From contig JAJDYE010000037.1 of assembly GCA_022822905.1 (NCBI GenBank), positions 38,859-102,858 of the forward strand: a stretch of 64,000 bases of DNA, given 5' to 3'. The DNA comes from Acidimicrobiia bacterium (GTDB taxonomy: Bacteria; Actinomycetota; Acidimicrobiia; Acidimicrobiales; Bin134). Positions 1 through 64,000 of the stretch are shown piece after piece. The position numbers and the translations under genes were made by a program. How positions within the stretch are numbered: position 1 is the stretch's first letter; every line of letters starts with the position of its first letter. Under the pieces are notes generated by a model. That model did no database searches and was not told where the DNA came from. It saw only the letters and a program-made list of their open reading frames with translations.

Positions 1-1
1 G

Positions 2-517
2 CTCGCCCTCAGGTGGGGCGACGTCGATTTCTTTGAAGGCGGCGGGCTGGCCACTATATGGATCCGCCGCTCCAAATCCGACCAGAAAGGCCAAGGAGCG
101 GCCGTTGCCATCTCCGAATACGCCGCGCAGGCCCTCGCCCGCATCAAACCAGAAGACGCCCGCCCCGGCGACCTGATATTCGGCTTCTCGCCCAGCACCG
201 CCCGTCGGCGGTTCAAGGCCGCAGCCCTGGCAGCAGGCATTGACCCCGCCGGGATCACCACCCACTCCCCCCGGATCGGCATGGCCCAAGACCTCGCCGA
301 ATGGGGCGTAGAGATGCCCGGCCTCATGCTCGCAGGCCGATGGGACACCGCCGAAATCGCCGCCCAATACACCAAAGGCCTCCAAGCCCGGCACACCCCT
401 GCCGCTCAATACCTCAAAGAACAGCTCCCAGCGAAGATGGGATGGCCACGGGCAGGGTCGGAGTCCGGGGAAACCCGCAGGCCACCGAACACGGCCACCG
501 GTCGAAGAGCCGCCTGA
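2..517 (+). CDS. tyrosine recombinase / phage-type integrase, C-terminal catalytic part (5' end lies outside the window)
   Basis: The frame is open from the window edge and matches ORF 281..517. Sequence LALRWGDVDF...HSPRIGMAQDL...LMLAGRW...AAQYTKG fits the R / HxxR / (H/W) / Y catalytic pattern. Confidence 0.75.
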   Translation, partial: LALRWGDVDFFEGGGLATIWIRRSKSDQKGQGAAVAISEYAAQALARIKPEDARPGDLIFGFSPSTARRRFKAAALAAGIDPAGITTHSPRIGMAQDLAEWGVEMPGLMLAGRWDTAEIAAQYTKGLQARHTPAAQYLKEQLPAKMGWPRAGSESGETRRPPNTATGRRAA

Positions 518-817
518 AGCCCAGCGGCAACCACCCGCGCTTGCGCCCGCCGACAATCACACCGAACAGCCCCAACCCCTCGCCGCTTGACAAGGGATCG
601 TCTGACAGTCCCCCTATCCGCTCAGCCGCTAAGGCGAGCACTCCCGCCCCAGCAAGTTTTTCCTGCTCAGAAAATTTCTTCTTGCGTTTGGCACATTTCC
701 GTGTCAAGGTTACGTTGTTGAAATTACAAGCGCGTTGTTTCCTTTTCATGTACTTAATGGTCCTGAATTCGGAGGCGACGGGCAGGGGGCGACACTTTCC
801 ATTTCCAGGAGGGCGCA

Positions 818-1135
818 ATGAGACTGGTGGAGACGACTGCGAAGCCTTCGCAGACAGGCGACGAAGGTCGGGCTTGGCAAGCACTGGCCAATTGTTTGGG
901 GGTTGACCCCGATTTGTTCTTTCCCGAACGGGGGGCTTCTACCCGAGAGGCCAAGGAGGTCTGCCGGGCCTGCGTGGTGCGCGAAGAATGTCTGGAATAC
1001 GCCATTGTGAATGGTGAGAAATTCGGGATCTGGGGTGGCATGAGCGAGCGGGAGCGGCGCCGGGTACGCCGGGCCCGAGGACTCACGCGGGTGCGGGAGC
1101 CGCTGAAGGCGGTAGCTGACACGTCCGGCGCTTGA
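818..1135 (+). CDS. WhiB-family transcriptional regulator
   Basis: Four-Cys pattern C-x(21)-C-x2-C-x5-C (ANCLG...EVCRACVVREEC) followed by GIWGG and a basic tail, which is typical of Wbl proteins. Confidence 0.9.
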   Translation: MRLVETTAKPSQTGDEGRAWQALANCLGVDPDLFFPERGASTREAKEVCRACVVREECLEYAIVNGEKFGIWGGMSERERRRVRRARGLTRVREPLKAVADTSGA

Positions 1136-1183
1136 GCTGTCCCTGTTGACGCAGTCGGCGCGGTTTCGGGGTAGCCTTGGCCC

Positions 1184-1363
1184 ATGAATCTTGGGGCAAC
1201 GGAGCTGATCATCGTCTTGGTCATCCTGCTGGTGCTGTTCGGCGGGGCCAAGCTCCCCAAGCTGGCCCGCTCGCTGGGTCGGGCCCAGAAGGAATTCAAA
1301 GAAGGCGTGACCGAGGGTTCGAAGGCCGAGGACAGCGCCGACGAGAAGCCCACCGACGCATAG
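1184..1363 (+). CDS. tatA: twin-arginine translocase subunit TatA/E (59 aa, below the ORF-track size cutoff)
   Basis: Hand translation gives MNLGATELIIVLVILLVLFGGAKLPKLARSLGRAQKEFKEG... followed by an acidic tail. This is the canonical TatA TM helix, FGxxKLP hinge and amphipathic helix. Confidence 0.85.
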   Translation: MNLGATELIIVLVILLVLFGGAKLPKLARSLGRAQKEFKEGVTEGSKAEDSADEKPTDA

Positions 1364-1398
1364 CTCCACTCCACAGCTTCATCTAATATCTCGCCTTC

Positions 1399-2241
1399 AT
1401 GACCGCAGCCTCGCCCTCCGAAGAGCTCGTCATGTCGTTGGGCACGCTGTGCGTCAATCCCTTCGAGCTGAATTTCGACCAGTTGGAGTCGTCGCTGGTT
1501 GCGACCGCCGAGGCGGGCTACACCGGCATCAGTGTTTGGCCGTTCGTTTTGGGGACGGCTGGGGTCGATACCGCCTGGCTGGTCGACCGGCTCCAGGAGC
1601 TCGGATTGGCCCACCCAGTGGCTGAAGCTGCTTTCGGCTGGCTGAATTCCGACCGCGACGCGGCCGCAGGAGAGGTGGCCTATCTGGGCCAGTACGCCAA
1701 TGCGGTGGGCAGCCGGGAGCTGGTGGCGGTCACCATGGAGGCCACACTGCCGCCCATGGACGATGTTGTGGATCGCTTCCGAACCTTGTGCCAGGGCGCG
1801 GCCGAGGCCGGCTTGCAGGTGAGCGTGGAGTTCCTCCCCTGGACCGGCATCCCTGATTTGGCCACCGCGTGGGAGATCATCGAGCGGGCCGACTGCGACA
1901 ACAGCGGCATCATGGTGGACACGTGGCACTGGTTCCGCCAGCCCGGCGGCCCCAACCCCGATCTGCTGCGCCAGATTCCCGCCGAGAAGCTGCGGGTGGT
2001 TCAGCTGTGCGATGCCGCCGTCGAGCTCCCCGACGACATGGACATCGCCACCGAGACCATGACCGCCCGACTCCTACCCGGCGAGGGTGCGGTGGACTTC
2101 GCCGAGGTCCTGGGCATCATCACTGATTCGGGTGCCACACCGATCTGGTTCCCCGAGGTGTTCAGCACTCCTCTGGCCGCGGCCGGCCCCGAGACCATGG
2201 CCCCCCAAGTGCTTGCCGCCTCTCGCTCCGTGATGGCGTAG
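1399..2241 (+). CDS. sugar phosphate isomerase/epimerase (xylose-isomerase-like TIM barrel)
   Basis: 280-aa ORF with AGYTGISVWP, VEFLPW and MVDTWHW motifs characteristic of AP-endonuclease-2/xylose-isomerase-like TIM barrels. Confidence 0.7.
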   Translation: MTAASPSEELVMSLGTLCVNPFELNFDQLESSLVATAEAGYTGISVWPFVLGTAGVDTAWLVDRLQELGLAHPVAEAAFGWLNSDRDAAAGEVAYLGQYANAVGSRELVAVTMEATLPPMDDVVDRFRTLCQGAAEAGLQVSVEFLPWTGIPDLATAWEIIERADCDNSGIMVDTWHWFRQPGGPNPDLLRQIPAEKLRVVQLCDAAVELPDDMDIATETMTARLLPGEGAVDFAEVLGIITDSGATPIWFPEVFSTPLAAAGPETMAPQVLAASRSVMA

Positions 2242-2272
2242 CGGACGCCAGTTCCTCAATCGAAAATCACCC

Positions 2273-2497
2273 TCAGGCCGCGGCCTGGCGCAACATCCGG
2301 CGGCGCTGGCGCTCGGAGCGCCCGCCCCACACCCCGTGCTTGATGCGATTGCACAGGGCGTAGGCCAGACAAGCCTCCTGCACCAGGCATTCCTGGCAGA
2401 TTTTCTTGGCCTTCTCCACTCCTAGCCCGTCGCTGGGGAAGAAGATATCGGGCGACTCTTCGACGCATCTGCCGTAAGCCATCCAGCTCTCGTTCAT
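2273..2497 (-). CDS. WhiB-family transcriptional regulator (second paralog)
   Basis: MNESWMAYGRCVEE...KKICQECLVQEACLAYAL...GVWGG gives the 4-Cys Wbl pattern. The start was moved to the ATG at 2497, which has GGAGG 5 nt upstream. Confidence 0.88.
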   Translation of the reverse strand: MNESWMAYGRCVEESPDIFFPSDGLGVEKAKKICQECLVQEACLAYALCNRIKHGVWGGRSERQRRRMLRQAAA

Positions 2498-2721
2498 GGG
2501 ACCTCCATTGATTACATGCCCCCGCATGTAAGACGCCCCACCTCAGCCAAAAGTTCCCTCGCAAAAGGGAATTCATGAGCTATCGGCTGTCCGGAGGCCC
2601 ATCATAGCGGGAAGCATGGAGGAGGGGTGTCGCGGCGAGGTTTGACCGTTGAAGTGCGCATTCGGGATGTCGCCTGATTGCGGTTAGAATGACTCGGCCC
2701 CGATTCCACAGGAGCAACGCG

Positions 2722-3024
2722 ATGACTGACACCATGGATGCCCTGCCCGAGCCGCCGGTTGGGCACGTCAAGGTGGTTTATATGGGCCCAGTGGCGCCCC
2801 ATTGGGACTTCATGTCCGACTTTGGCGACTCGGGGCTCATCGAGCAGTTCAGAACCCGGGCCGAGGCCCGCCTTCTGCTGCTTCCCCCCCATGATCCGCA
2901 GTTCCGCAGGAATCGGGAGCGAATCAACCGGGACGCCGAGCGCGAGAACCTGCTGATCGACTGGGACTTGGGCTACGACGAAGAAGATGAGCAGAGCGAG
3001 ACCGACGGCAGGGGAGAGGGGTAG
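2722..3024 (+). CDS. hypothetical protein with acidic C-terminus
   Basis: ORF with AGGAG upstream of the ATG at 2722. The composition is protein-like and there is no competing gene. No family was recognised. Confidence 0.5.
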   Translation: MTDTMDALPEPPVGHVKVVYMGPVAPHWDFMSDFGDSGLIEQFRTRAEARLLLLPPHDPQFRRNRERINRDAERENLLIDWDLGYDEEDEQSETDGRGEG

Positions 3025-3042
3025 ACCCGAAAGCAGCGCAGC

Positions 3043-5109
3043 ATGGAATTGGAATCCATCGATATTGAGGCTGAGTCTGGACGGTTCATAAACCGCGAGC
3101 TCTCTTGGCTGGAATTCAACAGCCGGGTACTGGCCCAAGCCGAGGATCCATCGCTGCCCTTGCTGGAGCGGGTCAAGTTCTGCGCCATCTGGTGCTCCAA
3201 TCTGGACGAGTTCTTCCAGGTTCGGGTGGCAGGTCTCAAAGACCAGATGGCCGGCCAATTCACCGGCACCACTCCCGACGGCCGCACCGCCGCCCAGCAG
3301 CTCCACGAGATCCGCATCGAAGTAGATCGCCAGATGGACCGGGCGGCCCGCTGCCTGAGCGGCCTGACCGTGGAGATGGCCGACGCCGGCATCGAGATTC
3401 TGAACTGGGACGATCTGGACGACGAAGACCGCAAGTTCCTCTCCGGCGAGTTCGACGACCGCATCTACCCCGTGCTCACCCCTCTGGCGGTGGACCTCGG
3501 ACACCCGTTCCCCTACATATCCAATCTGTCGCTGAGCTTGGGCGTGCTGATGATCGACCCGGCCGACGGCCACCAGCGGTTTGCCCGCCTGAAGGTTCCA
3601 GCCACGTTCGGCCGCTTCCTCCAACTCCCCGACGAGCATCGCTTCGTTCCCATCGAGCAGGTGGTGGCTGCTCACCTCCCCACCCTGTTTCCCGGGATGG
3701 AGATCACCGAGACGGTGGCCTTCCGCGTGACCCGCAACGCCGACTTGGCGGTGGACGAGGGCGAGGCCCAAGACCTGCTGGCCGCGGTGGAGGTGGAACT
3801 GCGCCGCCGCCGATTCCGCAGCGTGGTCCGCCTAGAGGTGGAGCACCTGGTGTCGTCTGAGATCCGCAATCTGCTCATCGAGGAGCTCGACATCGAGCGC
3901 GACGACGTGTACGAGGTGGACACCCTGTTGGAGCTGTCCAGCTTGTGGGATCTGTTCGCGGTGGACCGCCCCGATCTAAAGAACCCGTCGTGGAAACCGG
4001 TCAATCCCCTGCCCTCCAAAGCGCCGGGAGACCAGCCGATCGACTTGTTCGCCCGCATCCGCGAGGGCGACATCCTGGTCCACCATCCCTACGACTCCTT
4101 CACCGCCACCGTGCAGGAGTTCATCTGGCAGGCAGCCAACGACCCCAAAGTGCTGGCCATCAAGCTCACCTTGTACCGAACCTCGGGCGACAGCCCGATC
4201 GTTCGGTCGCTCATCCGGGCCGCAGAGAGCGGCAAGCAGGTGGCGGTGGTGGTGGAGCTCAAGGCCCGCTTCGACGAGGAGGCCAACATCGAGTGGGCCC
4301 GCCGGCTGGAGCAGGCCGGCGTGCACGTGGCCTACGGGCTGGTGGGTCTCAAGGTCCACGCCAAGACCTGTCTGGTGGTGCGGGAAGAGGCCGACGGTGT
4401 GCGCCGCTACTGCCACATCGGCACCGGCAACTACAACTCCATCACTGCCCGGGTGTACACCGATCTGGGGCTGTTCACCGCCGACCCCGAGGTCGGGGTG
4501 GATCTGACCCAGTTGTTCAACTCCTTGACTGGCTACGGCCGCGACATCCAATTCCGCCGCCTGGTGCCCGCGCCCCAAGCCCTGCGCCCCACGGTGACGG
4601 AGCTGATCCGCAATGAGGCCGCCCGCGGTTCCGAAGGCCGGATCATCATGAAGATGAACAGCCTGGCCGATTCCGAGATGGTGGAAGCCCTCTATGAGGC
4701 CTCCCAGGCCGGAGTGGAGATCGATCTGATCGTGCGGGCCATTTGCTGTCTTCGCCCCGGGGTGCCTGGGATGTCGGACACCATCCGGGTCCGCTCCCTT
4801 ATCGGGCGGTACTTGGAACACAGTCGCATCTACTACTTCGGCAACGGCGAGGACATCGGCGCTCCGGCCTACTACATCGGCTCCGCCGATCTCATGCCCC
4901 GTAACCTCATCCGCCGAATCGAAGCTCTGGTGGCGGTGGTCAACCCGGAGCTGCGCCACCGCCTCGACCAAGTGCTGGAATACAACCTCAAAGATGACAC
5001 GCTGGCCTGGGATCTCCTGGCTGACGGGAGCTGGCAGCGGACCCACTCCCAGGGCGGTTTTGAAGCCCATACCGCCTTTGAGCGACTGGCCGTAGCCGCA
5101 ATCTCCTAG
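3043..5109 (+). CDS. ppk1: polyphosphate kinase 1
   Basis: 688 aa. The N-terminus RFINRELSWLEFNSRVLAQAEDPSLPLLERVKFCAIWCSNLDEFFQVRVAGL and the two PLD-like C-terminal domains are diagnostic of PPK1. Confidence 0.97.
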   Translation: MELESIDIEAESGRFINRELSWLEFNSRVLAQAEDPSLPLLERVKFCAIWCSNLDEFFQVRVAGLKDQMAGQFTGTTPDGRTAAQQLHEIRIEVDRQMDRAARCLSGLTVEMADAGIEILNWDDLDDEDRKFLSGEFDDRIYPVLTPLAVDLGHPFPYISNLSLSLGVLMIDPADGHQRFARLKVPATFGRFLQLPDEHRFVPIEQVVAAHLPTLFPGMEITETVAFRVTRNADLAVDEGEAQDLLAAVEVELRRRRFRSVVRLEVEHLVSSEIRNLLIEELDIERDDVYEVDTLLELSSLWDLFAVDRPDLKNPSWKPVNPLPSKAPGDQPIDLFARIREGDILVHHPYDSFTATVQEFIWQAANDPKVLAIKLTLYRTSGDSPIVRSLIRAAESGKQVAVVVELKARFDEEANIEWARRLEQAGVHVAYGLVGLKVHAKTCLVVREEADGVRRYCHIGTGNYNSITARVYTDLGLFTADPEVGVDLTQLFNSLTGYGRDIQFRRLVPAPQALRPTVTELIRNEAARGSEGRIIMKMNSLADSEMVEALYEASQAGVEIDLIVRAICCLRPGVPGMSDTIRVRSLIGRYLEHSRIYYFGNGEDIGAPAYYIGSADLMPRNLIRRIEALVAVVNPELRHRLDQVLEYNLKDDTLAWDLLADGSWQRTHSQGGFEAHTAFERLAVAAIS

Positions 5110-5178
5110 CTGATCGACCGCAGCCGATCAGCTGGATATCCGCATTTTCGGCGCGTTCAAGTCCTACCGTTAACTTCC

Positions 5179-5607
5179 GTGCCTTTCGGAACAGTAGCGG
5201 TCATACTCGGCGGAGGCGGGCTTGTTACCCGTCACAGCGACGGCGAGTTGGAAGTTCTGATGGTCCACCGGCCCAAGCACGATGACTGGTCGCTGCCCGC
5301 AGGCAAACTCGACCCGGGCGAGACGTTGGCGGAGTGCGCTCTGCGCGAGGTCCACGAGGAGTCGGGCTTCGTCTGCGAGTTGGGCCGAGAGCTCGACATG
5401 GTGGAATACGCCGATCGAAGGGGCCGGACCCGTCAAGTCCACTACTGGGAGATGGACGCCATCTCCGGCAGCTTCACCCCCACTCTCGAGGTAGACGCCA
5501 TCGCCTGGGTGCCCCTGGTGGAGTCTTTGAACTACTTCACCAACGAGCGCGACCTCAAGATCGTGAGCGCATTCATGGCCCTGATGGGCGACAGCGTGCT
5601 GGCCTGA
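5179..5607 (+). CDS. NUDIX hydrolase
   Basis: Nudix box GKLDPGETLAECALREVHEESG. Confidence 0.85.
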   Translation: MPFGTVAVILGGGGLVTRHSDGELEVLMVHRPKHDDWSLPAGKLDPGETLAECALREVHEESGFVCELGRELDMVEYADRRGRTRQVHYWEMDAISGSFTPTLEVDAIAWVPLVESLNYFTNERDLKIVSAFMALMGDSVLA

Positions 5608-5635
5608 TTTGGGCCGCTCCAAAGCTTTCGTCCCT

Positions 5636-5657
5636 GTTCACCTCCCGTTCAGACAGT
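5636..5657 (+). promoter_or_regulatory. candidate PHO box: two tandem 11-nt direct-repeat units GTTCACCTCCC GTTCAGACAGT upstream of pstS
   Basis: GTTCAC and GTTCAG recur with exact 11-nt spacing about 90-110 nt upstream of the pstS start. They resemble the actinobacterial PhoP/RegX3-type GTTCACC direct-repeat units. Confidence 0.35.
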
Positions 5658-5745
5658 CGCGGCGGGGCTGAAACCCGCCCTTCCTAGTTTTACGGCTGAC
5701 CCTTTGCGCTGATCGGTGTGTTCAGCGTGCATTCAAGGAGGACAT

Positions 5746-6816
5746 GTGAGGCTACCGAGACTGCTCGTACTGATAATCGGGCTTATGACTACGTTCGCGC
5801 TCGTCGCGGCCGCGTGCGGCAACGATGACGACGATGGGGGCGCAGCCCCAGACTCGGCGGGACAAACTGATTCCGGCGGCGATTCCGTGGGAAGCTCCAG
5901 CAGCGACAGTGGCAGCGGCGGCGATTCCGGTGGCAGCATCTCCGGGTCGGTGACGATCTCGGGTTCGTCGACGGTGGAGCCGATCTCGGTACGGGTGGCT
6001 GAGCTGTTCGAAGAAGTGGAGCCGGATGTGCAGGTGACCGTGGACGGTCCCGGCACTGGTGACGGCTTCAAGCTGTTCTGCGAGGGTGAGACCGACATCT
6101 CCGACGCCTCCCGCCCGATCAAGGACTCCGAGGCCGCCGATTGTGCCGAGAGCGGCATCGAATTCGTCGAGTTGCGGGTGGGCATCGACGGCATCGCGGT
6201 GATGACCGGCGAGGGCAACCCGGTGGGGTGCGTGAGTTTCAACGACATCTATGGCCTGGTGGGGCCGGAGTCGACCGGGTTCGGCTCGTGGTCGGACGCC
6301 GGCTCGCTGGGGCTCACTACTTCGAATCTTCCGGACGCTGAATTGGACATATACGGTCCGGGCGAGGAGTCGGGTACGTTCGACAGCTTCATCGAGATCG
6401 TGCTGGAGGACATCGCCGACGAGCGGGGCCAAGACGCCACCACCCGTCCCGACTACAACGCCAACGCCGATGACAACGTGATCATCCAGGGCATCCAGTC
6501 GAGCGACACCAGCTTCGGCTGGGTCGGGTTCGCCTTCGCGGCCCACGCCTCGGGCGTGAAGCTGCTCGATGTGGACGGCGGCGACGGCTGCGTGGGCGCC
6601 AACGCCGACACCATCGCCTCGGGCGAGTACCCCGTGTCCCGCTCGCTGTACATCTACGTGAACAAGGCCAAAGCGGCGGCCAACCCGGCCCTAGTCGCCT
6701 ACGTCGACTACTACATGAGCGACGACGGCCTGGGCACCGCGGTGAGCGACGTGGGCTACGTGAACCTCACCGACGACGCCAAAGGCGCCACCCGGGCCAA
6801 CTGGGCCGGACGCTAA
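5746..6816 (+). CDS. pstS: phosphate ABC transporter substrate-binding lipoprotein PstS
   Basis: GSSTVEP...DGPGTGDGF...DISDASRPIK motifs. The signal peptide has lipobox LVAAAC. GTG at 5746 is preferred as the start (AAGGAGG 4 nt upstream). Confidence 0.9.
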   Translation: MRLPRLLVLIIGLMTTFALVAAACGNDDDDGGAAPDSAGQTDSGGDSVGSSSSDSGSGGDSGGSISGSVTISGSSTVEPISVRVAELFEEVEPDVQVTVDGPGTGDGFKLFCEGETDISDASRPIKDSEAADCAESGIEFVELRVGIDGIAVMTGEGNPVGCVSFNDIYGLVGPESTGFGSWSDAGSLGLTTSNLPDAELDIYGPGEESGTFDSFIEIVLEDIADERGQDATTRPDYNANADDNVIIQGIQSSDTSFGWVGFAFAAHASGVKLLDVDGGDGCVGANADTIASGEYPVSRSLYIYVNKAKAAANPALVAYVDYYMSDDGLGTAVSDVGYVNLTDDAKGATRANWAGR

Positions 6817-6856
6817 ACCGGAGAAGCCAAATGGCAGTGCCGATGACCAGTAGCGT

Positions 6857-7807
6857 GTGCTCGTGACCGACACCCGTGTCGATCCTGCTGAGGGGTTCTC
6901 CGTCGAATCGCTGGCGGCGAACCCCCGGCAGGCCCGCAAGGAGCGGTTGATTAGAGACTCTCTGGGGGCCACCGCGCTGGTGTCGGTGTTGATCTCTGGC
7001 CTGATCATCTGGTCGCTGTTCTCCGAAGCCTGGACGTTCATGGTCGAGGTGGATTGGGGCGCGGTATGGGATATCGGCTGGTTCCCCCGTCGGGGCATAT
7101 ACGACATCAAGACGCTGATCGTGGCCAGCTTGATCATCACTGGCATCGCCATGATCGTGGCTGGGCCACTGGGATTAGGCGCCGCCATCTATTTGTCGGA
7201 ATACGCCCGACCTGGTGTCCGGCGGACTCTCAAGCCCATCTTGGAGATCCTGGCCGGGATTCCCAGCGTGGTGCTCGGCTTCTTCGCTCTGGAGTGGATA
7301 GCCCCCAACGTGGTCAAAACCCTCTTCGGGGGGCCAGCAGCCGGCTCGCTGCTGGCCGCCGGTATCGGCGTAGGGGTTCTCGTGGTTCCACTGGTGGCAT
7401 CCATCTCTGAGGACGCCATGAAGGCGGTGCCCATGTCGTTGCGGGAAGCCTCCTCTGGATTGGGGGCCCGCAAGATCACCACCACGGTGCGAGTTGTGCT
7501 GCCCGCCGCCGTCTCAGGCTTGATGGCGGCGTTCATCGTGGCCATTTCTCGGGCCTTGGGCGAGACCATGGTGGTCTTCATGGCCGGAGGTGCGGCCCAA
7601 ACTGCCGTTTACACCCACGACCCGCTGGACGGCAGCCTCACCATGACGGCGGGGATGACCTCCTTGGCCCGGGGAACCGACAGCGTGGTGGGCGAGGGCC
7701 TCACCTTCCAGAGCCTCTTCTTCGTGGGTCTGGTGCTGTTCGTGGTGACCTTCGGCTTGAATCTGGTGGCCGACCGCTTCGTCCACCGAGTGAGAGAGCA
7801 GTACTGA
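6857..7807 (+). CDS. pstC: phosphate ABC transporter permease PstC
   Basis: 316-aa polytopic permease with an EAA-like loop, lying directly between pstS and pstA. Confidence 0.9.
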   Translation: MLVTDTRVDPAEGFSVESLAANPRQARKERLIRDSLGATALVSVLISGLIIWSLFSEAWTFMVEVDWGAVWDIGWFPRRGIYDIKTLIVASLIITGIAMIVAGPLGLGAAIYLSEYARPGVRRTLKPILEILAGIPSVVLGFFALEWIAPNVVKTLFGGPAAGSLLAAGIGVGVLVVPLVASISEDAMKAVPMSLREASSGLGARKITTTVRVVLPAAVSGLMAAFIVAISRALGETMVVFMAGGAAQTAVYTHDPLDGSLTMTAGMTSLARGTDSVVGEGLTFQSLFFVGLVLFVVTFGLNLVADRFVHRVREQY

Positions 7808-8763
7808 TGGCCAAGGCACGGCTGATCGGGGATCGCACCAGCAAGGTGATGGTGCAGGCCATGGAGCGTCGGGCCACCGACGTACGGGGACGAGTGTTTC
7901 AGATCACTCTGCTGACCACCCTTTTGATCTCGCTGTTCATCCTCGGCGTGTTGATTGTGGATGTGGTGGTTGATTCCTGGGGTGTGCTCACCGGACGGCC
8001 GGGCGGCTTCTTGGCGGGCACCATGCGCTCCCTTTCCGACGATCCCAAGCTGGGCGTGCATCAAGCCTTGGTGGGCACCTTCTGGATTGCCGTCTTTGTG
8101 GCCGTGCTGGCCTTCCCCATCGGCATCGGCGCCGCCATCTGGTTGGAGGAATACGCCCTGAAGAACCGGTTCACCCGGTTCATCGAGCTGAACATCCGCA
8201 ACCTGGCTGGGGTCCCCTCAATTGTGTACGGCCTGCTCGGCTTGTTCTTGTTCGTGAAGAGCCTGGGCGACCTCACTGGCGGCAAGTCCATTGCCGCCGC
8301 GGGCATCACGCTCGCCATCCTGGTGCTTCCCATTGTGATCATCACCGCTCAAGAGGCCATTCGGGCGGTTCCCCAAGGGCTTAAGGAGGGGGCCTACGGG
8401 GTGGGGGCCACCAAGTGGACCATGATTCGCAGCCAGGTGCTGCCCTACGCTGCGCCCGGCATCTTCACCGGGACGCTGCTGTCTATGTCACGAGGCATCG
8501 GCGAAGCCGCTCCGCTGCTTTTGGTAGGCGCGGTCACCGGCCGGCTGGGAAGCAATCCGAGCTTCTTCGACCTCAGCGCCATCAACGCCGAGGCTTTCAT
8601 GGCCATGCCGGTGATCATCGTGGAGTGGGTGCAGAACTCGGGTCGTGATCCGGGCTTTGCCGAGGCCGCGGCGGCGGCCATAGTGGTGCTGCTGGTATTC
8701 GTTATCCTGATGAATGCAGCGGCCATCTTCTTGCGCAACCACTTCGAAAAGAAGAGAGGATGA
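7807..8763 (+). CDS. pstA: phosphate ABC transporter permease PstA
   Basis: 318-aa permease. Its start overlaps the pstC stop. Confidence 0.9.
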   Translation: MAKARLIGDRTSKVMVQAMERRATDVRGRVFQITLLTTLLISLFILGVLIVDVVVDSWGVLTGRPGGFLAGTMRSLSDDPKLGVHQALVGTFWIAVFVAVLAFPIGIGAAIWLEEYALKNRFTRFIELNIRNLAGVPSIVYGLLGLFLFVKSLGDLTGGKSIAAAGITLAILVLPIVIITAQEAIRAVPQGLKEGAYGVGATKWTMIRSQVLPYAAPGIFTGTLLSMSRGIGEAAPLLLVGAVTGRLGSNPSFFDLSAINAEAFMAMPVIIVEWVQNSGRDPGFAEAAAAAIVVLLVFVILMNAAAIFLRNHFEKKRG

Positions 8764-8766
8764 CTC

Positions 8767-9675
8767 GTGGAAGCTGTCACTGAGAGCATAAGGACCGACC
8801 AGATGGAGCAAGCAGAACCGGAAGCCTCTCCCCGTCTCGGCCTGGATCTCGACCGAGCGGTGCAGGCCGCCGCCCCGGATGCCGTGGGCGACGCGGTGTT
8901 CGAAGTGGAAGACCTGAACGTGTACTACGGCGACTTTCGGGCCGTGCAAGATGCCTCCTTCACGGTGTACAAGCACGAGATCACCGCCATGATCGGCCCC
9001 TCCGGTTGCGGCAAGACCACGGTGTTGCGCTGCTTCAACCGTATGAACGACCTCATCCCCACGGCCCGGGTGGAGGGCCGCCTGGATTTCCAGAAGGTGC
9101 CCATCTACGACCCCCGGGTGGACCCGGTTGAGGTTCGCCGCCGCATTGGCATGGTGTTCCAGAAGCCAAACCCGTTCCCCAAGTCGATCTACGACAACAT
9201 CGCATTCGGCCCCCGGGTTACCGGAATGGCCAAGAAGAAGAGCGACTTGGACGACATCGTGGAGCGGTCTCTGAACCGGGCCGCCCTGTGGGACGAGGTA
9301 AACGACCGGATGAAGGACTCCGCCCTCGGGTTGTCCGGCGGCCAGCAGCAGCGCCTGTGCATCGCCCGTGCCATCGCCGTCGATCCCGATGTGCTTTTGA
9401 TGGACGAGCCGTGCTCTGCTCTCGACCCCATCGCCACCGCCCGCATTGAAGATCTGATGCAGGAGATCAAAAACGACTACACCATCGTGATCGTCACCCA
9501 CAACATGCAACAGGCGGCCCGTATCAGCAACCGCACGGCGTTCTTCACTGCGCAACTCGACTCCACCACCGACCAGCGGTGCGGGCTCCTGGTGGAGTAC
9601 GACCGCACAGAGACCATCTTCTCGAACCCCTCCGACGAGCGGACCGAGAACTACGTCACCGGGCGGTTCGGCTGA
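8767..9675 (+). CDS. pstB: phosphate ABC transporter ATP-binding protein PstB
   Basis: Walker [10 protein letters not shown], signature [14 protein letters not shown] and Walker [12 protein letters not shown]. The PstB-typical C-terminus [10 protein letters not shown] is present. Confidence 0.95.
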
Positions 9676-9695
9676 GCACCGCTCCAGAGCCCGGG

Positions 9696-10475
9696 GTGGG
9701 AGAACTGCGAAAGTCCTTCCACGAAGAACTGGACGAGATCCAGGCTGGAATCGTGCGCATGGCCGCGCTGGTCACCGAGGCCGTTCCTCGGGCCACCGAG
9801 GCGCTGCTTGAGTCCAACCTGGAATTGGCCCAACAACTCATCACCGGCGACGACCAACTCGACGACCTGTCGGTGTACCTAGAGGAGCGCTGCCACCATG
9901 TGCTGGCTCTCCAGGCCCCAATGGCCAGCGATCTTCGGGCCCTCAGCTCCGCCCTCCGTTTGAATGCCGAACTGGAGCGGTCGGGCGACCTGGCCGTCAA
10001 CATCGCCAAGGCCACTCGGCGTATCTACGGCACCCGCTACGATGCCACCCTCCGGGGCCTGCTGGTGAGGATGAGCGAAGAGGCCTGCCGGCTGATGCGT
10101 CTGGCCATCGACTCCTACGTGGACGGCAACGCGGGACTGGCCGCCGCCCTCGACGACATCGACGACCAGCTCGACGGCCTGAACCGCGACTGTGTGCAGG
10201 CCGTGTTCCAAGCCCACAACGACGGGGCCATCGACCTTCAGGCCGCTGTGCAGCTCTGCTTGATCAGCCGGTACTACGAGCGCATCGGCGACCATGCGGT
10301 GAATATCGGGGAACGGGTGGTGTACATGGTGACGGGATGGCTTCCCGAGCACACCGGGTCGGCCCGATTGAAGATCCGAGAGCATCAGCACCTCGACGAA
10401 TCCGGTGGTGGCGCCAACGAGGGGCAAGAACACCCCCACATCGACGAAACCGACGAAGAGACCGACGAGGATTGA
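9696..10475 (+). CDS. phoU: phosphate signalling regulator PhoU (with His/acidic C-terminal tail)
   Basis: Two PhoU repeats (FHEELDEI...DDQLDDL; ERIGDHAVNIGERVVY). The GTG at 9696 was chosen as the start because the longer ORF overlaps pstB. Confidence 0.85.
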   Translation: MGELRKSFHEELDEIQAGIVRMAALVTEAVPRATEALLESNLELAQQLITGDDQLDDLSVYLEERCHHVLALQAPMASDLRALSSALRLNAELERSGDLAVNIAKATRRIYGTRYDATLRGLLVRMSEEACRLMRLAIDSYVDGNAGLAAALDDIDDQLDGLNRDCVQAVFQAHNDGAIDLQAAVQLCLISRYYERIGDHAVNIGERVVYMVTGWLPEHTGSARLKIREHQHLDESGGGANEGQEHPHIDETDEETDED

Positions 10476-10478
10476 CCC

Positions 10479-11651
10479 GTGATCGTGGCCCTCGTTGTAC
10501 TGGCCGCGGTGGTGGGCTTGGTTTTGGTCGGGGCAGTGGCATGGCGGGAGCACCGGCACTTTGTCGACGCCGAGGAGAGCCGCCGCCGAGACGATGAAAT
10601 GCACCGCCGCCATGAGGACGAGGTGGCGGAAAGCGAGACTCGTCTCCGGCTGTCGTTGGACGCCATTACCCAAGGAGTGGTCATGGCCGATGACGCCGGC
10701 AATGTGCTGTACCGCAACTCCTTCGCCCGGCAGTTCACTGAAGCCCGCCACGGGGAGGCTTTGGTGGAGGCCGCGGTGGTCGAACTCTTGGCCGAGGCGG
10801 CCCGGGGGAGAGCGGTTGAGCGGGAGGTCGAGCTGTTTGGACCCCCTCGCCGCTGCATGTTGGTGAGCGCCATGCCGCTGGCGTTGGAAGGCCGGGACTA
10901 CGGCTCGGTTGCCCTCATCGACGACATCACCGAGCCTCAGCGACTGGACGCCATGCGCCGGGATTTTGTGGCCAACATCAGCCACGAGCTTCGGACTCCG
11001 ATGGGGGCGCTCAGTCTGCTAGCCGAGACCCTGGCTGGCGAGCGCGATCCCGAGGTGGCCTCCCGACTGGCGATGAGGGTGCAGGCCGAGGCCATTCGGC
11101 TGTCCGACATCATGGACGATCTGCTGGAGCTCAGCCGGATCGAAAGCGATGAGTCTTCTGAGCGGGCACCAATCGCGATCCAGCATGTGATCAGCGATGC
11201 CCTCTCGCGGGCCAAGCCCTCCGCAGAGGAGAAGGAGGTTCCCATCGAAACCGTTCTCCCCGCGCTGGATCTGGTGGTCCACGCTGACCGTCGGCAGCTC
11301 ACCTCCGCGGTGTTCAACTTGTTGGACAATGCGGTCAAGTATTCGGAGGCCGCTCGACCGGTGAAGGTCACAACTCGGTTGGAGGGAGAATGGGTTGAGG
11401 TGGAAGTTCGCGATCAGGGCTATGGGATTCCCCAAGGCCACCAAGAGCGCATCTTTGAGCGCTTCTACCAGGTGGACCGGTCCCGAGAGCGTACCGATGG
11501 CGGCGTGGGCTTGGGTTTGGCCATCGTGCGCCATGTGGCCACCAACCACGGGGGAGAAGTCCGAGTGGAGTCGACCGTTGGTGAAGGTTCAGCGTTCACT
11601 CTGGTAGTGCCGATGTCCGAATTCCTGCAACCCATTGGCGCAAAAGCATGA
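10479..11651 (+). CDS. sensor histidine kinase, SenX3/PhoR-like
   Basis: N-terminal TM segment, PAS-like segment, H-box SHELRTPMGAL, N-box NLLDNAVKYS and G-box GGVGLGLAIV. Confidence 0.85.
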   Translation: MIVALVVLAAVVGLVLVGAVAWREHRHFVDAEESRRRDDEMHRRHEDEVAESETRLRLSLDAITQGVVMADDAGNVLYRNSFARQFTEARHGEALVEAAVVELLAEAARGRAVEREVELFGPPRRCMLVSAMPLALEGRDYGSVALIDDITEPQRLDAMRRDFVANISHELRTPMGALSLLAETLAGERDPEVASRLAMRVQAEAIRLSDIMDDLLELSRIESDESSERAPIAIQHVISDALSRAKPSAEEKEVPIETVLPALDLVVHADRRQLTSAVFNLLDNAVKYSEAARPVKVTTRLEGEWVEVEVRDQGYGIPQGHQERIFERFYQVDRSRERTDGGVGLGLAIVRHVATNHGGEVRVESTVGEGSAFTLVVPMSEFLQPIGAKA

Positions 11652-12373
11652 GCGGGTCGGGCCGGGTTCTCATTGTCGAAGACGAGGAGTCGTTCGTCGA
11701 AGCGCTGACGGTGGGGCTGACCCGTGAGGGTTTCACCGTGAACGTGGCTCGCGATGGCAAGGAGGCCCTGGACTTCTTCAACGCCTATTCCCCCGACATC
11801 GTGCTGCTCGACGTGATGTTGCCCTTGGTATCCGGGGTGGACGTCTGCCGACAGATACGAGCCCGTTCTCAAGTGCCCATCATCATGGTCACCGCGAAGG
11901 GCGAGGAGATCGATGCGGTGGTTGGCCTGGAGGTGGGGGCCGACGACTATGTGACCAAGCCCTATCGCCTGCGCGAGTTGATCTCTCGCATGCGGTCGCT
12001 GTTGCGGCGATCCCGATGGACGGCAGAGAGCGAGGCGTTCCGGGGAGAAGTCGTCGAGGTGGGCGATGTGGCTGTCGACCCCGAGCGCCATGAGGTGTTC
12101 GTGCGGGGCGAGCCAATCGAGTTGCCGCTGAAGGAGTTCGACCTCCTGGAACTGCTGTTGACCAACGCCGGCCGGGTGTTGACCCGCGACGCGCTGATCG
12201 ATCAGGTATGGGGCAGTGACTATGTGGGCGACACCAAGACGCTCGACGTCCACGTCAAGCGGCTTCGGTCCAAGATCGAAGACGATCCTTCCAAGCCCCG
12301 CCGCATCGTGACCATCCGCGGCCTGGGCTACAAGTACGCCACCGGCGTTCCTGCGGAACCCGCGCCACCTTGA
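11648..12373 (+). CDS. OmpR-family response regulator, RegX3/PhoP-like
   Basis: Receiver domain (VLIVEDEE...LLDVMLP...KG) plus a winged-helix output domain (LTRDALIDQVWG...VHVKRLRSKIE...IVTIRGLGYK). ATGA overlap with the kinase gene. Confidence 0.9.
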   Translation: MSGSGRVLIVEDEESFVEALTVGLTREGFTVNVARDGKEALDFFNAYSPDIVLLDVMLPLVSGVDVCRQIRARSQVPIIMVTAKGEEIDAVVGLEVGADDYVTKPYRLRELISRMRSLLRRSRWTAESEAFRGEVVEVGDVAVDPERHEVFVRGEPIELPLKEFDLLELLLTNAGRVLTRDALIDQVWGSDYVGDTKTLDVHVKRLRSKIEDDPSKPRRIVTIRGLGYKYATGVPAEPAPP

Positions 12374-12395
12374 TCTTGGCCATAATCTTCAAGAC

Positions 12396-13679
12396 GTGAT
12401 CAACGTTCCGTTCTTGCGGCTGGTGAGAGTTCATGCCCTTGGCGCGGCGGGCGATGCCATGATCACCGTGGCGCTGGCGGGTTCTCTCTTCTTCTCCATC
12501 GATCCCAGCGCAGCTCGATTCCGGGTCACCCTCTATCTGCTGCTGACCATGGCCCCGTTCGCGGTGGTAGGCCCGCTGATCGGCCCGGCTCTGGACCGCT
12601 TTCGGGGCGGACGGCGTCCCATGATCCTCGCCATCAATGGGGGGAGGGCGTTCTTCGCCTTCCTGATGATCTCCAACATGGATTCGCTGCTGTTGTTCCC
12701 CCTTGCCTTCGCCATGCTGATTCTCCAGAAGAGCTACGGCGTGGCCAAGGCCTCCATGGTGCCGCTCATCTTGCCGAAAGAAGAGCAGTTTGTGGGGGGC
12801 AATGCCCGGTTGGCGCTGGTGGGGAGCGTCTGCGGTTTCATCGGCGCGGGTCCGGCGCTGCTGGCCAACCTGCTGGGGGGCGCATCGTGGACAGTGGGTC
12901 TGGCCATGGTGGTCTACATCCTGGCGGCGCTCTCCGCTCTGTCGCTGCCCCAAGGCCGCATTGCCCCTGAGCAGATTGACGATGAGGAGGCGGGCAAACT
13001 CCGCGGCATAGGTATCCGCAAAGCGGCGTCAGCCACCGGCACACTGAGGGCAATTGTGGGATTCATGACCTTTCTGGCGGCGTTCGCCTTGCGGGGTGGC
13101 GCCGACGACGTGAACCTCTCCGGGGTGGGCAAGGCATTCGGCGCCGGCGTCCGCCACGCCCTTCAAGGCGATGTGGCTTCTGACGCCAGCCCGGCGTGGA
13201 AGCTGGGGTTGGTAGCGGCCGCCTTGGTCTGCGGGTTTTTGGTCGGCTCGCTTCTGGCCCCCAAATTGCGGGACCGGATTCGTGAGGAGATCATCATCGG
13301 CACGGCGCTGGTCGCCCTGTTCTTTGTGGGCCTCCTGGCTGCGTGGGGTGGGGGATACGGCTCGACGCTGCTGCTGGCCCTGGGGGTGGGGATCACCGCC
13401 AGCGCGGGCAAGCTCTCCTTTGACTCCATCGTGCAGCGCGACGCCGAGGGGGCCAATCACGGGCGGGCGTTTGCCGTCTTTGAGACCCGCTTCCAGATCT
13501 TCTGGGTGGTGGGCGCGCTCATCCCCGTGGTCATCCCCATGCCCGCCCGAGTGGGCTTCATCCTTATTGCCGTAGCCGCCGCAGTGGCGGCGGTGCTCTT
13601 CTGGCTGCGGCGGACGCCTACTCAGGGAGGTCGATTCGGGCCAGCCACAGACCGGGGGCATCAACCTCAGCAGGCGTAG
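12396..13679 (+). CDS. MFS-type integral membrane protein
   Basis: 427 aa with about 12 hydrophobic segments and an MFS-like loop PALDRFRGGRRP. The last ~20 codons overlap the convergent gene. Confidence 0.6.
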   Translation: MINVPFLRLVRVHALGAAGDAMITVALAGSLFFSIDPSAARFRVTLYLLLTMAPFAVVGPLIGPALDRFRGGRRPMILAINGGRAFFAFLMISNMDSLLLFPLAFAMLILQKSYGVAKASMVPLILPKEEQFVGGNARLALVGSVCGFIGAGPALLANLLGGASWTVGLAMVVYILAALSALSLPQGRIAPEQIDDEEAGKLRGIGIRKAASATGTLRAIVGFMTFLAAFALRGGADDVNLSGVGKAFGAGVRHALQGDVASDASPAWKLGLVAAALVCGFLVGSLLAPKLRDRIREEIIIGTALVALFFVGLLAAWGGGYGSTLLLALGVGITASAGKLSFDSIVQRDAEGANHGRAFAVFETRFQIFWVVGALIPVVIPMPARVGFILIAVAAAVAAVLFWLRRTPTQGGRFGPATDRGHQPQQA

Positions 13680-14796
13680 GCAGCTCCCGGGCCGAATGCC
13701 ATAGCCGAGCCAGTCCGTCGGCGCCCGCCCGTTCCACCACCCCGCTGACGAAGGCCGATCCCCGGTCGTACTGGTCTTGGCTGAGCTCGAGGCCGAACAT
13801 CCGCTCGATGAAGCGGTCAGATGCGTCGGCTGTCACCCGTCGCCGCCTCAGGGCTTCGCTGAGGCGCTGGTATGAGCTGATGAGCCCGCGTCCGATGCTG
13901 TCCATGGTCCAGTCGACATATCCGGCGATCACCGTCACCAAGGCCGTGATCTGGGGCAGCAGAATCCGCTGGGCCGGCGATTGGATCGCCCCCAGGATGA
14001 TCTCGGGATCGCCCAGTGCCGACTGGAGATCGCCCAGTGAATCGGGGTTGGCCAGATCCAGTTCGCCCAGTCGGCTCTCCAGAGCACCGGGGTCGGCCTC
14101 GAATCCCCGGACATAATCGGCCAGCAGCTCTTCGATCCGCTGGCTCACATGGGGGATCGTCAGCACCGAATGGTGGGTTAGTTCGCTCAAGCACACCCAA
14201 AGCCGCAGGTCAGAGCGGTCTAAGCTCCACTCGTCGGCCAACGCGTCGATGTTGGCCGGCACCACCATCAAATCCGAGCCATCCCGGGGAATGGGCAGGT
14301 CGTACTGGCCCAGACTGCGGCGGGCGAGGTTGCCCACCATGCTTCCGGCGGTCATGCTCAGCATGACTGGGCCGATCATCTTCATGATCTGGCCGAACAT
14401 GGCTTGGGCGGGGTCGAAGGATGCCTCCTCCGCTTCAACCCGCCCCGACACGTTCCCGATGGGCTCCAGTAGATCCTGGTAGGCCTCCAGGGTTGCGGTG
14501 GCCCACTGAGTTCGGGTCACCGGCACGATCGTGGCGGCTTGGCCCTGGCGGGTTGTCGACAGGCCGGTGGCGTTGGCTACTTGGAGCTCGGCCACCCGGC
14601 CCAGCTCTTCCAGGGTGATGCGGTCGGCGGGGTCGACATTGGGCTCCGACTGGCCCTCGGTGGCCACTGCCACCGCGAACTGGCGCGCCGTCTCCCAGGT
14701 GTTCGCTGCCTGCTGCGAGAAGAGCTTGCCCAGGTCCCCGAAAATGGGCATCCCTTTGAAGGGGTTGAACTCCTCGGGCGAGTCGGGTTCGCTCAC
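13618..14796 (-). CDS. DUF2342-type (zinc-metalloprotease-like) protein
   Basis: 392 aa with the overall look of the actinobacterial DUF2342/TIGR03624 hydrolase family. The expected HExxH position reads SELTH, so catalytic competence is uncertain. Confidence 0.6.
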   Translation of the reverse strand: MSEPDSPEEFNPFKGMPIFGDLGKLFSQQAANTWETARQFAVAVATEGQSEPNVDPADRITLEELGRVAELQVANATGLSTTRQGQAATIVPVTRTQWATATLEAYQDLLEPIGNVSGRVEAEEASFDPAQAMFGQIMKMIGPVMLSMTAGSMVGNLARRSLGQYDLPIPRDGSDLMVVPANIDALADEWSLDRSDLRLWVCLSELTHHSVLTIPHVSQRIEELLADYVRGFEADPGALESRLGELDLANPDSLGDLQSALGDPEIILGAIQSPAQRILLPQITALVTVIAGYVDWTMDSIGRGLISSYQRLSEALRRRRVTADASDRFIERMFGLELSQDQYDRGSAFVSGVVERAGADGLARLWHSARELPTPAEVDAPGLWLARIDLPE

Positions 14797-14914
14797 ACCG
14801 TGAGGTTACCGGCAATACTCCGATAACGGTTGTGGGGATGATTGGGCAGGAGTGTCAATGGGTGGCCGATGATCGGAGTGAATCGACGAGAGTGTCAGGG
14901 TTTACACTCAGTCT

Positions 14915-15448
14915 GTGAATCCGCCGGAGACCGCTGAGGTGTGGATAGGGCTTAGCGAGGCGCCGCTGCCGTTAGACCAGGTGCTTGCTTGGGTGGGTCG
15001 TCCGGATTGCGGCGGCACTGTCCTGTTCAGCGGCACAGCCCGCGACCACTCGGAGGGTCGGCCGGGGGTGACCGTGCTCGAATACGAGGCCTACGAGGAG
15101 CAGGTGACACCCCGTTTGGAGGCGTTGGCGCAGGAGGCTCGGATCAGGTGGCCCGATATCGGACGGGTGGCGATGCTGCATCGGGTGGGCCGGGTGGAGA
15201 TCGGGGAGTCGGCGGTGGTGGCGGCTGTTTCTGCGCCCCATCGCGAGGAGGCCTTTGCCGCCGCCCGGTTCTGCATTGATGCTTTGAAGGCCACCGTGCC
15301 CATTTGGAAAAAGGAGGCCTGGGAGGGCGGCGAGAGCTGGGGTTTGGAAGCCCAGCACATCTCTGAGGCCGACGCAGTTGCCTCCCTTGATGACCGGTAT
15401 GCCCCTGAGGCCGACACGGTCTCTGCTTCAGGCGAGCTCGCCGGCTGA
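14915..15448 (+). CDS. moaE: molybdopterin synthase catalytic subunit MoaE
   Basis: GTVLFSGTARDHSEGR...LEYEAYEE...HRVGRVEIGESAVVAAVSAPHR...IDALKATVPIWKKE. Confidence 0.85.
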   Translation: MNPPETAEVWIGLSEAPLPLDQVLAWVGRPDCGGTVLFSGTARDHSEGRPGVTVLEYEAYEEQVTPRLEALAQEARIRWPDIGRVAMLHRVGRVEIGESAVVAAVSAPHREEAFAAARFCIDALKATVPIWKKEAWEGGESWGLEAQHISEADAVASLDDRYAPEADTVSASGELAG

Positions 15449-15451
15449 TCC

Positions 15452-16447
15452 ATGGCCCGAGACCTGGCGATCGATCTGGGCACGGCCAACACCCTGGTCT
15501 ATGCGCGCGGCCAGGGGATCATCCTGAACGAACCCTCGGTGATCGCGTTGAACCGCAAGACCAACGAGGTGCTGGCCATGGGCCGAGAGGCGTGGCAGAT
15601 GATCGGACGCACGCCAGCCCACATCGTTGCCGTTCGCCCGTTGCGAAAGGGGGCGATCACCGATTTCGAGGTGACCCAGCGCATGATCCGCCTGCTATTG
15701 ATGGATGCAGGGGTCAACCGGTTCAGTCGTCCGAAGGTGGTCATTTGCGTGCCGTCGGCGATCACCGCAGTCGAGCGCCGGGCGGTGGTGGAGGCGGCCC
15801 GTCGGGCCGGGGCGGCCGAGACCCGGCTCATTGAGCAGCCCCTGGCTGCGGCCATTGGAGCTTCGCTGCCCATTCACGAGCCCATCGGCAACATGGTGGT
15901 GGACATCGGTGGGGGAACCAGCGAGACCGCGCTGATCTCGATGGGCGGGGTCATATCTCTCAAGGCCATCCGAGTGGGCTCGTTCGACATCGATGCCGCA
16001 ATCCAGGCCTTTGTTCGACGCGAGTTCGGCATCGCCATCGGTGAGCGCACCGCTGAAGAGGTGAAAATCACCATCGGCTCCGCGGCCTACGTTCCCGGGG
16101 AGTGCAGCGCCGAAGTTCGAGGTCGCAATCTGATGAACGGCCTGCCCGAGACCATTGTGCTGTCGCCGTTCGAAGTGCGCACCGCCATTGCCGAACCAGT
16201 CTCCGCTTTCGTGGACTCGGTGGTGGCTTGCCTGGTGGAAGCCCCCCCGGAGCTGTCTCAGGACGTGATCACCCACGGCATCCACCTGGTGGGAGGCGGT
16301 TCGCTGCTGCGGGGTCTGGCCGATCGGCTGTCCCAGGCCGCAGAAGTGCCGGTGAGCCTGGTGGATGCTCCCCTGGAGGCGGTGGTGATGGGAGCGGGCC
16401 GCTGTCTGGAGTCCTTCGAGGACGTCCAGGCGATGTTCATGGAGTGA
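15452..16447 (+). CDS. mreB: rod-shape determining actin homolog MreB
   Basis: DLGTANTLVY...NEPSVIA...VICVPS...EPLAAAIGA...MVVDIGGGTSE, the actin/MreB nucleotide-binding motifs. Confidence 0.93.
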   Translation: MARDLAIDLGTANTLVYARGQGIILNEPSVIALNRKTNEVLAMGREAWQMIGRTPAHIVAVRPLRKGAITDFEVTQRMIRLLLMDAGVNRFSRPKVVICVPSAITAVERRAVVEAARRAGAAETRLIEQPLAAAIGASLPIHEPIGNMVVDIGGGTSETALISMGGVISLKAIRVGSFDIDAAIQAFVRREFGIAIGERTAEEVKITIGSAAYVPGECSAEVRGRNLMNGLPETIVLSPFEVRTAIAEPVSAFVDSVVACLVEAPPELSQDVITHGIHLVGGGSLLRGLADRLSQAAEVPVSLVDAPLEAVVMGAGRCLESFEDVQAMFME

Positions 16448-16483
16448 TTTGGGTTCATGGAGTGATTTGGGTTCATGGAGTAG
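16436..16483 (+). repeat. 18-bp tandem repeat (about 2.7 units) TTCATGGAGTGATTTGGG spanning the mreB stop codon
   Basis: Direct reading: ttcatggagtgatttggg ttcatggagtgatttggg ttcatggagtag. Confidence 0.95.
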
Positions 16484-16490
16484 GGCCGAG

Positions 16491-17108
16491 TCAATCAGGG
16501 TTGATGAGCAGTTCGGCCGCGTCTCTGGTCTGCCAGTCTCGGTCTTCCGCTGCCCGCCGGAGAGCAGCCTCCACCTCGGGGCCGTCGAAGGGGGCCAGCG
16601 CCAGCACCGCTCGTCGGCGGACCGCCACTCGGTCGGTGGTGGCCCCCAGAATGGCCTCGAGTCCAGCAGGGTGGCCGATCGCTCCCAACGCGGCGACGGC
16701 TGCCTCCCGCACCAGGGGATTCGAGTGATCGGCGGCCAATTCTCCTAGCCGGGTCACGGTGCCGAGATCTTCAAAGTCCCGCTCCCCGCAGGCCCATGCG
16801 GCGGTCTCTGCCACATCATCGCTTGGGTCGTCCAAGAGGGGAGCGGGCGACACCTCGGTGCGACCAACGGTCAAAGCAGCAGCCCGCAGCCTCACCTTCG
16901 GCGACGGATCGCGAAACGCGGCTCGCAGCTCCTCGTCGGCCAGCGCGCCCATCCGGTCTAAAGCCCCGAGTGCCGATGCCCGCACTTGGGGGTCCTCCTC
17001 ATGCTGGGCTGCCCTCGCCGTGGCCTCATCGCTGGTGTGCCCGGCGATCACCGCATCGCGCCGTGCGATCCTGCGGGTGGGCTGATTGTCTTCTGGGTGT
17101 CCGCTCAC
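16491..17108 (-). CDS. HEAT-repeat protein
   Basis: Repeated D/NPxVR..AA.ALG units (DPQVRASALGAL, SPKVRLRAAAL, NPLVREAAVAALGAIG). GTG at 17108 forms a GTGA overlap with the upstream gene's stop. Confidence 0.7.
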   Translation of the reverse strand: MSGHPEDNQPTRRIARRDAVIAGHTSDEATARAAQHEEDPQVRASALGALDRMGALADEELRAAFRDPSPKVRLRAAALTVGRTEVSPAPLLDDPSDDVAETAAWACGERDFEDLGTVTRLGELAADHSNPLVREAAVAALGAIGHPAGLEAILGATTDRVAVRRRAVLALAPFDGPEVEAALRRAAEDRDWQTRDAAELLINPD

Positions 17109-17392
17109 ACCAGCGTTTCCAAGGCAATTGTGAGGCCGACGAAGAAGAGCCCCACCAACATGGTCAGCCCCGCCCCCAGCAAGACGATCACAAAGAAGAG
17201 TCCGACACCGGCCCGTAGGCGCTGCCACCAGCGAAACCGCGCCTCTTCACCGTAATCAGCCCGGTAGGAGGCCAAAACATCTCTCTCGGCCCTGGCCTCC
17301 CGCCAGTCTTCCCACCGATGCTGCCACCAGCTTTTCAGCGTGCCCCAAGTATCGTCAGAGAGGGAAATACGAATGCGCGACCAGTCGACCAC
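17105..17392 (-). CDS. small Trp/Arg-rich protein with a C-terminal TM hairpin (hypothetical)
   Basis: The C-terminal half ...RFRWWQRLRAGVGLFFVIVLLGAGLTMLVGLFFVGLTIAL is membrane-like. The stop is coupled (GTGA) to the HEAT gene. The start is uncertain; GTG at 17392 is the last canonical start. Confidence 0.4.
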   Translation of the reverse strand: MVDWSRIRISLSDDTWGTLKSWWQHRWEDWREARAERDVLASYRADYGEEARFRWWQRLRAGVGLFFVIVLLGAGLTMLVGLFFVGLTIALETLV

Positions 17393-18455
17393 AGAGCCAC
17401 CCAGGATAGTTCCACCCACCGAAAACCGGGGGCCGTCTTGGTGGCGGCGCAACTTGGCCTGGCTGGTTCCCGTGGCCGTGCTGATTTTCTTGCTGGTGGT
17501 CACTTCGGTTGTGTTCACCTTCTGGCGCACCGATCAGGTAGCGGTTCGGCCCGGCTCGGTGGAAGATGTGCCGTCGCGGGTCACCGTTACGGGGGCTGAG
17601 GTTTATCCTCCGGAAAGCGAGATCGCCCTGGTGACCGTGAAGGTCAGCCAGCGGTTGAACATCTGGCAGCGAATCAGCGCCGAATTCGAGTCCGGGGTCG
17701 ACATCGAGCCCGAACGGACGTTCACCGGCGGTGGCACCCGCGACGAGTTGCGTCGACTCAACGAGCTGCGAATGGAGACTTCTCAGCACACCGCCGTCGT
17801 GGTGGCGCTGGAGCATTTGGGCTATGAGATCCCCCGTCATGCCTCTGGAGTCATCGTGGCCGATGCGATGAGCGGGACACCCGCCGCGGAAGTGTTGGAG
17901 CGGGGCGACGTGATCGTGGGTATCGAAGGTGTGCCCGCGTCCGACTTGAATGACTTGGCCGAGGTCTTGGCCTTGCGGAGCGCGGGTCAGACGGTGGTAT
18001 TGGACGTGGAGCGAGCCGACAGCGGGGAGGTGGAAGCGGTGGCGGTCGAGCTCATCGAGTCTTCCGACGAGCCGGGGCGGGCGCTGATCGGCGTGGGGGC
18101 GCGCGAGCGGGTGGATATCGGGGATCTTCCGGTGCAGGTCGAAATCGACAGCGGCAAGATCGGAGGGCCGTCAGCCGGGTTGGCCCTCACCCTCGGCATC
18201 ATCGACCTGTTGACTCCCGGGGAGCTGATGGGGGGCCAGCGGGTGGCTACTACTGGAACGATCACGTTCGACGGCTCGGTGGGGGCGATCGGCGAGGTTG
18301 ATCAGAAGGCCATCGCCGCGGAAAGGGCCGGAGTAGACCTGCTGCTGGTGCCCGTTTTGAATCTGAGCGATGCCCTCGACCAAGTCAGCGGCGACATGCA
18401 GGTGGTGGGTGTGGAGACTTTGCAGGAGGCATTGGACGCATTGGCCGGCAACTAA
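17373..18455 (+). CDS. PDZ domain-containing Lon-like (S16) serine protease
   Basis: N-terminal TM segment, PDZ segment (GDVIVGIEGVP) and Lon proteolytic domain (IGGPSAGLALTLGIIDLL...ATTGTI...GAIGEVDQKAIAAERAG). Adjacent to the UPF0182 gene, as is common in actinobacteria. Confidence 0.85.
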   Translation: MRDQSTTEPPRIVPPTENRGPSWWRRNLAWLVPVAVLIFLLVVTSVVFTFWRTDQVAVRPGSVEDVPSRVTVTGAEVYPPESEIALVTVKVSQRLNIWQRISAEFESGVDIEPERTFTGGGTRDELRRLNELRMETSQHTAVVVALEHLGYEIPRHASGVIVADAMSGTPAAEVLERGDVIVGIEGVPASDLNDLAEVLALRSAGQTVVLDVERADSGEVEAVAVELIESSDEPGRALIGVGARERVDIGDLPVQVEIDSGKIGGPSAGLALTLGIIDLLTPGELMGGQRVATTGTITFDGSVGAIGEVDQKAIAAERAGVDLLLVPVLNLSDALDQVSGDMQVVGVETLQEALDALAGN

Positions 18456-18464
18456 GATTTGGCG

Positions 18465-19529
18465 ATGGCCGAGCGCCCATCTTCTGAAACTCCCTTTGAG
18501 CGGATGGACCCTGCCCAAGTATCCGGCCAGAGTTTTGCCATTACTCGCAAAGGCTTCGACCAAATGCAGGTCCAGGCCTATTTGGTGTCGGTGAGCAATC
18601 AGGTCAAAGCAGGCCAGCAGCAAATTCGAGACCTTCGAGAGCAGGTGGCCCAGGCCGAAGAGCAGTCGGAGCCGGATTCTGAGTTCAGTTCGCAGGGGGT
18701 CAAGCTGCTCGACAGCGGCGTGGAGGCGTCTCGTCGGCAAGCCCAGACGGAAGCCGACGAAATGGCGGCCCGGGCCCGTCGGTTGGCTGAAGAGCTCCAA
18801 GCGACGTTCGAGGAGCTGCGTTCGCACCAGGACTTCCCCGGAGCCGACGAGCTGGCCGAACTGCTGGAGCAGGCGTACGAGCAGGCGCAGGCGGTGGCAG
18901 GCCTGCTCCAGGAGGCTCGAGATCAGGCCGAGGCCGAAGTAGAGCACGGTCGGGCCCAGGGCCGGGAGATCGTGGAGCAGGCCAAAGCCCTCCGTCTCAC
19001 CGTGCTGCGGGACATGGCCCGGCGTCGCCAGGGTGCCCGGGCTCAGGTGGAGCGGCTTCGAGCCGGGCGCGACAAGCTCATCTCAATGCTGAGCGATGCC
19101 CGGAGTTCCATCGACCAGTCGATGGAGACGGCCAGGCTCTCGCTAGCCGAGGCCAAAGTGCTGGCCGATGCCGCCGCCCGCCGGATCGAGGACGAGGCTG
19201 AGCCCACCGACCTGGCCCTGCTGTCGGAGCTGGACAATGCCGAGGACGTGGGGATGATCCCCGAACCCGCGGTCGTTCCCGACATTTCCGATGGCGATTC
19301 CCCTCCCGATGTTCCCGAAATCGACTCTGCTTCCGAGGTCCACGAGGGCGTGACGCTGCTGCCTCCCATCGAGCCCGATCCGGTGGAGGCTGCGGCCGAT
19401 CATCCCGCGGTGGCCAGTGCTGACGACAGCCGCGATGTGGACGCTATCTTCGCTCGTCTTCGATCCCAGGGGGATAAGCAACGAGAAGACGGGCGGGACG
19501 CTGCCGAATCCGCGGTCGGCAAGGACTAA
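18465..19529 (+). CDS. DivIVA domain-containing coiled-coil protein
   Basis: N-terminal DivIVA motif FAITRKGFDQMQVQAYL followed by long coiled-coil and acidic regions. Confidence 0.75.
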   Translation: MAERPSSETPFERMDPAQVSGQSFAITRKGFDQMQVQAYLVSVSNQVKAGQQQIRDLREQVAQAEEQSEPDSEFSSQGVKLLDSGVEASRRQAQTEADEMAARARRLAEELQATFEELRSHQDFPGADELAELLEQAYEQAQAVAGLLQEARDQAEAEVEHGRAQGREIVEQAKALRLTVLRDMARRRQGARAQVERLRAGRDKLISMLSDARSSIDQSMETARLSLAEAKVLADAAARRIEDEAEPTDLALLSELDNAEDVGMIPEPAVVPDISDGDSPPDVPEIDSASEVHEGVTLLPPIEPDPVEAAADHPAVASADDSRDVDAIFARLRSQGDKQREDGRDAAESAVGKD

Positions 19530-19541
19530 CCTCCAATCGGT

Positions 19542-22538
19542 ATGCGAAATCCCCGAGATGTGTTCAGGCCGCGCCCGCCATCTCGCCCGCGCTTCTCGCG
19601 CCGGTCCAAGATCATCGCCGGTCTCATCTTGGTGGTATTGCTGGCCGCCATCCTGTCTCTGCGGGGTACGGCCCGCATGTGGACCGATTACTTGTGGTTC
19701 GACTCCCTGGGCCACGGTGACGTCTGGACCGAGATTCTGGTCTACAAGATCGTCTTGTCGGTCATCTTCATCGCCGCCTTCTTCCTCCTCATGTACTCCA
19801 ACCTGGCAATTGCCGACCGGTTGGCGCCCCAAACCCGCCCACCGGGTCCTGAAGAGGAGCTGATACGCCACTATCACGACGCGGTTGGCCATCGCCGGCG
19901 GCTGGTAAGCGTGGTGATTGCCATCTTGTTTGCCCTTATCGTGGGCGGCGGCACCGGGGGAGAGTGGCAGAAGGCCATGCTGTTCTTCAACAGCGTGGAT
20001 TTCGGCATCGATGATCCTCAGTTCGACCGTGACATCGGCTTCTACGTCTTCCAACTGCCGTTCATCCAGTTCCTGATCAGCTGGTTCTTCCGAGCCCTCA
20101 TCATCGTGGCCGTCATCACCGCCATCGCCCATTACGTGAACGGCGGCATCCGGGTGCAGACCACCGGGCAGCGGGTGACTCCTCAGGTGAAGGTCCACCT
20201 GTCGGTTCTTTTGGCCCTGATCGCCCTGGTTCGGGCCGTGGGCTACTACTACGACCGGTTTGGCCTCAACTTTTCCTCTCGGGGACCGGTGGACGGCGCC
20301 ACCTTCACCGACATCAACGCCCAGCTTCCTGCGCTCAATTTGCTGTTGCTGATATCAGTGCTGTCGGCAGTGCTGCTGGTCATCAACATCTGGCAGCGGG
20401 GCTGGGTGCTGCCGGTGACCGCGGTGGGCCTGTGGATGGTGGTGGCCATCGTCATGGGCGCGATCTACCCCGCCATCATCCAGCGATTCCAAGTCGAGCC
20501 GGAGGAGTCCCAGAAAGAGGCGCAGTACATCTATCGCAACATTGAGGCCACCCGCCACGCCCTCGGTTTCGACAAGAACCCCGGTGACGACGATACGGCA
20601 GACAACGTCACCACTATCTCGTTAGACGAGCTCGACACGGTGATAACCGTTGAGGAGCTGGCCGGCAACCCGAGCGTGCGCAACATTCGGCTGTTGGACC
20701 CCGACATCGTCCCCAACGCCTTCCAGGTGGAGCAGTCGGAGCGCACCTTCTATACTTTCGGCGGCGAGGTCGACGTGGACCGCTACGAGATCGACGGGGA
20801 GATTACCGAGGTGGTGATCGGCGCCCGCCAGCTCAACGTGGCCGACGTGCCCCAGCAGTCGTGGGAGGGTCGTCACATCCAGTACACCCACGGGTACGGC
20901 GTGGCAGTGGCCCCGGTGAACTCGGTTACCACCCAGGGCTCCCCCGACTTCGCGGTGGGCGACGTGCCGGTGATGGCCAGCGACGACTTCGAGTTGACCC
21001 AGCCGCAGCTCTACATCGGCGAGGGACTTACCGGTTACGCCATCGTCGGGGCCTCGATTGCCGAGGTGGACTACACCGAGGCCAACGAGACGGTTCCGTT
21101 CGAGTACGACGGCGAGGCCGGGGTGGGCATTGGCAGCTTCTTCCGCCAGGCGGCGTTCGCCCTGCGCTTTGGTGACATCAATCCGCTGATATCCGGTTTC
21201 GTGGAAAGCGATTCCCGGATCATCTTCAACCGGGACCTGCGCCTCCGAGTGCAGAACCTGGCCCCGTTCTTGGAGTTGGACGCTGATCCCTATCCCGTGA
21301 TTTCCGATGGCCGAGTGGTGTACGTCGTGGACGCCTACACCACCAGCGACCGGTATCCCTACGGCCAGGTGCCCGATGTGAGCGACCTGGCGAATGGCAG
21401 TGGCCTGCACAAGAAATTCAACTACGTCCGCAACTCGGTGAAGGTGGTGGTGGACGCGTACGACGGCACCACCACGTTCTATGTGATCGACCCCGGTGAT
21501 CCCATCATCCAGGCGTGGCGGAAGATCTTCCCCGGACTGTTCCAGGACTTCGACCGGATGCCGGCCGACCTGAAGGGCCACCTGCGCTATCCCGAGGACT
21601 TGTTCCGGGTGCAGACCTCCATGTGGGCCCGCTACTTCATCGACCCTGAAGAGGCGGAGACCTTCTATGCCAACTCGGTGACCTGGGCGGTGGCCCAGGA
21701 TCCGGGCACCCGTATCACCGCTCGAACGTTCTTGGATGAGGTGACCGAGGCCATCGCCGCCGAGGAGACGGCCACCGCCGCGGCTACCCGTCAGCTCGAG
21801 CGGAGAATCCGTCCGTTCTACCAGCTTCTCCAGCTTCCGGAAGAGGACGATGTGGACTTCGTGATCTTCCGGACGTTCGTTCCGGTGTCGGGGTCGGGCG
21901 ACGATGAGGATGAGCGCAAGGAGCTCACCGCGTTCATTGCGGCCAAGAGCGACATCGACGAGTACGGGGAACTGGTGGTGTACACCGTGCCGGGGACCAG
22001 CATCCCCGGCCCGAGCATCGTGGATGCCAAGATCCAGGCCGACACCCAGATTGCCGACGCCTTCACCCAGCTCAACCAGCAGGGGTCATCAGTGCTTCAA
22101 GGCAACCTTTTGATGATCCCGGTGGGCAACTCCCTGCTGTTCGTGCGTCCCGTGTATGTGCAGGCCACCGGCGACACCGAACTGCCCCAGGTGAAGCAGG
22201 TGATCGCCGGTATCGGCAACGACGACGATTTCGTGCTTACCATTCGGCCGACGTTGGAGGAAGCGCTGAATGCCCTGGCCGACCCCGGCAGCCCGACGGT
22301 GGTGCCCGCCGAGCCCACAGTTCTCAGCGGAGACGATGGCGATGCCCAGCCCGAGCCGTCTGTCCCCGCCGACCCCTCGATTTCCGATGAGGCGCCCATC
22401 GACGCAGACACTCGTCAGGCGCTGAGCGAGCTCATCTCCGAGCTGCGCACCACCCAAGACTCCCTCGACGAGGACCGCCGCCGTCTCGACGGCCTCATCG
22501 AAGAACTGGAGTCGCTGCTGGAATCCGCTGGCGGCTAG
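19542..22538 (+). CDS. UPF0182 family membrane protein
   Basis: 998 aa. The N-terminus ...MWTDYLWFDSLGHGDVWTEIL is followed by about 7 TM segments and a large extracytoplasmic domain, which is the UPF0182 architecture. Confidence 0.9.
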   Translation: MRNPRDVFRPRPPSRPRFSRRSKIIAGLILVVLLAAILSLRGTARMWTDYLWFDSLGHGDVWTEILVYKIVLSVIFIAAFFLLMYSNLAIADRLAPQTRPPGPEEELIRHYHDAVGHRRRLVSVVIAILFALIVGGGTGGEWQKAMLFFNSVDFGIDDPQFDRDIGFYVFQLPFIQFLISWFFRALIIVAVITAIAHYVNGGIRVQTTGQRVTPQVKVHLSVLLALIALVRAVGYYYDRFGLNFSSRGPVDGATFTDINAQLPALNLLLLISVLSAVLLVINIWQRGWVLPVTAVGLWMVVAIVMGAIYPAIIQRFQVEPEESQKEAQYIYRNIEATRHALGFDKNPGDDDTADNVTTISLDELDTVITVEELAGNPSVRNIRLLDPDIVPNAFQVEQSERTFYTFGGEVDVDRYEIDGEITEVVIGARQLNVADVPQQSWEGRHIQYTHGYGVAVAPVNSVTTQGSPDFAVGDVPVMASDDFELTQPQLYIGEGLTGYAIVGASIAEVDYTEANETVPFEYDGEAGVGIGSFFRQAAFALRFGDINPLISGFVESDSRIIFNRDLRLRVQNLAPFLELDADPYPVISDGRVVYVVDAYTTSDRYPYGQVPDVSDLANGSGLHKKFNYVRNSVKVVVDAYDGTTTFYVIDPGDPIIQAWRKIFPGLFQDFDRMPADLKGHLRYPEDLFRVQTSMWARYFIDPEEAETFYANSVTWAVAQDPGTRITARTFLDEVTEAIAAEETATAAATRQLERRIRPFYQLLQLPEEDDVDFVIFRTFVPVSGSGDDEDERKELTAFIAAKSDIDEYGELVVYTVPGTSIPGPSIVDAKIQADTQIADAFTQLNQQGSSVLQGNLLMIPVGNSLLFVRPVYVQATGDTELPQVKQVIAGIGNDDDFVLTIRPTLEEALNALADPGSPTVVPAEPTVLSGDDGDAQPEPSVPADPSISDEAPIDADTRQALSELISELRTTQDSLDEDRRRLDGLIEELESLLESAGG

Positions 22539-22585
22539 CCGGGGGTCTGTCGGACTGATTCACTCTGGGTTTTGCGCAGGCTCTG

Positions 22586-22670
22586 GTGTCTGGTGGGGAA
22601 CCTGCTTAAAAGGGGGAACAGCGGGCAACAGCCGCCGAACAGCCACGCTCAACTCAGGTGGCGAAAGGGA
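22586..22670. repeat. partial, diverged third copy (E3) of the 242-nt spacer element (module I only)
   Basis: ctggtggggaacctgc...gaacagcgggcaacagccgccgaacagcc aligns by eye to 23586-23640 and 26467-26521. It lies just after the stop of small TM gene A. Confidence 0.7.
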
Positions 22671-22712
22671 TCAACAGCAATGTTCCCCGGCCCAACCGGG
22701 TATCGGGGATGG

Positions 22713-22985
22713 CTAGGAGTTGCCGCGGCGCAGGCGGGCACCAATTCTGTTCCACACCAGTGCTGAGCCAGCCACTCCCAAAACAGCCATTGGCAACACG
22801 AAGAGGAAAATCCACACCAGATGGCCCACCCATCCAGGCACCCCCAACAAATCCGCAATCCAAGGAATGCCGTCATAGAAAAGGCCCACGCTCATTACGG
22901 CACCGCAGAGGCTGGCACCAAGAGCAGTAGGACCAACTGGTGGTGTACCGTTGGCGCGGTGTGGTGGGGGGTTGTGAATGGTCAT
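22713..22985 (-). CDS. small 2-TM protein, paralog A (N-terminal MTIHNPPPH)
   Basis: Paralogous to B, C and D (..WIADLLGVPGWVGHLVWIFLFVL..ARLRRGNS). The second ATG was chosen because only it is in frame in all paralogs. Confidence 0.6.
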   Translation of the reverse strand: MTIHNPPPHRANGTPPVGPTALGASLCGAVMSVGLFYDGIPWIADLLGVPGWVGHLVWIFLFVLPMAVLGVAGSALVWNRIGARLRRGNS

Positions 22986-23002
22986 GCCCCCCACCATACA
23001 CC
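22958..23002 (-). promoter_or_regulatory. conserved start-region hairpin or palindrome (copy A)
   Basis: ggtgtggtgggggg (22958-22971) and ccccccaccatacacc (22987-23002) are inverted repeats. The start codon lies in the ~15-nt loop. Confidence 0.7.
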
Positions 23003-23028
23003 TTCGGCCCCTAGGTGCCTAGGGGCGC

Positions 23029-23357
23029 TCAGTGTTCCTCCCATTCGGCGGGGTCGCGGTTGGCCCACGCCAACCACCAGTCCACCAACGCCTCGATGCG
23101 GGCCTGGAGCCAGCGGGCCAGTTCCAGTTGGACTCGGTCTCCTCCATCAGGTCGAGCAGGCCGGCCAGCGCCCCGCCCATAGACATCAAAGCGGGCTCCA
23201 ACAGCACCAGGGCCAGCAGGTAGCCGCCGACCGCCTCGGTATCGACCAACTCCAAGTCGAGGTCGTCCTTGCGCTCCCTCAACGCCTCCAGAGCGCCGGA
23301 GACCAAGCCCAGCACCTCGACCCAGGCGCGCTCGCCCGCATCCAAACGCCGTGCCAT
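23029..23357 (-). pseudogene. small all-helical protein, apparently frameshifted
   Basis: MARRLDAGERAWVEVLGLVSGALEALRERKDD...LLDLMEETE continues sensibly only in another frame (VQLELARWLQARIEALVDWWLAWANRDPAEWEEH*). The shift lies near 23140-23150. Confidence 0.55.
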
Positions 23358-23442
23358 ACCGAAAACCTCCATCGGTCGGTCGCTGACATTCCTGACCGGC
23401 CATTCTGGCCGATCCGTCGCGACCCCCGATGGAGTTCACCCA

Positions 23443-23684
23443 CCCTTCGGGAAGGTCGAGCTTTCGAGCTACCAAAGGCCGCGGCCAGACCCGAAGGGGA
23501 ACCAAGCAATACAGCTCGAACCTCACAACTTGTCTGGCCTGGCGGGGATTGTGTACATCCACGTCCACGCAGCCTTTGGTAGCTGGCGGGAACCTGCAGC
23601 AACAAGAGAACAGCGGGCAAGTCCGCCGAACAGTCAGGGAAGATCGGCGGCGACTCAGCCGGAGGGTGGAAGGGCTACGAACCC
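23443..23684. repeat. 242-nt spacer element, copy E1 (possible structured RNA or cis-regulatory leader)
   Basis: Differs at 6 of 242 positions from 26324..26565. Nested perfect inverted repeats: gctaccaaaggc 23468-79 / gcctttggtagc 23572-83, and ggccagac 23483-90 / gtctggcc 23532-39. Confidence 0.9.
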
Positions 23685-23965
23685 CGGTGGTACAGGCGGG
23701 CCTTGACTCGGCTCCACCTGATTATGAACCCAACGATCAGCAACAGCACGAAGAGAAGCCACACCAAAGGGAGCACTCCTTGAGGTGTCCCGGACCAATC
23801 CGCAATCCAGGAACCGGCCGACCCCGCAAGAACATAGGAGATGAACAAGACGTTGGCCCCACTAAAAACCGCAACGACCAGCAGCACTTTTGTTGAGTTC
23901 TTGTCGGCTTTGGCGCGCAGGGCGGTATTGTCGGGGGGGTGTGGTGGGGGGTTTTGGTACTTCAT
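23675..23965 (-). CDS. small 2-TM protein, paralog B (N-terminal MKYQNPPPH)
   Basis: ..SWIADWSGTPQGVLPLVWLLFVLLLIVGF..ARLYHRGS. Paralogous to A, C and D and has the same start-region hairpin. Confidence 0.6.
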   Translation of the reverse strand: MKYQNPPPHPPDNTALRAKADKNSTKVLLVVAVFSGANVLFISYVLAGSAGSWIADWSGTPQGVLPLVWLLFVLLLIVGFIIRWSRVKARLYHRGS

Positions 23966-23982
23966 GCCCCCCACCATACACC
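23938..23982 (-). promoter_or_regulatory. conserved start-region hairpin or palindrome (copy B)
   Basis: ggtgtggtgggggg (23938-51) / ccccccaccatacacc (23967-82). Confidence 0.7.
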
Positions 23983-24168
23983 TTGAAACGGGCCGGGGCC
24001 CTGCCGCTGAGAGCCGATCTGGGCGGCGTTGAGCCCCTGGACCCCCGGGGAGAAGGAAAGTGCGGGCCGGACCCCAGCGGCCCCACAAGCGCCCCAGCGG
24101 GGCCGCCACAGCGGCCCTGAGCGGGCCTCGGCGGGTTTAGCGGTCTCGGGTTTTGCGGGGGTGCGGTT

Positions 24169-26313
24169 CTAGCGGCAGCGCACCGGCTTGTCGTCGCCTA
24201 CTTTTTTGTTTCCGGCGATCTTGGCCTGCATTCCGATTTGGTACCAACCGGCGTTCGGCACGTCGAACGTCGTCGAGGTGCCCGCGACTGCTTTTTGGAG
24301 TCCGCGGTGGCCGCGGTTTTTTGTCTCGTTTGCCCAGATGTCGGGTTTCAGGGTTTCGGGGGTCTTGCTCCAAGAAACCGATATGACCCAGCCCGAGCCC
24401 GACGACTGGCACGAAACTGAGTCGAACGCTAAAGAGGGCTTCGGCTTGGTGGGGGTGGCGGTGCCGGAAACCCAATCAGAGAACCCCTCGGCGTTGAACG
24501 CCGCCACCCGCACGTCATAGGCCGACCCCCCCGAAAGCCCGCTGATCGTGTACGAGGTCGCCAAGTCCGAGCCATGCTCCAAATCCTCGAACTGGTCCGC
24601 AGCCTCGGACTCAGCCCAACTCTGAGCCCCCGACATCCACTGCACCCGATACCCGAAACCAGCCCCAGGGGTTGTTGCAGATGCGGTCCAAGAAACCGCG
24701 ATCTCCCCCACCCCAGCACTCGCAGACAAACCAGAAACAGAACCAGGAACTGACTGGCTTGAATCGTCGGAATCGGAATCGCTATTGAGGTATTTATCCA
24801 CAAGCGGGCAGCCATATTCGAGCACATAGTGAGTAGTAAGACCGACTCCAAAAGCAATACCAATTCCTACTGCAAGTGGTGGCGCGGTTACTCCCAAAGC
24901 AGCCAATACCGTCGTCCCGCTGTTAGCTAGCAACGCACCGCCAACAGCAGCTATCCCATTGCTTGACACTGCCCTTGTGTGGCTGTTGGCACATGCCAAT
25001 TTCAGTGCCTCTCCCGCTAAATTGAAGAGAGTCCAAAACTGGGCGAGGGGCAGTCCACCTATGAACTGCAAAGCAGCACGCTCTAATGCGTGTTTTGCAG
25101 GGCCGGGGAGTTTGTCGTATTGGTCTATGATGATCTTCCCGCCCTCAATGACGTAATCAACGCCTTTGATAGCGATCTTCCCGCCCTCTCTCACTAAATG
25201 CGTCACACCGTCAACAACGATTTGATAAAGGTTGATCGTTGTGCCTGTATCTTCTACAGCCTTGTAGCAGTCATGGGAGCCGTCCTTTTCCCATTTGCCG
25301 AGGTTCGCTGAGGCTGTTTTACCGCTTTTGTAGTATTCGTTTAGCTGTTCGTGCGTCATCAGCTCGGCAGTTGCCGAGGTGTATACGAAATAGATGATCG
25401 GCAGCGGCGGTGTGTAGCTGTGGCTTGCCGGGCAGGGGTGGTCTGCATGGCAGAAGGTCTCCCCCCTGCGGGTATGGAGGTGCTGGCCGTCGGGAACATT
25501 GCCAGGTGTGCAATTGCCGGTGTTGGGCCTGGTGTCGCAGCCGAGAACCGATACATCCCCGTGACTATCGCGAACGTGGCCGTAGACCGTTACCCTCTCG
25601 TCTTCGTACTTACCGGGAGCGCATTTCGCATGGTCGGCGTGGCAGGTGTTCCCGTGGGGATGCTCGCCCGGCTTGCAACCGTTGCCGCCCGGTTTGGGGG
25701 TCGGGGCCGGAGTGGGGGGCGGATCAACCCTGGGGGTCGGCGGGGGATCAGGGTCAGCCGTGGGCTCGGGCGTGGTGGTGGGCTTCGCCTTGGGCGGGCA
25801 GGTGGCGTCGTGGTCGATCCAGGTTCCGTTGCACTGTTTGAGCGTGTAGTGGCACGCCCCCGTCGAGCCGTGGCGGTGGGATAGGAAGCTGCACGGCTTC
25901 GGGGTGGGTGTGGGCTTGGGGTGGACTAGGAAGATGCTGTGGCAGCCGCCCCAGCCGGCGTGCTTGTGGCTGCCGCCGGGACACTCCGGCTTCGGCGTCG
26001 GCGCAGGTGTGGGCTTGGGGTGGACTAGGAAGATGCTGTGGCAGCCGCCCCAGCCGGTGTGCTTGTGGCTGCCGCCGGGACACTCCGGCTTCGGCGTCGG
26101 CGCGGGCGTGGGGGCCGGGGTGGGCTTGGGGTGGGTGTGGGTGTAGTTGTAGGCGTAACACCCAAAGTCGCCGGTGGGCTTGCATTCGACTTGGTGGGCT
26201 TCGGCGGTGGGCGTGTTGTCGGGGGCTGCGAGCACCAGCCCGGCGGCCAGCAACAGCGCCGGGACCAGCACCGCCAGCACACGCCAGACACCCCGCTTGT
26301 TGGATGCGGCCAT
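24169..26313 (-). CDS. secreted multidomain protein: Cys/His-rich repeats, Pro/Thr linkers, unknown central domain with Gly-rich hydrophobic hairpin, FN3 domain, C-terminal beta domain
   Basis: Signal peptide MAASNKRGVWRVLAVLVPALLLAAGLVLAA. Two 33-aa units KPECPGGSHKH(T/A)GWGGCHSIFLVHPKPTPAPTP. FN3-like segment PGSVSGLSASAGVGEIAVSWTA...YRVQW...YTISGLSGGSAYDVRVAAFNAEGFSDW. Confidence 0.8.
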   Translation of the reverse strand: MAASNKRGVWRVLAVLVPALLLAAGLVLAAPDNTPTAEAHQVECKPTGDFGCYAYNYTHTHPKPTPAPTPAPTPKPECPGGSHKHTGWGGCHSIFLVHPKPTPAPTPKPECPGGSHKHAGWGGCHSIFLVHPKPTPTPKPCSFLSHRHGSTGACHYTLKQCNGTWIDHDATCPPKAKPTTTPEPTADPDPPPTPRVDPPPTPAPTPKPGGNGCKPGEHPHGNTCHADHAKCAPGKYEDERVTVYGHVRDSHGDVSVLGCDTRPNTGNCTPGNVPDGQHLHTRRGETFCHADHPCPASHSYTPPLPIIYFVYTSATAELMTHEQLNEYYKSGKTASANLGKWEKDGSHDCYKAVEDTGTTINLYQIVVDGVTHLVREGGKIAIKGVDYVIEGGKIIIDQYDKLPGPAKHALERAALQFIGGLPLAQFWTLFNLAGEALKLACANSHTRAVSSNGIAAVGGALLANSGTTVLAALGVTAPPLAVGIGIAFGVGLTTHYVLEYGCPLVDKYLNSDSDSDDSSQSVPGSVSGLSASAGVGEIAVSWTASATTPGAGFGYRVQWMSGAQSWAESEAADQFEDLEHGSDLATSYTISGLSGGSAYDVRVAAFNAEGFSDWVSGTATPTKPKPSLAFDSVSCQSSGSGWVISVSWSKTPETLKPDIWANETKNRGHRGLQKAVAGTSTTFDVPNAGWYQIGMQAKIAGNKKVGDDKPVRCR
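25912..26109 (-). repeat. 99-bp tandem repeat x2 inside the 714-aa gene (encodes the 33-aa Cys/His unit)
   Basis: Units 25912-26010 and 26011-26109 differ at 3 positions on direct reading. Confidence 0.95.
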
Positions 26314-26323
26314 CTTGGTGGCT

Positions 26324-26565
26324 CCCTTCGGGAAGGTCGAGCTTTCGAGCTACCAAAGGCCGCGGCCAGACCCGAAGGGGAACCAAGCAATACCGCTCGA
26401 GCCTCACAACTTGTCTGGCCTGGCGGGGATTGTGTACGTCCATGTCCACGCAGCCTTTGGTAGCTGGCGGGAACCTGCTGCAACAACAGAACAGCGGGCA
26501 AGTCCGCCGAACAGTCAGGGAAGATCGGCGGCGACTCAGCCGGAGGGTGGAAGGGCTACGAACCC
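26324..26565. repeat. 242-nt spacer element, copy E2, ending 10 nt upstream of the ATG of the 714-aa gene
   Basis: Same length as E1, with 6 substitutions and no indels. Carries a relic ...RREGS* stop context like the C-termini of paralogs A and B. Confidence 0.9.
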
Positions 26566-26606
26566 TCGCGGCGCTAGCGTGTGTTGGAAGGAGTCAGGCT
26601 TGGCCG

Positions 26607-26849
26607 CTAAGCATCAGGGCAGCTCCGGCGGGCTTTATATCTCTTCTCAACCACAGAAACACCGGTCACCACCAGCACCAGCACGAAGAAACACCACACC
26701 AGAACACTCACCCCTAGAGGCATCCCCGACCAACCTTCGATCCAGGAGCCGACCAGCCCAAAGCCCAACCAAAAGGCGATGCTCCCAACAACGGCACCAA
26801 TACCACCCATCAGCCTCGCTGAGCGGCGAGCCGCTGAGGGATTTGTCAT
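26607..26849 (-). CDS. small 2-TM protein, paralog C
   Basis: ..GSWIEGWSGMPLGVSVLVWCFFVLVLVVTG.. aligns with paralog B. The start is uncertain (ATG 26849 or TTG 26891). A different 7-bp hairpin, gctcttg/caagagc, sits just upstream of the ATG. Confidence 0.5.
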   Translation of the reverse strand: MTNPSAARRSARLMGGIGAVVGSIAFWLGFGLVGSWIEGWSGMPLGVSVLVWCFFVLVLVVTGVSVVEKRYKARRSCPDA

Positions 26850-26916
26850 AGCGCTCTTGTCGGTTGCAAGAGCGACCGCGGGGCTGGCCAAGTAGTCCGG
26901 CTAGGGGTGGAGCGCC

Positions 26917-27228
26917 TCACAAGCGTCTTCGGGCGTAGTGGCGGATCGCTCTTACCGCTAACCATATTGCACAGCAAATTCCTAGTCCGCCTAAAACCCA
27001 CCACATCACGGCTAGGCCGCGCATCACTTCAGGCCCGTCTCCTAGATTCAGGATATGGGGATCGACGAATCTGCTGATGACGTAAAACCAGATTGCCACA
27101 AGACCCCACGTCAGCCAGCTTGGCAAAGCCGACTTCGATAACAGTTTGGACCCTGTAGCTCCGGGTTTTTCTGTGGCACCAGAGTCGGTATTGTCGTGGG
27201 GGTGTGGTGGGGGGTTGTGTTCGTCCAT
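26917..27228 (-). CDS. small membrane protein, paralog D (N-terminal MDEHNPPPH)
   Basis: Shares the N-terminal HNPPPH..DNT motif and start hairpin with A and B. Has two hydrophobic segments. Confidence 0.6.
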   Translation of the reverse strand: MDEHNPPPHPHDNTDSGATEKPGATGSKLLSKSALPSWLTWGLVAIWFYVISRFVDPHILNLGDGPEVMRGLAVMWWVLGGLGICCAIWLAVRAIRHYARRRL

Positions 27229-27246
27229 AGCCCCCCACCATACACC
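27201..27246 (-). promoter_or_regulatory. conserved start-region hairpin or palindrome (copy D)
   Basis: ggtgtggtgggggg (27201-14) / ccccccaccatacacc (27231-46). Confidence 0.7.
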
Positions 27247-28077
27247 TCGGTTCGGGCCAGGGCCTCCACGTCGCTCCTAGAGCCCGCTGGGGCCGGTTAG
27301 GGCCTCCCTAGTCGATTGAGTCCAGGGGGGGTGCCTGAGGTTGGGGTCAAACCCCGTAACTCGCCGCTGAGAGGCCGAGAATGGGGGGATTTGGGGTCGA
27401 TCTGGGGCGGCGAGCCCTCAGCGGCCCGTTGGCCGGCGAGGCCCTGGGCGAGTGTGCGGGCCGGTGGCGGGGGGTCAGCGCACCGGGCATGCGGTCAAGT
27501 CAGCTCGGCCTGTTGTGGTCTCTGGCGTGGGGGGCTACCGAGTCGATGCGGCGGCGGACTTGGACCTTCTGCATTTCGGCATCAGCGGCGATAGCGCCTA
27601 TTCGGCCATGAGCCAGCAAATCTCCTCCTCCCACTTCGCGAGTAGGGAGCGCATCCCGGCTATGCGGTTCATTCTGTCGTGGAGCGCATCCAGTGGGTGT
27701 TCGTCATCCCACAAGCACGGACTCATACTCGGGCAGCATATAGTGGCCATTCTACGGGGTACGGCGGTATCCCTGTTCGATGGGGTCAGGCCGCTTTGCA
27801 GCGGCGGTGGCGATCGCGCCAGCGGCGGGCTATCACGTCGTCTGGCAAGCGGTGGGGCCGCTCGAACTCGATCACCTCGTGGGGGTACCACATGGCCGCG
27901 GCCCGCAAGCCCGGCGACTTGGCCCGCCCCCGGTCGCCGGGCGGGTAGAAGCGCGGGCCGCTCACCGCGGCCTTTCGGGCTGGGGCTTGCGGCGGTGCTC
28001 GGCGACGGCCTCGACGCGGGTGCCGTCGTCCAGCTCGAGCAAAGGCACAGCATTTCTTCGGGCGGCAAGCCGTTTCC

Positions 28078-29109
28078 ATGATTTGGGACTTCGCGGAGGC
28101 GAATCCGTTTTTCACTTCCACTGGAAGTTTGGAGACTGCCTTTTCCATTGTTGCCGATGTGCTCCAATCCCTGCCTTCTCTTGTTCACATCGCTGGAAGG
28201 GCAAGCGAACTAGATGCCACTGCGGCTGCTCGGAAGGTGGTCATGGTGTCGACGGATCCGCCGTATTACGACAATATCGGCTATGCGGATTTGTCGGATT
28301 TCTTCTATGTGTGGCTGCGACGCACGGTGGGTGGGGTGTTCCCGGATGTGTGCTCGACGCTTCTGGCGCCCAAGGCGCAGGAGTTGATCGCGGCGTCGTA
28401 CCGTCACGGCGGCGACAGGGATGCGGCCGAGGAGTTCTTCGAGGGCGACCTCCAGAAGGCCCACATCGCGCCGGTGGATGTGGCGCAGGCCGCCATCGGG
28501 CCGGGCATGGCGGTTTTCTCCCGGTACAGCCGGGTGATCGAGGCCGACGGCGCACAGGTGGGGGTGCGGGCCGCGCTGTCTGCCGTCAACCGGGTGCTCG
28601 ACGAGACCCTGGAGGAAACTGGGGCCGAGTTGGACTCCGACACCCGCTGGGCGCTCACCTGGCACGCCCAGCATGGCTTCGAGTCCGGCGACTACGGCTC
28701 AGCCGAGCAGCTCTCCAAATCCCGCAACACCTCAGTGGAGGGCCTCGTGTCGGCCGGCATTGTCGAGTCCCGGGCCGGCCGAGTCCGCCTCATACCCCGC
28801 CATGAGTTCGACGAGGACTGGTCTCCCGCCCAAGACGAGCGCCTCACCGTCTGGGAGATCACCAACCACCTCGCCCGCAAACTCGAAACCCGAGGCGAAC
28901 AAGCCGCCGCCCGACTCCTCGCCCAGGTCGGCGGACTCGCCGACGCGGCCCGACTCCTCGCCTACCGTCTCCACCACATTTGCGACCGCAACGGATGGGC
29001 CGCCGACGCCCTCGCCTACAACAGCCTCGCCGCCGCCTGGCCCGACCTCACCCAACAAGCCCACCAACCCCCCACCGAAGACCAGGCCAACCTCGCCCTA
29101 ATTGCCTGA
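28078..29109 (+). pseudogene. C-terminal fragment of a DPPY-motif DNA methyltransferase (resembles DUF1156-family methylases of anti-phage loci)
   Basis: VMVSTDPPYYDNIGYADLSDFFYVWLRR is motif IV of amino-methyltransferases. No AdoMet-binding motif I or N-terminal domain is found upstream in any frame. Confidence 0.55.
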
Positions 29110-29181
29110 TTCGGCGTGCAGCCCGTCTAGCGCCTCGAAATTGCCCGATGGCTGCGCGGCCCGCAGGGCTGGCTGAGGCGG

Positions 29182-29397
29182 TTAGCGGTTCAGCCACTCC
29201 TCCCGTGTGTAACCTGCTTGCTTGAGCAATCGAAGCAGGAACGGGCCGGCAATCTCACTGTCGTTGGGGATGACTTGTCTGTGGGTGCCCTTGATCATGT
29301 ACTCGTGATTGCCTCCTGACCGTGGTCCTATCCATCCGCGTTCGGTCAAGAACCTGATGAGTTCGCGGCGGGTGGTTGGAGGGACCCGCCTGCTCAT
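29182..29397 (-). CDS. hicA: type II toxin HicA-family mRNA interferase
   Basis: MSRRVPPTTRRELIRFLTERGW...GGNHEYMIKG..RQVIPNDSEIAGPFLLRLLKQAGYT matches the HicA/YcfA pattern. ATGA overlap with the upstream partner. Confidence 0.75.
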   Translation of the reverse strand: MSRRVPPTTRRELIRFLTERGWIGPRSGGNHEYMIKGTHRQVIPNDSEIAGPFLLRLLKQAGYTREEWLNR

Positions 29398-29666
29398 GTA
29401 GGCGCAGCGACAAGCCCGTTGTGAAACGTGGGTATCGGCTGCCCGATCTGCTGGCCGAGTTCGACCCATCCGTAGAGCACCTGTCGAAGTTTGCCGCGGG
29501 CCTCGTCGGGAGTGGAGCCAAAGGCGGATGCACCCTGGCACTCAGGGTTCTCGGCCCACCATCCCACGAGGACTCCATCATCATCTCGTACCTCTTCGGT
29601 GGACGCCCCCGCAAGGGCAGCATCCAACCAGCACTCAAGCGGAAGCTGGGCCGTGGGCTGTGACAT
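29394..29666 (-). CDS. hicB: type II antitoxin HicB-family
   Basis: 90 aa with ..GWWAENPECQGASAFGSTPDEARGKLRQVLYGWVEL..GQPIP, a HicB/UPF0150-like fold signature. Confidence 0.65.
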   Translation of the reverse strand: MSQPTAQLPLECWLDAALAGASTEEVRDDDGVLVGWWAENPECQGASAFGSTPDEARGKLRQVLYGWVELGQQIGQPIPTFHNGLVAAPT

Positions 29667-29737
29667 GCCTGCACTGTAACACCGACAATCGGCTTTCACC
29701 CCGACACGCACCGTCGCCGATCTCCCACAAGGCGGCT

Positions 29738-30193
29738 TGAGAATTCCCCCTTTTCGTGGAGACATGCTCTGCAAGGAGAGGAGCAATGTGAGGTTCCCCC
29801 TGTTGTCCGGTCATTTGGTTTGTGCGGCTTGTTCTAGTGGTTGTCGGTGGTGGTCCTCCCATTCTGTGGGGGTCAGGTAGTCGAGGGCAGAGTGGATTCC
29901 CCGGCTGTTGTAGCGGCCGGTCCAGGAGAAGATCTCCTGGCGAGCGTGGTCTCGGGTCGCGAACCGGGTCTGTGCGGAGGACTCTCGCTTCAGCGATGAG
30001 AAGAACGGCTCGACGACGCTGTTGTCCCAGAGGTTGCCGGCCCGCCCCGCGGATTGGCGCATCCGGTTGCGGGCCAGCGCCGAGGCGGAGTCCCTGGAGA
30101 GGTATCGCGGGCCGCGGTCGGAGTGGAATATCGCCTCGGTGGTGCGGAGACCTCTGGACGCGGCGGCTGTGTGCAGGACGTCGGCGACAGCCC
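29738..30193 (-). mobile_element. IS3-family insertion sequence, 3' remnant only (transposase C-terminal fragment plus terminal inverted repeat)
   Basis: Frame 29811..30191 reads ..EAIFHSDRGPRYLS...NLWDNSVVEPFFSSLKRE...YNSRGIHSALDYLTPTEWE (DDE/rve core tail). The terminal sequence TGAGAATTCCCCC...GGAGAC at 29738-29767 looks like an IS3-type IR. Confidence 0.75.
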
Positions 30194-30688
30194 GGTGCCC
30201 TTGTCGCCCTTCGGGTTGTCCACATCGCGGGTCTTCGGCGTGTACGTGTAGTAGTCGGGGTTGCCGTCGCCGTCGTTGTCCGGGCCGGGCGTGTTGCCGT
30301 ACACGCATGTGCTGGCCTGCCCGTCCGAGTCGGTGGCAGGCCAGTTCCCGTCGGCCGACGAGCGCGACTCCTCCACCGGCTCGGGAGTGCTGCCATCGGG
30401 GATTCCAGTGGCGTCTTTGCGGTCGTCGAGCTTTTCCTCCTCGCCGGGCCTGTTGCCGGGGTTGGTGGTCGTCGGGTCCGGGTTCTTGTTGTCCTTGTTG
30501 CTCGGCATCAACCTCAGGGACCAGGGCCGGCTGCCGCTGTCGGGTGCGAGCAGCGGATCGGGGCGGGGTTTGGCGTCGGCGTCTTCCTCCGTGTCCAGCT
30601 TTGACGGCAGCAGGTCGCCGCGCAGGATCAGCCCCGAGGTGAGCATCGCCATGGCGGCGAGCCGGGCGACGCGGCTTCTGGTCAGCAT
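30194..30688 (-). pseudogene. N-terminal fragment of a secreted protein (Asp-rich DNDGDGNPD calcium-binding-like motif), truncated by the IS3 remnant
   Basis: Signal peptide MLTRSRVARLAAMAMLTSGLIL. Protein-like sequence ends at ..NPKGDKGTG, exactly where transposase homology begins in another frame. Confidence 0.55.
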
Positions 30689-31158
30689 ATGACGAGGGTG
30701 TCGCCGGGGATGTCGGGGAACAGCAGATCGGGTCGGGCTATCGGGTGGCCGTTATCGGGGTGCTCGGCTATCTCAGCGATCGTGCGGCCAACCTGGGTGA
30801 GCGCATCCCGCTCGCCGCACCGCCCGTAGTCGGCCCAGTTGGCCTCCCACCGGCTGCGCCAGTCGTAGTCCTGGGCGCACTGGGCTCCGATGCTGAGCTT
30901 CAGCATGGGCACCATCGCCCGGCCCATCTCGTTGCACCGCGAGTCCCAGGCCAGCTCAGGGCGCCCCATGTCCAACACGCTGGAGCACGTCTCGGCCCAG
31001 CCGGTCCACACGCTGTAGGGGGTGATCTCCCAGCCGCCCAACCCGCCGTGCAAAAAGACCCGCTCGACGGCCTCCCACACGCACTGCGGGTCGCCGCCGA
31101 GATAGTCGACCCCGTACTCGGCGTGCATCCACACCGCCCAGCACCGCGACACCGGCAT
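30682..31158 (-). CDS. Cys/Trp-rich hypothetical protein (possibly N-terminally truncated)
   Basis: 158 aa: MPVSRCWAVWMHAEYGVDYLGGDPQCVWEAVE...RCNEMG...QCAQDYDWRSRWEANWADYGRCGERD. Seven-nt ATGCTGA overlap with the downstream gene. Confidence 0.45.
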   Translation of the reverse strand: MPVSRCWAVWMHAEYGVDYLGGDPQCVWEAVERVFLHGGLGGWEITPYSVWTGWAETCSSVLDMGRPELAWDSRCNEMGRAMVPMLKLSIGAQCAQDYDWRSRWEANWADYGRCGERDALTQVGRTIAEIAEHPDNGHPIARPDLLFPDIPGDTLVIC

Positions 31159-31486
31159 GTATGTGCTCAACGCCGGGTTCGATCCGGTCACCGGCAGCCA
31201 CATCGCGGGAATGCTGGCCGACAGGGAGCGGGAGATGTGGCGCGCCGAAGACCCCAAAGCAAGGCGCACCCACTCCCAGCGCGCCGCGGATGCGCTGGCC
31301 GAGCTCATCTTGCATCCCGACAAGGGCAAAGCCGCCGGCGTCGCGCTGGTGCTGGTGGCCGACTACGACACCACCCGCAGGGAATTGGCCAATGCCCGCA
31401 TCTCAGACGGCACACCGCTTCCAGCGAGTGAACTGGTCAAGCTGGCGAGACTGCGGGTGCCCACCCGATCAATAGTGCCAGCGTAA
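31157..31486 (+). pseudogene. internal fragment of a DUF222/HNH-endonuclease (REP13E12-like) gene
   Basis: ..DREREMWRAEDPKARRTHSQRAADALAELIL... resembles the central DUF222 region. No N-terminus or HNH domain is present. Confidence 0.5.
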
Positions 31487-31487
31487 A

Positions 31488-31958
31488 TCAGCCCACCAGG
31501 ATGTTGTCGGGCCGGGGAGTGCCCTGGGCTTCGAGCATGAAGTAATAGCCCATCAGCACGGTCTGGCCGTCGGTGATGCTCTCGATGTTGCCGTCGGCAT
31601 CCATGTTGAGATTGGCACCCCAGATGGCGAAGAACACCTCAGTGGTCTCGGTGTTGTCGTCGGGGGTGTAGAGGGTGTGAACGGAGCCGGCCGGCTCATA
31701 GAGGAACGAGCCGGCCCGGTTCAGAAAGTCGCTCTCTTTGTAGCCCCAGGCTCCAGCACTGGTGTAGGCAAACACTTGACCGGTGTGCTTGTGGGTCTGC
31801 ACCGAGAAGCCCGGTGGGAACTGGTTCTTGATAACCCAAAGCCCCTCGCTCTCCTTGATTTGGAGCACCTTGAGGCCGATGCCGTCTTCGCCGTAGGCCC
31901 AGGGGAGGTCGTCTTCCCCGATGTGCTGGGCGGTGGGGGCAACCATCATGTCAAGCAT
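31488..31958 (-). CDS. cupin, 2,4'-dihydroxyacetophenone dioxygenase-family protein
   Basis: ..FPPGFSVQTHKHTGQVFAYTSAGAWGYKE...GSFLYEPAGSVHTL.. is the cupin metal motif pattern of this family. Confidence 0.7.
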   Translation of the reverse strand: MLDMMVAPTAQHIGEDDLPWAYGEDGIGLKVLQIKESEGLWVIKNQFPPGFSVQTHKHTGQVFAYTSAGAWGYKESDFLNRAGSFLYEPAGSVHTLYTPDDNTETTEVFFAIWGANLNMDADGNIESITDGQTVLMGYYFMLEAQGTPRPDNILVG

Positions 31959-31999
31959 GGGGGAATCTTACGCCCCTGTCTGACCAACAGCCCGAGCGG

Positions 32000-32698
32000 C
32001 TAGTCGATCTCGGTGCGGTTGAGGCGCCAGGAGGTGTAGAGGAGTCCGGCCACGCCGACAGCCAGCGGCACGATATACGACGCCAGCGTGGAGCGGTCGG
32101 CCAGCCGCATGCTCACGTCGGTGGCGTCGGACAGGATGCTCATGGGATAGCTGCGAATGGAGAGGCGGGCAAACCAGTCGCCCAGCCGCGACATCAGCAA
32201 CTCCCAGATGGCGATGTAGCCCAGCCCGATAAGCAGGGATCGTTTGAACCGCAGACCTAAGGCCAAGAAGATCCCCGAGTAGGCGAACACTGCCAGCGCG
32301 GTGGCCACCGCAGTTGCCGCCACCAAGTCGTCGACCCCGGTGACAACCGCAGCCACGGTCATGACCACCACCAAGATCGGCGCCACCACGGTCAACACTG
32401 CGGCCATGGCTGCGGTGGCGATCGAATGGCGGCTGACGGGGCGTAGCCACAGATACACCAGGGTGCGGTCTTCCACCAGATTGCCGAGCGCGGCTGAGCC
32501 CAGCGACAAGGCGATGAAGGCGGCGAAGATATTGATGCCGAAGTTGGCGATGGTCTGGGTGGCGACTTCTACCGTGTCGTCGGCTGCTCTGGCGATAAAG
32601 GCCAGCAGAATGGCCACGCCGCTCAGCCCGGCCAAAACCAGCAACCGGGCCGGGCTCAGCTGAGTGCGGAGGATAACCCGATACACCGCGAGGTTCAC
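32000..32698 (-). CDS. ABC-2 type transporter permease
   Basis: 232 aa with six hydrophobic segments, downstream of an ABC ATPase gene. Confidence 0.7.
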   Translation of the reverse strand: MNLAVYRVILRTQLSPARLLVLAGLSGVAILLAFIARAADDTVEVATQTIANFGINIFAAFIALSLGSAALGNLVEDRTLVYLWLRPVSRHSIATAAMAAVLTVVAPILVVVMTVAAVVTGVDDLVAATAVATALAVFAYSGIFLALGLRFKRSLLIGLGYIAIWELLMSRLGDWFARLSIRSYPMSILSDATDVSMRLADRSTLASYIVPLAVGVAGLLYTSWRLNRTEID

Positions 32699-32740
32699 TG
32701 TTTCTCCCGATGCGTTGTCACTGGGTCTCCCGATGCGTGT

Positions 32741-33676
32741 TCACTGGGTCACCAAGTAGCGGAAGACGCTTTCCAAGTCGTCGTCGAGCGGGCGCAATTC
32801 CAGCAGCGAGACGTTCCGGTCACGGGCGACAGGAGCTACCGCCCGGCGAAACGCGGCAGGGTCTGTGGTGTCCACCACCACAAGGTCGGTGTTCTCCAAG
32901 CGGCATCCCGAGATGACGCCCCGGTCCAGCAGGGCAATGGCCAGCTCTCGGGGCTGATCGGTGCGGATGCTGATCCGCAATGGCCGATCGTCCATTAGGT
33001 TGCGGATTTCGCGGAAGTCCCCCTCGGCGGCCAGCCGCCCCTGAGCCATCACCAGCACCCGGGAGCCGAATCGCTCCACCTCGTCGAGCACATGGCTGGA
33101 CACGATCACGCACTTGCCCTCCGACCCCAGCCGGTGGAAGAGCTCGATCATCTCCCGCCGCTGTCGGGGATCGAGCCCGGTGAGGGGCTCGTCGAGGGCA
33201 ATCACCAGGGGATCGTGGACAATGGCCTGGGCCAGCTTGATGCGCTGGCGCATCCCCTTTGAATAGGTGGAGAGCCGGCGGGTGTCGTCAGGATCGAGTT
33301 CAACGGTCTGAATGGCCTGGCGGGCGGCATCGCCAGGGCATTGGAGGTGATGCAGCTGGGCGGCCAGCTCTACGAACTCCCGGCCGCTCAGGTGATCGAG
33401 CAGCGACTCCTGCTGGGGGGCCATGCCGATGCGGCCCAGCACGGATACATCGGATCGGGGATCCTTGCCCAGCACGGTCACCGACCCATTTGAGGGCCTG
33501 GCCAAGCCGCACATCATCCGCAGCATGGTGGACTTCCCCGCTCCGTTGGGCCCCAGCAGGGCAGTTACCCCGGCGCCGATGCTGAAACTCACATCCGACA
33601 CCGCCACCAGGTCGCCGAACCACTTAGACGCACCAGCCGCCTGCACCATGGGCGGCGGTCCCGCTTGGGTGCTCAT
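32741..33676 (-). CDS. ABC transporter ATP-binding protein
   Basis: Walker A GPNGAGKST, signature YSKGMRQRIKLAQA and Walker B IALDEP. The ATG at 33676 forms an ATGA overlap with the upstream permease. Confidence 0.88.
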   Translation of the reverse strand: MSTQAGPPPMVQAAGASKWFGDLVAVSDVSFSIGAGVTALLGPNGAGKSTMLRMMCGLARPSNGSVTVLGKDPRSDVSVLGRIGMAPQQESLLDHLSGREFVELAAQLHHLQCPGDAARQAIQTVELDPDDTRRLSTYSKGMRQRIKLAQAIVHDPLVIALDEPLTGLDPRQRREMIELFHRLGSEGKCVIVSSHVLDEVERFGSRVLVMAQGRLAAEGDFREIRNLMDDRPLRISIRTDQPRELAIALLDRGVISGCRLENTDLVVVDTTDPAAFRRAVAPVARDRNVSLLELRPLDDDLESVFRYLVTQ

Positions 33677-34545
33677 CCGGTGACCTCGATTCGCTGGTAG
33701 CGCCAGCGGGCAAACCACCCGAACACGACGATGAGCCCGAGGAAAGTGAGAAGAATCGGCAGAGTCTCCACATTTCTGATGGGGGGTCCGTCGGGATTGA
33801 CCTCTCCGTAGATGCGGTAGACGGTCTCGATGGGTAGGGCGATCATGTTCAGCAATGCGAACGAGTCGCCCACCTCGGCGCCTTCGGCCAGTCCATCGCC
33901 TACTGCGGCGGATACCAGCAGGCTGACGAAGATGGCCACGCTGGCCAGTGTGCGGCGAGGGGAGAGACTGGAAATGGCCAGCGCCAGCGAGCCCCAGAAG
34001 GCAGCCATGGCCAGGCCTGAGGCCAGCACCCGGCCGAATTCGATCAACCAGTCGATAGCGCCGTCGGGGCCAATGCCTTCCAGAGTGAAGGCGATCAGCA
34101 TCAGCAGCGTCGGCCCGATCGTCATGACGCCCAGCACGGCGATCACGGCAACGAACTTGGAGGCCAGGTAGGTGTCCCGGTTCAAGGGAGAGGCCAGATA
34201 TAGCCCCAGCATGCCGCTGCCGCGGTCGGTGCAGAGAGCCTCGGGGGTCACAAAGGAGGTGAACAAGAACAACACGAAGGAGATGGGCACGTAGTACCCG
34301 GCCGGATCCCCTAGTTCGAAGTCGTTGCTAGCGGGAAGCAGGGCTGCAAGGCCGATGAACACGATGGCCGGCACGAAGGCAACCAGCAGGGCTATGGCTG
34401 GCATGACCTTCTGCCAGTTGGATCGCTTCAGGCCCAGCACCCGCTGCACGGTGTGATAGCTCAAGACCACCATGGCGCGCCCTGGCCCGTGGCGGGGACC
34501 GTCGTAGGCCAAGTAGCCCCGATCGTGGATGCGGGCCTCGGTCAT
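33673..34545 (-). CDS. ABC-2 type transporter permease
   Basis: MTEARIHDRGYLAYDGP... followed by six TM segments. The start was trimmed to the ATG at 34545 (ATGA overlap with the upstream ATPase). Confidence 0.7.
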   Translation of the reverse strand: MTEARIHDRGYLAYDGPRHGPGRAMVVLSYHTVQRVLGLKRSNWQKVMPAIALLVAFVPAIVFIGLAALLPASNDFELGDPAGYYVPISFVLFLFTSFVTPEALCTDRGSGMLGLYLASPLNRDTYLASKFVAVIAVLGVMTIGPTLLMLIAFTLEGIGPDGAIDWLIEFGRVLASGLAMAAFWGSLALAISSLSPRRTLASVAIFVSLLVSAAVGDGLAEGAEVGDSFALLNMIALPIETVYRIYGEVNPDGPPIRNVETLPILLTFLGLIVVFGWFARWRYQRIEVTG

Positions 34546-35447
34546 CGGGAGGCCTCGATAAACACGTCTTCCAGGGTGGTCCGGCGAGGCTCCAGACGGC
34601 GCAGGCCCAAGCCCAGATCGGCCACAAGGTCCCGAACCAGATCGCCGATCTCGTCGACACCAGTCACGGTGAGGATATGCCCGTCGATGGTTGCCTGCGC
34701 GCCTCGGGCCGCCAGTGCACTGGCCAGAGGCTGGGGATCGGAGTCCAACTCCACCTTCACCCCTGATGCGGCCGACCCGAGGCCGTCGAGGGCGCTGCTG
34801 TGGCCCACTACGCCGTTGGCCAGGATGACAACCGAGTCGCACACCCGTTCCACTTCCTCCAGCAGGTGCGACGACAGCAGGATGTCGATGCCGAATTCGC
34901 TGCCCACTCGGCGGATGAGGGCCAGCATGTCGTCGCGCTGCACTGGATCGAGGCCGTCGGTGGGCTCGTCGAGCAGTAACAGGTCGGGGTCGTGGGCGAT
35001 GGCCTGAGCCATCTTCACCCGCTGGCGCTGCCCGGTAGACATGGTGCCGATGGGGCGGAACCGCTCTTCCCCTAGGCCCACCTGCCAGAGGGCGTCGCTG
35101 GCCCTCTCGGTGGCCGCCCGTCGGGGCAGCCCGTGGAGTTGGGCGATGTGGCGCACCAAGTCGGCAGCCTGCACGTCGTCAGGCAGATCGTGGTGCTCGG
35201 GGGCATAGCCCAGTCGGGCTCGCAGTTCAGGCCCGCTCTGGTCGGGGTCGACCCCCAGTACGTTGAGCGTGCCGCCCTGGCGGGGGCGCAGTCCCAAGAC
35301 CAGCCCCATGAACGTGCTCTTGCCCGAGCCGTTGGGTCCCAGCAGTCCGGTGATGCCCCGTCCGACATCGCAATCCAGGCCCTGGAGCACGTGGTTCGAC
35401 CCGTAGCTCTTTTGCACTCCTCGGGCGGAGATAACGATGTCGGACAC
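34542..35447 (-). CDS. ABC transporter ATP-binding protein
   Basis: Walker A GPNGSGKST, signature MSTGQRQRVKMAQA and Walker B LLLDEPTDGLD. GTG start at 35447. Confidence 0.88.
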   Translation of the reverse strand: MSDIVISARGVQKSYGSNHVLQGLDCDVGRGITGLLGPNGSGKSTFMGLVLGLRPRQGGTLNVLGVDPDQSGPELRARLGYAPEHHDLPDDVQAADLVRHIAQLHGLPRRAATERASDALWQVGLGEERFRPIGTMSTGQRQRVKMAQAIAHDPDLLLLDEPTDGLDPVQRDDMLALIRRVGSEFGIDILLSSHLLEEVERVCDSVVILANGVVGHSSALDGLGSAASGVKVELDSDPQPLASALAARGAQATIDGHILTVTGVDEIGDLVRDLVADLGLGLRRLEPRRTTLEDVFIEASR

Positions 35448-35458
35448 TGGGCGAAACC

Positions 35459-36487
35459 CTATCCCTGCTCTGACCCCATCAGGTCGTCGGGGGTGGGGAA
35501 GTGGCAGGCCACCGGGTGTCCGATGCCCAGATCTAGCAACTCCGGGTCGTACTCGGCACATATCGACTGCGCCTTCCAGCATCGCGTCCGAAAGCGGCAT
35601 CCCGAAGGGGGAGAGGCGGGGTTGGGCGCATCCCCTTCAAGCACGATGCGTCGCCGCCTCTTCTCGAGCTTGGGGTCGGGAATGGGTACAGCGGACAGCA
35701 AGGCCTGGGTGTAGGGATGGGCCGGGGTTTCGTACACTTCCGGTCCGGTACCCGTCTCCACGATCCGTCCCAGATACATCACTGCCACCTGGTCGGAGAT
35801 GTGGCGGACCACCGACAGATCGTGGGCCACGAACAGGTAGGTGAGCCCCAGTTGGCGCTGGAGATCTTCCAGCAGGTTGAGCACGCCGGCCTGAATGCTC
35901 ACGTCGAGGGCTGACACCGGCTCGTCCAGGATGATCAGCTCGGGTTCGAGGGCGAGGGCTCGGGCGATTCCGATGCGCTGGCGCTGGCCGCCGGAGAACT
36001 CGTGAGGGTAGCGGTTGCCGTGCTCGGGGTTCAGGCCGACCAGCTCCAGTAGTTCGCCCACCCGGGCCTGGACGTCCTCGTCGGCGCGGTGGATTCGCAG
36101 GGGCTCGGAGATGATGGACGAGACCGTCATGCGGGGGTCGAGGGAGGCCATCGGGTCTTGGAAGACGATCTGCATGTTCTGGCGCAGGGCCTGAAGCTGG
36201 CGGCGGCTCAGGTCGGCCAGCTCTTGGCCTTTGACTCGCACTGAGCCCGAGGTGGGCTGGATGAGGCGGAGGATGCAGCGTGCGATAGTGGATTTGCCGG
36301 ACCCTGATTCCCCTACCAGGCCTAGGGTCTCGCCTTGATCGATGTGCAGGGACACGCCGCTTACGGCTTGGACTGTGCCCACGGTGCGGCGGACTACGCC
36401 TTTTGACTTGATGGGGAAGGTTTTGACTAGGTCGGTGACTTCGACCAGCGGCGTTGCTCCATCCGGCAGGTCGGCGGGGCTAGACAT
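35459..36487 (-). CDS. oligopeptide/dipeptide ABC transporter ATP-binding protein (DppF/OppF-type)
   Basis: [23 protein letters not shown] and the C-terminal oligopeptide-ABC extension ..[10 protein letters not shown]. Confidence 0.9.
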
Positions 36488-37493
36488 CTTCGGCCTCGCC
36501 GTATTGGTCTTCGGCGTGGTGGCAGGCGGTGAGCTGGGTGCCTATAGGGCGTAGCTCGGGGGTCTCTTGAGAGCAGATATCGGTGGCTCGGGGGCAGCGG
36601 GGGGCGAAGGCGCATCCGGGGGGTGGGGCCAGCATGGATGGCGGGGTTCCGTCGATGGGCATCAGGCGGGTGCCCTTGGGGGCGTCGAGGCGGGGTATGG
36701 CGTCGAGAAGGCCGGCGGTGTAGGGGTGGGCGGGGCGTTCGAACACGTTGTCGGCCATTCCGGTCTCGGCTATCCGACCGGCGTACATCACCAGCAGCCG
36801 GTGGGCGGTGCGGGCTACCACGCCGAGGTCGTGCGTGATCACCACCAGGGCTGAGCCAGCGGCCTCCCGGGCCCGCTCCAGAACATCCAGCACCTGGGCC
36901 TGAATGGTGACGTCGAGGGCGGTGGTTGGCTCGTCGGCGATGAGAAGATCGGGGTCGTTGGCGATGGCCATGGCGATCATGGCCCGCTGGCGCATCCCGC
37001 CCGACAGCTCGTGGGGGTAGGAGTCCACCCGCTGGGGGGCATTGGGGATGCCCACCAAGTCGAGCAGCTCGACTGCCTTAGACCGGGCGATGGCCGTCTT
37101 CGTCCGCTGGTGGACGCGGACCCCTTCGGCAATCTGGGCTCCGACGGTCATCACCGGGTTCAGCGAGGTCATCGGATCTTGGAACACCATGGAGATGGCC
37201 GATCCCCGCAGTTTTTCGAGTTCCTTGTCGGCCATGGCCGTCACGTCTTGGCCCCGATAGGAAATAGTGCCGCTTACTCGAGCGGTGCTCGGCAGCAGGC
37301 CCAGGGCGGCCATCACGCTGACCGATTTTCCCGAGCCGGATTCGCCGGCGATGGCCAGCACCTCGCCCTCGTAGATGTCCCAGCTCACCCCCCGCACCGC
37401 CTGCACGTCGCCGTCGGGGGTGGGGAACACCACCTCCAAGTCCTGCACCGACAGCACCGGGACCTCGGCTCGGGGGCTGGCCGGGCTGGTCAT
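36480..37493 (-). CDS. oligopeptide/dipeptide ABC transporter ATP-binding protein (DppD/OppD-type)
   Basis: [24 protein letters not shown], ..[10 protein letters not shown]. The ATG at 37493 forms an ATGA overlap with the permease stop. The longer ORF extension is Arg/Gly-rich read-through. Confidence 0.9.
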
Positions 37494-38398
37494 CGCCGCT
37501 GCTCCCGGCGGGGATCTAGGGCGTCGCGCAGGCCGTCGCCCACGAAGTTCACACACAGCACCAGCAGCACCAGCACCGCCCCCGGCAGATAGAACAGCCA
37601 CCACCTGGTGCGGGCGGCGTCTCGGCCTTCGTCCACCAGCGATCCCAGCGACACCTCGGGGGGCTGGATGCCGAAGCCCAGAAAGGCCAGCGCGGTCTCC
37701 AGCAGGATGGCGGTGGCCACCGTGAGGGTGGCGTACACGATGATCGAGCTCATGGCGTTGGGGATGAGGTGGCGGAAGATGATGCGGGTGTTCGAGGCGC
37801 CCAGGGCCTCGGCCGCCTCGATGTACTCCTTTTCCCGGATGGAGAACACCTCGCCCCGCACCACCCGAGCCAGCGGCGCCCACAGGAACAGGCCGATCAC
37901 CACCGCCACGAACATGAGCGAGCTGCCGCCGCTGGCCCGAGTGCGGGTGCCCAGAACCATCAGCACCGGCAGCAGGGGAAGAATCAGCAAGAAGTCCACC
38001 AAGAGCCCCAAGGCTCCGTCTACTCGTCCTCGGAACCAGCCCTGCACCGCGCCTAGAACCGACCCCAGCACGGTGGCGATGCCGGCCACCACCAGGCTGA
38101 CGTGAACCGACACCCGCAGTCCCCGCATCGACTGGGCGAACATGTCGTGGCCAATGGTGTCGGTGCCAAACCAGTGGTCGCCCGACGGCCCCTGCGACAG
38201 ATCGGGGGACAAGTCCTTGTAGCCCCAGCCGGTGAGCGGCTCGGCCAGGTAGCTGAACAAGTAGGCCACCACCAGCACGACGCCTGCGGCCACCGCCAGC
38301 CGGTGCGCGAGGAAGCGGCGAAGCACCAGCCGCCACTGCGATCGGACCTCTGTCTCGGTCGGGGCGTCGGCGAACACGTTGGCCGGGATGTCAGCCAT
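37490..38398 (-). CDS. peptide ABC transporter permease (DppC/OppC-type)
   Basis: MADIPANV...GPSGDHWFGTDTIGHDMFAQ... plus the EAA loop (YIEAAEALGAS). Confidence 0.88.
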   Translation of the reverse strand: MADIPANVFADAPTETEVRSQWRLVLRRFLAHRLAVAAGVVLVVAYLFSYLAEPLTGWGYKDLSPDLSQGPSGDHWFGTDTIGHDMFAQSMRGLRVSVHVSLVVAGIATVLGSVLGAVQGWFRGRVDGALGLLVDFLLILPLLPVLMVLGTRTRASGGSSLMFVAVVIGLFLWAPLARVVRGEVFSIREKEYIEAAEALGASNTRIIFRHLIPNAMSSIIVYATLTVATAILLETALAFLGFGIQPPEVSLGSLVDEGRDAARTRWWLFYLPGAVLVLLVLCVNFVGDGLRDALDPRREQRR

Positions 38399-38451
38399 CT
38401 CGCACCCTCGGGTCCAGTTCGGTAAGGGCACGCCGTCGGTGCGGATTGGCC

Positions 38452-39435
38452 TCAGCCATCTCGCACCCTCGGATCTAGAGAGCCGTAAGCCAGATCGGTC
38501 AGCAGATTGACGATGATCACCGAGATGCCCACCGCCAACAGCCATCCCTGGGTCACGGCCACATCTCCGTTGAGCAGGGACTCTAGGAACAGCCGGCCCA
38601 TGCCTTTCCAGTTGAACACCACCTCGGTGACCACCGTGCCGCCGATCAGCGTTCCGAACGTGAGCCCGGTGTAGCTCACCACCGGAAGCAGGGCGTTGCG
38701 CAGGGCGTGGTGGGTGATGACCCGGCGCCGGGGCACCCCTTTGGCTCGGGCAGTTCGGATGTAGTCGCTCTCCAGCACATCGAGCATGGCCGAGCGCTGA
38801 AACCGGCTGGTGGCGGCCAGCTGGATCGCGATCAGGGTGAGGGCGGGAAGGATGATGTGGCCGGCCCGGTCGGCCCACGTCCCCCAGAAGTCGGCATCAA
38901 GCCGGGGCGACTGCTCGCCGATGGTGAAGAAGATCCGGCGACCCCACCAGTCGTTGAACCGGATGCCCAAGTCTTTGAGCAACGCTCCCAGCCAGAACAC
39001 CGGCATGGCGAAGAACAGAAAGGCGAAGAAGGTGGAGATGTTGTCGAACTTCCCGTACTGGCGCATCGCGCTCACCACCCCTACCGCCACGCCGAGGATC
39101 ACCGAGATGACGGTGGCGGCGATCACCAGCCGCAGGGTGACCGGTATGGCCTCGCCCAGCAAGGTGGTGACCGCCCGCCCGTTGTCGGTGGACGTGCCCA
39201 TGTCCCCGGTGAACATGTCGCCCAGCCAGCTTCCGTAGCGCTCGATAAGGGGCCTGTCGAGGCCCAGGCTGGCTTCCAGCCGTTGGACTTGCTCGGCGCC
39301 GCCGGGTTGCGACAGCAGAAAAACCCGCTGTTCGGCGATGGGGTCGACAGTGGCCACCAGCAAGAAGGCCACCAGGGTGGCGAAGAACAGGACGACGACG
39401 GATATGAGCAGCTTGCGTGTCGCGTACCCGAGCAC
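38452..39435 (-). CDS. peptide ABC transporter permease (DppB/OppB-type)
   Basis: VLGYATRKLLISVVVLFFATLVAFLL...LGLDRPLIERY...YIRTARAKG. GTG start at 39435. Confidence 0.85.
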   Translation of the reverse strand: MLGYATRKLLISVVVLFFATLVAFLLVATVDPIAEQRVFLLSQPGGAEQVQRLEASLGLDRPLIERYGSWLGDMFTGDMGTSTDNGRAVTTLLGEAIPVTLRLVIAATVISVILGVAVGVVSAMRQYGKFDNISTFFAFLFFAMPVFWLGALLKDLGIRFNDWWGRRIFFTIGEQSPRLDADFWGTWADRAGHIILPALTLIAIQLAATSRFQRSAMLDVLESDYIRTARAKGVPRRRVITHHALRNALLPVVSYTGLTFGTLIGGTVVTEVVFNWKGMGRLFLESLLNGDVAVTQGWLLAVGISVIIVNLLTDLAYGSLDPRVRDG

Positions 39436-39549
39436 TGCGTTGAACGCTAGCGCTATTCCCGCTCGGGCTAATCGACGCTTGCCGTTTGGCCCATGTGGCC
39501 TGGAACTAGCATTTTGCTTGTAGCCTTCGCAGGCGTGTCTGGACAGGAG

Positions 39550-40272
39550 ATGACTGCCATCGACACTTCCTTGAGCAAAGCCGACCGCCAGCTCATCCTG
39601 TCTGCGTTGCGATCTCCCAGGGGCCACTACCCCTGCGAGCGCGCCAGCCAGCTCTCCGGGATTCCAGCCCGCACGCTGCGTGACTGGCGCCATTCCGGCG
39701 TCCTCGTCCCCGATTGGAGCAACAGCAGCCTCTACGGCTGGTCGTATCGCGACATTGTCTATGCCCGCCTGATGGCCTGGCTTCGCGGCAAGGGCATGAA
39801 CCGCGACGACGCCGCTGGGCGCATCGGCCTGCTTCGAGGCGAACTGGCCGCGGCCGATATCGATCCGACGATTGCCGACGATCCGACAGTTCGAAGCGAC
39901 GGAATGGTCTTCCTGATCGGCCAGGAGCACATCGACCGCCTCACCGGCAAGCAGGTTTTCGGCGCCTTGATCTCATTTCTGGACGTGTTCGAACTAGTGG
40001 AACCGATCGAAGATGTTTCCAAGGGCAACCTCTGGGGTCCGAGCCTCATCCGACCGTCTGAGCACACCTACATTTCCCCCAACGTCGTGGCTGGCGAGCC
40101 CTGCATTATCGATTCACGCATCCCCACCAGCACGATTCACGGCCTGCGCAGCGAACGCGGCCTCGACGTACACAACATCATCGCCCTCTACCCCCAACTT
40201 GACGAAACCCGCATCACCGACGCAATCGGCCTTGAGTCCCGCCTACCGAGAGCCCTTCCCCGAGCCGCATAG
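39550..40272 (+). CDS. MerR-like HTH plus DUF433 domain protein (antitoxin-like)
   Basis: N-terminal YPCERASQLSGIPARTLRDWRHSGVL (MerR-type HTH). C-terminal ISPNVVAGEPCIIDSRIPTSTIHGL...ALYPQL (DUF433 pattern). Confidence 0.65.
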   Translation: MTAIDTSLSKADRQLILSALRSPRGHYPCERASQLSGIPARTLRDWRHSGVLVPDWSNSSLYGWSYRDIVYARLMAWLRGKGMNRDDAAGRIGLLRGELAAADIDPTIADDPTVRSDGMVFLIGQEHIDRLTGKQVFGALISFLDVFELVEPIEDVSKGNLWGPSLIRPSEHTYISPNVVAGEPCIIDSRIPTSTIHGLRSERGLDVHNIIALYPQLDETRITDAIGLESRLPRALPRAA

Positions 40273-40276
40273 CCAG

Positions 40277-40405
40277 ATGCGCCTCCTGCTAGACGAGAAC
40301 TTCCCGAACCTCCCTGATTTCATCTCAGCGTTGGGCAATTACCTGGCCGAAATCGTGTCCCTGCACGAATTCGATCTTCATTTGACCTGGGGCACAGGTG
40401 CCTAA
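40277..40405 (+). pseudogene. truncated DUF5615/PIN-like (Mut7-C type) toxin remnant, 42 codons
   Basis: MRLLLDENFPNLP... is the usual DUF5615 N-terminus. The ORF stops after about 40 aa, whereas from recollection full-length members are roughly three times longer. Confidence 0.45.
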
Positions 40406-40487
40406 CTGTCACTGGCCGTGCTTATAGTCTGAGGACAGCCGGAATGGCTGAGCCCTTGAAGACGTTCGACGAGTAGGGGGGGTCTCA

Positions 40488-41447
40488 ATGGTCGAGGCAA
40501 CACCAGAGCAACTAGGTCTTCTCGCCCTGTGCAGCTTGTCGGTGGGTGAAGACCGCTGCGACTGGGGGGTAATTGCCCGCCAGGCATACCGAGAACAGTC
40601 TCTTGAAGGATTGCTGAGCGGTGAGGTGGTCGAGTCCGGGGCCCGGGCAGAGCGCACTGGCTGGATTGCCGCAACCGCCACCGAGAGCCAATGGGCTTCG
40701 GCCTTTGCGCAGGCCGACCGGGAACTCGAGGCGGCCAGCACAGTAGACGCCCAGCTGACAACGATCTTCGATGACGACTTCCCTGTAAACCTCCGCTTCA
40801 TCCACAACCTCCCGCCATTCCTGTTCTACCGGGGGCCGCTCGACGCCAACCGAGACGCAAGATCGGTCGCCGTTGTGGGAACCCGCGAACCATCCACCCA
40901 GGGAATCAGCCGCGCCGAGCAGATGGCCCGCGAGCTCGCCAAACAGGGCATCACAGTCACCTCTGGTCTCGCCAAGGGCATAGACAGCGCAGCTCATCGG
41001 GCAACCCTGGACTGCGGTGGGAGGACCATTGCCGTTTACGGCACCGGCGTCACCACGACGTACCCGACGTCGAATGTCGAGTTGGCCGATGAGATCCTCG
41101 CGTCAGGCGGGCTTGTCGTCTCCCAGTTCTTCCCGACGGCCAAACCGGCTCAGTGGACCTTTCGCAAGCGCAACGAGGTCACCTCTGGCATCTCCCAGGG
41201 CACGGTGGTCATCGAGGCGTCCAAGACCTCGGGCGCCAAGATGCAGGCTCGGTTGGCCTTTGAGCACGGCAAGCGCGTATTCCTCATCAAGTCCCTGGTT
41301 ACCAATCAAGAATGGGCCAGATCCATGGTCGAGTCCAACCAGGCGATTGAAGTCCAATCCGTAGACGACATTGTGCGCAAGGTCGCCGACTCGGCCAGGC
41401 TGCACACCGCCAGCGAGAAGCTCCTCCTCCAGCCGTCGATGCTGTAG
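40488..41447 (+). CDS. DprA/Smf-like DNA-processing (Rossmann-fold) protein
   Basis: ..FPVNLRFIHNLPPFLFYRG...VAVVGTREPS..G...TSGLAKGIDSAAHRATL...GRTIAVYGTG...YP..N..L...I...GLVVSQF. Confidence 0.8.
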   Translation: MVEATPEQLGLLALCSLSVGEDRCDWGVIARQAYREQSLEGLLSGEVVESGARAERTGWIAATATESQWASAFAQADRELEAASTVDAQLTTIFDDDFPVNLRFIHNLPPFLFYRGPLDANRDARSVAVVGTREPSTQGISRAEQMARELAKQGITVTSGLAKGIDSAAHRATLDCGGRTIAVYGTGVTTTYPTSNVELADEILASGGLVVSQFFPTAKPAQWTFRKRNEVTSGISQGTVVIEASKTSGAKMQARLAFEHGKRVFLIKSLVTNQEWARSMVESNQAIEVQSVDDIVRKVADSARLHTASEKLLLQPSML

Positions 41448-41456
41448 CGCACATCC

Positions 41457-42022
41457 ATGTCCAAGCCTGAGGGTCGTAGGGATTTTCCCGATTGCAAGTT
41501 CTGCCGCTACGTCCAACAAGGGCCGTGGTGGGTCTGCGTCGAGTGTGCGTCGGAGACCCTGCGGTCAATCACCGACCCCTGCCCCATCTGTGTCTGCAAG
41601 CAGAAGGAAGGCAATTGCTCGAAGACGGATCAGCACAAGCCGACCGGTGGAATCAGGGCTGTTTGGACCTGCAGAATCACATCAGAGCCCTGGGACGGGC
41701 CGACAGGCCAGACCTGCCCACTTCGCTGCGTGAGTTCTTCCACAGCTTCGAGCATGCAACCGGCCGCATGTACCAGATACTGCATGGAATACCCGGCATC
41801 GCAGAGGATAGGACGCAACTCAGGCAGTTCTTCAGCTGGTTCGACCTGGTCTACCGGCACTCGACATACGCGATCACTGCAAGCTGTTGCCCAGACAAGA
41901 ACCCTCCTTCAACCCTGAGGACGACAATCAATCTGACTACCGGCGAAGTAACACAAGAAGGCGAACGCGGCGAAGCGATAGTGCCGAAAGAGTACCGCCA
42001 CGCAACCGACAAGGTCCGCTAG
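41457..42022 (+). pseudogene. zinc-ribbon protein with unknown C-terminal domain, apparent -1/+2 frameshift
   Basis: Frame A gives MSKPEGRRDFPDCKFCRYVQQGPWWVCVECASETLRSITDPCPICVC (three CxxC pairs). After about 41600-41650, protein-like sequence continues only in frame B (..LREFFHSFEHATGRMYQILHGIPGIAEDRTQLRQFFSWFDLVYRH..*). Confidence 0.5.
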
Positions 42023-42769
42023 TTGAACGAATTCACACCCTACGTAAGCGAGCAGCTCAAGGCGTACGTCTATCTGTTGATCGATCCGCGGGACGGTGAG
42101 ATTTTCTATGTAGGCAAGGGAAATGGGAACCGTGTCTTTGACCACGCCCTAGACGCTCTTGCTGACAGGGAGACCTCAAGCGACAAGCTAGAGCGGATCA
42201 GGGAGATTCGGGCAGCGGGTTGCGAGGTGCGACACGAGTTGCTCCGATTCGGCCTCACAGGTCGCACAGCACTCGAGATCGAAGCGGCAGCGATCCAGCT
42301 TCTCGGCCTAAGTGAGCTCACGAACAAGGTCGAAGGCCATCACGTTTGGACCCGGGGTCGGATGGCCACAGAAGTTGCGGTGTCGCTCCTTGACGCTCAG
42401 CCAGCACCTGAGATCGTGGAGCGGGTCATCATATTTCGCATTCCCCATCTCTGGTCTCCGGTGATGTCCGCCGACGAGTTGTATGAGGCGACGCATGGTT
42501 GGTGGCCGCTCGGGGATCGCCGCGATGGTGCCGAATTTGCTTTTGCCGTCAGCAGCTGGGTCATCCGCGAGGTGTACCGGATAGATGCAGATAGCTGGCG
42601 ACAGCGTCAGCCAGGCGACCGAGACTGGGAACTAGACATTGGGAAGTCGCGCAAACGGTGGGGGTTCAGCGGCGAGGTCGCGGAGGAACTCGCGCACTAT
42701 ACAAACAAGAATGTGAAGCACCTCTACAAGGACCGCGACCGTTCGACATTCAAATACGTGAACTGCTAG
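42023..42769 (+). CDS. GIY-YIG nuclease-superfamily protein with unknown C-terminal domain
   Basis: AYVYLLIDPRDGEIFYVGKGNGNRVFDH gives the GIY(YVY)-x10-YIG(FYVG)-x-R pattern. The TTG start directly abuts the preceding TAG. Confidence 0.7.
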   Translation: MNEFTPYVSEQLKAYVYLLIDPRDGEIFYVGKGNGNRVFDHALDALADRETSSDKLERIREIRAAGCEVRHELLRFGLTGRTALEIEAAAIQLLGLSELTNKVEGHHVWTRGRMATEVAVSLLDAQPAPEIVERVIIFRIPHLWSPVMSADELYEATHGWWPLGDRRDGAEFAFAVSSWVIREVYRIDADSWRQRQPGDRDWELDIGKSRKRWGFSGEVAEELAHYTNKNVKHLYKDRDRSTFKYVNC

Positions 42770-43265
42770 AGCCAAGCCCTCCAGAAAAACCAGGGCGGTT
42801 CAAACCCTCGCCGAATGCATGGGTATCACGCTGCCTTCGTGATCTTGAAGCCGTTCAATCCAGGAGTGTGTGATCGAGCATTGGGCGAGTAGCTCGGATA
42901 GCCAATCTGTTCAAGTGGTATGGATGGTTCTGGTTCAGGTCTAGGCGATAGAGCAGCAGCGCAGAGGCGAACGCCTGAAGCCCCCACGACTTGGGACGGG
43001 CCGCTGATTTGGTCGTGTATGGTCTAGGTGCCGCTGCCGTGTTCAGAATCTGAGGGAGATATGCAGGCAGTCATCGCAGGATTGATAGCGGGAGTGGCGG
43101 TTGGGAAGGCGGAAGGCTGGCAGCGGGAGCGATGAGTCGAAAGGCTCTGCCCACTTAGTGATTCCGCCGAAGTCTCCCATGGCCAAAGTCTGTCAGCTTG
43201 GCCATCTTGAACCTCCCAGGGACACCCACAGCCCTCAACCGCGCAAACAAACCCGCGACGCACCA

Positions 43266-44987
43266 CTAGTTGGCCAGCGCCCACTCTTCCAGGTTCCAGG
43301 TGAAGCTCTCCAAGGTGGGGTTGTCTTGGATGTTTTGGAGGTTCTCGTTCCAGGCCAAGAAGAAGGGGAGCTGGTACACGGGCGTGTTGGGGAGGGTTTC
43401 CCACATGAGGGCGTCGGCCTGATTGAGCAACTCGGCTTGGCGGTTGGCGTCGAGGGTGAAGGTGGCCTCCACCAGCAGTTCGTTGACCTGATCGTCCACG
43501 TAGGCGCCGGGGTTGCTGTCGCTGCCGGTGCCGAACACTTGAAGAGCCGATGTGGCCGGCAGCGGTCCGCCCACCCAGGCGAAGATCACCAGATCGAAGT
43601 CGCCGGGGGGGCCGGGAGGGTCGTTGGTTGAGCCGAACACCGGACCGAAGATCTCGCCTCCGGGCAGGTTGTCGATGGTGATTCTGATTCCGGCTTCAGC
43701 CAGCTGGTTCTGCACCAGTTCTTGGAACTGCTCCCGGCGGTCATTGCCTCCGGTGGTGCGGATGCGCAGACTCAGCTGCCGTCCGTCTTTGGCGTATACG
43801 TCGCCGTCGAGCTCCCAGCCGGCAGCTTCCAGCACGGCGCGGGCCGCGGCCACGTCCCGCTGTTGGAACTCAGCGGGAGTGTTGTCTTGATACTGGGCTT
43901 GGCCGTTCATGTAGATCCGGTTGCCCAGTGGCTGAGCCGACTCCGAGAACGGCCGCATGAGCGCGGTCACGATCAGCTCTCGATCGAGCGCTAATGCGAT
44001 GGCCTGGCGCGCCTCCAAAGGAACGGTGGCAGTGTTGAACGTGATGTGCTCCCAGGTGGGGCCGAAGGTGATGGAGGATTCCACTCCGCTTATACCGTTG
44101 ATCTGTTGCACTAAGTCCACTTGGGGTTGCGGATAGATCACGTCTACTTCGCCGTTCTCCAGCGCGAGGGGCAGGTTGCCCACGTCGCTGATGAACCGGA
44201 AGGTGACCTCGTCGATATGGGGACCTTCGCCGAACCAGGTGGGGTTGGCCACCAGTGTCAGATCGCTGCCCGGGTTGTACTCGTCCACCACATAGGGACC
44301 GGCGCCCACACCTGGATCGGTGCGGAAGCCTTCGCTCCAGTCCCGGCCCAGGTGGGCGGGCGGGAACGGTCCGGAGAACAGCAAGATGTATTCCACGAAG
44401 GGCTGGCCCTCGGGCCAACTCAGACGGACGGCCTTGTCGTCCACCACCTCCAAGGTTGCGCTGTCGAAGCCCTGAGTGGCAGCGCAGTCATCTTGGGGGT
44501 CGTTGCAGTTCTCGAAATAAAACACCATGTCGTCGGAGCTCACCGGGGTTCCGTCGCTCCACATGGCGTCGGCTCGCAGCCGGTACTCCACCACCAGGGG
44601 GTCCTCTTGGATGATGGTGGGCAGGGTTTCGCAGAAGTACGGCTCAAAGGAGAAATCGGGGCGGGTCCGCGTGCAGGTGGGGTAGATAGCCCGGGTGATT
44701 TGGCGACCGGCCAGGAGGTTGTCGCCGGCCGTCAAGTTGTTGAAGTTGGTGATCTCCTGCTCCAGACCGACGACCACGCTGGTGGGCTGCTCTTCTTCCG
44801 GGCTGGGGTCTTCGGCTTGTGTCGGGGCCGCCGCAGGCTCTTCATCTGTGGCCGGGGCCGCAGTGGGCCCTGAGGCGTCCGGTGGAGGCGAGTCGTCGTC
44901 GTTGCCACAGGCAGCGGCTAGCAGGACTAGTGCCAGCAGGGCCGCGACCACTCGCGAATATCGATCGATTTTCATGTGCTTTGTCAT
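43266..44987 (-). CDS. peptide/nickel ABC transporter substrate-binding lipoprotein (family 5)
   Basis: Lipobox LLAAACGNDDD. The length and motifs (..WSDGTPV..DD..F.., ..GPY.., ..PW) are typical of DppA/OppA-type SBPs. The start was trimmed to MTKHMKIDR. Confidence 0.85.
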   Translation of the reverse strand: MTKHMKIDRYSRVVAALLALVLLAAACGNDDDSPPPDASGPTAAPATDEEPAAAPTQAEDPSPEEEQPTSVVVGLEQEITNFNNLTAGDNLLAGRQITRAIYPTCTRTRPDFSFEPYFCETLPTIIQEDPLVVEYRLRADAMWSDGTPVSSDDMVFYFENCNDPQDDCAATQGFDSATLEVVDDKAVRLSWPEGQPFVEYILLFSGPFPPAHLGRDWSEGFRTDPGVGAGPYVVDEYNPGSDLTLVANPTWFGEGPHIDEVTFRFISDVGNLPLALENGEVDVIYPQPQVDLVQQINGISGVESSITFGPTWEHITFNTATVPLEARQAIALALDRELIVTALMRPFSESAQPLGNRIYMNGQAQYQDNTPAEFQQRDVAAARAVLEAAGWELDGDVYAKDGRQLSLRIRTTGGNDRREQFQELVQNQLAEAGIRITIDNLPGGEIFGPVFGSTNDPPGPPGDFDLVIFAWVGGPLPATSALQVFGTGSDSNPGAYVDDQVNELLVEATFTLDANRQAELLNQADALMWETLPNTPVYQLPFFLAWNENLQNIQDNPTLESFTWNLEEWALAN

Positions 44988-45134
44988 AGCAAGGTCAATT
45001 ATGGCTGGCCTGATAGCCACGGGGGCAAAGAACCCTGTTCGCGGAATGTCGCTAGGGTCGATAGCATGGGAGCGAAGGGAACATATCCGGGTGTCCGGCG
45101 GTTGTAACCTCAACCGGTAGCGAAGGAGAGAGCA

Positions 45135-45401
45135 GTGACATTGGAAACCGTCCGCAACCCAGCGGCCCTCATCGAGATCACCGAGTTGGTGGATCGGCTG
45201 CTGGACGCCATCGATGGAGAGCTCACCAGCCGCTCCCGGGTGGTAGACGGACTGTTGGACCTGCGTCTTGCCGCTGCTGATCTTCCCGAAGTGGTCGCCC
45301 AAGTCGACGACTGCCTGGCCACGCTCCCCGGCAACACCACGGTGACCAACCTGTGGTGGATGGAGACGTTGGCCGACCTCCGCAGCGCTGCTTCTAACTG
45401 A
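45135..45401 (+). CDS. hypothetical small helical protein
   Basis: 88-aa ORF, GTG start preceded by AAGGAGAG, protein-like composition. No family was recognised. Confidence 0.45.
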   Translation: MTLETVRNPAALIEITELVDRLLDAIDGELTSRSRVVDGLLDLRLAAADLPEVVAQVDDCLATLPGNTTVTNLWWMETLADLRSAASN

Positions 45402-45485
45402 TCCCCCGATTGGCGGCGGGTCCTGTCACCTACGGCGGCCTGGCCGTCGGTGCGGCCAGGTCCACCTGCGGGGCCACCCACCGCC

Positions 45486-48062
45486 CTACCGATGCTCCGA
45501 TCCGCTAGTTGTTCCTGAGAGGGCTATTGCGGCGTTGATCAGGCCGAGGTGGGAGTAGGCCTGGGGGTGGTTGCCCAGGAGGCGCTCGCTGGCGGGGTCG
45601 TATTGCTCGGGAAGCAGGCCGGTGGGGCCGCATAGGTCGAGGTAGCGGTCGAATAGAGCACGGGCGTCGTCTAGCTGGCCGATGAGCGCGTAGGCCTCGA
45701 TCAGCCACGACGCGCAGATCAAGAACCCGCCCTCGACGCCGGGCAGCCCGTCGTCGTGGCGGTAGCGGTACACCGTCTGGCCGTCTCGAAGCTCGCTCTC
45801 CACCGCCTTGAGGGTGGACACGAAGCGAGAGTCGTCGGGGGGCAACAGCCCGCTCAGGCCGATCCACAGCAGGCTGGCATCCATGTCAGTCGAGCCGTAG
45901 GCGGTGGTGTAGGAGCGGCGCTGCTCGTTCCACCCGTTCAAGATCACATCGGCGGCGATCCGGTGGCGAAGCGGGCTCCAGTAGGAGGCCAGCTCGGGGT
46001 CGATGCGCTCGGCGATTTTGATGGCCCGATCCACCGCCATCCAGCACATGACCTTGGAGTGGACGTGGTGGCGGGGCGGGCGACGCTCCTCCCAGATGCC
46101 GTGGTCGGGCTCGTGCCAGCGGGCGGCCACCGCCCCCACCACGGCCTTGACCACCTCCCAGTGGTGGTCGGTGAGGGTCACTTGGGCCTCGCACAGTCGC
46201 CAGGCCAAGTCCACCACCGGACCGAATACGTCGAGCTGCACTTGGTGCTCAGCGGCATTGCCGATTCTCACCGGGCGGCTCCCGGCGTAACCGGCCAGCT
46301 CGGGCAGCACCGCCTCCGGCAGGGCTTCGTCGCCGACCAGGGGATACACCGGGCGGAGCTGTTCGGGTCCGGGGAGATGCTCCACCCGGTCGAGGATCCA
46401 ATCCAGCAGATGGCAGGCCTCTTGGCTGCTGCCCAGAGCCAGCAGCGCGGCTGCGCTCATGCTGGCGTCTCGGGGCCAGCAGTAGCGGTAGTCCCAGTTG
46501 CGGACGCCGCCCATCACCTCGGGCAGGCTGGTGGTGGCAGCGGCCAGGATCGCTCCCGAGGGTTGGTGGCACAGCGCCTTGATCACCAGCGCTGATCGCT
46601 CCACTTCCTCGGCGGCCACCGACGGCAGCGTGAGCTTGTTTGTCCAGTCGCGCCAGTACTGCTCGGTGGCCTCGCGGCGATCGGGCTCAGCAGTCTCCGA
46701 CCAGCCAAACCGGCCGGGAACGCCCAGACGCAGCATCAGCTCCAGCGGCGCGCCGTCGAGCTGGACATGGGCTACCGCGGTCTGATGGGGGCCGTCGTCC
46801 ACAATGTCCCAGCTCAATCCAGGCGCGGTCAGCATCATGGTCTCGGCGGCGCCGGTGATCTCTAGGCCGTCGTGGATCATGTGCAGGCCGGTGGGGGCCC
46901 GGCCGAAGTCCAAGCGGGGGGCGAACTCGATGTCGATCTTCCCGGTGCCCTCGATGACTCGGACCAAGGTGGTGCGGCCCGCCGACTTGAAGGGCCGCCC
47001 ACGGGAGCAGTCCAGGTAGTCGGTAACGGTCACATCAGACCACCGGGTCTCGACCACCATGGTGCCGTCTAGGTAGCGGTGGGAGATGGGCGGGCTGTTG
47101 TCATGGCGGCTGATGGAGAAATGTCCGGCTCGGGCGCCCCCCAGCAGTCCGGCGAACACCGCCGGTGAGTCGGCCCGGGGGTGGCACATCCAATTCACCG
47201 AGGCGTCGGAGGTGACCAACGCCACTGTCCGCTGGTCGCTGAGCAGGCTGTGGCGCTCGATAGCCAGGTCGTGTTCACCCATGAGCCACGCCCGCCGACG
47301 CTCGGCCACAAGGGCCAGCATCTGGGCCACTGACTGGGGGTCGTGTAGGCGGCCCCGGGCCAGGGTCGGCCCCGGCCCCACCTTCAGACTGAGGTCGGGT
47401 CCGGTAAGCCGGGCGAAGGCGTCCTCGTCGGTCACATCATCTCCGGCGAAGATCACCGCTTCGGCCGAAACGTCGGTTCTCAGCCGGTCGAGGGCGTCGC
47501 CCTTGTTGAGGTCCAGCACCGACAGCTCCACCACCATCTTGCCGGTTTTGACGTGAACGCCATCCCGAGAGCCCGGCCCGCTCAGCACGTCTTGTACCGC
47601 GATGGCCGCGATCTCGGGCTCGGCCTTGCGATAGTGGAAGGCGACTCCGGCCGGCTTGGGCTCGACGATAAACCCGTGGTCGCGCCGGGCGATGTCGTTC
47701 AGCTCCCCCAGTACCCGGTCGCGCAGGTCCCGCTGCTCGGAGGACAGGTCATCGGCGAAGCCGACGTCGAACTCGGTGCCGTGGCTGCCCACCAAGTGGA
47801 TCTCCTCGGGGAGTCGGCTCAACGCAGCCAGATCCCGCAGCGCCCGTCCCGAGATCACCGCCACATGGGTGTCGGGCATGGCGGCCAACTGGCGCAGCGC
47901 GGCCACCGACTCCCGGAGGGGTCGGGCCTCATCGGGGTTGTCGATGATGGGAGCCAGCGTGCCGTCGTAGTCGCAGGCCACCAGCAGCACCGGCACTCGG
48001 GCCAGCTCTCGCAGCCGGGCGTCCACTTCTTCGGCCACCATGATGGGGCTGGCCTCGTTCAT
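45486..48062 (-). CDS. otsB: bifunctional trehalose-phosphatase (HAD, OtsB-like) / glycoside hydrolase family 15 protein
   Basis: N-terminus LLVACDYDGTLAPI (HAD motif I) ...GDDVTDEDAF. The C-terminal ~600 aa look like a GH15 glucoamylase/trehalase domain (..NWDYRYCWPRDAS..). Confidence 0.8.
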   Translation of the reverse strand: MNEASPIMVAEEVDARLRELARVPVLLVACDYDGTLAPIIDNPDEARPLRESVAALRQLAAMPDTHVAVISGRALRDLAALSRLPEEIHLVGSHGTEFDVGFADDLSSEQRDLRDRVLGELNDIARRDHGFIVEPKPAGVAFHYRKAEPEIAAIAVQDVLSGPGSRDGVHVKTGKMVVELSVLDLNKGDALDRLRTDVSAEAVIFAGDDVTDEDAFARLTGPDLSLKVGPGPTLARGRLHDPQSVAQMLALVAERRRAWLMGEHDLAIERHSLLSDQRTVALVTSDASVNWMCHPRADSPAVFAGLLGGARAGHFSISRHDNSPPISHRYLDGTMVVETRWSDVTVTDYLDCSRGRPFKSAGRTTLVRVIEGTGKIDIEFAPRLDFGRAPTGLHMIHDGLEITGAAETMMLTAPGLSWDIVDDGPHQTAVAHVQLDGAPLELMLRLGVPGRFGWSETAEPDRREATEQYWRDWTNKLTLPSVAAEEVERSALVIKALCHQPSGAILAAATTSLPEVMGGVRNWDYRYCWPRDASMSAAALLALGSSQEACHLLDWILDRVEHLPGPEQLRPVYPLVGDEALPEAVLPELAGYAGSRPVRIGNAAEHQVQLDVFGPVVDLAWRLCEAQVTLTDHHWEVVKAVVGAVAARWHEPDHGIWEERRPPRHHVHSKVMCWMAVDRAIKIAERIDPELASYWSPLRHRIAADVILNGWNEQRRSYTTAYGSTDMDASLLWIGLSGLLPPDDSRFVSTLKAVESELRDGQTVYRYRHDDGLPGVEGGFLICASWLIEAYALIGQLDDARALFDRYLDLCGPTGLLPEQYDPASERLLGNHPQAYSHLGLINAAIALSGTTSGSEHR

Positions 48063-49459
48063 TCGCAGGCCTCCAGGCGGGCCAGAAAGCGCTCGGCCCA
48101 GCGCTGAGCGGTATTGGACCGCACCACCCGTCGCATGGCTCGCATGGCCGGAACGGTGTCGACGCCGGTTCGATGGGCGGCGGTCTCCATGGCGGTTTTC
48201 AGGCCCTCGATGTCGTGGGGGTTGATCAGCTCGGCGGTTCGCAGCTCTTGGGCCGCCCCGGTGAACTCCGACAGCACCAGCACTCCGGTGTTGTCCGGGC
48301 GGGAGGCCACGTATTCCTTGGCCACTAGGTTCATGCCGTCGCGCAGAGGGGTCACCACCATGATGTCGGCAATCAGGTACATGGCCACCAGTTCCTCGAT
48401 GGGCTGGCTCTGGTGCAGGTAGTGGACCACCGGGCGGCCCATCACCCCGAAGTTCCCGTTGACGTCGCCCACCATCTGCTCCACCTCTCGGCGGACCTCG
48501 GCGTAGCCGGTGACCTGGGAGCGGCTGGGCTCGGCGATCTGCACCAACACGCAGTCGTCCACCGACAGCCGCCCTTCGGCCAACAGCTCCCGGAAGGCCC
48601 GCAACCGCACCTCGATTCCCTTGGTGTAGTCCAGGCGGTCCACTCCTAGCAGCACGGTGCGGGGTGAGCCCAAGGTCTCGCGAATCTCAGCGGCTCGGGC
48701 CTGCACGGAAGGGTCGGCGGCCAAGCCCGCGATCCGGTCAGTGTCGATGCCGATGGGGAAGGCACCCACTTGGCTGGTCCGCCCGTTGTGCTGGATCACT
48801 CTTCCGGTGGTTTTGGCTCCGGTAATCCGGTTCACTGCCCGGCAAAAGTTGTCGGCACCCAAGGGGGTTTGCAGGCCGATCAAATCGGCACCCAGCAAGC
48901 CGTCGATGATCTCGGCCCGCCAAGGCAGCCGGATGTACAGCTCGCGGGCCGGGAAGGGGATGTGGAGGTAGAACCCAATCCGTAGGTCGGGTCGGGCCTC
49001 CCGAAGCAGGCCGGGAACCAGGAGCAGGTGGTAGTCGTGGATCCAAACCGTGGCGCCGGGGGCGGCGAGGTCGGCCACGGTGGCGGCGTAGCGCTGGTTG
49101 ACGGTTCGGTAGGCATCCCACCAGGTGCGGTGATACTCGGGAGGCACTAGGGCGTCGTGGAACAGGGGCCACAATGTGGCGTTGGAAAACCCCTCGTAGA
49201 ACAGCTGGAGCTCTCCCTGGCTGACCCCTACCGGATGGCACTGGAAGCCGTCGACCTCGAATGGATCAGTCCCCGGACCGGGAACGCCGGTCCATCCCGC
49301 CCATACCGCGTCGGGATTGCCCGACATGACCGGCCGCAGCGCCGACACCAGCCCGCCGGGGCTGGGTACCCATTGGGCGGTGTCGCCCTCCCACACCCGC
49401 CTGACCGGGAGGCGATTGGCCGCGACCACAAAGCTCCACTTCTGGTCACCGGCGGCCAT
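48059..49459 (-). CDS. otsA: alpha,alpha-trehalose-phosphate synthase (GT20)
   Basis: ..[10 protein letters not shown]...GGLVSAL...[15 protein letters not shown]...[10 protein letters not shown]...[11 protein letters not shown]...[13 protein letters not shown]. Confidence 0.92.
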
Positions 49460-49586
49460 TTGGCCAAAATATCGCGCTGCTGCCCGCTAACTGGTGTTGG
49501 TATCTTGTCGGGTTATGCGGCTCCGGCCCGGTGGGCCGAGTCCGGTAGTGACCTACCTAATGCCGGGCCGGGGCCGCTCTTCGCTC

Positions 49587-51818
49587 TCAGTCGAGAACGA
49601 GCAGTTGATCGGGCAGCTCTCGGTCGTCGGCCACTTCGATCACCACTCGGCTGAGGGTGCCGGCAAAGGGGAACTGGCCGCTGGTACGGGGACTGGGGGA
49701 CGGGGCTTTGGTGAAGCCAACGCTGATTCCCACCGCGTGAATGTGGGTGTTGTGGGTGATGGGCATGTCCACCGAGGCGGCTTCGACGCCGTTCACCAGG
49801 AGCCGGCCGATGCCGGCGTGGCTGCCGGTTCGCTCGAAGGCGGCGGTCACCGTGACCGGGCCGGAGGGCAAGGGCTCGGTCTCGGCCACGTAGTGCTCCC
49901 AGGCCATGTTGTAGTCCCACACCAGCCGCCCGTCTTGAATGAACAAGGCGAAGCCTGACGCCACGTCGCCGCAGGCCACCAGGGTGCCGTCGTCGCCATC
50001 GGCTCGGCTGAACTCCGCGGTGATCTCATAGGACACGTTCTTGAGGTCGGGGCAGCCGTCGCTGGGTATGTACGCCCCGTCGTAGTACACGAATCGGGAC
50101 CGGCCGGTGATCGGCCGGGGCTTGGGCACGTGGAACCGCTCCAGGATGCGGTCGTCCAAGGGCAGCACTTGGTAGGCCCGAGCCGCCTCCCACCACCGGT
50201 CGACGAGCGCGGCCAGCCGGTCGGGCTCGGCTTGGGCCAGATCCCGGGCCTCGGAGAAGTCCTGATCCAGGTGGTACAGCTCCCAGCGGTCGTCGTCGAA
50301 GTTCTCCCCGGGAATGTGGCGGGTAACCGCCTTCCAGCCGTCGACCCACATGGCCCGATGGCCGAACATCTCGTAGTACTGCTCGGCTTTGCTGGTGGGG
50401 GCGTTGGCGTCGTTGAAGGAGTACATCATGCTGGTGCCCTCCATCGGCATCTGGTGCACCCCGGCCACCTCGGCGGGTGGCTCTAGGCCGATGGCCTCCA
50501 GCAGCGTGGGGGTGATGTCGCTCACATGGTGGTACTGAGTGCGCACCGCGCCCCCGTCTGCGATCCCGGCTGGCCAGGAGATTATGAGCGGGTCGCGCAC
50601 CCCGCCGGCGTGGGTGTTCTGCTTGTACCACTTAAGCGGCGTGTTGCCGGCCATGGCCCAGCCCATGGGGTACACCATCCAGTTGCCAGGCCCGCCGATG
50701 TCGTCGATATTGCCCAACTGCTGGTCGATGGGCCGGGGGGCGAGTCCGTTCACATAGCGCATGGCGTTCTCGTGGCCCGACGGGCCGCCCTCTTGGGTGG
50801 CCCCGTTGTCGGACAGCAGCACGAAAACGGTGTTGTCGGCCTGGCCGATCTCCTCAAGCGTGGCGATGAGCCGGCCGAGGTGCTCGTCGGTGTGAGTGAG
50901 CATTCCGGCATAGGCCTGCTGCATCCGGGCGGCTACCTTCTGCTCGTCGGGGCTCAGGTCGCTCCAGTCAGGCACGCCGGGGTTGAACGGGGGCAGCTCG
51001 GTGTCGGCGGGAACGATGCCGTTGCCCTTCTGGCGGTGGTACCGCTTTTCTCGGATGGCCCCCCAGCCCGCGTCGTAGCGGCCGTTGTAGCGGTCGACGT
51101 AGGGCTTGGGGACGTGGATCGGGTAGTGGCCGGTGCCGAAGCACAGATACAGAAAGAACGGCCGCTCGGGCCACGCCGAGGTCTGGGCGGTGACCATGGC
51201 GATGGCCTGGTCCACCAGGTCCTCGGTGGCGTGGTAGTCGGGCTTGTCGGGCCGATCGATGTGGTGGTTGTCGGCCACCAGGTCGGGGTCCCAGTGGTTG
51301 GTGGCGCCGTCCAGAAAGCCGTAGTAGCGGTCGAAGCCCCGCTGGAGCGGCCATTGATCGAAGGGGCCGGCGGGGGTGGTGTCCTCGATGGGGGCCAAGT
51401 GCCACTTGCCCACCGCGAACGTGGAGTAGCCCGCGGGGCGGAGGATCTCGGCCAGGGTGGCCGCCCGGTTGCTGATGCGACCGGTGCAGCCGGGATAGCC
51501 GGTGTCCCAGTTGCTCACCACTGCCATGCCCACCGAGTGGTGGTTGCGTCCGGTGAGCAGGGACGCCCGAGTGGGGGAGCAGATGGAGGTGGTGTGGAAG
51601 TTGTTGTAGCGCAGGCCGGCGGCGGCCAGGGCGTCCATGGTGGGGGTTTCGATTTCGGAGCCGAAGCAGCCCAGGTCGGCGAAGCCGACGTCGTCGAGGA
51701 CGACCATCACCACATTGGGGCTGTTCGGCGGCGGGGTTACTGGGGTGGGCCACCAGGGGGTGGAGTCGGCGACGGTGTTGCCGACTTTGCCGCCGTAAGA
51801 CTGTGCATCAGAAGTCAT
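49587..51818 (-). CDS. arylsulfatase (formylglycine-dependent sulfatase family)
   Basis: VVMVVLDDVGFADLGCFG...SICSPTRASLLTGRNHH contains the CxPxR sulfatase signature. Confidence 0.9.
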   Translation of the reverse strand: MTSDAQSYGGKVGNTVADSTPWWPTPVTPPPNSPNVVMVVLDDVGFADLGCFGSEIETPTMDALAAAGLRYNNFHTTSICSPTRASLLTGRNHHSVGMAVVSNWDTGYPGCTGRISNRAATLAEILRPAGYSTFAVGKWHLAPIEDTTPAGPFDQWPLQRGFDRYYGFLDGATNHWDPDLVADNHHIDRPDKPDYHATEDLVDQAIAMVTAQTSAWPERPFFLYLCFGTGHYPIHVPKPYVDRYNGRYDAGWGAIREKRYHRQKGNGIVPADTELPPFNPGVPDWSDLSPDEQKVAARMQQAYAGMLTHTDEHLGRLIATLEEIGQADNTVFVLLSDNGATQEGGPSGHENAMRYVNGLAPRPIDQQLGNIDDIGGPGNWMVYPMGWAMAGNTPLKWYKQNTHAGGVRDPLIISWPAGIADGGAVRTQYHHVSDITPTLLEAIGLEPPAEVAGVHQMPMEGTSMMYSFNDANAPTSKAEQYYEMFGHRAMWVDGWKAVTRHIPGENFDDDRWELYHLDQDFSEARDLAQAEPDRLAALVDRWWEAARAYQVLPLDDRILERFHVPKPRPITGRSRFVYYDGAYIPSDGCPDLKNVSYEITAEFSRADGDDGTLVACGDVASGFALFIQDGRLVWDYNMAWEHYVAETEPLPSGPVTVTAAFERTGSHAGIGRLLVNGVEAASVDMPITHNTHIHAVGISVGFTKAPSPSPRTSGQFPFAGTLSRVVIEVADDRELPDQLLVLD

Positions 51819-51885
51819 GGTGTGGTTGCTAGCACATAGGCATATCGAGCACAGAAGCAGTCTGGGTGGCCGTTAAGCTTCTGCC

Positions 51886-53052
51886 GTGCCGGAGCGGGTT
51901 TTGAATGAGCGGTTGGTGGAGTTTGGGACGACGATTTTTGCGGAGATGTCGGCTTTGGCTTTGGCTACGGGGGCTATCAATTTGGGGCAGGGGTTTCCGG
52001 ATACTGATGGGCCGCGGGAGGTGGCGGATGCGGCGGTGGCGGCTATTCGGGCGGGGCGCAACCAGTATCCGCCGGGGCTGGGGATCGCCGATCTTCGTCT
52101 GGCGGTGGCGGAGCATCAGAAGCGGTTCTATGACCTGGATTTTGATCCGGACACCGAGGTGCTCATCACCGCGGGGGCTACCGAGGCAATCGCCGCCGTC
52201 ATGCTGTCGCTGTTGGAACCGGGCGACGAGGTGGTGTTGTTCGAGCCCTACTACGACTCCCATATCGCGGGGATTGCCATGGCCGGGGCCCAGCGGCGGT
52301 TGGTGACCTTGCGGCCTCCCCACTATCGGTTCGACCCCGACGAGCTGGCCGCGGCCATCGGGCCCCGCACTCGGATGATCGTGGTGAACTCGCCCCACAA
52401 CCCCACCGGCAAGGTTTTCGACCGGGAGGAGCTCGAGCTGATCGCCGACCTGTGCCGCCAGCACGACCTGTTGGCGGTGACCGACGAGGTGTACGAGCAC
52501 TTGGCCTACGACGGCGAGCACATCCCCCTGGTTTCGCTGCCGGGGATGCGGGAGCGCACGATCTCGGTGTCGTCGGGAGGCAAGACGTTCTCATTCACCG
52601 GGTGGAAGATCGGCTGGGTGTGCGCGGTGCCGGAGTTGCGCGACGCGGTCACCACGACCAAGCAGTTTTTGACCTTCGTCAACGGGGCGCCGTTCCAGCA
52701 CGCCATTGCGGTGGGGCTGCGGCTGGGCGACAACTACTTCGACGGGCTGCGGGCTAACCTGATGGCCCGGCGCGACCAGCTTTCCGACGGGCTGGCCGCC
52801 GCCGGGTTCGAAGTGTACCGGCCAGCGGGCACCTACTTCGTGACCGCCGACGTGCGGCCGCTGGGCTTCGACGATGGCATGGCCCTGTGCCGCAAGCTGC
52901 CGGAGCTGTGCGGGGTGGTGGCCGTGCCCAGCGTGGTGTTCTACGACAACGAGGACGAGGGGCGGCATCTGGTGCGGTTCGCCTTCTGCAAGCGCCCTGA
53001 AGTGCTCGACGAAGCGGTGGAGCGGTTGGCAAAGTTGGGGGGTGGCTTATGA
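51886..53052 (+). CDS. class I/II pyridoxal-phosphate-dependent aminotransferase
   Basis: ..INLGQGFPD...YPPGLG...NSPHNPTGKVF...SSGGKTFSFTGWKIGW (PLP-Lys) ...RFAFCK. Confidence 0.85.
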   Translation: MPERVLNERLVEFGTTIFAEMSALALATGAINLGQGFPDTDGPREVADAAVAAIRAGRNQYPPGLGIADLRLAVAEHQKRFYDLDFDPDTEVLITAGATEAIAAVMLSLLEPGDEVVLFEPYYDSHIAGIAMAGAQRRLVTLRPPHYRFDPDELAAAIGPRTRMIVVNSPHNPTGKVFDREELELIADLCRQHDLLAVTDEVYEHLAYDGEHIPLVSLPGMRERTISVSSGGKTFSFTGWKIGWVCAVPELRDAVTTTKQFLTFVNGAPFQHAIAVGLRLGDNYFDGLRANLMARRDQLSDGLAAAGFEVYRPAGTYFVTADVRPLGFDDGMALCRKLPELCGVVAVPSVVFYDNEDEGRHLVRFAFCKRPEVLDEAVERLAKLGGGL

Positions 53053-53813
53053 AGATCGCCGTCGTTCAGCACGACATCGTGTGGGAGGACCCCGAGGCCA
53101 ACTTCGAGCTACTGGCCCCCAGGGTGGCCCAGGCTGCGGCCGAAGGGGCCCGGCTGGTGGTGCTGGCCGAGATGTACTCCACCGGATTCTCCATGGCCTC
53201 CGACCGGGTGGCCGAGGCCCCTGACGGACCCAGCGCGAGCTTTCTGGCCGACCAGGCCGCGGCCAACGGGGTGTGGGTGTGCGGGTCGGTACCGGTGCGG
53301 GACTCTTCGGCAGCCGAGCTGCCCGTGAACCGGTTCGTGCTGGCCGGTCCCGACGGGGTGGCCGCGGTCTACGACAAGATCCACCCGTTCTCCTACGGCG
53401 GCGAGCACGAGCACTACGCCGCGGGGGCGGAGCGTCTAACTGTGACCGTCGAGGGGGTCAGGATCACGCCGTTCGTGTGTTACGACCTGCGGTTTTCCGA
53501 CGAGTTCTGGAGTCTGGCCCACGACACCGACTGCTATGTGGTGGTGGCCAACTGGCCCGCACCCCGCCGGGCCCACTGGTCGGCGCTCCTGGTGGCTCGG
53601 GCCATCGAGAACCAGGCCTACGTGGTGGGGGTGAACCGGGTGGGCACCGGCGGCGGCATCGACTACCAGGGCGATTCCGTGGTGATCGACCCTTTCGGGA
53701 TTGAGGTGGCTGGCGCGCCTGAGGGTGAGGAGGCCGTGTTGTACGCCGAAATCGACCTCGCCCGCATAGAACAGGTTCGGTCGCGCTATCCATTTCTCGA
53801 AGATCGCCGATAG
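53049..53813 (+). CDS. carbon-nitrogen hydrolase (nitrilase superfamily, omega-amidase-like)
   Basis: ..VVLAEMY.. (Glu), ..YDKIHPF.. (Lys), ..FVCYDLRF.. (Cys) form the catalytic triad pattern. ATGA overlap with the aminotransferase gene. Confidence 0.85.
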   Translation: MKIAVVQHDIVWEDPEANFELLAPRVAQAAAEGARLVVLAEMYSTGFSMASDRVAEAPDGPSASFLADQAAANGVWVCGSVPVRDSSAAELPVNRFVLAGPDGVAAVYDKIHPFSYGGEHEHYAAGAERLTVTVEGVRITPFVCYDLRFSDEFWSLAHDTDCYVVVANWPAPRRAHWSALLVARAIENQAYVVGVNRVGTGGGIDYQGDSVVIDPFGIEVAGAPEGEEAVLYAEIDLARIEQVRSRYPFLEDRR

Positions 53814-53862
53814 TCAAGAGTGCTGCTGCGATGACCGGCGATAATCCGCCGGTGCTGCCCTG

Positions 53863-55041
53863 ATGATCGGCGATAATCCGCCGGTGCGAGACTCCCAGCC
53901 ATTGCTCACGGCCCGGTTCGCGGTGCTGTGCCTAGGAGGCGTGTTCTATTTCATGTCGCTGGGACTGGTGTATCCGGTGCTGCCGGGCTTCGTGGAGAAC
54001 GACCTGGGGGGCGGGCCGGTGGCAGTAGGCCTGGCGGTGGGCGGATTCGGGCTCTCGGCCGCGGTGGCCCGACCGCTGGCCGGACCGCTGGGCGACTCCA
54101 AGGGACGTCGATTCTTGGGGGTGTGGGGCTGCGTGCTGGCCGGCCTCGGCATTCTTGGCAACCTGTGGGTGTCCTCGGTGGCGGTGGCGGTGCTGTTCCG
54201 GCTGCTGACCGGTTTGGGGGAGGCAGCGTTTTTCGTGGGTATTGCGGCAGCCGTCCAAGACATGGCTCCGGAGCATCGCCGCGGCGAGGCCACGTCGTAC
54301 TTCTCGGTCACGGTCTACTCCGGACTGGCCGCAGGACCGATTATTGGCGAGCAATTGCAATCTGCCCTCAGCACCGACGCGGTGTGGGTGCTGGGAGGCG
54401 TGCTGTGCGCGTTGGGCACCGCGTCGGCCGCGGTCTCCATGCAGGGCCGCCCTGAGGGTGCCCAGTCGGGGTGGCCCAACTCGTTCATCCACTGGCCCGC
54501 TACCCGACCGGCCCTGTTGTTGGGACTGGGCCTGATGGGCTACTCGGGGTTCTTGGCCTTCATCAAGCTGCATGTGGACGACATCGGCTTTGCCCACTCC
54601 GGGGCGGTATTCGCCACCTTCGCCATAATGGTGATCAGCCTGCGTATCCTGCTGGCCCGTCTGCCCGACCGACTAGGGCCCCAGCGCACCAGCACCCTCT
54701 CCTACGCGTTCTCGGCCTCCGGCTTGTGGGTTATAGCCCTGTGGACGCAGATCCCCGGAGTGTTTGTAGGCACCGCTCTCTTGGCCATGGGCCAGACATT
54801 CTTGTTCCCGGCCCTGTTTGTAATGGCCATCCAATCGGCGCCGATCAACCGGCGCAGCCAGGCCATCGGAACCTTCAGCATCGCCTTCGATTTGGCCATC
54901 GGTTTGGGCGGGCTGATCCTGGGCGGTGTGGTGGAGGTGTCGTCGCACTCGATGGCCTTCTTCGCCGGCGGGTGCTTCTCGTTGATTGCGCTGGTGGTCA
55001 GCCGAACAGTGGTTAGACCCCAGTTGCAAACTGCCTATTGA
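53863..55041 (+). CDS. MFS transporter
   Basis: 392 aa with 12 predicted TM segments and MFS loop motif PLAGPLGDSKGRR. Confidence 0.8.
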   Translation: MIGDNPPVRDSQPLLTARFAVLCLGGVFYFMSLGLVYPVLPGFVENDLGGGPVAVGLAVGGFGLSAAVARPLAGPLGDSKGRRFLGVWGCVLAGLGILGNLWVSSVAVAVLFRLLTGLGEAAFFVGIAAAVQDMAPEHRRGEATSYFSVTVYSGLAAGPIIGEQLQSALSTDAVWVLGGVLCALGTASAAVSMQGRPEGAQSGWPNSFIHWPATRPALLLGLGLMGYSGFLAFIKLHVDDIGFAHSGAVFATFAIMVISLRILLARLPDRLGPQRTSTLSYAFSASGLWVIALWTQIPGVFVGTALLAMGQTFLFPALFVMAIQSAPINRRSQAIGTFSIAFDLAIGLGGLILGGVVEVSSHSMAFFAGGCFSLIALVVSRTVVRPQLQTAY

Positions 55042-55135
55042 CATCTGAGGGCTGGCATAGGAGAGTTGCCCCCTTCCCCCTGAGCTTCCCCCTTCTCGCG
55101 CCACGCGCGCCCCCGAAGGCCCGAAAGGAAGTTCA

Positions 55136-56053
55136 ATGCGACGCACTACTCTGCTGGTGTCGGCCGCCATCTGCGTGCTTGCGGTTTCCAGTGCGGGTTC
55201 GGCCGCTGGATGGCGGCAGCAGGACGAGGGGACCTCGGTCGAAACGGAAGACGGCCAGGTGGAGATCGGGGTATGGATCGAAGTGGACATCCCTGGAGTG
55301 TCTGAGCCCGACACAAATCCGGCCAACCCATCGACGCCGCCCTGCTACTTCCAACAGGGCAACTACGCCGAGCTGAACGCCTGGTTGGAGAACGACTATG
55401 TGATCGCCCCCGACCCCGACGAGACCTACGTCTTGAAGCTGTGCCAAACCCAGGCAGGAACGCAGCTCGTCACGTTCTGGGTGTACAAGCCCGCCCCGCC
55501 CCAAGCACCCCTGCCGCCCTCATTGAAGGAGACCACTCGGCTGCGCAACGAGGCCTGGGGCCAGATGACCATCCCCCAGCCGACCACGCGGACCGCGCCC
55601 GGCGAGATCGCCATTGTGCAGCTTCCCACCTATGTGTGGGTGCCGGCCGCCGATCGCGCCCCAGTGTCAGAGACGGTGACCACCACGCTTGACGGCCACG
55701 AACTGACCCTCACCGCCACCGCCACTCCCCGACGGATGGGCTTTCTGCGAATTGCCATGGGCGACGGGGCCACGCTGTGGTGCGACGCCGAGGACGTGGT
55801 GGCTTTCGACCCTGTCCGCGACCCGCTGGACCAGCCATCCAATTGCTACCACTACTACCGCTACTCATCGGTCAACCAACCCGACCTCCGCTACCAAGTA
55901 GTTCTCACTGCTTACTGGGACGTCTCGGTGGCGTGCGTGTTTAACGGCGGCCCTTGCACCAATCCGCCTCCCGCCGTCCCCACCCAAGTGCTCACCGCCC
56001 CACCCCACCCCATCGCCGTGGCCGAGATCCAAGCCCTCGCCGACCCCGCCTAG
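55136..56053 (+). CDS. secreted hypothetical protein
   Basis: Signal peptide MRRTTLLVSAAICVLAVSSAGSAAG. No family was recognised. Confidence 0.6.
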   Translation: MRRTTLLVSAAICVLAVSSAGSAAGWRQQDEGTSVETEDGQVEIGVWIEVDIPGVSEPDTNPANPSTPPCYFQQGNYAELNAWLENDYVIAPDPDETYVLKLCQTQAGTQLVTFWVYKPAPPQAPLPPSLKETTRLRNEAWGQMTIPQPTTRTAPGEIAIVQLPTYVWVPAADRAPVSETVTTTLDGHELTLTATATPRRMGFLRIAMGDGATLWCDAEDVVAFDPVRDPLDQPSNCYHYYRYSSVNQPDLRYQVVLTAYWDVSVACVFNGGPCTNPPPAVPTQVLTAPPHPIAVAEIQALADPA

Positions 56054-56170
56054 CCCGCTTACCCAACAAGCTCGCCGAACCCCCTGGCGACCGCCGGGCT
56101 GTCACCAACGAATCATGGAAAACCAGGTGACAGCCCGGCGGGAGGGGGGTAAAGTAATCAACCCACTCGA

Positions 56171-56244
<74 letters not shown>

Positions 56245-56302
56245 CTAGCGGCTCCATCTCGCCACCCTTGCTACCTGAATTCACGTAGGCTGAGCGATTG
56301 TC

Positions 56303-56734
56303 ATGAGCAAGCGACTCTTTACTTCCAGCCGAGTGGTTCCCGCAGCTCCCGAGGAGATCTTCGCCTTGTTGGCCGACCCGGCCCGCCACGTTGAGATAGA
56401 CGGCTCTGGAACACTTCAAAGGCTCATCGCCGGTCAGGGGTCCATGAAACTGGGGTCGAAATTCAGGATTGCCATGAAGGCGTACGGCTTCCCCTACAGA
56501 GTGACCAGCAAGGTGGTGGAGTACGAGGAGAACCGGCTCATCGCCTGGTGCCACTTGGTCAAAAACCGCTGGCGCTTTGAGCTGGAGCCCGTAGAGGGCG
56601 GCACCCGGGTAACCGAGTCGGCTGACTACAGAGATATCCGATTCCCGCGCCTCACCATGAGGTTGATCAAAGACGACCTCATCGAAGGCTCCATCGCCAC
56701 CACCCTGGACAACCTCGTTAAGCGCTTCTCTTGA
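56303..56734 (+). CDS. SRPBCC (polyketide cyclase/dehydrase-like) family protein
   Basis: 143 aa. ..APEEIFALLADPARHVEIDGSG... and ..WRFELEPVEGGTRVTES.. are typical of SRPBCC ligand-binding folds. Confidence 0.7.
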   Translation: MSKRLFTSSRVVPAAPEEIFALLADPARHVEIDGSGTLQRLIAGQGSMKLGSKFRIAMKAYGFPYRVTSKVVEYEENRLIAWCHLVKNRWRFELEPVEGGTRVTESADYRDIRFPRLTMRLIKDDLIEGSIATTLDNLVKRFS

Positions 56735-56843
56735 TTATCTGAGCCTGCCTCGCCTTGTGCGGGCTCTCTCGGAGCGGTCATGTCGCTTCCTCCGTATCGA
56801 AGGTGTTCACCCGGGGCGGTGGTCAAGAGGCCACTAGGGTGAT

Positions 56844-57639
56844 TTGGTGGACGATGACGGGGCTGTCTACGACGACGACTTCTGCCTAGCCAATGGGATG
56901 GTTGGCGAGGCGCTGACCATTCCGTCGGCCAATCCCAAGAACTTCTATCAGGCCAATTCCGACACGGCGGCGATGCCGCGCCTATACCTGTGGGCCAAGC
57001 TCTTTGTGCCCGATGGAGCTGGGCCATTTCCGGTGGTGATCGTCGTTCCCGGCAGCTTGGGCCTTCAGTAGCATCACCTGTCCCACACGGCGACGATCAC
57101 CGATGCCGGAATCGCAGCATGCGCCATTGATCCCTTCGGCCCCCGGGGCGTCGTTTCCACGGTGGACAATCAGATCCAGTACTCCATAGCGGCCAGCGCC
57201 TGGGATGTTCTGGCCGCCGCCGAGTTTCTGGCGACCCGACCCGAAATCGACGCCTCGCGAATCGGAGCGCAAGGCCACAGCCGCGGTGGCTCCGCGGTGC
57301 TGAGCGCGGCGTCCGTGCATTTGGCCGCAGCGGCCAACGCCCCCAAGCTCGCAGGCGTGTACGCCGCCTACCCCTGGTGCGGCCACCAATTCCTCAACCC
57401 CACCGTGGGTAGCACACAGGTCCGGGCGATCATCGGAGACCTCGACGACTGGTGCTCACCCACCCAGGTCCAGGCCCACATCCAAGCCATCCAGGTCGCT
57501 CGACGGCTTCCTCTACGCCGCCAAAGCCGGCTTCGCCACCCGCGGCGCCCACATCGCCGGAACCCCCGACCTCGCCCCCCTCTTCGTAGAAGACATGATG
57601 ACCTTCTGGACCGCTGTCATGTCCCCGAACACGCACTAG
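56844..57639 (+). pseudogene. dienelactone hydrolase-family gene with an in-frame TAG and a downstream frameshift
   Basis: ..GPFPVVIVVPGSLGLQ*HHLSHTA..IDPFGPRG...GAQGHSRGGSAVL (nucleophile elbow) is all in one frame, interrupted by TAG at 57069-71. The C-terminus (..SLDGFLYAAKAGF..TFWTAVMSPNTH*) is in a different frame. Confidence 0.7.
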
Positions 57640-57644
57640 GGCTG

Positions 57645-58442
57645 CTACCAGAGTTCGTCTAGGTATTGGGTGGTGCCGGGGATGGTGGGGATGAAGGGGG
57701 CGGCTAGCTCTAGGCGGGCGCCTTGGGCGGCGACGTCGTCGGCGAGGGTGGTGAAGGTGTCCCAGCAGTGTTCGGGGTCTTGGTCGCAGAAGTAGAGGCG
57801 GAGGACTTCGGGGTGTTCACCGGTGAGGGGTGGGAGGCCGCCCTCTTTGGCCACTTGCACGAAGTCGATGATCTGGCCGATGGGGCTGCCTTCGGCCAGG
57901 AGCTCCGGGTCGCGTTCGGCCTGCAGAGCTGAGGCGGCGGCAAGAACCGATTCGGTGCTGTCGCCTCTGATCCAGGCCACCACTAGGCCGGCGTAGGGGT
58001 GATCGAGGGCGATCTCAGGGGGGACTGGGGCCGGTCCTCGGCCTGCCGACCCGGCCAAGTCGTAGGCAGCGGTACTGACGTGGTCGCGGTTGGGGTTCAT
58101 CCGGCCCGCGGCGAACAGGTCGGGGCCGACCGAGAACGAGTAGCCGAAGGTGTCGGTGTCGCGCCCCTCCTCCATCCAGTAGAGGGCGATGAATGAGCCG
58201 TTGTCCACCGGATCGGCAACTCCGCCGTCGGCGGGGAAGCGCAGGTCCTTCAGCCGCCTCGGGGCCACGTAGCGCCGGTAGGCGAAGCAGCCCGGCGCGG
58301 CCAGCATGGCGGCATAGGCGTGGTCGTGTTCGTACCAGCGGTTGTACTCGTGCAGCCCTTCGCCGCGGTGCGGCTCGATAAAAGTGATCATCGAGTGGCC
58401 GAGATGGATCTGGCTGCCGACGGCCAGGTTCGTATCAGACAT
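57645..58442 (-). CDS. conserved-looking hypothetical protein
   Basis: 265-aa ORF of ordinary composition with no overlap conflict. No family was recognised. Confidence 0.6.
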   Translation of the reverse strand: MSDTNLAVGSQIHLGHSMITFIEPHRGEGLHEYNRWYEHDHAYAAMLAAPGCFAYRRYVAPRRLKDLRFPADGGVADPVDNGSFIALYWMEEGRDTDTFGYSFSVGPDLFAAGRMNPNRDHVSTAAYDLAGSAGRGPAPVPPEIALDHPYAGLVVAWIRGDSTESVLAAASALQAERDPELLAEGSPIGQIIDFVQVAKEGGLPPLTGEHPEVLRLYFCDQDPEHCWDTFTTLADDVAAQGARLELAAPFIPTIPGTTQYLDELW

Positions 58443-58561
58443 GTCGTCGCCTCCTGTCGATGCCGCATGATACGGGCGAGCCTTGGTTGCGTCCGAAATG
58501 GAGGGTGATCGCCCCTCAAAAGTCGTGTTTTCCCGCGAGGAAGCCGTTGTAGGGTTCGGCG

Positions 58562-59743
58562 GTGGTTTCTGTGAGTCCGTGGCTGCTTGAAGACGGGGTG
58601 CTGCATCTGAACCACGGGTCGTTTGGGGCGACGCCGGCTTCTGTGCTGGAAGCGCAGGAGCGGGTGCGTCGGCGCATGGAGGCCAACCCCACCAGGTATT
58701 TCGTTGGCGACGAATACCAGCACGAGTTGGATTCTGCCCGCCGGGTGGTGGCCGACTTCGTGGGGGCCGATGAGGCGGGGCTGGTGTTCGTGAACAACGC
58801 CACCACCGGCGTGAATGCGGTAATGCGGTCGTTGGAGGCGAGCTTGGCCCCCGGCGATGAGATCCTCATCACCGACCATGAATACAACGCTTGTGTGAAC
58901 GCGGCAGTGGTCTCGGCAGAGCGGACCGGTGCCCAAGTGGTCACTGCCCGGGCGCCGTTCCCGCTGGAGTCCTCCCAGGACATAGTCGATGCCGTGCTCG
59001 GGGCCGTCACCGACCGCACCCGCGTCCTGATGATCGACTCAGTGACGTCGGCAACGGGGTTGGTGATGCCGGTGGCCGAGCTCGCCTCCGCCTTGGAGCC
59101 CGATGTGGCGGTGCTGGTGGACGCAGCCCATGGCCCCGGGATGATCGACTTCGACGTTTCTGCTTTGGGCGTTTCCTACGTGACCGCCAACTGCCACAAG
59201 TGGATGTGCGCGGCCAAGGGCGCGGCGTTGCTCTGGGTTCGGGAGGACCGCCGAGAGGGGGTGTACCCCCCGGTGATCAGCCACGGCTACAACGGCGGCT
59301 GGCCATCGAGCAGCAGCGATTTCCATGCCCAGTTCGACTGGACGGGAACCCAGGATCCCAGCGCCTGGCTCACGGTGCCCGACGCCCTGGACGCGGTGGC
59401 CGCCATGCACCCCGACGGCTGGCCCGGGGTCCGGAAGGCCATTCGGGAGCTGTGCCTGACCGGTCGGGGAATCCTGCTCGACGCCCTGGGCATCGAGCCC
59501 CCAGCACCAGAGGACATGATCGGGTCCATCGCCTCGGTGCCGGTCCCGCCCGCCGACCATTCGGGATCAGAGATATTCGACCCTCTCATGGACGCTCTGG
59601 CCGACAAGCACAACATCCTGGTACCGGTCTTTGCCTGGCCCGACCCGCCCGAGCGCCTGCTGCGAATCTCCGCCCACCTCTACAACGAGGAATCCCACTA
59701 CCGAACCCTGGCCACCGCCCTCCTCGCCGAGCTCAGCGCCTGA
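58562..59743 (+). CDS. class V aminotransferase (isopenicillin-N-epimerase / cysteine-desulfurase-like)
   Basis: ..LNHGSFGATP...NATTGVNAV...DAAHGPG...ANCHKWMCAAKGAA (PLP-Lys). Confidence 0.8.
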   Translation: MVSVSPWLLEDGVLHLNHGSFGATPASVLEAQERVRRRMEANPTRYFVGDEYQHELDSARRVVADFVGADEAGLVFVNNATTGVNAVMRSLEASLAPGDEILITDHEYNACVNAAVVSAERTGAQVVTARAPFPLESSQDIVDAVLGAVTDRTRVLMIDSVTSATGLVMPVAELASALEPDVAVLVDAAHGPGMIDFDVSALGVSYVTANCHKWMCAAKGAALLWVREDRREGVYPPVISHGYNGGWPSSSSDFHAQFDWTGTQDPSAWLTVPDALDAVAAMHPDGWPGVRKAIRELCLTGRGILLDALGIEPPAPEDMIGSIASVPVPPADHSGSEIFDPLMDALADKHNILVPVFAWPDPPERLLRISAHLYNEESHYRTLATALLAELSA

Positions 59744-59797
59744 GTCATCGGACTTGGTCCGTGCCCACCCGGTTATGGAGGTCAGTACATGATGGTG

Positions 59798-60145
59798 TCA
59801 GAGGGCGAGGTGGAGGCGGAGGGCATCGTCGAGGCGGGCCATGAAGTCGACGGGAACCTGGCCGATCAGGCGGCCAACTCGCTCGACGGAGACCGACCGG
59901 ACTTGCTCGGCTTGGGCCTTGGAGTCACGATCGAGACCGGAATCGCCAGCGGTCAGCAGCACCTGAAATGGGTAGACCCGCTCGGTGTTGGTTGTGATGG
60001 GTACAACGGTGACCACTCCGTGTCCCAGGCGGGCGGCTGTGGTATTGGCCTCGTCGTTGCTGACGACTACCGCAGGGCGCGTCCGAGCAGCTTCAGCACC
60101 GATAGTGGGGCTGAGGTTGACGATGCGGATTTCTCCTCGACGCAT
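59798..60145 (-). CDS. mazF: type II toxin MazF/PemK-family endoribonuclease
   Basis: MRRGEIRIVNLSPTIGAEAARTRPAVVVSND...VVPITTN...P..V....G....SKAQAEQVRSVS..R. Confidence 0.88.
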   Translation of the reverse strand: MRRGEIRIVNLSPTIGAEAARTRPAVVVSNDEANTTAARLGHGVVTVVPITTNTERVYPFQVLLTAGDSGLDRDSKAQAEQVRSVSVERVGRLIGQVPVDFMARLDDALRLHLAL

Positions 60146-60150
60146 CGGCG

Positions 60151-60366
60151 TTATGCCAGACCGTCAGAAACGGCGGAGTCCCAAAGATGGCTCTCTTCGC
60201 TATCCCACTGTTCGAAGGCCTCGGCGTAGTCTTGCGCCAGCTCAGATGCCCGCAAAAGCCGGATCGCTCGGTGCAGGGTGGCTGATCGTGAGGCGATTTG
60301 ATGGTTTCGGGCGTAGTCGTCGAGGAACTCCACATCTTCTTCGGGCAGGCTGACACTAACTTTCAT
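60151..60366 (-). CDS. mazE: ribbon-helix-helix antitoxin (MazE-like)
   Basis: MKVSVSLPEEDVEFLDDYARNH... is an RHH N-terminus. The gene lies 5 nt upstream of mazF. Confidence 0.75.
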   Translation of the reverse strand: MKVSVSLPEEDVEFLDDYARNHQIASRSATLHRAIRLLRASELAQDYAEAFEQWDSEESHLWDSAVSDGLA

Positions 60367-60394
60367 ACCGGAAATACTACTAGGGTAGGACTCA

Positions 60395-61174
60395 ATGGAT
60401 TCAGTCCGGTTCAGCTTTGACGGGTCCCAGGCGCTGGCTGCGGTCACGGGTCGTGAGGGTGGCGTGAGCACGGGGGAGCTGGGCAGCCTCAACCTGAGCT
60501 TCGAGGTGGGGGACGACGCGGCGCGGGTTGTCGCCAACCGCAAGGTCGCGGGCGACAACCTCGGCTTCGATTTCAGGGACCTGGTGGTGCCCCGTCAGGT
60601 GCATGGGGTTCGGGTAAAGGTTGTCGGCGAGCAGGACAGGGGTCGGGGGGCCGATCCGGCGGAGTTAGGGGTAGCCGCGTGCGATGCGCTGGTCACCAGC
60701 ACGCCGAATCTCCCAATGGCCGTCTTGGTGGCCGACTGTGCGCCCGTGGTGTTATTCGACCCCGCTCAACCGGCGATCGGCATCGTGCATGTGGGATGGC
60801 GCGGGGCGATCGGGCGCATCGCCCAGAAGGCGATCGAGACCATGGCACGGGAGTTCGATAGTCGTCCGCGAGACATCCAGGCTGGCATTGGGCCGTGTCT
60901 TCAGCCGCTTTCCCTCGAGGTCTCAATGAATGAGGCCATGCAGGCCGAAGGGGAGTTCCACCAGCAACCGGCGGTTCTCTACGACGTGGGAGACAAGCCG
61001 CATCTGGACATCCCGTTCATGGTCAAACAGCAGCTGCTCGATGCCGGTGTGTGGCTCAAGAACATTGAAGACTGTCGGATGGACACTCTGGACGCCCGGC
61101 GCTTCTTCACCCATCGCGGTCAGTCCGGCAGAGCGGGACGTTGCATGGGCGTAGCCATGCTGCGAGCCCCCTAG
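60395..61174 (+). CDS. pgeF: YfiH/PgeF (DUF152) laccase-domain protein
   Basis: ..QVHGVRV...ACDALVT...VADCAPVVLFDP...GIVHVGWRG...GIGPC...DC(R)MDT..RFFTHRG. Confidence 0.85.
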   Translation: MDSVRFSFDGSQALAAVTGREGGVSTGELGSLNLSFEVGDDAARVVANRKVAGDNLGFDFRDLVVPRQVHGVRVKVVGEQDRGRGADPAELGVAACDALVTSTPNLPMAVLVADCAPVVLFDPAQPAIGIVHVGWRGAIGRIAQKAIETMAREFDSRPRDIQAGIGPCLQPLSLEVSMNEAMQAEGEFHQQPAVLYDVGDKPHLDIPFMVKQQLLDAGVWLKNIEDCRMDTLDARRFFTHRGQSGRAGRCMGVAMLRAP

Positions 61175-61185
61175 ACGGCAGGCTG

Positions 61186-62577
61186 TCAGTCGGGGATCAA
61201 GACCCCGGGGTTCATGAGGTTTTGGGGGTCGAGGGCCTGTTTGACGGCTCGCAGGACGCCGATGCCGGCGTCGCCGTGCTCGTCGGCCATCCAGGGGCGG
61301 CGGACGCGGCCGATACCGTGGTGGTGGGCGATTCCGGCGCCGCAGTCGACAGCCGCCTCCATGGCGGCGGTCCAGCAGGCGTCGTAGACCGACTGGTACT
61401 CGTCGGGATCAGACGGCTGAGCGGCGAAGGTGAAGTAGAGGTTGGCCCCGGATTGGTAGGCATGCGAGGTGTGGGCCGTGGCCGCGATCACCGTGGGCAC
61501 CGCACTGATGGCCTCGACGACCGCGGTGTGGAGCCGGGCCAGGTGGCGCCAACCGGTGGCCACCTCGATGGTGTCGGCCACCAGGCCCTGCTCGAAGAGC
61601 TCGGTCCAAGTGGGCACGGTGTTGCGGTGCTCGAACCAGTGGTCCACCGCACCGGGGTCGGCTGGCTCGCCTCCCCCCGCCCGGCACAGCTCGGCCACCG
61701 CCACGGCCTCCAACTCCGCGTGCCCGGGCGGTCCCTCGTGCAGAAAGATGGCCACGCAGCGTCCCTTGGGCACATGGTCGCGGAAGTGGCGGCGTGTCTC
61801 GGCCGCGTCGTAGAGGCGCACCACCGGGGGTCGCCAACCGGGCACGATCACGCTGCGCACCGCGTCGATTCCCGCACTCATGTCCTCGAAGTGGAACGCC
61901 TGGCGCACTCCCGGCTCGGGGAGCGGGCGCAACGAGAAGGTCACCTCGGTGATGATCCCGAGCGTCCCCTCGCTGCCCAACAGCAGCTGGCGCAGATCGG
62001 GCCCGGCCGATGCCCGGGGAGTGGGGCGCGACCGATAGATCGACCCATCGGGCAGCACGGCCTCCACCGAGTAGACGATGTCCTCGATGTTGCCGTAGGC
62101 GGTGGAGTACTGGCCCGACGCCCGGGTAGCCACCCATCCCCCCACTGAGGACACCTCGATCGACTGGGGCCGGTGACCGATGGTGAAGCCGTCTTCCCGC
62201 ACCCGGTTCTCTGCGTCGATCCCCATGGTGCCCGCTCCGAATGCCGCGAGGCCGTCCACCGGGTTGAGCCACCGCAGCCCGCTTAATCGCTCGGTGCTGA
62301 TCACCACCGAGTTGGACGACGCCAAGACACCGCCCACGCAGCCCGATCCGGCGCCCCGGGGAATCATGGGTACCCCGTGGGTCCGGCACAACTGCACGGT
62401 CGCAGCCACTTGTTCAGCTGTCGACGGCATCACCACTGCCTTGGGCAAATGCAACTGCCCCTGCCACTGGTCGAACTCCGAGCGGGGCCAGGTATCGCGG
62501 GCTCGACTTCTGCGGGCATCGTCGTCGAGAAGGAGACCATCGCCCAGCAGTTCAGCGAGCTCGTCGATCAGCGTCAT
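61186..62577 (-). CDS. FAD-linked oxidase (GlcD / alkyl-DHAP-synthase-like)
   Basis: PCMH-type FAD-binding domain ..VVMPSTAEQVAATVQLCRTHGVPMIPRGAGSG..GG.. plus a C-terminal FAD-oxidase domain. The start was trimmed to MTLIDEL. Confidence 0.82.
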   Translation of the reverse strand: MTLIDELAELLGDGLLLDDDARRSRARDTWPRSEFDQWQGQLHLPKAVVMPSTAEQVAATVQLCRTHGVPMIPRGAGSGCVGGVLASSNSVVISTERLSGLRWLNPVDGLAAFGAGTMGIDAENRVREDGFTIGHRPQSIEVSSVGGWVATRASGQYSTAYGNIEDIVYSVEAVLPDGSIYRSRPTPRASAGPDLRQLLLGSEGTLGIITEVTFSLRPLPEPGVRQAFHFEDMSAGIDAVRSVIVPGWRPPVVRLYDAAETRRHFRDHVPKGRCVAIFLHEGPPGHAELEAVAVAELCRAGGGEPADPGAVDHWFEHRNTVPTWTELFEQGLVADTIEVATGWRHLARLHTAVVEAISAVPTVIAATAHTSHAYQSGANLYFTFAAQPSDPDEYQSVYDACWTAAMEAAVDCGAGIAHHHGIGRVRRPWMADEHGDAGIGVLRAVKQALDPQNLMNPGVLIPD

Positions 62578-62656
62578 CAGGCATCTCCCTTGAATTGTCG
62601 GCTGATCAACCAAAGCGGCATCGGCTCAAATCGGATGATGCCAGACAGTGATGTTC

Positions 62657-63217
62657 CTACCAGTTCTTCCAGTAGCGGGAAGGAATGGGGCCAGCTTGGT
62701 CTTGGTACTTGGATCCGGCCTCGGAAGAGCCGTAGGGGTTCTCGGCGGGGGTGGTCATGCGAATGAAGGAGATCTGGCCGATCTTCATCCCGGCGTACAG
62801 GGTGATGGGCAGGGTGGCCACGTTGGACAGCTCCAAGGTGAGGCGGCCGTTCCACCCGGCGTCCACGAACCCGGCAGTGGAGTGGATCAACAGCCCGAGT
62901 CGGCCCAGCGACGATTTGCCCTCCAGCCGGGCCACCAGGTCGTCGGGGATCCGCACCCGCTCCAGGGTGGAGCCCAGCACGAACTCGCCGGGGTGGAGGA
63001 TGAACACCCCGTCGGGTTCGATCTCCACTGGCTCGGTGAGGGCATCCATGTTCTTCTTGACGTCGATGAGCCCCTCGGTGTGATTGCGGAACACCCGGAA
63101 ATGCCGGTCGATGCGCAGGTCGACCGACGAGGGTTGGATGGCGCCGTCGGCCAGCGGCTCGATCTCGATGCGGCCCGCCTCCAGTTCCTTGCGGATGGAT
63201 ACGTCGGAGAGGATCAC
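62657..63217 (-). CDS. dcd: dCTP deaminase
   Basis: [18 protein letters not shown]......IQPSSVDLR...F......[24 protein letters not shown]. Confidence 0.93.
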
Positions 63218-63768
63218 GCTTTGGGGGCGAAGAAGCCGCGCACCAACGGCTCGTAGTGCTCAAGCGGTGGCGTGGGATAGGACGGATCGAACGCAGGCAT
63301 GTCGTACTCGGCGCAGAATTCGGCGCAGCGGTCGTAGTGGGGGTGGTCGGTGTAGGCGTCGCGGCTGTTGCGGTCGAGGCCTACGTGGTGCCAGAAGTAG
63401 TAGCCCTGGAAGACGCCGTGCATCTGCACCATCCAGTGGTTTTCTTCTGACACGAACGGCTTGAGGATGGCCGCGGCCAGGTCGGGGTGGTTGTAGGGGT
63501 TGAGCAGGTCGCCGATGTCGTGGACCAGCGCGCATACCAGGTATTCGTCGTCCCGCCCGGCCTTCTCGGCCCGATGGGTGGTCTGGATGCTGTGGGTCAG
63601 CCGGTCGACGGCGAACCCTTGGGGCCCGGCGGCCAGATCCCGCAGCTCCCGCAGCACACGGTCGGCCAATCCCTGCTCCAGGTAGTGGTGGGCCGGAGCG
63701 GTTGCCGCCCAGTCTTCAGCAGTGGACTCGTCCATGCGGGTGAACGTGGCTTGAGTCAGCGTGGCCAT
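63214..63768 (-). CDS. HD-domain metal-dependent phosphohydrolase/oxygenase-like protein
   Basis: ..[33 protein letters not shown].. contains the H...HD motif. ATGA-type 4-nt overlap with dcd. Confidence 0.7.
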
Positions 63769-63844
63769 GGCTCAAAGCCTACGGCATGGATATCACTACG
63801 ACACCCCCGCCATGGGCCGTTTTGACCACTACATTGCAGGGCTG

Positions 63845-64000
63845 ATGAGGGCGGTGGTTTTCGAAGGCGGCCAGGCGACAATCGGCGAGGTAGACCACCC
63901 GGAGCCGGGCCACCGGCAACTGCTGGTAGCGGTTCGGGCGGCAGGGCTGAACGGGGCCGACATCGCCCAGGCCCGAGGCGGCTATCCCCCGCCGCCCGGT
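63845..64000 (+). CDS. zinc-type alcohol dehydrogenase / quinone oxidoreductase (MDR family), N-terminal part (3' end outside the window)
   Basis: MRAVVFEGG....GEVDHPEPGHRQLLVAVRAAGLNGADI is a typical MDR N-terminus. Confidence 0.6.
   Translation, partial: MRAVVFEGGQATIGEVDHPEPGHRQLLVAVRAAGLNGADIAQARGGYPPPPG

Follow-up and report, generated by a model that had tools for sequence, protein, structure and literature searches.

Some translational riboswitches and leader RNAs bury the SD sequence within a pseudoknot, as in the SAM-II, preQ1-II and preQ1-III classes. Repeated non-coding elements lie between the genes of integron arrays, the cassettes of which are mostly promoterless with attC located downstream. 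In the uncultured symbionts of sponges, eukaryotic-like surface proteins are thought to mediate interaction with the host. FN3 domains have been reported to be enriched in sponge-symbiotic Actinobacteriota (PMC11706023).

We have analyzed a locus within a 64,000-nucleotide stretch of DNA from a bacterium of the Acidimicrobiia (termed the window) that has something in common with each of these. Like an integron array it has conserved non-coding elements repeated between variable genes in one orientation, but there is no IntI, and the repeated element E lies upstream of a gene to which it supplies a predicted promoter, a leader and an SD sequence. Its large protein, BIG, has an fn3 domain like the FN3 eukaryotic-like proteins of sponge symbionts, and its closest homologs are FN3 proteins named Candidatus Poriferisocius sp., a lineage within the Acidimicrobiales. 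BIG differs from the FN3 eukaryotic-like proteins in that FN3 is a small part of it (~90 of 714 residues), the family being defined by an undescribed central domain with a pair of hydrophobic helices. On balance we read the locus, with a probability of roughly 0.6, as a strain-variable array of a two-gene module of sponge-associated Acidimicrobiia, in which RNA-gated surface-protein modules recombine.

Organization of the locus and its genes

The locus spans positions 22,539–27,300 on the minus strand, and is real and non-random. It is flanked by the 3′ end of the UPF0182 gene on one side and by a decayed defence island on the other. All the open reading frames were found on the minus strand where the initial annotation had placed them, and the order D-C-E2-BIG-B-E1-H-A-E3 that it gave is correct (Table 1). 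It had also described the locus as following directly after UPF0182; UPF0182 is on the plus strand, however, and thus the locus is convergent with this gene rather than co-directional and downstream of it. The neighbourhood contains TA genes, defence genes and IS elements. There is no integrase in or adjoining the locus, and the sole rve match is an IS3 fragment at 29811–30308. No family had been recognized for the proteins, and this is borne out with the exception of FN3. Searches of all the locus proteins with Pfam, NCBIfam, PADLOC and PHROGs matched only fn3, and PDB sequence and Foldseek searches placed none of them in a known family. A search of the Poriferisocius literature revealed no description of the locus.

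Table 1. Features of the locus in window coordinates
Feature	Position	Strand	Basis
Small gene D, 103 aa	26917–27228	-	ORF, pairwise BLASTP
Conserved start region of D	27199–27246	-	inverted repeats; 10 start regions aligned across 6 loci
Small gene C, 80 aa, two hydrophobic segments	26607–26849	-	ORF, BLASTP
Element E2	26314–26606	-	repeat, terminator scan, promoter alignment of 13 copies
E2 terminator-like hairpin	26492–26509	-	terminator scan
E2 predicted promoter	-35 TTGCCC 26496–26501; -10 CAGGTT 26472–26477	-	alignment of 13 copies
Structured 5′ leader RNA, copy E2	26308–26470	-	covariance model, covariation counts, RNAalifold
E2 leader, Stem I	26453–26464 with 26349–26360	-	
E2 leader, variable hairpin	26423–26451	-	
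E2 leader, Stem II	26413–26420 with 26364–26371	-	
E2 leader, anti-SD with SD strand	26372–26379 with 26324–26331	-	
AUG after E2 leader	26311–26313	-	
BIG, 714 aa	24169–26313	-	ORF, Pfam, homologs, AlphaFold2
Recombinant block	23275–25751	-	blastn against other loci; GC profile
Small gene B, 96 aa	23675–23965	-	ORF, BLASTP
Equivalent start element at B	~23936–23985	-	
Element E1	23434–23705	-	repeat, terminator scan, covariance-model match (149.4 bits)
E1 terminator-like hairpin	23611–23628	-	
E1 predicted promoter	-35 23615–23620; -10 23591–23596	-	
E1 leader RNA	23434–23589	-	
H, small acidic helical ORF	23019–23357	-	homolog comparison
Small gene A, 90 aa, HNPPPH N-terminus	22713–22985	-	ORF, BLASTP
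Equivalent start element at A	~22959–23006	-	
E3, truncated E element	22539–22712	-	sequence words and MAFFT register; same remnant in locus L003

BIG had been described as a secreted Cys/His-rich FN3 protein, and its signal-peptide-like N-terminus, Cys/His modules, Gly/Ala-rich hydrophobic pair and single FN3 are all confirmed. In order, the parts are a signal peptide, Pro-rich linkers with Cys/His mini-modules (a region containing a 99-nt tandem repeat at 25894–26091), the central family-defining domain with its Gly/Ala-rich hydrophobic helix pair (~residues 468–498), a DSDSD linker, FN3 (PF00041; Pfam 5.2e-08, 33.4 bits against a cut-off of 25) and a C-terminal beta-sandwich with a Cys on either side. 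The family is modular, with differing N- and C-terminal modules around the conserved hydrophobic central domain, which among 1.84 billion representatives is shared by only 23 proteins. The AlphaFold2 model of the whole protein has a pLDDT of 47.6 and is confident for FN3 and the C-terminal sandwich only; that of the central domain (19 sequences; pLDDT 61.2) is confident only for an alpha/beta subdomain of ~60 residues. Foldseek comparison of the central domain with the PDB yielded no match better than E 3. The one weak match from a PDB sequence-profile search was to a low-complexity stretch, and we judged it spurious. BIG is probably host- or matrix-facing, by analogy with other FN3 eukaryotic-like proteins of sponge symbionts.

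The small genes had been taken as four paralogs encoding proteins with two TM segments. This holds for A, B and C, which are clear paralogs (BLASTP identities: A–B 35%, E 2.6e-9; B–C 51%, E 1.3e-13; A–C 41%, E 2.7e-6), but what D has in common with A and B is confined to the HNPPPH N-terminus (14 residues) and the promoter region. The hydrophobic segments of D lie at ~residues 68–96; B combines the HNPPPH N-terminus with two TM segments and a basic C-terminus. C lacks both the HNPPPH N-terminus and a promoter of its own, and since a full-length HNPPPH and C-like ORF is present in locus L004 (13460–13777) we regard C as a 5′-truncated copy. Differences between the paralogs are spread evenly across codon positions, and there was no clear signal of purifying selection on the small ORFs (pN/pS 0.15–1.5 on 3–16 differences). 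The profiles Phage_holin_3_6 and SAVED-fused 2TM effector gave best matches of E 0.2 (12 bits against 28.4) and E 0.022 (15 bits against 29.5), below the curated threshold, and a holin reading was rejected on this basis.

At the start of D, codons 5–9 (CCCCCCACCACACC) have the motif GGTGTATGGTGGGGGG as their inverted complement, and the start codon lies in the loop of a predicted 14-bp hairpin (-34 kcal/mol, z -1.6). Within GGTGTATGGTGGGGGG, TATGGT fits a TANNNT -10 hexamer and GGTGG is SD-like. Homology between the regions upstream of B (24003–24070) and D (27363–27462) had been proposed; 18 nt beside the start codon are solidly shared, but the rest comprises two collinear 11-mers (E 0.014 each).

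H, a small ORF, is specific to the lineage. Its relatives are 62–95 aa in length and end NWN-TGA (six of six database homologs end at NWN-stop), whereas the window has TGG in place of TGA, extending the frame. H had been annotated as frameshifted, but the frame is broken in the same way in L003 and L004, without an indel and with TGA standing in place of TGG, and the break is therefore not peculiar to this genome. A search using a 'repaired' H returned only short ORFs with the same stop, and thus H is not a recent frameshift. The N-terminal ~30 codons differ from those of L003. Two cargo genes had been proposed, of which BIG is indeed the cargo of the module; H is not regular cargo, because E1 precedes it only in this strain.

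A repeated element containing a structured leader RNA

E1 and E2 had been noted as repeated spacers, and they form a 263-nt direct repeat (23443–23705 and 26324–26586) of 94% identity. They are not mere spacers, however. E contains a terminator-like hairpin, a predicted promoter of sigma-70 type and a structured 5′ leader of ~150 nt that extends to the start codon of the next gene, with covariation-supported pairing to the SD sequence of that gene. Thirteen copies are known in nine loci, all in sense orientation relative to the flanking genes, and in 11 of these the leader runs as far as the start codon of a same-strand gene that encodes a signal-peptide protein. The consensus predicted promoter has a -35 of TTGCCC, an 18-nt spacer and a -10 of TAGGTT. 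The TANNNT hexamer is found 7–9 nt before Stem I in 11 of the 13 copies, most of these having TTGNNN 18 nt farther upstream; both window copies have CAGGTT at the predicted -10 in place of TANNNT. The transcription start, terminator and promoter of E are putative. We found no terminal inverted repeats or target duplications. An integron attC was rejected, there being no attC-type imperfect palindrome or inverted repeat within E, and so was a MITE or IS-derived repeat, given the lack of terminal inverted repeats and the sense orientation of 13 out of 13 copies.

The partial third spacer, E3, is confirmed as a remnant of E of roughly 70–100 nt by the match of three collinear 11–13-nt words and the MAFFT register. 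It retains the hairpin and promoter region and a segment like the 5′ strand of Stem I, and is cut short where the convergent UPF0182 gene has its stop codon. The same remnant adjoins UPF0182 in L003, with 96% identity. This break marks the left border of the variable locus.

The leader is a previously undescribed RNA motif, with a conserved structure supported by compensatory changes. E2 matches a covariance model containing Stems I and II, with the anti-SD/SD helix outside the model, at 169.5 bits (E 4e-41). Stem I is a long-range helix of 12 bp that occurs in seven sequence versions, every one of which is complementary; in the model-fitted alignment there are compensatory changes in 10 of its 12 pairs and 99% of cells are paired. 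In the same alignment Stem II (8 bp) has compensatory changes in three of eight pairs and is 100% paired, while the anti-SD/SD helix also has three of eight, with 96.5% paired. Over the whole structure 16 of 34 pairs have two-sided changes, and 96.6% of cells are paired compared with 33–53.5% when the partners are slid by one to three columns. None of 500 shuffles reached the score of the observed structure. Similar covariation is seen in an unfitted MAFFT alignment, and RNAalifold agrees. These figures derive from only ~7 independent sequence versions in one narrow lineage, six copies being nearly identical. The segment between the stems forms a hairpin in all 10 distinct versions, and no covariation is seen in an outer CUUGGU/ACCAAG helix (85% paired). 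The junction nucleotides UGGCCGCGG are conserved. E1 departs from E2 directly after CCCGAAGGG and has other sequence in place of the downstream portion of the SD strand and of the start codon next to it; the SD partner is absent from E1 and from copy L002a, and therefore not every copy can work in the manner proposed below.

Searching Rfam 15 with positions 21500–29000 of the window gave no match at E ≤ 1, and the divergent copies in L002, L005, L164 and L169 gave none at E ≤ 0.1, one tRNA aside. Scans with a pattern of the RNA core returned 29 matches in IMG/VR, all due to chance (Stem I at most 9/11 paired), and only chance ones among the at least 120 matches listed for genome contigs. With a stricter pattern 12 matches were found in metagenome contigs, one of them genuine (L164).

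We propose that the module has three parts: a small HNPPPH membrane-protein gene with its own conserved start region, in which a 14-bp inverted repeat encloses the start codon; E, of ~260 nt, providing the terminator-like hairpin, putative promoter and leader; and the gene for a secreted modular protein with Cys/His mini-modules, central hydrophobic-pair domain, and FN3 and Ig-like domains. The leader folds as a three-way junction of Stem I, the variable hairpin and Stem II, and the anti-SD in the loop of Stem II pairs with the SD just upstream of the AUG, which would hide the ribosome-binding site. The fold of the leader, acting as a pseudoknot or an alternative conformer, would thus gate translation of the large gene according to some signal. 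Covariation establishes the RNA structure, and our comparisons establish the recurrence of the module and its history of recombination; we infer the promoter, the direction of regulation, the display of BIG at the surface and the partnership of small and large proteins at the membrane. On this reading the repeated E and start-region sequences provide homology for recombination that, together with IS elements, duplicates, truncates and swaps modules between strains.

Recurrence between strains and alternative explanations

How widely is this arrangement found? The pattern of small gene, spacer and cargo pointed out in the initial annotation occurs in eight further loci, and the co-occurrence that it suggested looking for, of HNPPPH small genes with Cys/His-rich secreted proteins, is seen in other genomes. 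Relatives are found almost exclusively in sponge-associated Acidimicrobiia (Candidatus Poriferisocius and kin). The module is present at the UPF0182 site in the window, L001, L003 and L167, at three other chromosomal sites (L002, L004 and L169), and on a putatively circular 30.6-kb contig (L005, ctg98551_711x_c), the name of which suggests a circular molecule at 711x coverage.

Replaced blocks, truncations and IS insertions distinguish the strains, and the locus documents shuffling of modules between strains at a single chromosomal site. The flanks of the recombinant block are 96% identical to L003 and collinear. Inside it the central module of BIG has low GC (0.51–0.57) and cannot be aligned with that of L003, identity falls to 85% at the 3′ end of BIG, and L003 has no upB, B or E1. 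L167 has a 5′ fragment of BIG after B–E, and L001 and L004 have IS3 or IS110 elements inside the locus. D is 99% identical in L001 and L003, and A 93–97% in L003 and L004.

The likeness to toxin/immunity systems raised in the initial annotation leads to a weaker rival, which on mixed evidence we consider improbable. Here BIG would be a secreted, membrane-inserting (glycine-zipper-like) toxin, the 2-TM proteins cognate and orphan immunity proteins, and the variable module would be swapped by recombination. The modular family around a conserved hydrophobic domain is consistent with this, as are the extra small paralogs and the TA genes, defence genes and IS elements nearby. Moreover the replaced block brings a new central module together with the downstream B; L167 has a B copy (91% identical) likewise following a type-1 BIG gene, giving this association in two strains, and in L168 a small Gly-rich 2-TM ORF and an HSPPPH-like ORF follow P0008. 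Yet Pfam, NCBIfam and PADLOC reveal no toxin or trafficking domain in BIG, and no LXG, WXG, Rhs, CdiA, PT-HINT or immunity match. BIG in this locus and in its same-site relatives has a conserved FN3 and beta-sandwich at the C-terminus instead of a variable toxin tip. D and C are 95–99% identical beside the unalignable type-1 and type-2 central modules, and small genes lie upstream as often as downstream, with one present alone (L170).

It is somewhat less probable again that the modules are cargo delivered by, or remnants of, a plasmid or phage, with E mainly a recombination or integration sequence. The 30.6-kb contig carries a complete module with a second E copy and an HNH gene, modules occupy at least four unrelated chromosomal sites beside IS3, IS110 and defence/TA genes, and the low GC of the central module fits this too. 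Against it, the modules in the window, L003 and L167 have no integrase or recombinase beside them, E has neither terminal inverted repeats nor target duplications, and its orientation and register to the start codon are constant. The central domain has no relative by tblastn among 50,697 phage and 72,556 plasmid records, nor among the IMG/VR pattern matches. E as a DNA recombination site is disfavoured because compensatory changes keep the RNA pairing, which such a site would not need. A duplicated intergenic region (terminator and promoter) without regulatory structure, in a neutral tandem array, is very unlikely. At 94% identity the similarity of E1 and E2 within this genome needs no selection, and the fold of the single sequence is only modestly better than shuffles (z -2.5). 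However, copies at roughly 70–80% identity retain every stem through multiple two-sided changes, all seven Stem I versions are complementary while the slid controls fall to 33–53% paired, and the structure of hairpin H1 is kept although its sequence and length are unrelated among copies.

Significance and comparison with known systems

We therefore retain the array of RNA-gated surface-protein modules as our preferred reading. It ties a variable family of FN3 surface proteins to a covariation-supported leader without Rfam counterpart, and so offers a testable handle on regulation. As far as we have found, the link of an FN3 protein to a dedicated RNA leader and small membrane-protein genes has not been described. 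Two undescribed protein families are also defined: the HNPPPH small membrane proteins and the central hydrophobic domain, with ~23 members. More speculatively, and with the odds against it, the leader may be a new class of riboswitch, confined so far to sponge-symbiotic Acidimicrobiia, sensing a small molecule or metal ion of the sponge environment, and switching on or off translation of Cys/His-rich, possibly metal-binding, secreted surface proteins. If so, surface display by the symbiont would be tied directly to a chemical cue derived from the host. A possible link to metals is suggested only by the richness of the downstream proteins in Cys and His. The leader would still be a new RNA motif if it responded to protein or temperature.

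Like polymorphic toxin–immunity loci (CDI, Rhs, LXG) with orphan immunity arrays, this one is a variable island that encodes a large modular secreted protein with recombined modules and small membrane paralogs. Unlike them it has no recognisable toxin, trafficking or immunity domain, and it is the central or N-terminal part that varies, not the C-terminal tip. Its small genes co-vary with the variable module inconsistently, B following the type-1 module in the window and L167, and D and C accompanying both types. The leader resembles the SD-burying riboswitches in its predicted cis action from the 5′ UTR of a gene on its own strand, in its conserved junction, and in the pairing of the SD with a loop segment beside a stem, maintained by compensatory changes. 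Unlike those classes the leader matches no Rfam 15 family and is limited to one symbiont lineage. It is also larger (~150 nt), with a three-way junction closed by a 12-bp stem, and the genes that it would regulate encode secreted proteins of structural type, not enzymes or transporters.

A convergent locus and its surroundings

The genes of the locus run in the order D, C, E2, BIG, B, E1, H, A, E3. A to D are small membrane-protein genes (A, B and D with an HNPPPH N-terminus), BIG encodes a secreted Cys/His-rich protein, H is a small helical ORF, and E1 and E2 are copies of a repeated element, E, of which E3 is a remnant. The initial annotation placed the locus directly after the UPF0182 gene, but that gene lies on the plus strand and E3 ends at its stop codon, so that locus and gene are convergent. 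The window is collinear with three other assemblies over UPF0182 and the genes beyond it, at 93-97% identity. The right flank of the locus carries a C-terminal fragment (~340 of ~965 aa) of an HmaB-like defence DNA adenine methylase, which is a decayed defence-system gene, a HicA toxin/UPF0150 (HicB-like) antitoxin pair and an IS3-type integrase (rve) fragment. As remnants these place the locus within a variable island. Beyond the point of the HmaB fragment, the related loci L001 and L003 carry a DUF8371 gene and an AAA_14/DUF4143 gene.

Coordinates of the locus, its surroundings and positions in related loci
Feature	Coordinates	Strand	Remarks
UPF0182	19542-22538	plus	Pfam E 6.7e-248
Whole locus	22,539-27,300	minus	
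A	22713-22985	minus	remnant E3 follows
Region with the poly-C tract of A	22959-22985		C6; C7 in L003 (10423-10450)
H	23019-23357	minus	
-1-frame stretch	23029-23120	minus	31 residues
Block replaced relative to L003	23275-25751		
B	23675-23965	minus	E1 follows, then H
BIG	24169-26313	minus	714-aa ORF
99-nt tandem repeat	25894-26091	minus	95% identity
C	26607-26849	minus	E2 follows, then BIG
D	26917-27228	minus	
Predicted -10 of the E copies	26472-26477, 23591-23596	minus	CAGGTT
G+C-rich words	24003-24120, 27360-27470	minus	L002: 8390-8450, 9170-9260
HmaB-like fragment	28078-29109	plus	with 27452-28081; PADLOC PDLC00660, E 4.6e-115
HicA/UPF0150 pair	29182-29786	minus	
IS3-type integrase fragment	29811-30308	minus	
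Synteny with L169	54781-63999		80-89% identity
Leader RNA of E2	26308-26470	minus	~160 nt
Divergent leader copy in L005	6802-6942		
Second leader copy in L005	534-689		
565-aa gene call in L005	9954-11651		

The leader RNA of the E element

E1 and E2 form a direct repeat of 263 nt with 94% identity, so the repeated spacers of the initial annotation are real, yet they are not passive. Alignment of divergent E copies followed by RNAalifold gave two stems in the leader, the structured 5′ RNA part of E. Stem I is a long-range helix of 12 bp, in the window pairing GCUACCAAAGGC with GCCUUUGGUAGC, while Stem II comprises 8 bp between GGCCAGAC and GUCUGGCC. An anti-SD/SD helix was added by eye, in which CCCUUCGG in the loop of Stem II pairs with CCGAAGGG; the latter overlaps the Shine-Dalgarno (SD) sequence GAAGGGAG, 10 nt ahead of the AUG. 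Stems I and II enclose the anti-SD strand but not its partner, so this helix must belong to a pseudoknot or to an alternative conformer. Between the two stems a hairpin forms in 10/10 distinct versions, despite unrelated sequence and length.

In an unfitted MAFFT alignment 93.7% of cells are paired, compared with ≤53.5% when the partners are slid, and two-sided changes occur in 14 pairs against 1-4 in the slid controls; the observed score was reached by 0/500 shuffles. The covariance model comprised Stems I and II and left out the anti-SD/SD helix. It identified 13 copies in the 192 kb of sequence searched, and no further copies over the 64-kb window. On the model-fitted alignment Stem I has 10/12 compensatory pairs in seven sequence versions and is 99% paired, Stem II has 3/8, and the anti-SD/SD helix, though absent from the model, has 3/8 and is 96.5% paired, this covariation coming from only ~7 independent sequence versions. 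An outer CUUGGU/ACCAAG extension exhibits no covariation there. None of the E copies searched matches Rfam 15.

A TANNNT hexamer (TAGGTT, TAGCTT, TAGGGT, TAACCT or TAGCCT) is found 7-9 nt ahead of Stem I in 11 of the 13 copies, most with TTGCCC, TTGTCA or TTGCTC 18 nt further upstream. All 11 are outside the window; both window copies have CAGGTT at the predicted -10, which may reflect a down-mutation that E1 and E2 have in common, or gene conversion from one to the other. Upstream of the predicted promoter, CGGCGG-ACUUGC-CCGCUG gives a terminator-like hairpin with a U-rich run after it. Hairpin, hexamers and folded leader together indicate that E comprises a putative terminator, a putative promoter and a leader.

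Recurrence and exchange of the module

Nine loci were examined with tblastn, blastn and the covariance model, and the unit of small HNPPPH gene, E and BIG-family signal-peptide protein is present in all of them. A small HNPPPH gene can also be solitary, as in L170. At the UPF0182 site the arrangement is different in each of four strains: beside that of the window we find D-C-E-BIG-IS3 (L001), D-C-E-BIG-H-A-E3 (L003) and B/C hybrid-E-BIG-B-E-BIG 5′ fragment (L167). The module also occupies three other chromosomal sites (L002, L004 and L169). In L169, from a more distant relative whose contig is syntenic with the right end of the window, a small-gene/leader/BIG-like module (protein P0009) is inserted beside PemK and Gp49/HTH toxin-antitoxin genes; there is no module at the matching position in the window. 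L005 is a 30,634-bp contig (ctg98551_711x_c), putatively circular and of high coverage, with a full module and a second E copy upstream of a lipoprotein-like secreted protein that has a nuclease-like DH..P..N motif and a C-terminal Cys/His motif. It may be a plasmid or a phage, and its sole gene recognisable with PHROGs is an HNH gene; the 565-aa gene call seems to be in the wrong frame, across a repeat.

The window and L003 are 96% identical either side of a replaced block. Within it the BIG central module is of low GC and unalignable with L003, the BIG 3′ end is 85% identical, and B, its upstream region (upB) and E1 are extra. L167 has the same version of the central module as the window (type 1), followed by a B gene that is 91% identical. 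E3, the truncated C and a 40-codon BIG fragment in L167 are recombination scars.

The encoded proteins and the nature of the locus

Behind its signal peptide, BIG has Pro-rich linkers that carry short two-Cys/His modules, then a central domain and a Gly/Ala-rich hydrophobic helix pair; an acidic linker leads on to an FN3 domain and a C-terminal beta-sandwich bracketed by Cys residues. Its database relatives number only eight, and those with a name are from Candidatus Poriferisocius sp. (Acidimicrobiales). Strains differ in how many copies of the modules they have: the 99-nt tandem repeat encodes a KPECPGGSHKH.GWGGCHSIFLVHP module, present twice in the window and P0004 and three times in P0002 (both BIG-like proteins). 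HMMER with the central 241 residues found only 23 proteins at E ≤ 1e-3 among 1.84 billion, and around this domain their N-terminal repeats and C-terminal domains differ. Structure prediction is confident only for FN3, the C-terminal sandwich and a ~60-residue alpha/beta subdomain; Foldseek and PDB sequence searches gave nothing significant.

The four small genes had been taken as paralogs. This holds for A, B and C (A-B 35% identity, E 2.6e-9; B-C 51%, E 1.3e-13), whereas D resembles them only in its first 14 residues (M..HNPPPHP.DNT) and its upstream region. A C-like sequence in L004 retains the HNPPPH N-terminus, and C itself is a 5′-truncated copy. In A, B, D and seven relatives the start region has a common (C)CUGGCCCG...AGGUGUAUGGUGGGGGGC-AUG. 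Gene callers chose an upstream in-frame ATG (giving MVGGM...) that is out of frame in D, and thus the common start is the second ATG. Codons 5-9 (CCCCCCACC-ACACC) and GGUGU-AU-GGUGGGGGG are inverted complements, which can be read either as a 14-bp RNA hairpin whose loop holds the AUG or, if TATGGT is the -10 of a leaderless mRNA, as an inverted repeat in the DNA that spans the start site. The G+C-rich words GGCCGCTG(T/G)GG and CTCTCAGCGGC recur upstream of these start regions at variable spacing, and may be binding sites for a regulator.

One or two segments of each small protein are strongly hydrophobic, and the C-terminus is basic; six members of the family are in the database, all of this lineage. 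Ortholog comparisons give dN/dS of 0.15-1.5 on too few differences, and paralog differences are even over codon positions, so the case for coding is made by ORF maintenance and the hydrophobic pattern. In A, a poly-C tract in codons 5-7 is one nucleotide longer in L003, breaking the frame and putting the ATG out of frame; phase variation by strand slippage could account for this, as could an assembly error in the homopolymer.

H had been described as frameshifted, but L003 and L004 have the same frame arrangement without an indel. Its relatives are ORFs of 62-95 aa, every one ending NWN-TGA (the window reads TGG at this stop), and H is thus a small lineage-specific ORF. Only in the window strain is it preceded by E1. 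Past the stop position the -1 frame holds a helical stretch (ELARWLQARIEALVDWWLAWANRDPAEWEEH) that both L003 and L004 keep. Neither a slippery site nor a start codon was seen for it, and it may be either an old remnant or translated.

The best-supported reading makes the locus an array of surface-protein modules that are RNA-gated and that homologous recombination has shuffled. Of this, the structure of the RNA and the repeated occurrence of the module are demonstrated; the promoter, the regulatory logic, BIG's role at the surface and what the small proteins do are putative. Neutral duplication, by which the copies would simply have accumulated, is contradicted by the compensatory changes in the leader. 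A mobile-element origin is plausible for the dissemination of the modules, given the copy on L005 and the IS elements, but it leaves the RNA-level covariation unexplained, and neither the phage nor the plasmid collections gave a match. The initial annotation likened the locus to toxin/immunity arrays. We find no signature of a toxin or of trafficking, and co-variation with the module is absent for D and C; B, however, was transferred together with the type-1 module, and to that extent the likeness to toxin/immunity systems keeps some support.

Follow-up and report, generated by a model that had tools for sequence, protein, structure and literature searches.

A pseudoknotted leader predicted to mask the Shine-Dalgarno region within a near-identical intergenic repeat of Acidimicrobiia

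Overview

Comparison of a 64,000-nt stretch of an Acidimicrobiia bacterium genome (hereafter "the window") identifies two near-identical intergenic copies of a composite element, E, in which the first ~95 nt are the 3' tail of a small gene and positions ~96-242 (minus-strand numbering) are a structured leader. This leader is an uncatalogued folded RNA, known only from sponge-symbiont Acidimicrobiia. We report here the repeat, the family to which it belongs, its pairings, the strand on which they lie and the genes associated with it. Taken together, we consider it probable that the composite E carries a leader masking the Shine-Dalgarno sequence of the next gene, with one copy (E2) in working order and the other (E1) a recent duplicate. 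The puzzling pattern at this locus, i.e., non-coding DNA far more conserved than the neighbouring genes, would then be explained by constraint at the RNA level combined with recent local duplication.

The repeat pair and its neighbouring genes

All local genes around the two copies are on the minus strand, and the locus is organized as follows:

22586-22670, minus strand: E3, the last small gene's 3' tail, a hairpin and a degenerate leader start, cut where a convergent UPF0182 gene ends
23019-23372, minus strand: 117-aa gene lying after E1 and unrelated; its frame switches near 23130-23140 (GC3 profile)
23443-23684, minus strand: E1, the last 7 nt and stop codon of a small gene, its 3' tail and a truncated leader
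23675-23965, minus strand: small 2-TM gene (MKYQNPPPHPPDN...), its stop codon inside the start of E1
24169-26313, minus strand: gene behind E2 for a 714-aa secreted mosaic protein (signal peptide, Cys/His repeats, PT-rich linkers, FN3 domain)
26324-26565, minus strand: E2, beginning at the relic of a small-gene C-terminus (..EGS*)
26607-26849, minus strand: small 2-TM gene B, upstream of E2 and ending 42 nt before it

As stated in a preliminary description of this sequence, E1 and E2 are both 242 nt long and differ by 6 substitutions and zero indels. The substitutions lie at plus-strand positions 71, 78, 115, 120, 156 and 164, and the identity, 97.5% over 242 nt, drops sharply within a few bases beyond either border. 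The flanks were correctly described as more divergent: the small proteins encoded upstream share just ~32% identity, and the genes downstream bear no relation to each other. The statement that each copy ends just before the next ribosome-binding site needs amending, since E2 ends within the Shine-Dalgarno of the 714-aa gene (GAAGGG|AG, 8 nt, AUG), while E1 is followed by a spacer of ~70-85 nt lacking codon bias and then by the next gene's own GGAGG site. A coding role for E was set aside: the plus-strand frame is open throughout, but the 6 differences comprise 3 synonymous and 3 non-synonymous changes, and open frames are common at 64.5% GC.

The 714-aa protein has a Pfam fn3 match (5e-8), and its homologues lie behind the same leader in the related loci L001 and L002. 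More broadly, the proteins encoded after leader copies are large, secreted, mosaic and related to one another; they have PT-rich linkers, and several also contain FN3 domains. An intact version of gene B, with an NPPPHP start, was found in L027, where the layout of the 117-aa gene is also repeated. A Pfam search with the 117-aa gene gave no match, and a 136-aa ORF with a GTG start right after E1 was ruled out by GC3, the true frame being the 117-aa ORF. Only fragments of IS3-type transposases were seen near the array, the place where an integron would have its integrase.

A covarying leader with a pseudoknot over the Shine-Dalgarno

The elements of the leader, all on the minus strand, are:

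26311-26478: intact structured leader of E2 (C-rich flank, P1, junction hairpin, P2, P3, pseudoknot, P4, Shine-Dalgarno, AUG)
26322-26326 and 26311-26313: Shine-Dalgarno (GGGAG) and AUG of the 714-aa gene, in the E2 leader
23443-23597: orphan structured leader of E1, all helices intact
26450-26464 (E2), 23569-23583 (E1): P1 5' arm GCUACCAAAGGCUGC, 15-bp helix
26349-26363 (E2), 23468-23482 (E1): P1 3' arm GCGGCCUUUGGUAGC, 15-bp helix
26413-26420 (E2), 23532-23539 (E1): P2 5' arm GGCCAGAC, 8-bp helix
26364-26371 (E2), 23483-23490 (E1): P2 3' arm GUCUGGCC, 8-bp helix
26371-26381 (E2), 23490-23500 (E1): P2-loop strand UCCCCUUCGGG of the pseudoknot, fully complementary to the Shine-Dalgarno region
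26337-26348 (E2), 23456-23467 (E1): P4, the small UCGA-AAGC-UCGA hairpin that separates P1 from the pseudoknot partner
26322-26332 (E2), 23443-23451 (E1): pseudoknot partner CCCGAAGGGAG, which holds the Shine-Dalgarno; just CCCGAAGGG is kept in E1

The conspicuous structure first noticed in the sequence is borne out by covariation. In a MAFFT alignment not fitted to structure, 97.3% of P1+P2 cells are paired (vs. 84% in shuffles, and 35-40% with the partners slid), and 58 cells are doubly changed vs. 17.9 in shuffles, with 0 of 500 shuffles as high. Ten of the 15 P1 pairs have changed on both sides across relatives, and 99% of P2 cells are paired, with one pair switched from C-G to U-A in 6 sequences and the arms reading GGCCAAGC/GCUUGGCC in L019b. 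The P1/P2 structure is supported by these compensatory changes, as a cis-regulatory structured leader requires. The nested helices initially proposed are thus retained, except that the outer one measures 15 bp rather than 12 and is stacked directly on the 8-bp helix, the 3' strand having no unpaired base between P1 and P2 in nearly all copies. The P1-P2 junction is 13-32 nt long and accommodates insertions; what had been seen as a degenerate small-gene start at the centre of E sits in a 16-nt insertion of this junction peculiar to E-type copies.

Covariance-model matches span 26318-26487 for E2 (141.8 bits) and 23437-23606 for E1 (136.2 bits), and the fold z-score of the E2 leader is -2.9 on the minus strand vs. 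-1.7 on the plus strand. P3 and P4 were assigned by inspection and single-sequence folding, as MAFFT shifts their register between subfamilies; at the P4 place, 14 of 14 copies folded this way formed a hairpin, with differing stem sequence.

The pseudoknot adds 11 GC-rich bp between the P2 loop and the Shine-Dalgarno region. When its segments were extracted by a sequence rule blind to complementarity, 97.9% of cells were paired and 4 pairs showed compensatory change, with 0 of 500 shuffles as high. Compensatory variants occur in L020a/L026, L028, L031 and L019b (strand pairs CCCAUCGGG/CCCGAUGGG, CCCUUCGAG/CUCGAAGGG, CCCCUCGGG/CCCGAGGGG and CCCUUCACG/CGUGAAGGG), and as the last of these pairs is unable to form local hairpins, it is the long-range pairing that is conserved. 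Predicted duplex energies range from about -17.5 to -24 kcal/mol across copies (-18.4 kcal/mol for E2). The C-rich flank 5' of P1 is also able to pair with the Shine-Dalgarno in the MFE fold, so that either strand may do the masking in vivo.

Distribution, novelty and strand of the leader family

Overall, the leader has 21 solid relatives in ~9 sponge-associated Acidimicrobiia genomes (20 covariance-model matches of 44-155 bits in 16 sources and one further member on a metagenome contig). Every source is an Acidimicrobiia MAG or Ca. Poriferisocius, and six members lie among the loci fetched from a 3.7-Mb Poriferisocius chromosome. E-type copies number just 1-2 per genome, and the window holds two full ones within 64 kb. 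Relatives were sought with a DNA pattern, the conserved 17-nt 5' module, for which matches outside Acidimicrobiia were at the level expected by chance for a 17-mer in 596 Gb. JGI metagenomes scanned for the exact 12-bp outer helix gave no match, this helix sequence being private to the E copy. As every copy belongs to a single narrow clade, unpaired bases may be conserved through recent common descent and not through function, and the existence of copies that are decayed or lack a large gene downstream (L019a, L021a, L006a, L032 and E1) indicates that the leader is not under uniform selection.

The Rfam comparison suggested in the preliminary description yielded no family matching the leader: Rfam 15 returned only a tRNA for the whole window at the gathering threshold, merely chance miRNA-type matches at small-gene starts for region 22400-27400 (E<=10), and no match on the leader motif for eight related loci (E<=1). 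Further copies and covarying helices, the absence of which would have counted against a structured element, were both found.

The transcribed strand and the RNA ends are read solely from comparative signals. P1 and P2 include ~24 G·U cells vs. 2 A·C cells, and all family copies are co-oriented with their genes, with a Shine-Dalgarno-AUG spacing of 5-8 nt in intact copies; this wobble excess and uniform orientation indicate that the gene-sense RNA is the folding strand. A search for RNA runs containing the sequence found none, and runs X7-X10, labelled RNA, behave like DNA (contigs up to 150 kb).

The 5' third of E and its relative E3

Positions 1-95 of E (minus-strand numbering) are the 3' tail of the small 2-TM gene and include a weak terminator-like hairpin found by pattern scan:

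26492-26509 (E2), 23611-23628 (E1), ~22614-22636 (E3 version), minus strand: terminator-like hairpin CGGCGG-ACUUGC-CCGCUG, then a U-rich run

This hairpin (E positions 57-74) has a 6-bp stem, 5 of its pairs G-C, followed by UUCUCUUGUU, and is common to E3 and L001. The region includes 7 terminator-like sites in total, which is not above shuffles (4.8 +/- 2.4). An upstream pairing, CCGCCGA/UCGGCGG, competes with the hairpin and is preferred in the MFE fold. The attenuator once suggested for E could thus at best operate in this 5' third, through that competition, and the case for it is weak. The partial copy E3 is a genuine relative of E, at 76% identity over 71 nt spanning the terminator-like hairpin and the leader start, and the covariance model run did not detect it.

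Proposed function and alternative RNA-level readings

Among the roles originally listed, that of a cis-regulatory leader is the one supported by the further copies, the covarying helices and the pseudoknot to the next gene's Shine-Dalgarno, while that of a processed sRNA gained no support. We propose that the last ~150 nt of E act as a lineage-specific mRNA leader for the next gene, whose product is a large mosaic protein, secreted or on the surface. In the predicted fold, P1 (15 bp) and P2 (8 bp) stack coaxially into a rigid stem of 23 bp that bears a small side hairpin, and the 3' side of the P2 loop (UCCCCUUCGGG) would pair with CCCGAAGGGAG, covering the Shine-Dalgarno 5-8 nt ahead of the start codon. 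Translation of the large protein would then be off or strongly damped by default until the pseudoknot opens, the candidate triggers being a ligand, a physical cue, a protein or cleavage of the long stem by RNase III. E2 would be the working copy, ahead of the 714-aa gene. Both the transcription of the leader and the repression it would exert are deduced from these comparisons, as is the existence of a trigger. The combined stability of the pseudoknot and P1 makes a reversible switch hard to picture.

A less probable alternative is that the leader is an intercistronic processing or stability signal, in which RNase III would cut the 23-bp P1+P2 and split the small-gene and large-gene messages, the cut removing the masking loop strand and so activating translation, or the stem shielding the new 5' end from RNase J. 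RNase III-type double-strand-specific nucleases and binding proteins require duplex length rather than sequence, and the modelled P1+P2 offers the ~20 bp or more of continuous dsRNA expected of an RNase III substrate. Consistent with this, the continuous coaxial duplex keeps its length while its sequence drifts, its position between two co-oriented genes is constant, and the putative cut falls between the masking strand and the Shine-Dalgarno. Cleavage does not by itself account for the conserved loop sequence beyond the pseudoknot, however, and the upstream terminator-like hairpin suggests that the two genes may not always be co-transcribed.

We regard as rather unlikely that the leader is a riboswitch, with the three-way junction and P2 loop forming an aptamer for a small molecule or ion which stabilizes or dissolves the masking pseudoknot. 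Covarying stems do frame conserved junction and loop segments (UUGCUUGG, CUGCGG and GUCUGRCCGCGG), a pseudoknot over the Shine-Dalgarno serves as expression platform in several known classes, and the downstream proteins are rich in Cys/His repeats, with His first after the predicted signal-peptide cleavage, which may hint at metal chemistry; as no Rfam family fits, the class would be new. Yet a 15-bp perfect P1 and an 11-bp GC-rich pseudoknot are far stiffer than usual switching helices, the P1-P2 junction varies from 13 to 32 nt and takes insertions, the genes served encode mosaic surface proteins with no single metabolic or transport function, and the clade is too narrow to separate functional conservation from common ancestry. 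It is tempting to speculate, albeit at long odds, that Shine-Dalgarno masking by this leader represents a switch of a novel class, which would sense a ligand or be controlled by RNase III or a protein, and which would silence a family of hypervariable host-facing surface proteins of sponge symbionts until a host or environmental cue, the near-identical, portable leaders letting recombined cassettes join the same circuit.

Origin of E1 and the mosaic locus

E1 stops 14 nt short of a start codon: its identity with E2 ends after GAAGGG, without AGCCACCAAGAUG and the cognate start, and the next 90 nt show no codon bias. Because it is truncated and then followed by a non-coding spacer and an unrelated frameshifted gene, E1 appears to be an orphan. 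Sequence differences (6 between E1 and E2, vs. 8 and 10 to the L002 copy) suggest that it is best read as a recent truncated duplicate of an E2-type copy. Recombination within a tandem small-gene/leader/large-gene array may have produced E1 with the loss of the last 14 nt and the gene, which would explain near-identity amid unrelated flanks. Recent duplication had been dismissed in the preliminary description on the grounds that it should also cover the flanks, which was mistaken, the flanks of E1 having probably been replaced by recombination.

The locus is indeed mosaic. Cassette content varies between strains (joints 22717>23656, 22999>24140 and 23995>26553), and modules are re-associated in L001 and L027. 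The idea of a recombination module moving cargo is therefore only loosely right, as strains do vary in cassettes, but a dedicated site is not indicated: E-type copies have their breakpoints at position 49 in L001, 159 in L027 and 242 in E1, there are no TIRs or target duplications, and a single orientation is seen.

These observations also make it very improbable that E is a DNA-level element, be it a MITE, REP or Correia-like small mobile repeat or an attC-like or vsp-like recombination site that shuffles cargo, with incidental RNA structure. Near-identical copies amid unrelated flanks, the strain-variable mosaic with its re-associated modules and the nearby IS3 copies would fit such an element. 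Its borders, however, lack terminal inverted repeats and target-site duplications, breakpoints are scattered, only 1-2 E-type copies occur per genome, 21 of 21 family members are gene-oriented at a fixed distance from the start codon, and neither the Shine-Dalgarno pairing nor the preponderance of G·U over A·C cells makes sense except in the sense RNA. MITE, REP and Correia identities were specifically rejected, as the two ends of E, GGGUUCGUAGCCC... and ...CCUUCCCGAAGGG, do not form an inverted pair, no duplicated bases are seen in the flanks (CCGG/UGGG and GCGA/AGCC), and few copies in one orientation are found where many in both would be expected. Integron attC sites are imperfect palindromes bounded by conserved R''/R' core sites (RYYYAAC ... 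GTTRRRY); here the P1 arms vary freely (ending ...GGUAGC, ...CGUGAC or ...CUUUGGC), GTTRRRY is lacking, and the conserved sequence is in the inner part, the reverse of attC. A TR/VR pair of a diversity-generating retroelement, which would differ only at adenines of one copy and have its variable copy in a coding 3' end, was dismissed: 4 of the 6 differences have A in E1, but both copies are intergenic and at these sites the L001 and L002 copies side mixedly with E1 or E2.

Significance and comparison with known systems

Sponge-associated Acidimicrobiia are uncultured and enriched in eukaryotic-like proteins, including FN3 proteins, and these proteins are thought to mediate host recognition (PMC11706023). 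Here, a well-supported uncatalogued RNA structure appears to gate the translation of one such protein family. The leader provides a testable handle in unculturable organisms, i.e., an RNA of ~170 nt with a defined pseudoknot and clear compensatory mutants.

A pseudoknot covers the Shine-Dalgarno in the preQ1-II, SAM-II/SAM-V and NAD+-II riboswitches, which share with the leader a structured 5' region, a loop strand paired with the ribosome-binding site and covarying stems. The leader differs in being much larger, with a rigid 23-bp stem, in preceding surface-protein genes rather than one pathway, and in having no Rfam match. The E. coli rpsO/S15 leader and phage T4 gene 32 operators likewise have a hairpin loop pairing with the Shine-Dalgarno or AUG region; these are protein-controlled. 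The leader differs in its place, with a gene for a small membrane protein on one side and one for a secreted protein on the other. RNase III hairpins of the phage T7 early region and rpsO-pnp resemble it as long near-perfect intercistronic duplexes with length kept, although they usually have no loop pairing to the next gene's ribosome site, and cleavage of the leader is putative.

At the DNA level, ERIC/IRU, Neisseria Correia and pneumococcal BOX/RUP are also repeated 150-250-nt intergenic long-stem units, co-transcribed with their neighbours as E is predicted to be, from which E differs by its lack of conserved terminal inverted repeats or target duplication, single orientation, few copies and covarying stem. 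Finally, Mycoplasma bovis vsp and M. pulmonis vsa offer a parallel in near-identical non-coding modules upstream of variable mosaic surface-protein genes in a recombining array. The copies found here are direct rather than inverted, neither a recombinase nor a fixed site of recombination came to light at the Acidimicrobiia locus, and its conservation is explained by RNA pairing.

Two near-identical elements in an array of small genes

Comparing the 22.5-27.5 kb region with the whole window returned one pair of elements, E1 (23443-23684) and E2 (26324-26565), at 97.5% identity, with the next best local repeats at only 74-87% over 47-82 nt. By direct reading and by alignment, both elements are 242 nt long and differ by six substitutions and zero indels, and their identity falls to background a few bases beyond either border. 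This confirms the preliminary description, which had singled out two intergenic elements better conserved than the genes beside them. The small proteins encoded upstream of E1 and E2 are ~32% identical, the genes downstream are unrelated to each other, and E3 (22586-22670) is a genuine partial relative (76% over 71 nt). Read along the minus strand, which carries all local genes except a convergent UPF0182 gene, the order is:

27228-26917, minus: small gene A
26849-26607, minus: small gene B, followed by E2
26313-24169, minus: secreted FN3 protein of 714 aa, after E2
23965-23675, minus: small gene, followed by E1
23372-23019, minus: 117-aa gene, after E1
22985-22713, minus: small gene, followed by E3
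beyond E3, convergent: end of the UPF0182 gene (Pfam 6.7e-248)

E1 begins 7 nt ahead of its small gene's stop codon, and E2 at the relic of a small-gene ending (..EGS-stop). The end of E2 falls within the Shine-Dalgarno sequence that serves the 714-aa gene (GAAGGG/AG, the slash marking the border, then 8 nt and AUG); E1 is followed by ~70-85 nt without codon-position bias in the GC3 profile, and then by a gene in a different frame with its own GGAGG site. E is a composite of a small-gene 3' tail (positions 1-95 along the minus strand) and a leader (~96-242). The tail holds the hairpin CGGCGG-ACUUGC-CCGCUG and a following U-rich run, and an upstream pairing, CCGCCGA/UCGGCGG, competes with this hairpin.

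Relatives and distribution

A pattern taken from the hairpin common to E1, E2 and E3 matched two genomes, an Acidimicrobiia MAG (locus L001) and the complete chromosome of a Candidatus Poriferisocius sp. (L002), each with a single E-type copy that precedes a homologue of the 714-aa gene. The L002 locus, syntenic with the window, carries an intact IS3 orfA/orfB exactly at the position of the window's second cassette. A BLASTN of E against 26 loci, fetched via the start region conserved among the small genes, gave an unexpected result: what recurs in many of them is confined to the final ~100 nt of E (76-88% identity). Set side by side, the copies share an inner helix of 8 bp, an outer helix whose sequence varies from copy to copy with its pairing always kept, a near-invariant core (UUGCUUGGYYCCCUUCGGGUCUGRCCGCGG), and a Shine-Dalgarno sequence and start codon ~35-45 nt beyond the core.

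Across 185,579 species-representative genomes, the core pattern occurs in 12 stretches only, all belonging to Acidimicrobiia MAGs or Poriferisocius except for one unclassified sponge bin, and a single contig carries it in the JGI metagenome collection. A covariance model built from an alignment of 16 copies gave 20 solid matches (44-155 bits) across 16 sources and a further one in the metagenome contig, and within the window it recovered E1 and E2 only. Sponge metagenomes contain the same DNA as the window. No Rfam 15 family matched the window or any of eight related loci, permissive thresholds included. The leader forms a new RNA family, though of a kind already known, confined to one clade of uncultured sponge symbionts.

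Some relatives hold two close leader copies (L021 3802-4142, back to back with no intervening gene; L019 4396-4559 and 5339-5528; L006 4148-4338 and 5809-5993), and L019a, L021a, L006a (a and b denoting separate copies within a locus) and L032 no longer have the pseudoknot partner or else the gene downstream, which together indicate a rapid turnover of the family.

A conserved fold predicted to cover the ribosome-binding site

In the RNAalifold structure of 16 copies aligned with MAFFT, a helix P1 of 15 bp is stacked directly on a helix P2 of 8 bp. Pair counts, made on this alignment without fitting to any structure, show 97.3% of P1/P2 cells paired (vs. 84% in column shuffles and 35-40% with slid partners) and 58 doubly changed cells (vs. 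17.9 in shuffles), with compensatory change in 10 of the 15 P1 pairs. Inspection and single-sequence folds place further hairpins around this duplex: a side hairpin in the P1-P2 junction, P3 (YYGRGC/GCUUGG) in the P2 loop, and P4, a small hairpin between P1 and the pseudoknot partner that is present in every folded copy with a differing stem sequence.

On its 3' side the P2 loop reads UCCCCUUCGGG, which exactly complements CCCGAAGGGAG, the segment holding the Shine-Dalgarno sequence; in the E2 leader, UCCCCUUCGGG and CCCGAAGGG are the two strands of the predicted masking pairing. With both segments taken by sequence rules blind to complementarity, 97.9% of cells form across the 11 pseudoknot pairs and four pairs show compensatory change, values reached by none of the shuffles. 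The variants are CCCAUCGGG with CCCGAUGGG (L020a and L026), CCCUUCGAG with CUCGAAGGG (L028), CCCCUCGGG with CCCGAGGGG (L031) and CCCUUCACG with CGUGAAGGG (L019b). Since neither L019b strand can form a local hairpin, it is the long-range pairing that selection keeps. Predicted duplex energies range from -17.5 to -23.8 kcal/mol. The C-rich flank on the 5' side of P1 is an alternative partner for the Shine-Dalgarno sequence, and in vivo either this flank or the P2 loop strand may do the masking.

Four lines of sequence evidence point to the gene-sense RNA as the folding molecule. P1/P2 contain ~24 G·U cells vs. 2 A·C cells, an excess that favours this strand because the opposite one would read G·U pairs as mismatches. 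The leader has the same orientation as the neighbouring genes in all copies, one of the paired segments is the ribosome-binding site that serves the next gene, always 5-8 nt ahead of its start codon, and the E2 fold has a z-score of -2.9 on the minus strand vs. -1.7 on the plus strand.

Separately, a short piece resembling the small-gene start, (A)UGGACGUACACA(A), sits at different sites in different leader copies: in the P1-P2 junction of E (23555-23568 and 26436-26449), within a P3 insertion in L005 (~4200-4215) and after P1 in L019a (L019 ~4533-4555).

Probable duplication and shuffling of the leader

The leader continuation GGGAGCCACCAAGAUG is present in E2 and the other intact copies and absent from E1, whose 3' border, 14 nt ahead of the start codon, is therefore a breakpoint and not a functional boundary. 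The breaks in other E-type copies lie at other positions: that of L001 has E3-type sequence upstream of position 49, and that of L027 stops at position 159, where an E3-like piece in inverted orientation follows. Shuffling of modules also shows in L027, where the 117-aa gene found after E1 in the window adjoins a B-type small gene, and in joints from sponge metagenomes, which reveal strains missing one or another cassette. E1 and E2 are separated by 6 differences, and the L002 copy stands 8-10 differences from each of them. All this is most simply explained if one leader copy was recently duplicated, or copied by gene conversion, within a recombining tandem array; the downstream part of the duplicated copy would then have been replaced, leaving E1 as an orphan. 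The near-identity of E1 and E2 thus reflects recent history; the structure within E is under longer-term constraint across the family.

Associated genes and island surroundings

Upstream of the leader there is nearly always a small two-transmembrane (2-TM) gene starting M-x-Y/H-x-N-P-P-P-H-P, and downstream of intact copies are proteins of 500-830 aa. These are mosaics of shared and unique modules, with a signal peptide ending A-x-A/H (slash, cleavage), Pro/Thr linkers, Cys/His-rich repeats, hydrophobic segments, acidic Ser/Asp linkers and, in several, FN3 domains. Eukaryotic-like proteins are enriched in sponge-associated Acidimicrobiia, with FN3 among the domain classes counted (PMC11706023). 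The signal peptides (AEA/HQ, ANA/HE, AEA/HS, AQA/HE, ASA/HP and others; seen in L001, L002, L005, L019, L028, L029, L030, L031 and at 26200-26313 of the window) end before His, so the predicted mature proteins would begin with histidine, which may recall N-terminal-His metal sites. Within the 714-aa gene, a 99-nt tandem repeat (95% identical, 25894-26091) encodes a Cys/His-rich module, ECPGGSHKHxGWGGCHSIFLVHPKP..., with two copies in the window and three in L002. The C-terminal part of this gene and its 3' flank (24040-24561) reach 10-20x the depth of their surroundings in eight sponge or host-associated runs, so that the module must exist either in many copies or in many members of the community.

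Common to the small 2-TM genes is a conserved 5' module, AAGGUGUAUGGUGGGGGG-(C/CU)AUG...AACCCCCCACCACACC (23925-23990, 27190-27255 and 22948-23012, all minus), in which a 9-bp G/C hairpin (-27 to -33 kcal/mol, z about -2.7) holds the start codon in its loop and the N-P-P-P-H codons as its 3' arm. The module is 84-87% identical among paralogues vs. ~32% for their proteins, is found again in Poriferisocius and related MAGs, where 2-4 genes stand in tandem, and may serve as a second means of controlling translation or reflect polyproline stalling. In the window and in L002, where it lies only 25 nt after gene A, small gene B (26607-26917 region) is without the NPPPHP start and the 5' module; the gene B of L027 (713-1042) has both, a difference that again points to fused modules in the array. 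The 117-aa gene (23019-23372, minus) switches reading frame near 23130-23140 by GC3, a two-frame layout shared by its L027 homologue, and represents either a conserved or programmed frameshift or an old shared pseudogene; neither its raw nor its frame-joined protein matched Pfam.

Beside the array, 27600-30400 (in L002, 5190-6460) holds HicA- and UPF0150 (HicB-like)-type genes and an IS3-family transposase fragment, and the surroundings include a 343-aa ORF with a DPPY motif and no Pfam match. The array and its upstream side (25894-28447) are 95.5-97.7% identical to L002 and the adjacent UPF0182 housekeeping gene (21081-22580) only 83.9%, a contrast that suggests recent island exchange between lineages. 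Elsewhere, a four-copy 48-nt repeat (33209-36998, spacing ~1-1.8 kb) may correspond to conserved motifs of paralogous genes, and 53820-53883 is a 32-nt tandem duplicate.

Proposed mode of action and comparison with known systems

Established here are a conserved fold, a loop pairing with the ribosome-binding site and a fixed position ahead of one gene family, and together these support the cis-regulatory leader proposed from the sequence at the outset. By default, translation of the large protein would be masked, and some input would lift the masking. Plausibly, the 23-bp coaxial duplex, as modelled, is a target of RNase III or of a double-strand-binding protein, and cleavage there would free the message from the strand that masks it. 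The leader may be a riboswitch of the classical type, but a stiffer device is favoured by the 15 bp of P1, by the GC-rich pseudoknot of 11 bp and by a junction that varies in length. The mobile recombination module also proposed earlier finds no support, the leader being superficially like ERIC and Correia elements (transcribed intergenic repeats) but failing their defining ends, orientation and copy number, and the sRNA reading fares no better.

The leader is a clean new structured-RNA candidate with an explicit, testable pseudoknot and a link to host-interaction proteins. Among known systems, it resembles in its predicted way of working both the riboswitch platforms in which the Shine-Dalgarno sequence is covered and protein-controlled pseudoknot operators.

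Follow-up and report, generated by a model that had tools for sequence, protein, structure and literature searches.

The gene cluster at 40488-42769 of the window (the whole stretch of 64,000 nucleotides that we analyzed) very probably belongs to a small mosaic defence islet that brings together parts of three unrelated modules, rather than forming a three-gene machine. Its components belong to systems of familiar kinds, and one of these systems is broken. An intact DprA-like gene of predicted ShosA type is followed by the stump of a PRTase gene, by the remnant of a neighbouring gene called here ORF-b, and by a complete gene for a GIY-YIG nuclease of the PD-T4-3/CMoRE type. The preliminary description had seen in this cluster a candidate defence module whose combination of genes lay outside described systems. 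The defence context was borne out, whereas the new, tightly coupled trio was not: the PADLOC check led to two named systems, with a remnant of the ShosTA type standing next to a PD-T4-3/CMoRE gene. The value of the analysis is mainly corrective, in that "DprA + zinc ribbon + GIY-YIG" resolves into a gene fragment and two defence systems that were already known, of which one is dead. The trio should not count as a new system.

The insertion site of the islet is an oligopeptide ABC transporter operon, whose permease and substrate-binding-protein genes flank it on either side (Table 1). The left and right flanks are 88-98% and 80-98% identical, respectively, in related genomes. Most of these relatives have the same site without the islet, and in three of them (G004, G006 and G011) the two flanks are only 9-11 nt apart, which corresponds to an empty site. 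The GC content is 0.58-0.62 across 39500-43500 versus 0.64-0.69 on the flanks, in agreement with the islet of foreign composition proposed earlier. Two islet genes matched defence families in PADLOC. No terminal direct or inverted repeats were found at the islet beyond 14-nt matches at chance level, and an Rfam search of the islet returned neither a match nor any tRNA-like feature. A scan for sigma-70-like promoters gave no match; for a high-GC genome of actinobacterial type, such a scan tells little.

Table 1. Positions, in the window, of the islet, its genes and gene fragments, and the flanking genes.
Feature	Position	Strand	Remarks
Left flank, ABC transporter permease gene	38452-39435	-	start inferred from the G009 orthologue
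Defence islet	39436-43265	.	3.83 kb, lower GC, between permease and substrate-binding-protein genes
MerR-type HTH + DUF433 gene, intact	39493-40272	+	Pfam DUF433 E 1.8e-08, MerR_1 E 2.1e-04
Truncated partner of the DUF433 gene	40277-40405	+	42 codons, ~33 of them native, vs 176 in G009
DprA-like gene, predicted ShosA type, intact	40488-41447	+	319 aa; PADLOC ShosA; Pfam PF02481 E 5.5e-62
5' stump of putative toxin gene	41457-41591	+	codons 1-45 of 240; PRTase with double zinc ribbon (ShosT-like, "ComF family")
Chimeric ORF	41457-41918	+	153 codons: 45 of the toxin gene + 108 out-of-frame
Deletion or illegitimate-recombination junction	41590-41591	.	short TCTG microhomology
3' remnant of ORF-b, ~178-aa gene, function unassigned	41592-42022	+	~143 codons + TAG; first ~36 codons lost
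Predicted PD-T4-3/CMoRE-type GIY-YIG endonuclease gene, intact	42023-42769	+	248 aa, TTG start; Pfam PF22945 E 4.4e-16
Right flank, gene for the substrate-binding protein of this ABC transporter	43266-44987	-	from the ORF list; start 44987 inferred from signal-peptide-like MTKHMK...

The DprA-like ORF was confirmed at its full length, without sign of decay, and it does lie outside the housekeeping context, as had been noticed before: a canonical dprA (409 aa) is present on contig C11 of the same genome, between comM/yifB-like and xerC-like genes, and the two proteins are 32% identical. The window protein matched the PADLOC ShosA model (PDLC03961) over positions 52-294 of 303 (E 1.6e-69, 232.5 bits), with a model that discriminates imperfectly, since the housekeeping DprA of this genome also reaches 173.6 bits (E 1.4e-51). 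In pairwise sequence comparison its nearest solved structure is S. pneumoniae DprA (3uqz, 3.1e-34), followed by E. coli ShosA (5e-24), and its score with the NCBIfam dprA model TIGR00732 is marginally over the cut-off (193.9 versus 191.15 bits). Orthologues that are linked to a PRTase gene in G010, G007, G022, G048 and G049 are 77-81% identical to the window protein. Genes of the ShosA type were found in 7 of 40 genus genomes, at differing loci.

A 9-nt spacer separates the DprA-like gene from the ATG at 41457. The 45 residues encoded from there are identical to the beginning of an intact 240-aa protein (P0007) and collinear with the corresponding proteins of G010, G022, G007, G048 and G008, similarity being lost after C45. 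They contain three CxxC pairs (C13/C16, C27/C30 and C42/C45) and retain six of the eight invariant cysteines of the family, with the PRTase core absent. When the 240-aa protein of G010 was used as a query against the whole genome, the sole match involved query residues 1-54, at the stump. The chimeric ORF of 153 codons had no Pfam, PADLOC or NCBIfam match, and the zinc-ribbon fragment had no match to the NCBIfam ComF and GntX models. Of the small zinc-ribbon gene described earlier, the three CxxC pairs are real, whereas a single gene spanning 41457-42022 does not exist, this interval being 566 nt long and not divisible by three. The TAG at 42020-42022, which directly precedes the TTG at 42023, closes another frame (ORF 41492-42022) that is shared with the GIY-YIG gene. 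The tight packing previously reported holds for the 9-nt spacer and for the TAG/TTG abutment; the zinc-ribbon ORF ends at 41918, however, and the "0-nt spacer" therefore does not join it to the nuclease gene.

At the DNA level, the window resembles the ShosA block found in G010, G022 and G007 as far as 41590, and similarity to G009 restarts at 41592. Contigs from two other samples, runs X3 and X4, cover 40201-41591 with 36 and 48 differences (96-97% identical), diverge exactly at 41591 and then encode the next residues of the intact toxin. Because these contigs share the left side of the junction and continue into an intact toxin gene, the deletion in the window is read as recent. Run X1, which is probably the source sample, is the only one with a contig that spans the junction; a contig of run X2, from a second sample of the same study, shows no differences and crosses the junction by 14 nt only. 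The deletion begins at codon 46 of the zinc-ribbon PRTase gene and reaches into the 5' portion of the gene that follows; it left the DprA-like gene intact, and a 45-codon zinc-ribbon stump fused out of frame to a 5'-truncated bystander gene. We also considered whether a programmed frameshift could link the zinc ribbon with the frame downstream and rejected this, as the junction coincides with two DNA-similarity breakpoints and the halves come from unrelated protein families. The dN/dS ratio of the DprA-like gene (0.12-0.14, versus 0.07-0.145 in intact pairs) is uninformative on current selection of the orphan; at about 3.5% DNA divergence from relatives in which the toxin is intact, the deletion is a recent event. 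The locus may be useful as a clean case, with a date, of a type IV toxin-antitoxin pair that has lost its toxin: 96-97% identical relatives keep the toxin, and the antitoxin survives.

The intact form of the pair is found in close relatives. In all six other genus genomes with a close ShosA homologue, a 240-aa zinc-ribbon PRTase gene comes 9-12 nt downstream, the PRTase match itself being located 12-27 nt downstream on the same strand. G010 and G022 have a 319-aa DprA-like gene, then 9 nt, then a 240-aa zinc-ribbon PRTase gene, so that the order in relatives is antitoxin gene followed by toxin gene. The adjacent PRTase gene is intact in G010, G022, G007, G048 and G008; the PRTase half is disrupted in the present genome (G000) and apparently in G049, with the DprA-like half intact. 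Among the 72 metagenome loci of zinc-ribbon PRTase genes with at least 300 nt of upstream sequence, 51 have a co-directional DprA-like gene directly upstream. The toxin of the relatives is a 240-aa protein with an N-terminal eight-cysteine double zinc ribbon and a Pfam Pribosyltran match; the PADLOC ShosT model matches it weakly and partially (E 1.3e-09 and 2.5e-07; positions 86-211 of 237). It also aligns end to end, but weakly, with the ComF and GntX models, at 46-52 bits versus cut-offs of 233.55 and 304. This PRTase subtype is presumably toxic. No experimental work on the zinc-ribbon/ComF-like version was found in the literature searched, and the comparison brings this version of the PRTase toxin, with its frequent DprA-like neighbour, to attention.

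Judged from its sequence, the DprA-like gene is a predicted ShosA-type antitoxin of a DprA-like/PRTase pair from which the toxin is gone. ShosTA is a type IV toxin-antitoxin and anti-phage system composed of the PRTase toxin ShosT and the DprA-like antitoxin ShosA, and as a type IV system it is not expected to involve binding between toxin and antitoxin, according to the available text of PMC12961424. The E. coli PRTase has been described as poisoning nucleotide metabolism, and the DprA-like protein as counteracting it by binding ssDNA and RecA. In the portions available of PMC11961720, PMC12961424 and bioRxiv 10.1101/2022.05.11.491447, toxicity, neutralisation by the DprA-like protein and phage protection are known only for the E. 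coli systems. The window locus resembles ShosTA in having a DprA-like Rossmann protein of about 320 aa, with a near full-length match to the PADLOC model, encoded beside a PRTase-domain gene at a locus distinct from housekeeping dprA. It differs in that truncation of the toxin leaves no adjacent intact PRTase gene, and in that the window protein is no closer to E. coli ShosA than to transformation DprA. Moreover, the toxin of the relatives has a zinc-ribbon N-terminus, whereas E. coli ShosT (424 aa) is described in PMC12961424 as having an N-terminal Rossmann/pyrophosphatase-like domain followed by a C-terminal PRTase. PsyrTA/RqlHI, which combines a RecQ-like helicase-PRTase toxin with a DprA-like antitoxin, follows the same logic, and a bona fide PsyrTA is located on contig C19 of this genome (PsyrT E 2.6e-146, PsyrA E 1e-80). 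The window protein is, however, only 26% identical to the C19 PsyrA and matches the PsyrA model at 1.2e-29, well below its ShosA score, and a helicase domain is absent at the window locus. Without its toxin, the DprA-like/PRTase module would be unable to kill an infected cell.

The last gene of the cluster is a full-length PD-T4-3/CMoRE homologue, predicted by alignment to be a modification-dependent restriction enzyme of type IV. The PADLOC PD-T4-3 model matched at E 1.2e-36, nuclease residues 2-238 aligning with profile positions 4-244 of 256, and the CMoRE structures PDB 9U75 and 9U7U matched over residues 2-231 (E 9.9e-26). This disposes of the "unknown" C-terminal domain of the preliminary description, which had identified the nuclease correctly: the domain is a predicted counterpart of the modification sensor of CMoRE. 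PD-T4-3/CMoRE is described in the available text of PMC12923530 as a single-gene enzyme that cuts modified DNA; the E. coli enzymes cleave 5hmC or glucosyl-5hmC DNA and not ordinary DNA, a GIYxY-YIG motif with a third tyrosine is defined for CMoRE, and "most" members carry an autoinhibitory loop with four consecutive acidic residues. The window protein shares the two-domain layout over its full length and is likewise encoded by a stand-alone gene. Y15, Y17 and Y29 align with the three GIYxY-YIG tyrosines of 9U75, and an Arg (in GNRVF) and a Glu (in EIEAA) have identical counterparts there, which makes them candidates for the catalytic pair of the GIY-YIG fold. It differs in being a distant homologue, from a high-GC Acidimicrobiia-type genome, and in having a loop three residues shorter with scattered D/E instead of four acidic residues in a row. 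With its gene complete, the nuclease should work by itself: the C-terminal domain would sense base modifications on invading DNA, and the GIY-YIG domain at the N-terminus would cut that DNA. These matches extend PD-T4-3/CMoRE homologues to high-GC Acidimicrobiia-type genomes from sponge metagenomes.

The fragment that precedes the nuclease gene is 95% identical to the corresponding part of ORF-b in G009 (L012:6026-6456). The ORF-b family is real, with 10 homologues of 171-184 aa and 25 genome loci. A role as accessory subunit of the nuclease was rejected, since a GIY-YIG gene lies within 4 kb of ORF-b at only 1 of the 25 loci; there (L026), helicase, ORF-b and GIY-YIG genes are arranged as they are in G009, so that the case is not independent. 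No other ORF-b neighbour is conserved in more than 5 of the 25 loci.

That the three ORFs work as one co-translated DNA-targeting module is very unlikely. In its favour, the genes point in one direction, there is a 9-nt gap and a TAG abuts a TTG, all three have DNA-related folds, and the setting is a defence islet. The middle "gene", however, consists of two truncated genes joined out of frame, and the contact between TAG and TTG goes back to the ORF-b/GIY-YIG arrangement seen in G009, where there is no DprA-like gene. DprA-like and GIY-YIG genes did not prove to be recurrent neighbours. A homologue of the nuclease gene is present in 21 of 40 genus genomes, at other loci, with ShosA adjacent only in G000. 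Four genus genomes hold close homologues of both genes, which are adjacent in one of them; in the others the distance is 91 kb (G022), about 1.07 Mb (G048) and at least 0.6 Mb (G007). The DNA similarity of GIY-YIG homologues elsewhere begins exactly at the start codon (42024), none of the 80 metagenome zinc-ribbon PRTase loci contains a GIY-YIG match, ORF-b gives the single linked locus mentioned above, and PD-T4-3/CMoRE works as a single gene. We give equally little credence to a new function of the leftover zinc-ribbon ORF, either as 45 residues or as the 153-aa chimera, for instance as a DNA- or protein-binding regulator or as a decoy for the DprA-like protein. Its start codon, its coupling distance and its three CxxC pairs are retained, and the identical sequence occurs in X2; but it has lost two of the eight cysteines of the double zinc ribbon, the 108 codons that follow belong to another gene read out of frame, the chimera lacks homologues in Pfam, PADLOC and NCBIfam, and in X3 and X4 the close relatives have an intact gene in its place. 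The junction itself could be an assembly chimera of co-occurring strains, the real organism having an intact pair, which we consider extremely improbable. The genome comprises 42 contigs assembled from a community sample, where close relatives that have the toxin intact occur as well (X3, X4), and X1, as the probable source, does not provide independent support. Against this, a separate contig build of X1 yielded a 19,123-nt contig identical over 40200-42100, the homology at the junction, roughly 4 nt, is not long enough to make a k-mer assembler cross it in error, and the reported depth is equal on both sides.

The window could also hold a decayed copy of an accessory competence pair, in which paralogues of DprA and ComFC would handle incoming ssDNA. 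We regard this as distinctly unlikely. Transformation DprA is the best solved-structure match of the DprA-like protein, TIGR00732 is just exceeded, and sources name the PRTase partner a "ComF family protein"; this partner combines a zinc finger with a PRTase, as ComFC/GntX proteins do, and aligns with the GntX and ComF models over their whole length at about 48 bits. A link of PRTase/ComF and DprA to competence is described in the available part of PMC4670107. These scores are nevertheless far under the model cut-offs, and the genome already holds a housekeeping dprA, to which the comM-dprA-xerC neighbourhood belongs, and a separate ComF-like gene. The pair is island-borne, located among toxin-antitoxin genes and patchy in the genus. 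The asymmetry between a disrupted PRTase half and an intact DprA-like half fits a toxin-antitoxin pair, and DprA/PRTase pairs have been documented as toxin-antitoxin and defence systems. Most simply, the DprA-like gene is a recently orphaned antitoxin, presumably left with no function, although it may have retained one. A rather unlikely elaboration is that a DprA-like gene followed by a 240-aa PRTase gene with a double zinc ribbon represents a third architecture of the DprA/PRTase toxin-antitoxin defence family, beside ShosTA and PsyrTA, the window orphan perhaps being retained by selection. Such a pair is widespread in Acidimicrobiia-type genomes and environmental metagenome contigs, and the orphan, if retained, could neutralise PRTase toxins in trans (the PsyrT of this genome or those of incoming elements) or load RecA during repair.

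The toxin-antitoxin debris previously noticed beside the cluster is also present. Upstream of the DprA-like gene, the intact MerR-HTH/DUF433 gene shares 94% DNA identity with G009 and is a putative antitoxin or regulator of an older toxin-antitoxin pair. The full-length partner in G009 has only sub-threshold matches to PIN_10 (E 0.056) and DUF5615 (E 0.11). In the window, the similarity of this partner to G009 ends at 40376, and its truncation would date from the entry of the ShosA block.

The preliminary description took the DprA-like, zinc-ribbon and GIY-YIG genes (40488..42769) as a tightly packed trio and a candidate novel DNA-targeting or defence module. The single zinc-ribbon gene that it placed in the middle does not hold, as the span 41457-42022 measures 566 nt, which is no multiple of three, and mixes two reading frames, those of the two middle ORFs listed in the table. 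Neither of these ORFs has a match in Pfam, PADLOC or NCBIfam. A TAG (42020-42022) does stand directly before the TTG start at 42023, as had been reported, but it ends the 41492 frame, which is also that of the GIY-YIG ORF, and not the zinc-ribbon (41457) frame.

Genes and open reading frames in the region, in window coordinates
Feature	Position	Strand	Remark	Source
MerR-HTH/DUF433 protein gene	39493-40272		upstream of the DprA-like gene	Pfam
DprA-like ORF	40488-41447	+	319 aa	ORF list
First middle ORF	41457-41918	+	153 aa, from ATG 41457, 9 nt after the DprA-like ORF	ORF list
Second middle ORF	41492-42022	+	other frame	ORF list
GIY-YIG ORF	42023-42769	+	248 aa, TTG start	ORF list

The first middle ORF can be understood from relatives in the genus. 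The block 40407-41590 recurs in G010, G022 and G007 at 77–79% identity and in unrelated loci, where a 319-aa DprA-like gene is followed after 9 nt by a 240-aa gene, whose product combines a cysteine-rich N-terminus with a C-terminal phosphoribosyltransferase (PRTase) motif. This product gives partial matches to PADLOC ShosT (E 2.5e-07 and 1.3e-09), a match to Pfam Pribosyltran under the gathering score (E 2.1e-05) and one to NCBIfam GntX/ComF far under the cut-offs (about 48 bits); its close homologues in Acidimicrobiia carry the database name 'ComF family protein'. Across 25 aligned members of the family, eight cysteines, which make up a double zinc ribbon, are invariant, as is the DD..T of the PRTase core. 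The 41457 ORF is collinear with the 240-aa proteins through C45, beyond which similarity is fully lost, and its residues 1–45 are identical to those of P0007, an intact 240-aa member. When the G010 protein was searched against the whole of the window's own genome (95.65% complete), this stump (residues 1–54) was the sole match at E <= 0.01.

Similarity to the ShosA block ends at 41590 and similarity to the relative G009 restarts at 41592, with a TCTG microhomology at the join. On the 3′ side lie the last ~143 codons of a G009-type gene of an unannotated family, ORF-b, the window copy being without its first ~36 residues. A one-base offset puts the two halves out of frame; programmed frameshifting between them was considered, and there is no reason to invoke it, the join being that of the two similarity breakpoints. 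Among public contigs, one of 19,123 nt from sequencing run X1 is identical across 40200-42100; X1 is probably the source sample, and this contig is therefore not independent support for the junction. A contig from run X2 extends only 14 nt past the junction and was not counted as bridging. Contigs from X3 and X4, which are other samples (X4 also from another study), match 40201-41591 with 36 differences in X3 and 48 in X4 before continuing into unlike sequence, and the continuation that they share encodes the P0007 residues next after C45. A relative ~96–97% identical thus has an intact toxin gene behind the same left junction (truncated DUF433 partner, then ShosA), and the window state arose later, by a deletion from toxin-gene codon 46 into ORF-b. 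What this left of the ShosTA-like pair is an orphaned DprA-like antitoxin gene and a zinc-ribbon stump of 45 codons.

The DprA-like protein carries a DprA domain (PF02481, E 5.5e-62) and matches the PADLOC ShosA model PDLC03961 nearly end-to-end (E 1.6e-69, 232.5 bits). The ShosA-type call nevertheless rests mainly on the conserved pairing with a PRTase gene and not on score, because the same model matches the genome's own housekeeping DprA with 173.6 bits, among solved structures S. pneumoniae DprA (E 3.1e-34) is the closest in sequence, ahead of E. coli ShosA (E 5e-24), and the protein falls just above the TIGR00732 cut-off. A canonical dprA, for which the preliminary description had advised a search, is indeed present elsewhere: this 409-aa gene lies on contig C11 between comM/yifB-like and xerC-like genes. 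The third and last DprA-domain gene of the genome (368 aa, contig C19) lies downstream of a RecQ-PRTase fusion (PsyrT E 2.6e-146, PsyrA E 1e-80), and the pair (L003:1288-3541, minus strand) is a complete PsyrTA/RqlHI-type system. The window protein shares 32% identity with the housekeeping DprA and 26% with PsyrA; the three genes fall into three different roles. All six genes, the window's and its five nearest orthologues in the genus (G010, G022, G048, G049, G007), are 960 nt long, without indels. Values of dN/dS are 0.12–0.14 between the window gene and these five, which include G049 with its possibly frameshifted toxin gene, and 0.07–0.145 among the five; with a recent deletion, they neither demonstrate nor rule out ongoing selection on the orphan gene.

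We counted how often these genes occur together in the 40 genomes of the genus set, own genome included. The PRTase query (E <= 1e-10) matched eight of the 40. The match is full-length in five (G010, G048, G007, G022, G008), split in two in G049, likewise split in two but at a contig end in G052, and limited to residues 1–54 in the window's own genome. The DprA-like query (E <= 1e-40) also matched eight, with full-length homologues at 64–100% identity in seven (the own genome, G010, G007, G022, G048, G049 and G008) and a 49%-identical relative in G047. In all six other genomes with a close DprA-like homologue, a toxin match lies 12–27 nt downstream on the same strand. In G049 one extra base directly follows the CPICSQ codons of the toxin gene (locus L024, about 4390-4420, minus strand), a few codons at most from the breakpoint of the deletion in the window, and the DprA-like gene of the pair is undamaged. 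Either the toxin was inactivated here a second time, independently, or the extra base is a homopolymer error, the assembly being a single contig. G008 carries, ~10 kb from its intact pair, a further DprA-like copy that is split over two reading frames (L016, about 15298-16028). In metagenomes, 80 of 237 confirmed zinc-ribbon PRTase loci were kept, 72 of them with at least 300 nt upstream. A co-directional DprA-like gene, 48–80% identical to the window protein, lies immediately upstream in 51 of these 72; in one it is 845 nt away and 20 have none (L088, L091, L102, L110, L124 and 15 others). Upstream ORFs scanned at seven of these 20 encode five amidohydrolases (~500 aa), one pro-kumamolisin-type protease and one methyltransferase, and beside an amidohydrolase gene this PRTase may work in another functional setting.

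The recurrent association with GIY-YIG genes that the preliminary description suggested looking for is not conserved. The GIY-YIG query matched 21 of the 40 genus genomes. Four genomes hold close homologues of both genes, and only in the window's own are they adjacent; in the others the separation is 91 kb (G022), about 1.07 Mb (G048) or at least 0.6 Mb (G007). No GIY-YIG match was found near any of the 80 metagenome PRTase loci, and one lies near only one of 25 ORF-b loci, the G009-type arrangement itself.

A GIY-YIG domain of the LEM-3 type (E 4.4e-16) is present in the last ORF, which along its full length matches PADLOC PD-T4-3 (E 1.2e-36, residues 2–238 on profile positions 4–244 of 256). 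According to PMC12923530, PD-T4-3 has been renamed CMoRE, a modification-dependent GIY-YIG restriction enzyme. Residues 2–231 align with CMoRE chains 9U75 and 9U7U (E 9.9e-26) and all three tyrosines line up, whereas the loop is shorter and less acidic than in CMoRE. The window gene is intact. Several homologues in the genus (G018, G048, G011, G046, G042, G003) are split, partial or interrupted by an in-frame stop, which indicates that this nuclease gene is also frequently decaying; that of G022 adjoins a transposase-like ORF and a nucleotidyltransferase-type TA pair. ORF-b belongs to a conserved ~180-aa family (L012:5920-6456, P0087; loci L026-L050), with ten homologues of 171–184 aa at 42–100% identity and invariant motifs including REF..FEH and TTINLTTGE. 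Its 25 loci are distributed over several phyla, the genomes being of Acidimicrobiia, Dehalococcoidia/Chloroflexota, Terriglobia and Bacteroidota type. The family has no Pfam, PADLOC or NCBIfam match, and no neighbour is conserved in more than five of the 25 loci.

The foreign composition noted earlier was borne out: GC is 0.58–0.62 over about 39500-43500 versus 0.64–0.69 on either side, and the islet is missing at the same site in three relatives. In G004, G006 and G011, a DNA search of the 40 relatives and local BLAST placed window segments 39300-39435 and 43266-43400 only 9–11 nt apart, which delimits the islet to 39436-43265. It lies in a minus-strand oligopeptide ABC transporter operon, split between the substrate-binding-protein gene and the first permease gene (flanks 38452-39435 and 43266-44987). 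Transcription of the permease genes now has to cross 3.8 kb of foreign DNA in antisense orientation or else start at a new promoter. The same site is used with different cargo by G009 and by the strains in X3 and X4, and thus behaves as a hotspot.

The cited sources describe ShosTA and PsyrTA as a PRTase toxin with a DprA-like antitoxin that protect E. coli from phages (bioRxiv 10.1101/2022.05.11.491447; PMC9122126), and report that ShosT disturbs purine metabolism and that ShosA binds ssDNA and RecA, not the toxin (PMC11961720, PMC12961424). As described there, E. coli ShosT has 424 aa and a Rossmann-type N-domain (PMC12961424), an architecture different from the relatives' 240-aa zinc-ribbon form, on which the literature searched yielded no experimental work. 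The observation is real as sequence, but its parts fall into known kinds plus a gene fragment and make no new system. Very probably, the defence islet consists of a PD-T4-3/CMoRE-type nuclease, a toxin-deleted ShosTA-like pair, a truncated gene of unknown function and an older truncated DUF433-type pair.

The G009 islet shares window 39302-40376 (94%) and 41592-43105 (95%), with 2.9 kb replacing 40377-41591. In this stretch the partner of the DUF433 gene is full-length (176 aa), a UvrD-type helicase is encoded on the other strand, and a 192-codon ORF begins whose TAG directly precedes the GIY-YIG TTG. The helicase (L012 3777-5690, minus strand) stands alone, with no GajA-like gene beside it, and matches many PADLOC GajB models (best E 7.7e-41). 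The same islet also encodes a 508-aa protein (L012 7462-8988) whose C-terminal part is of the RNase E/G family (E 3.7e-22).
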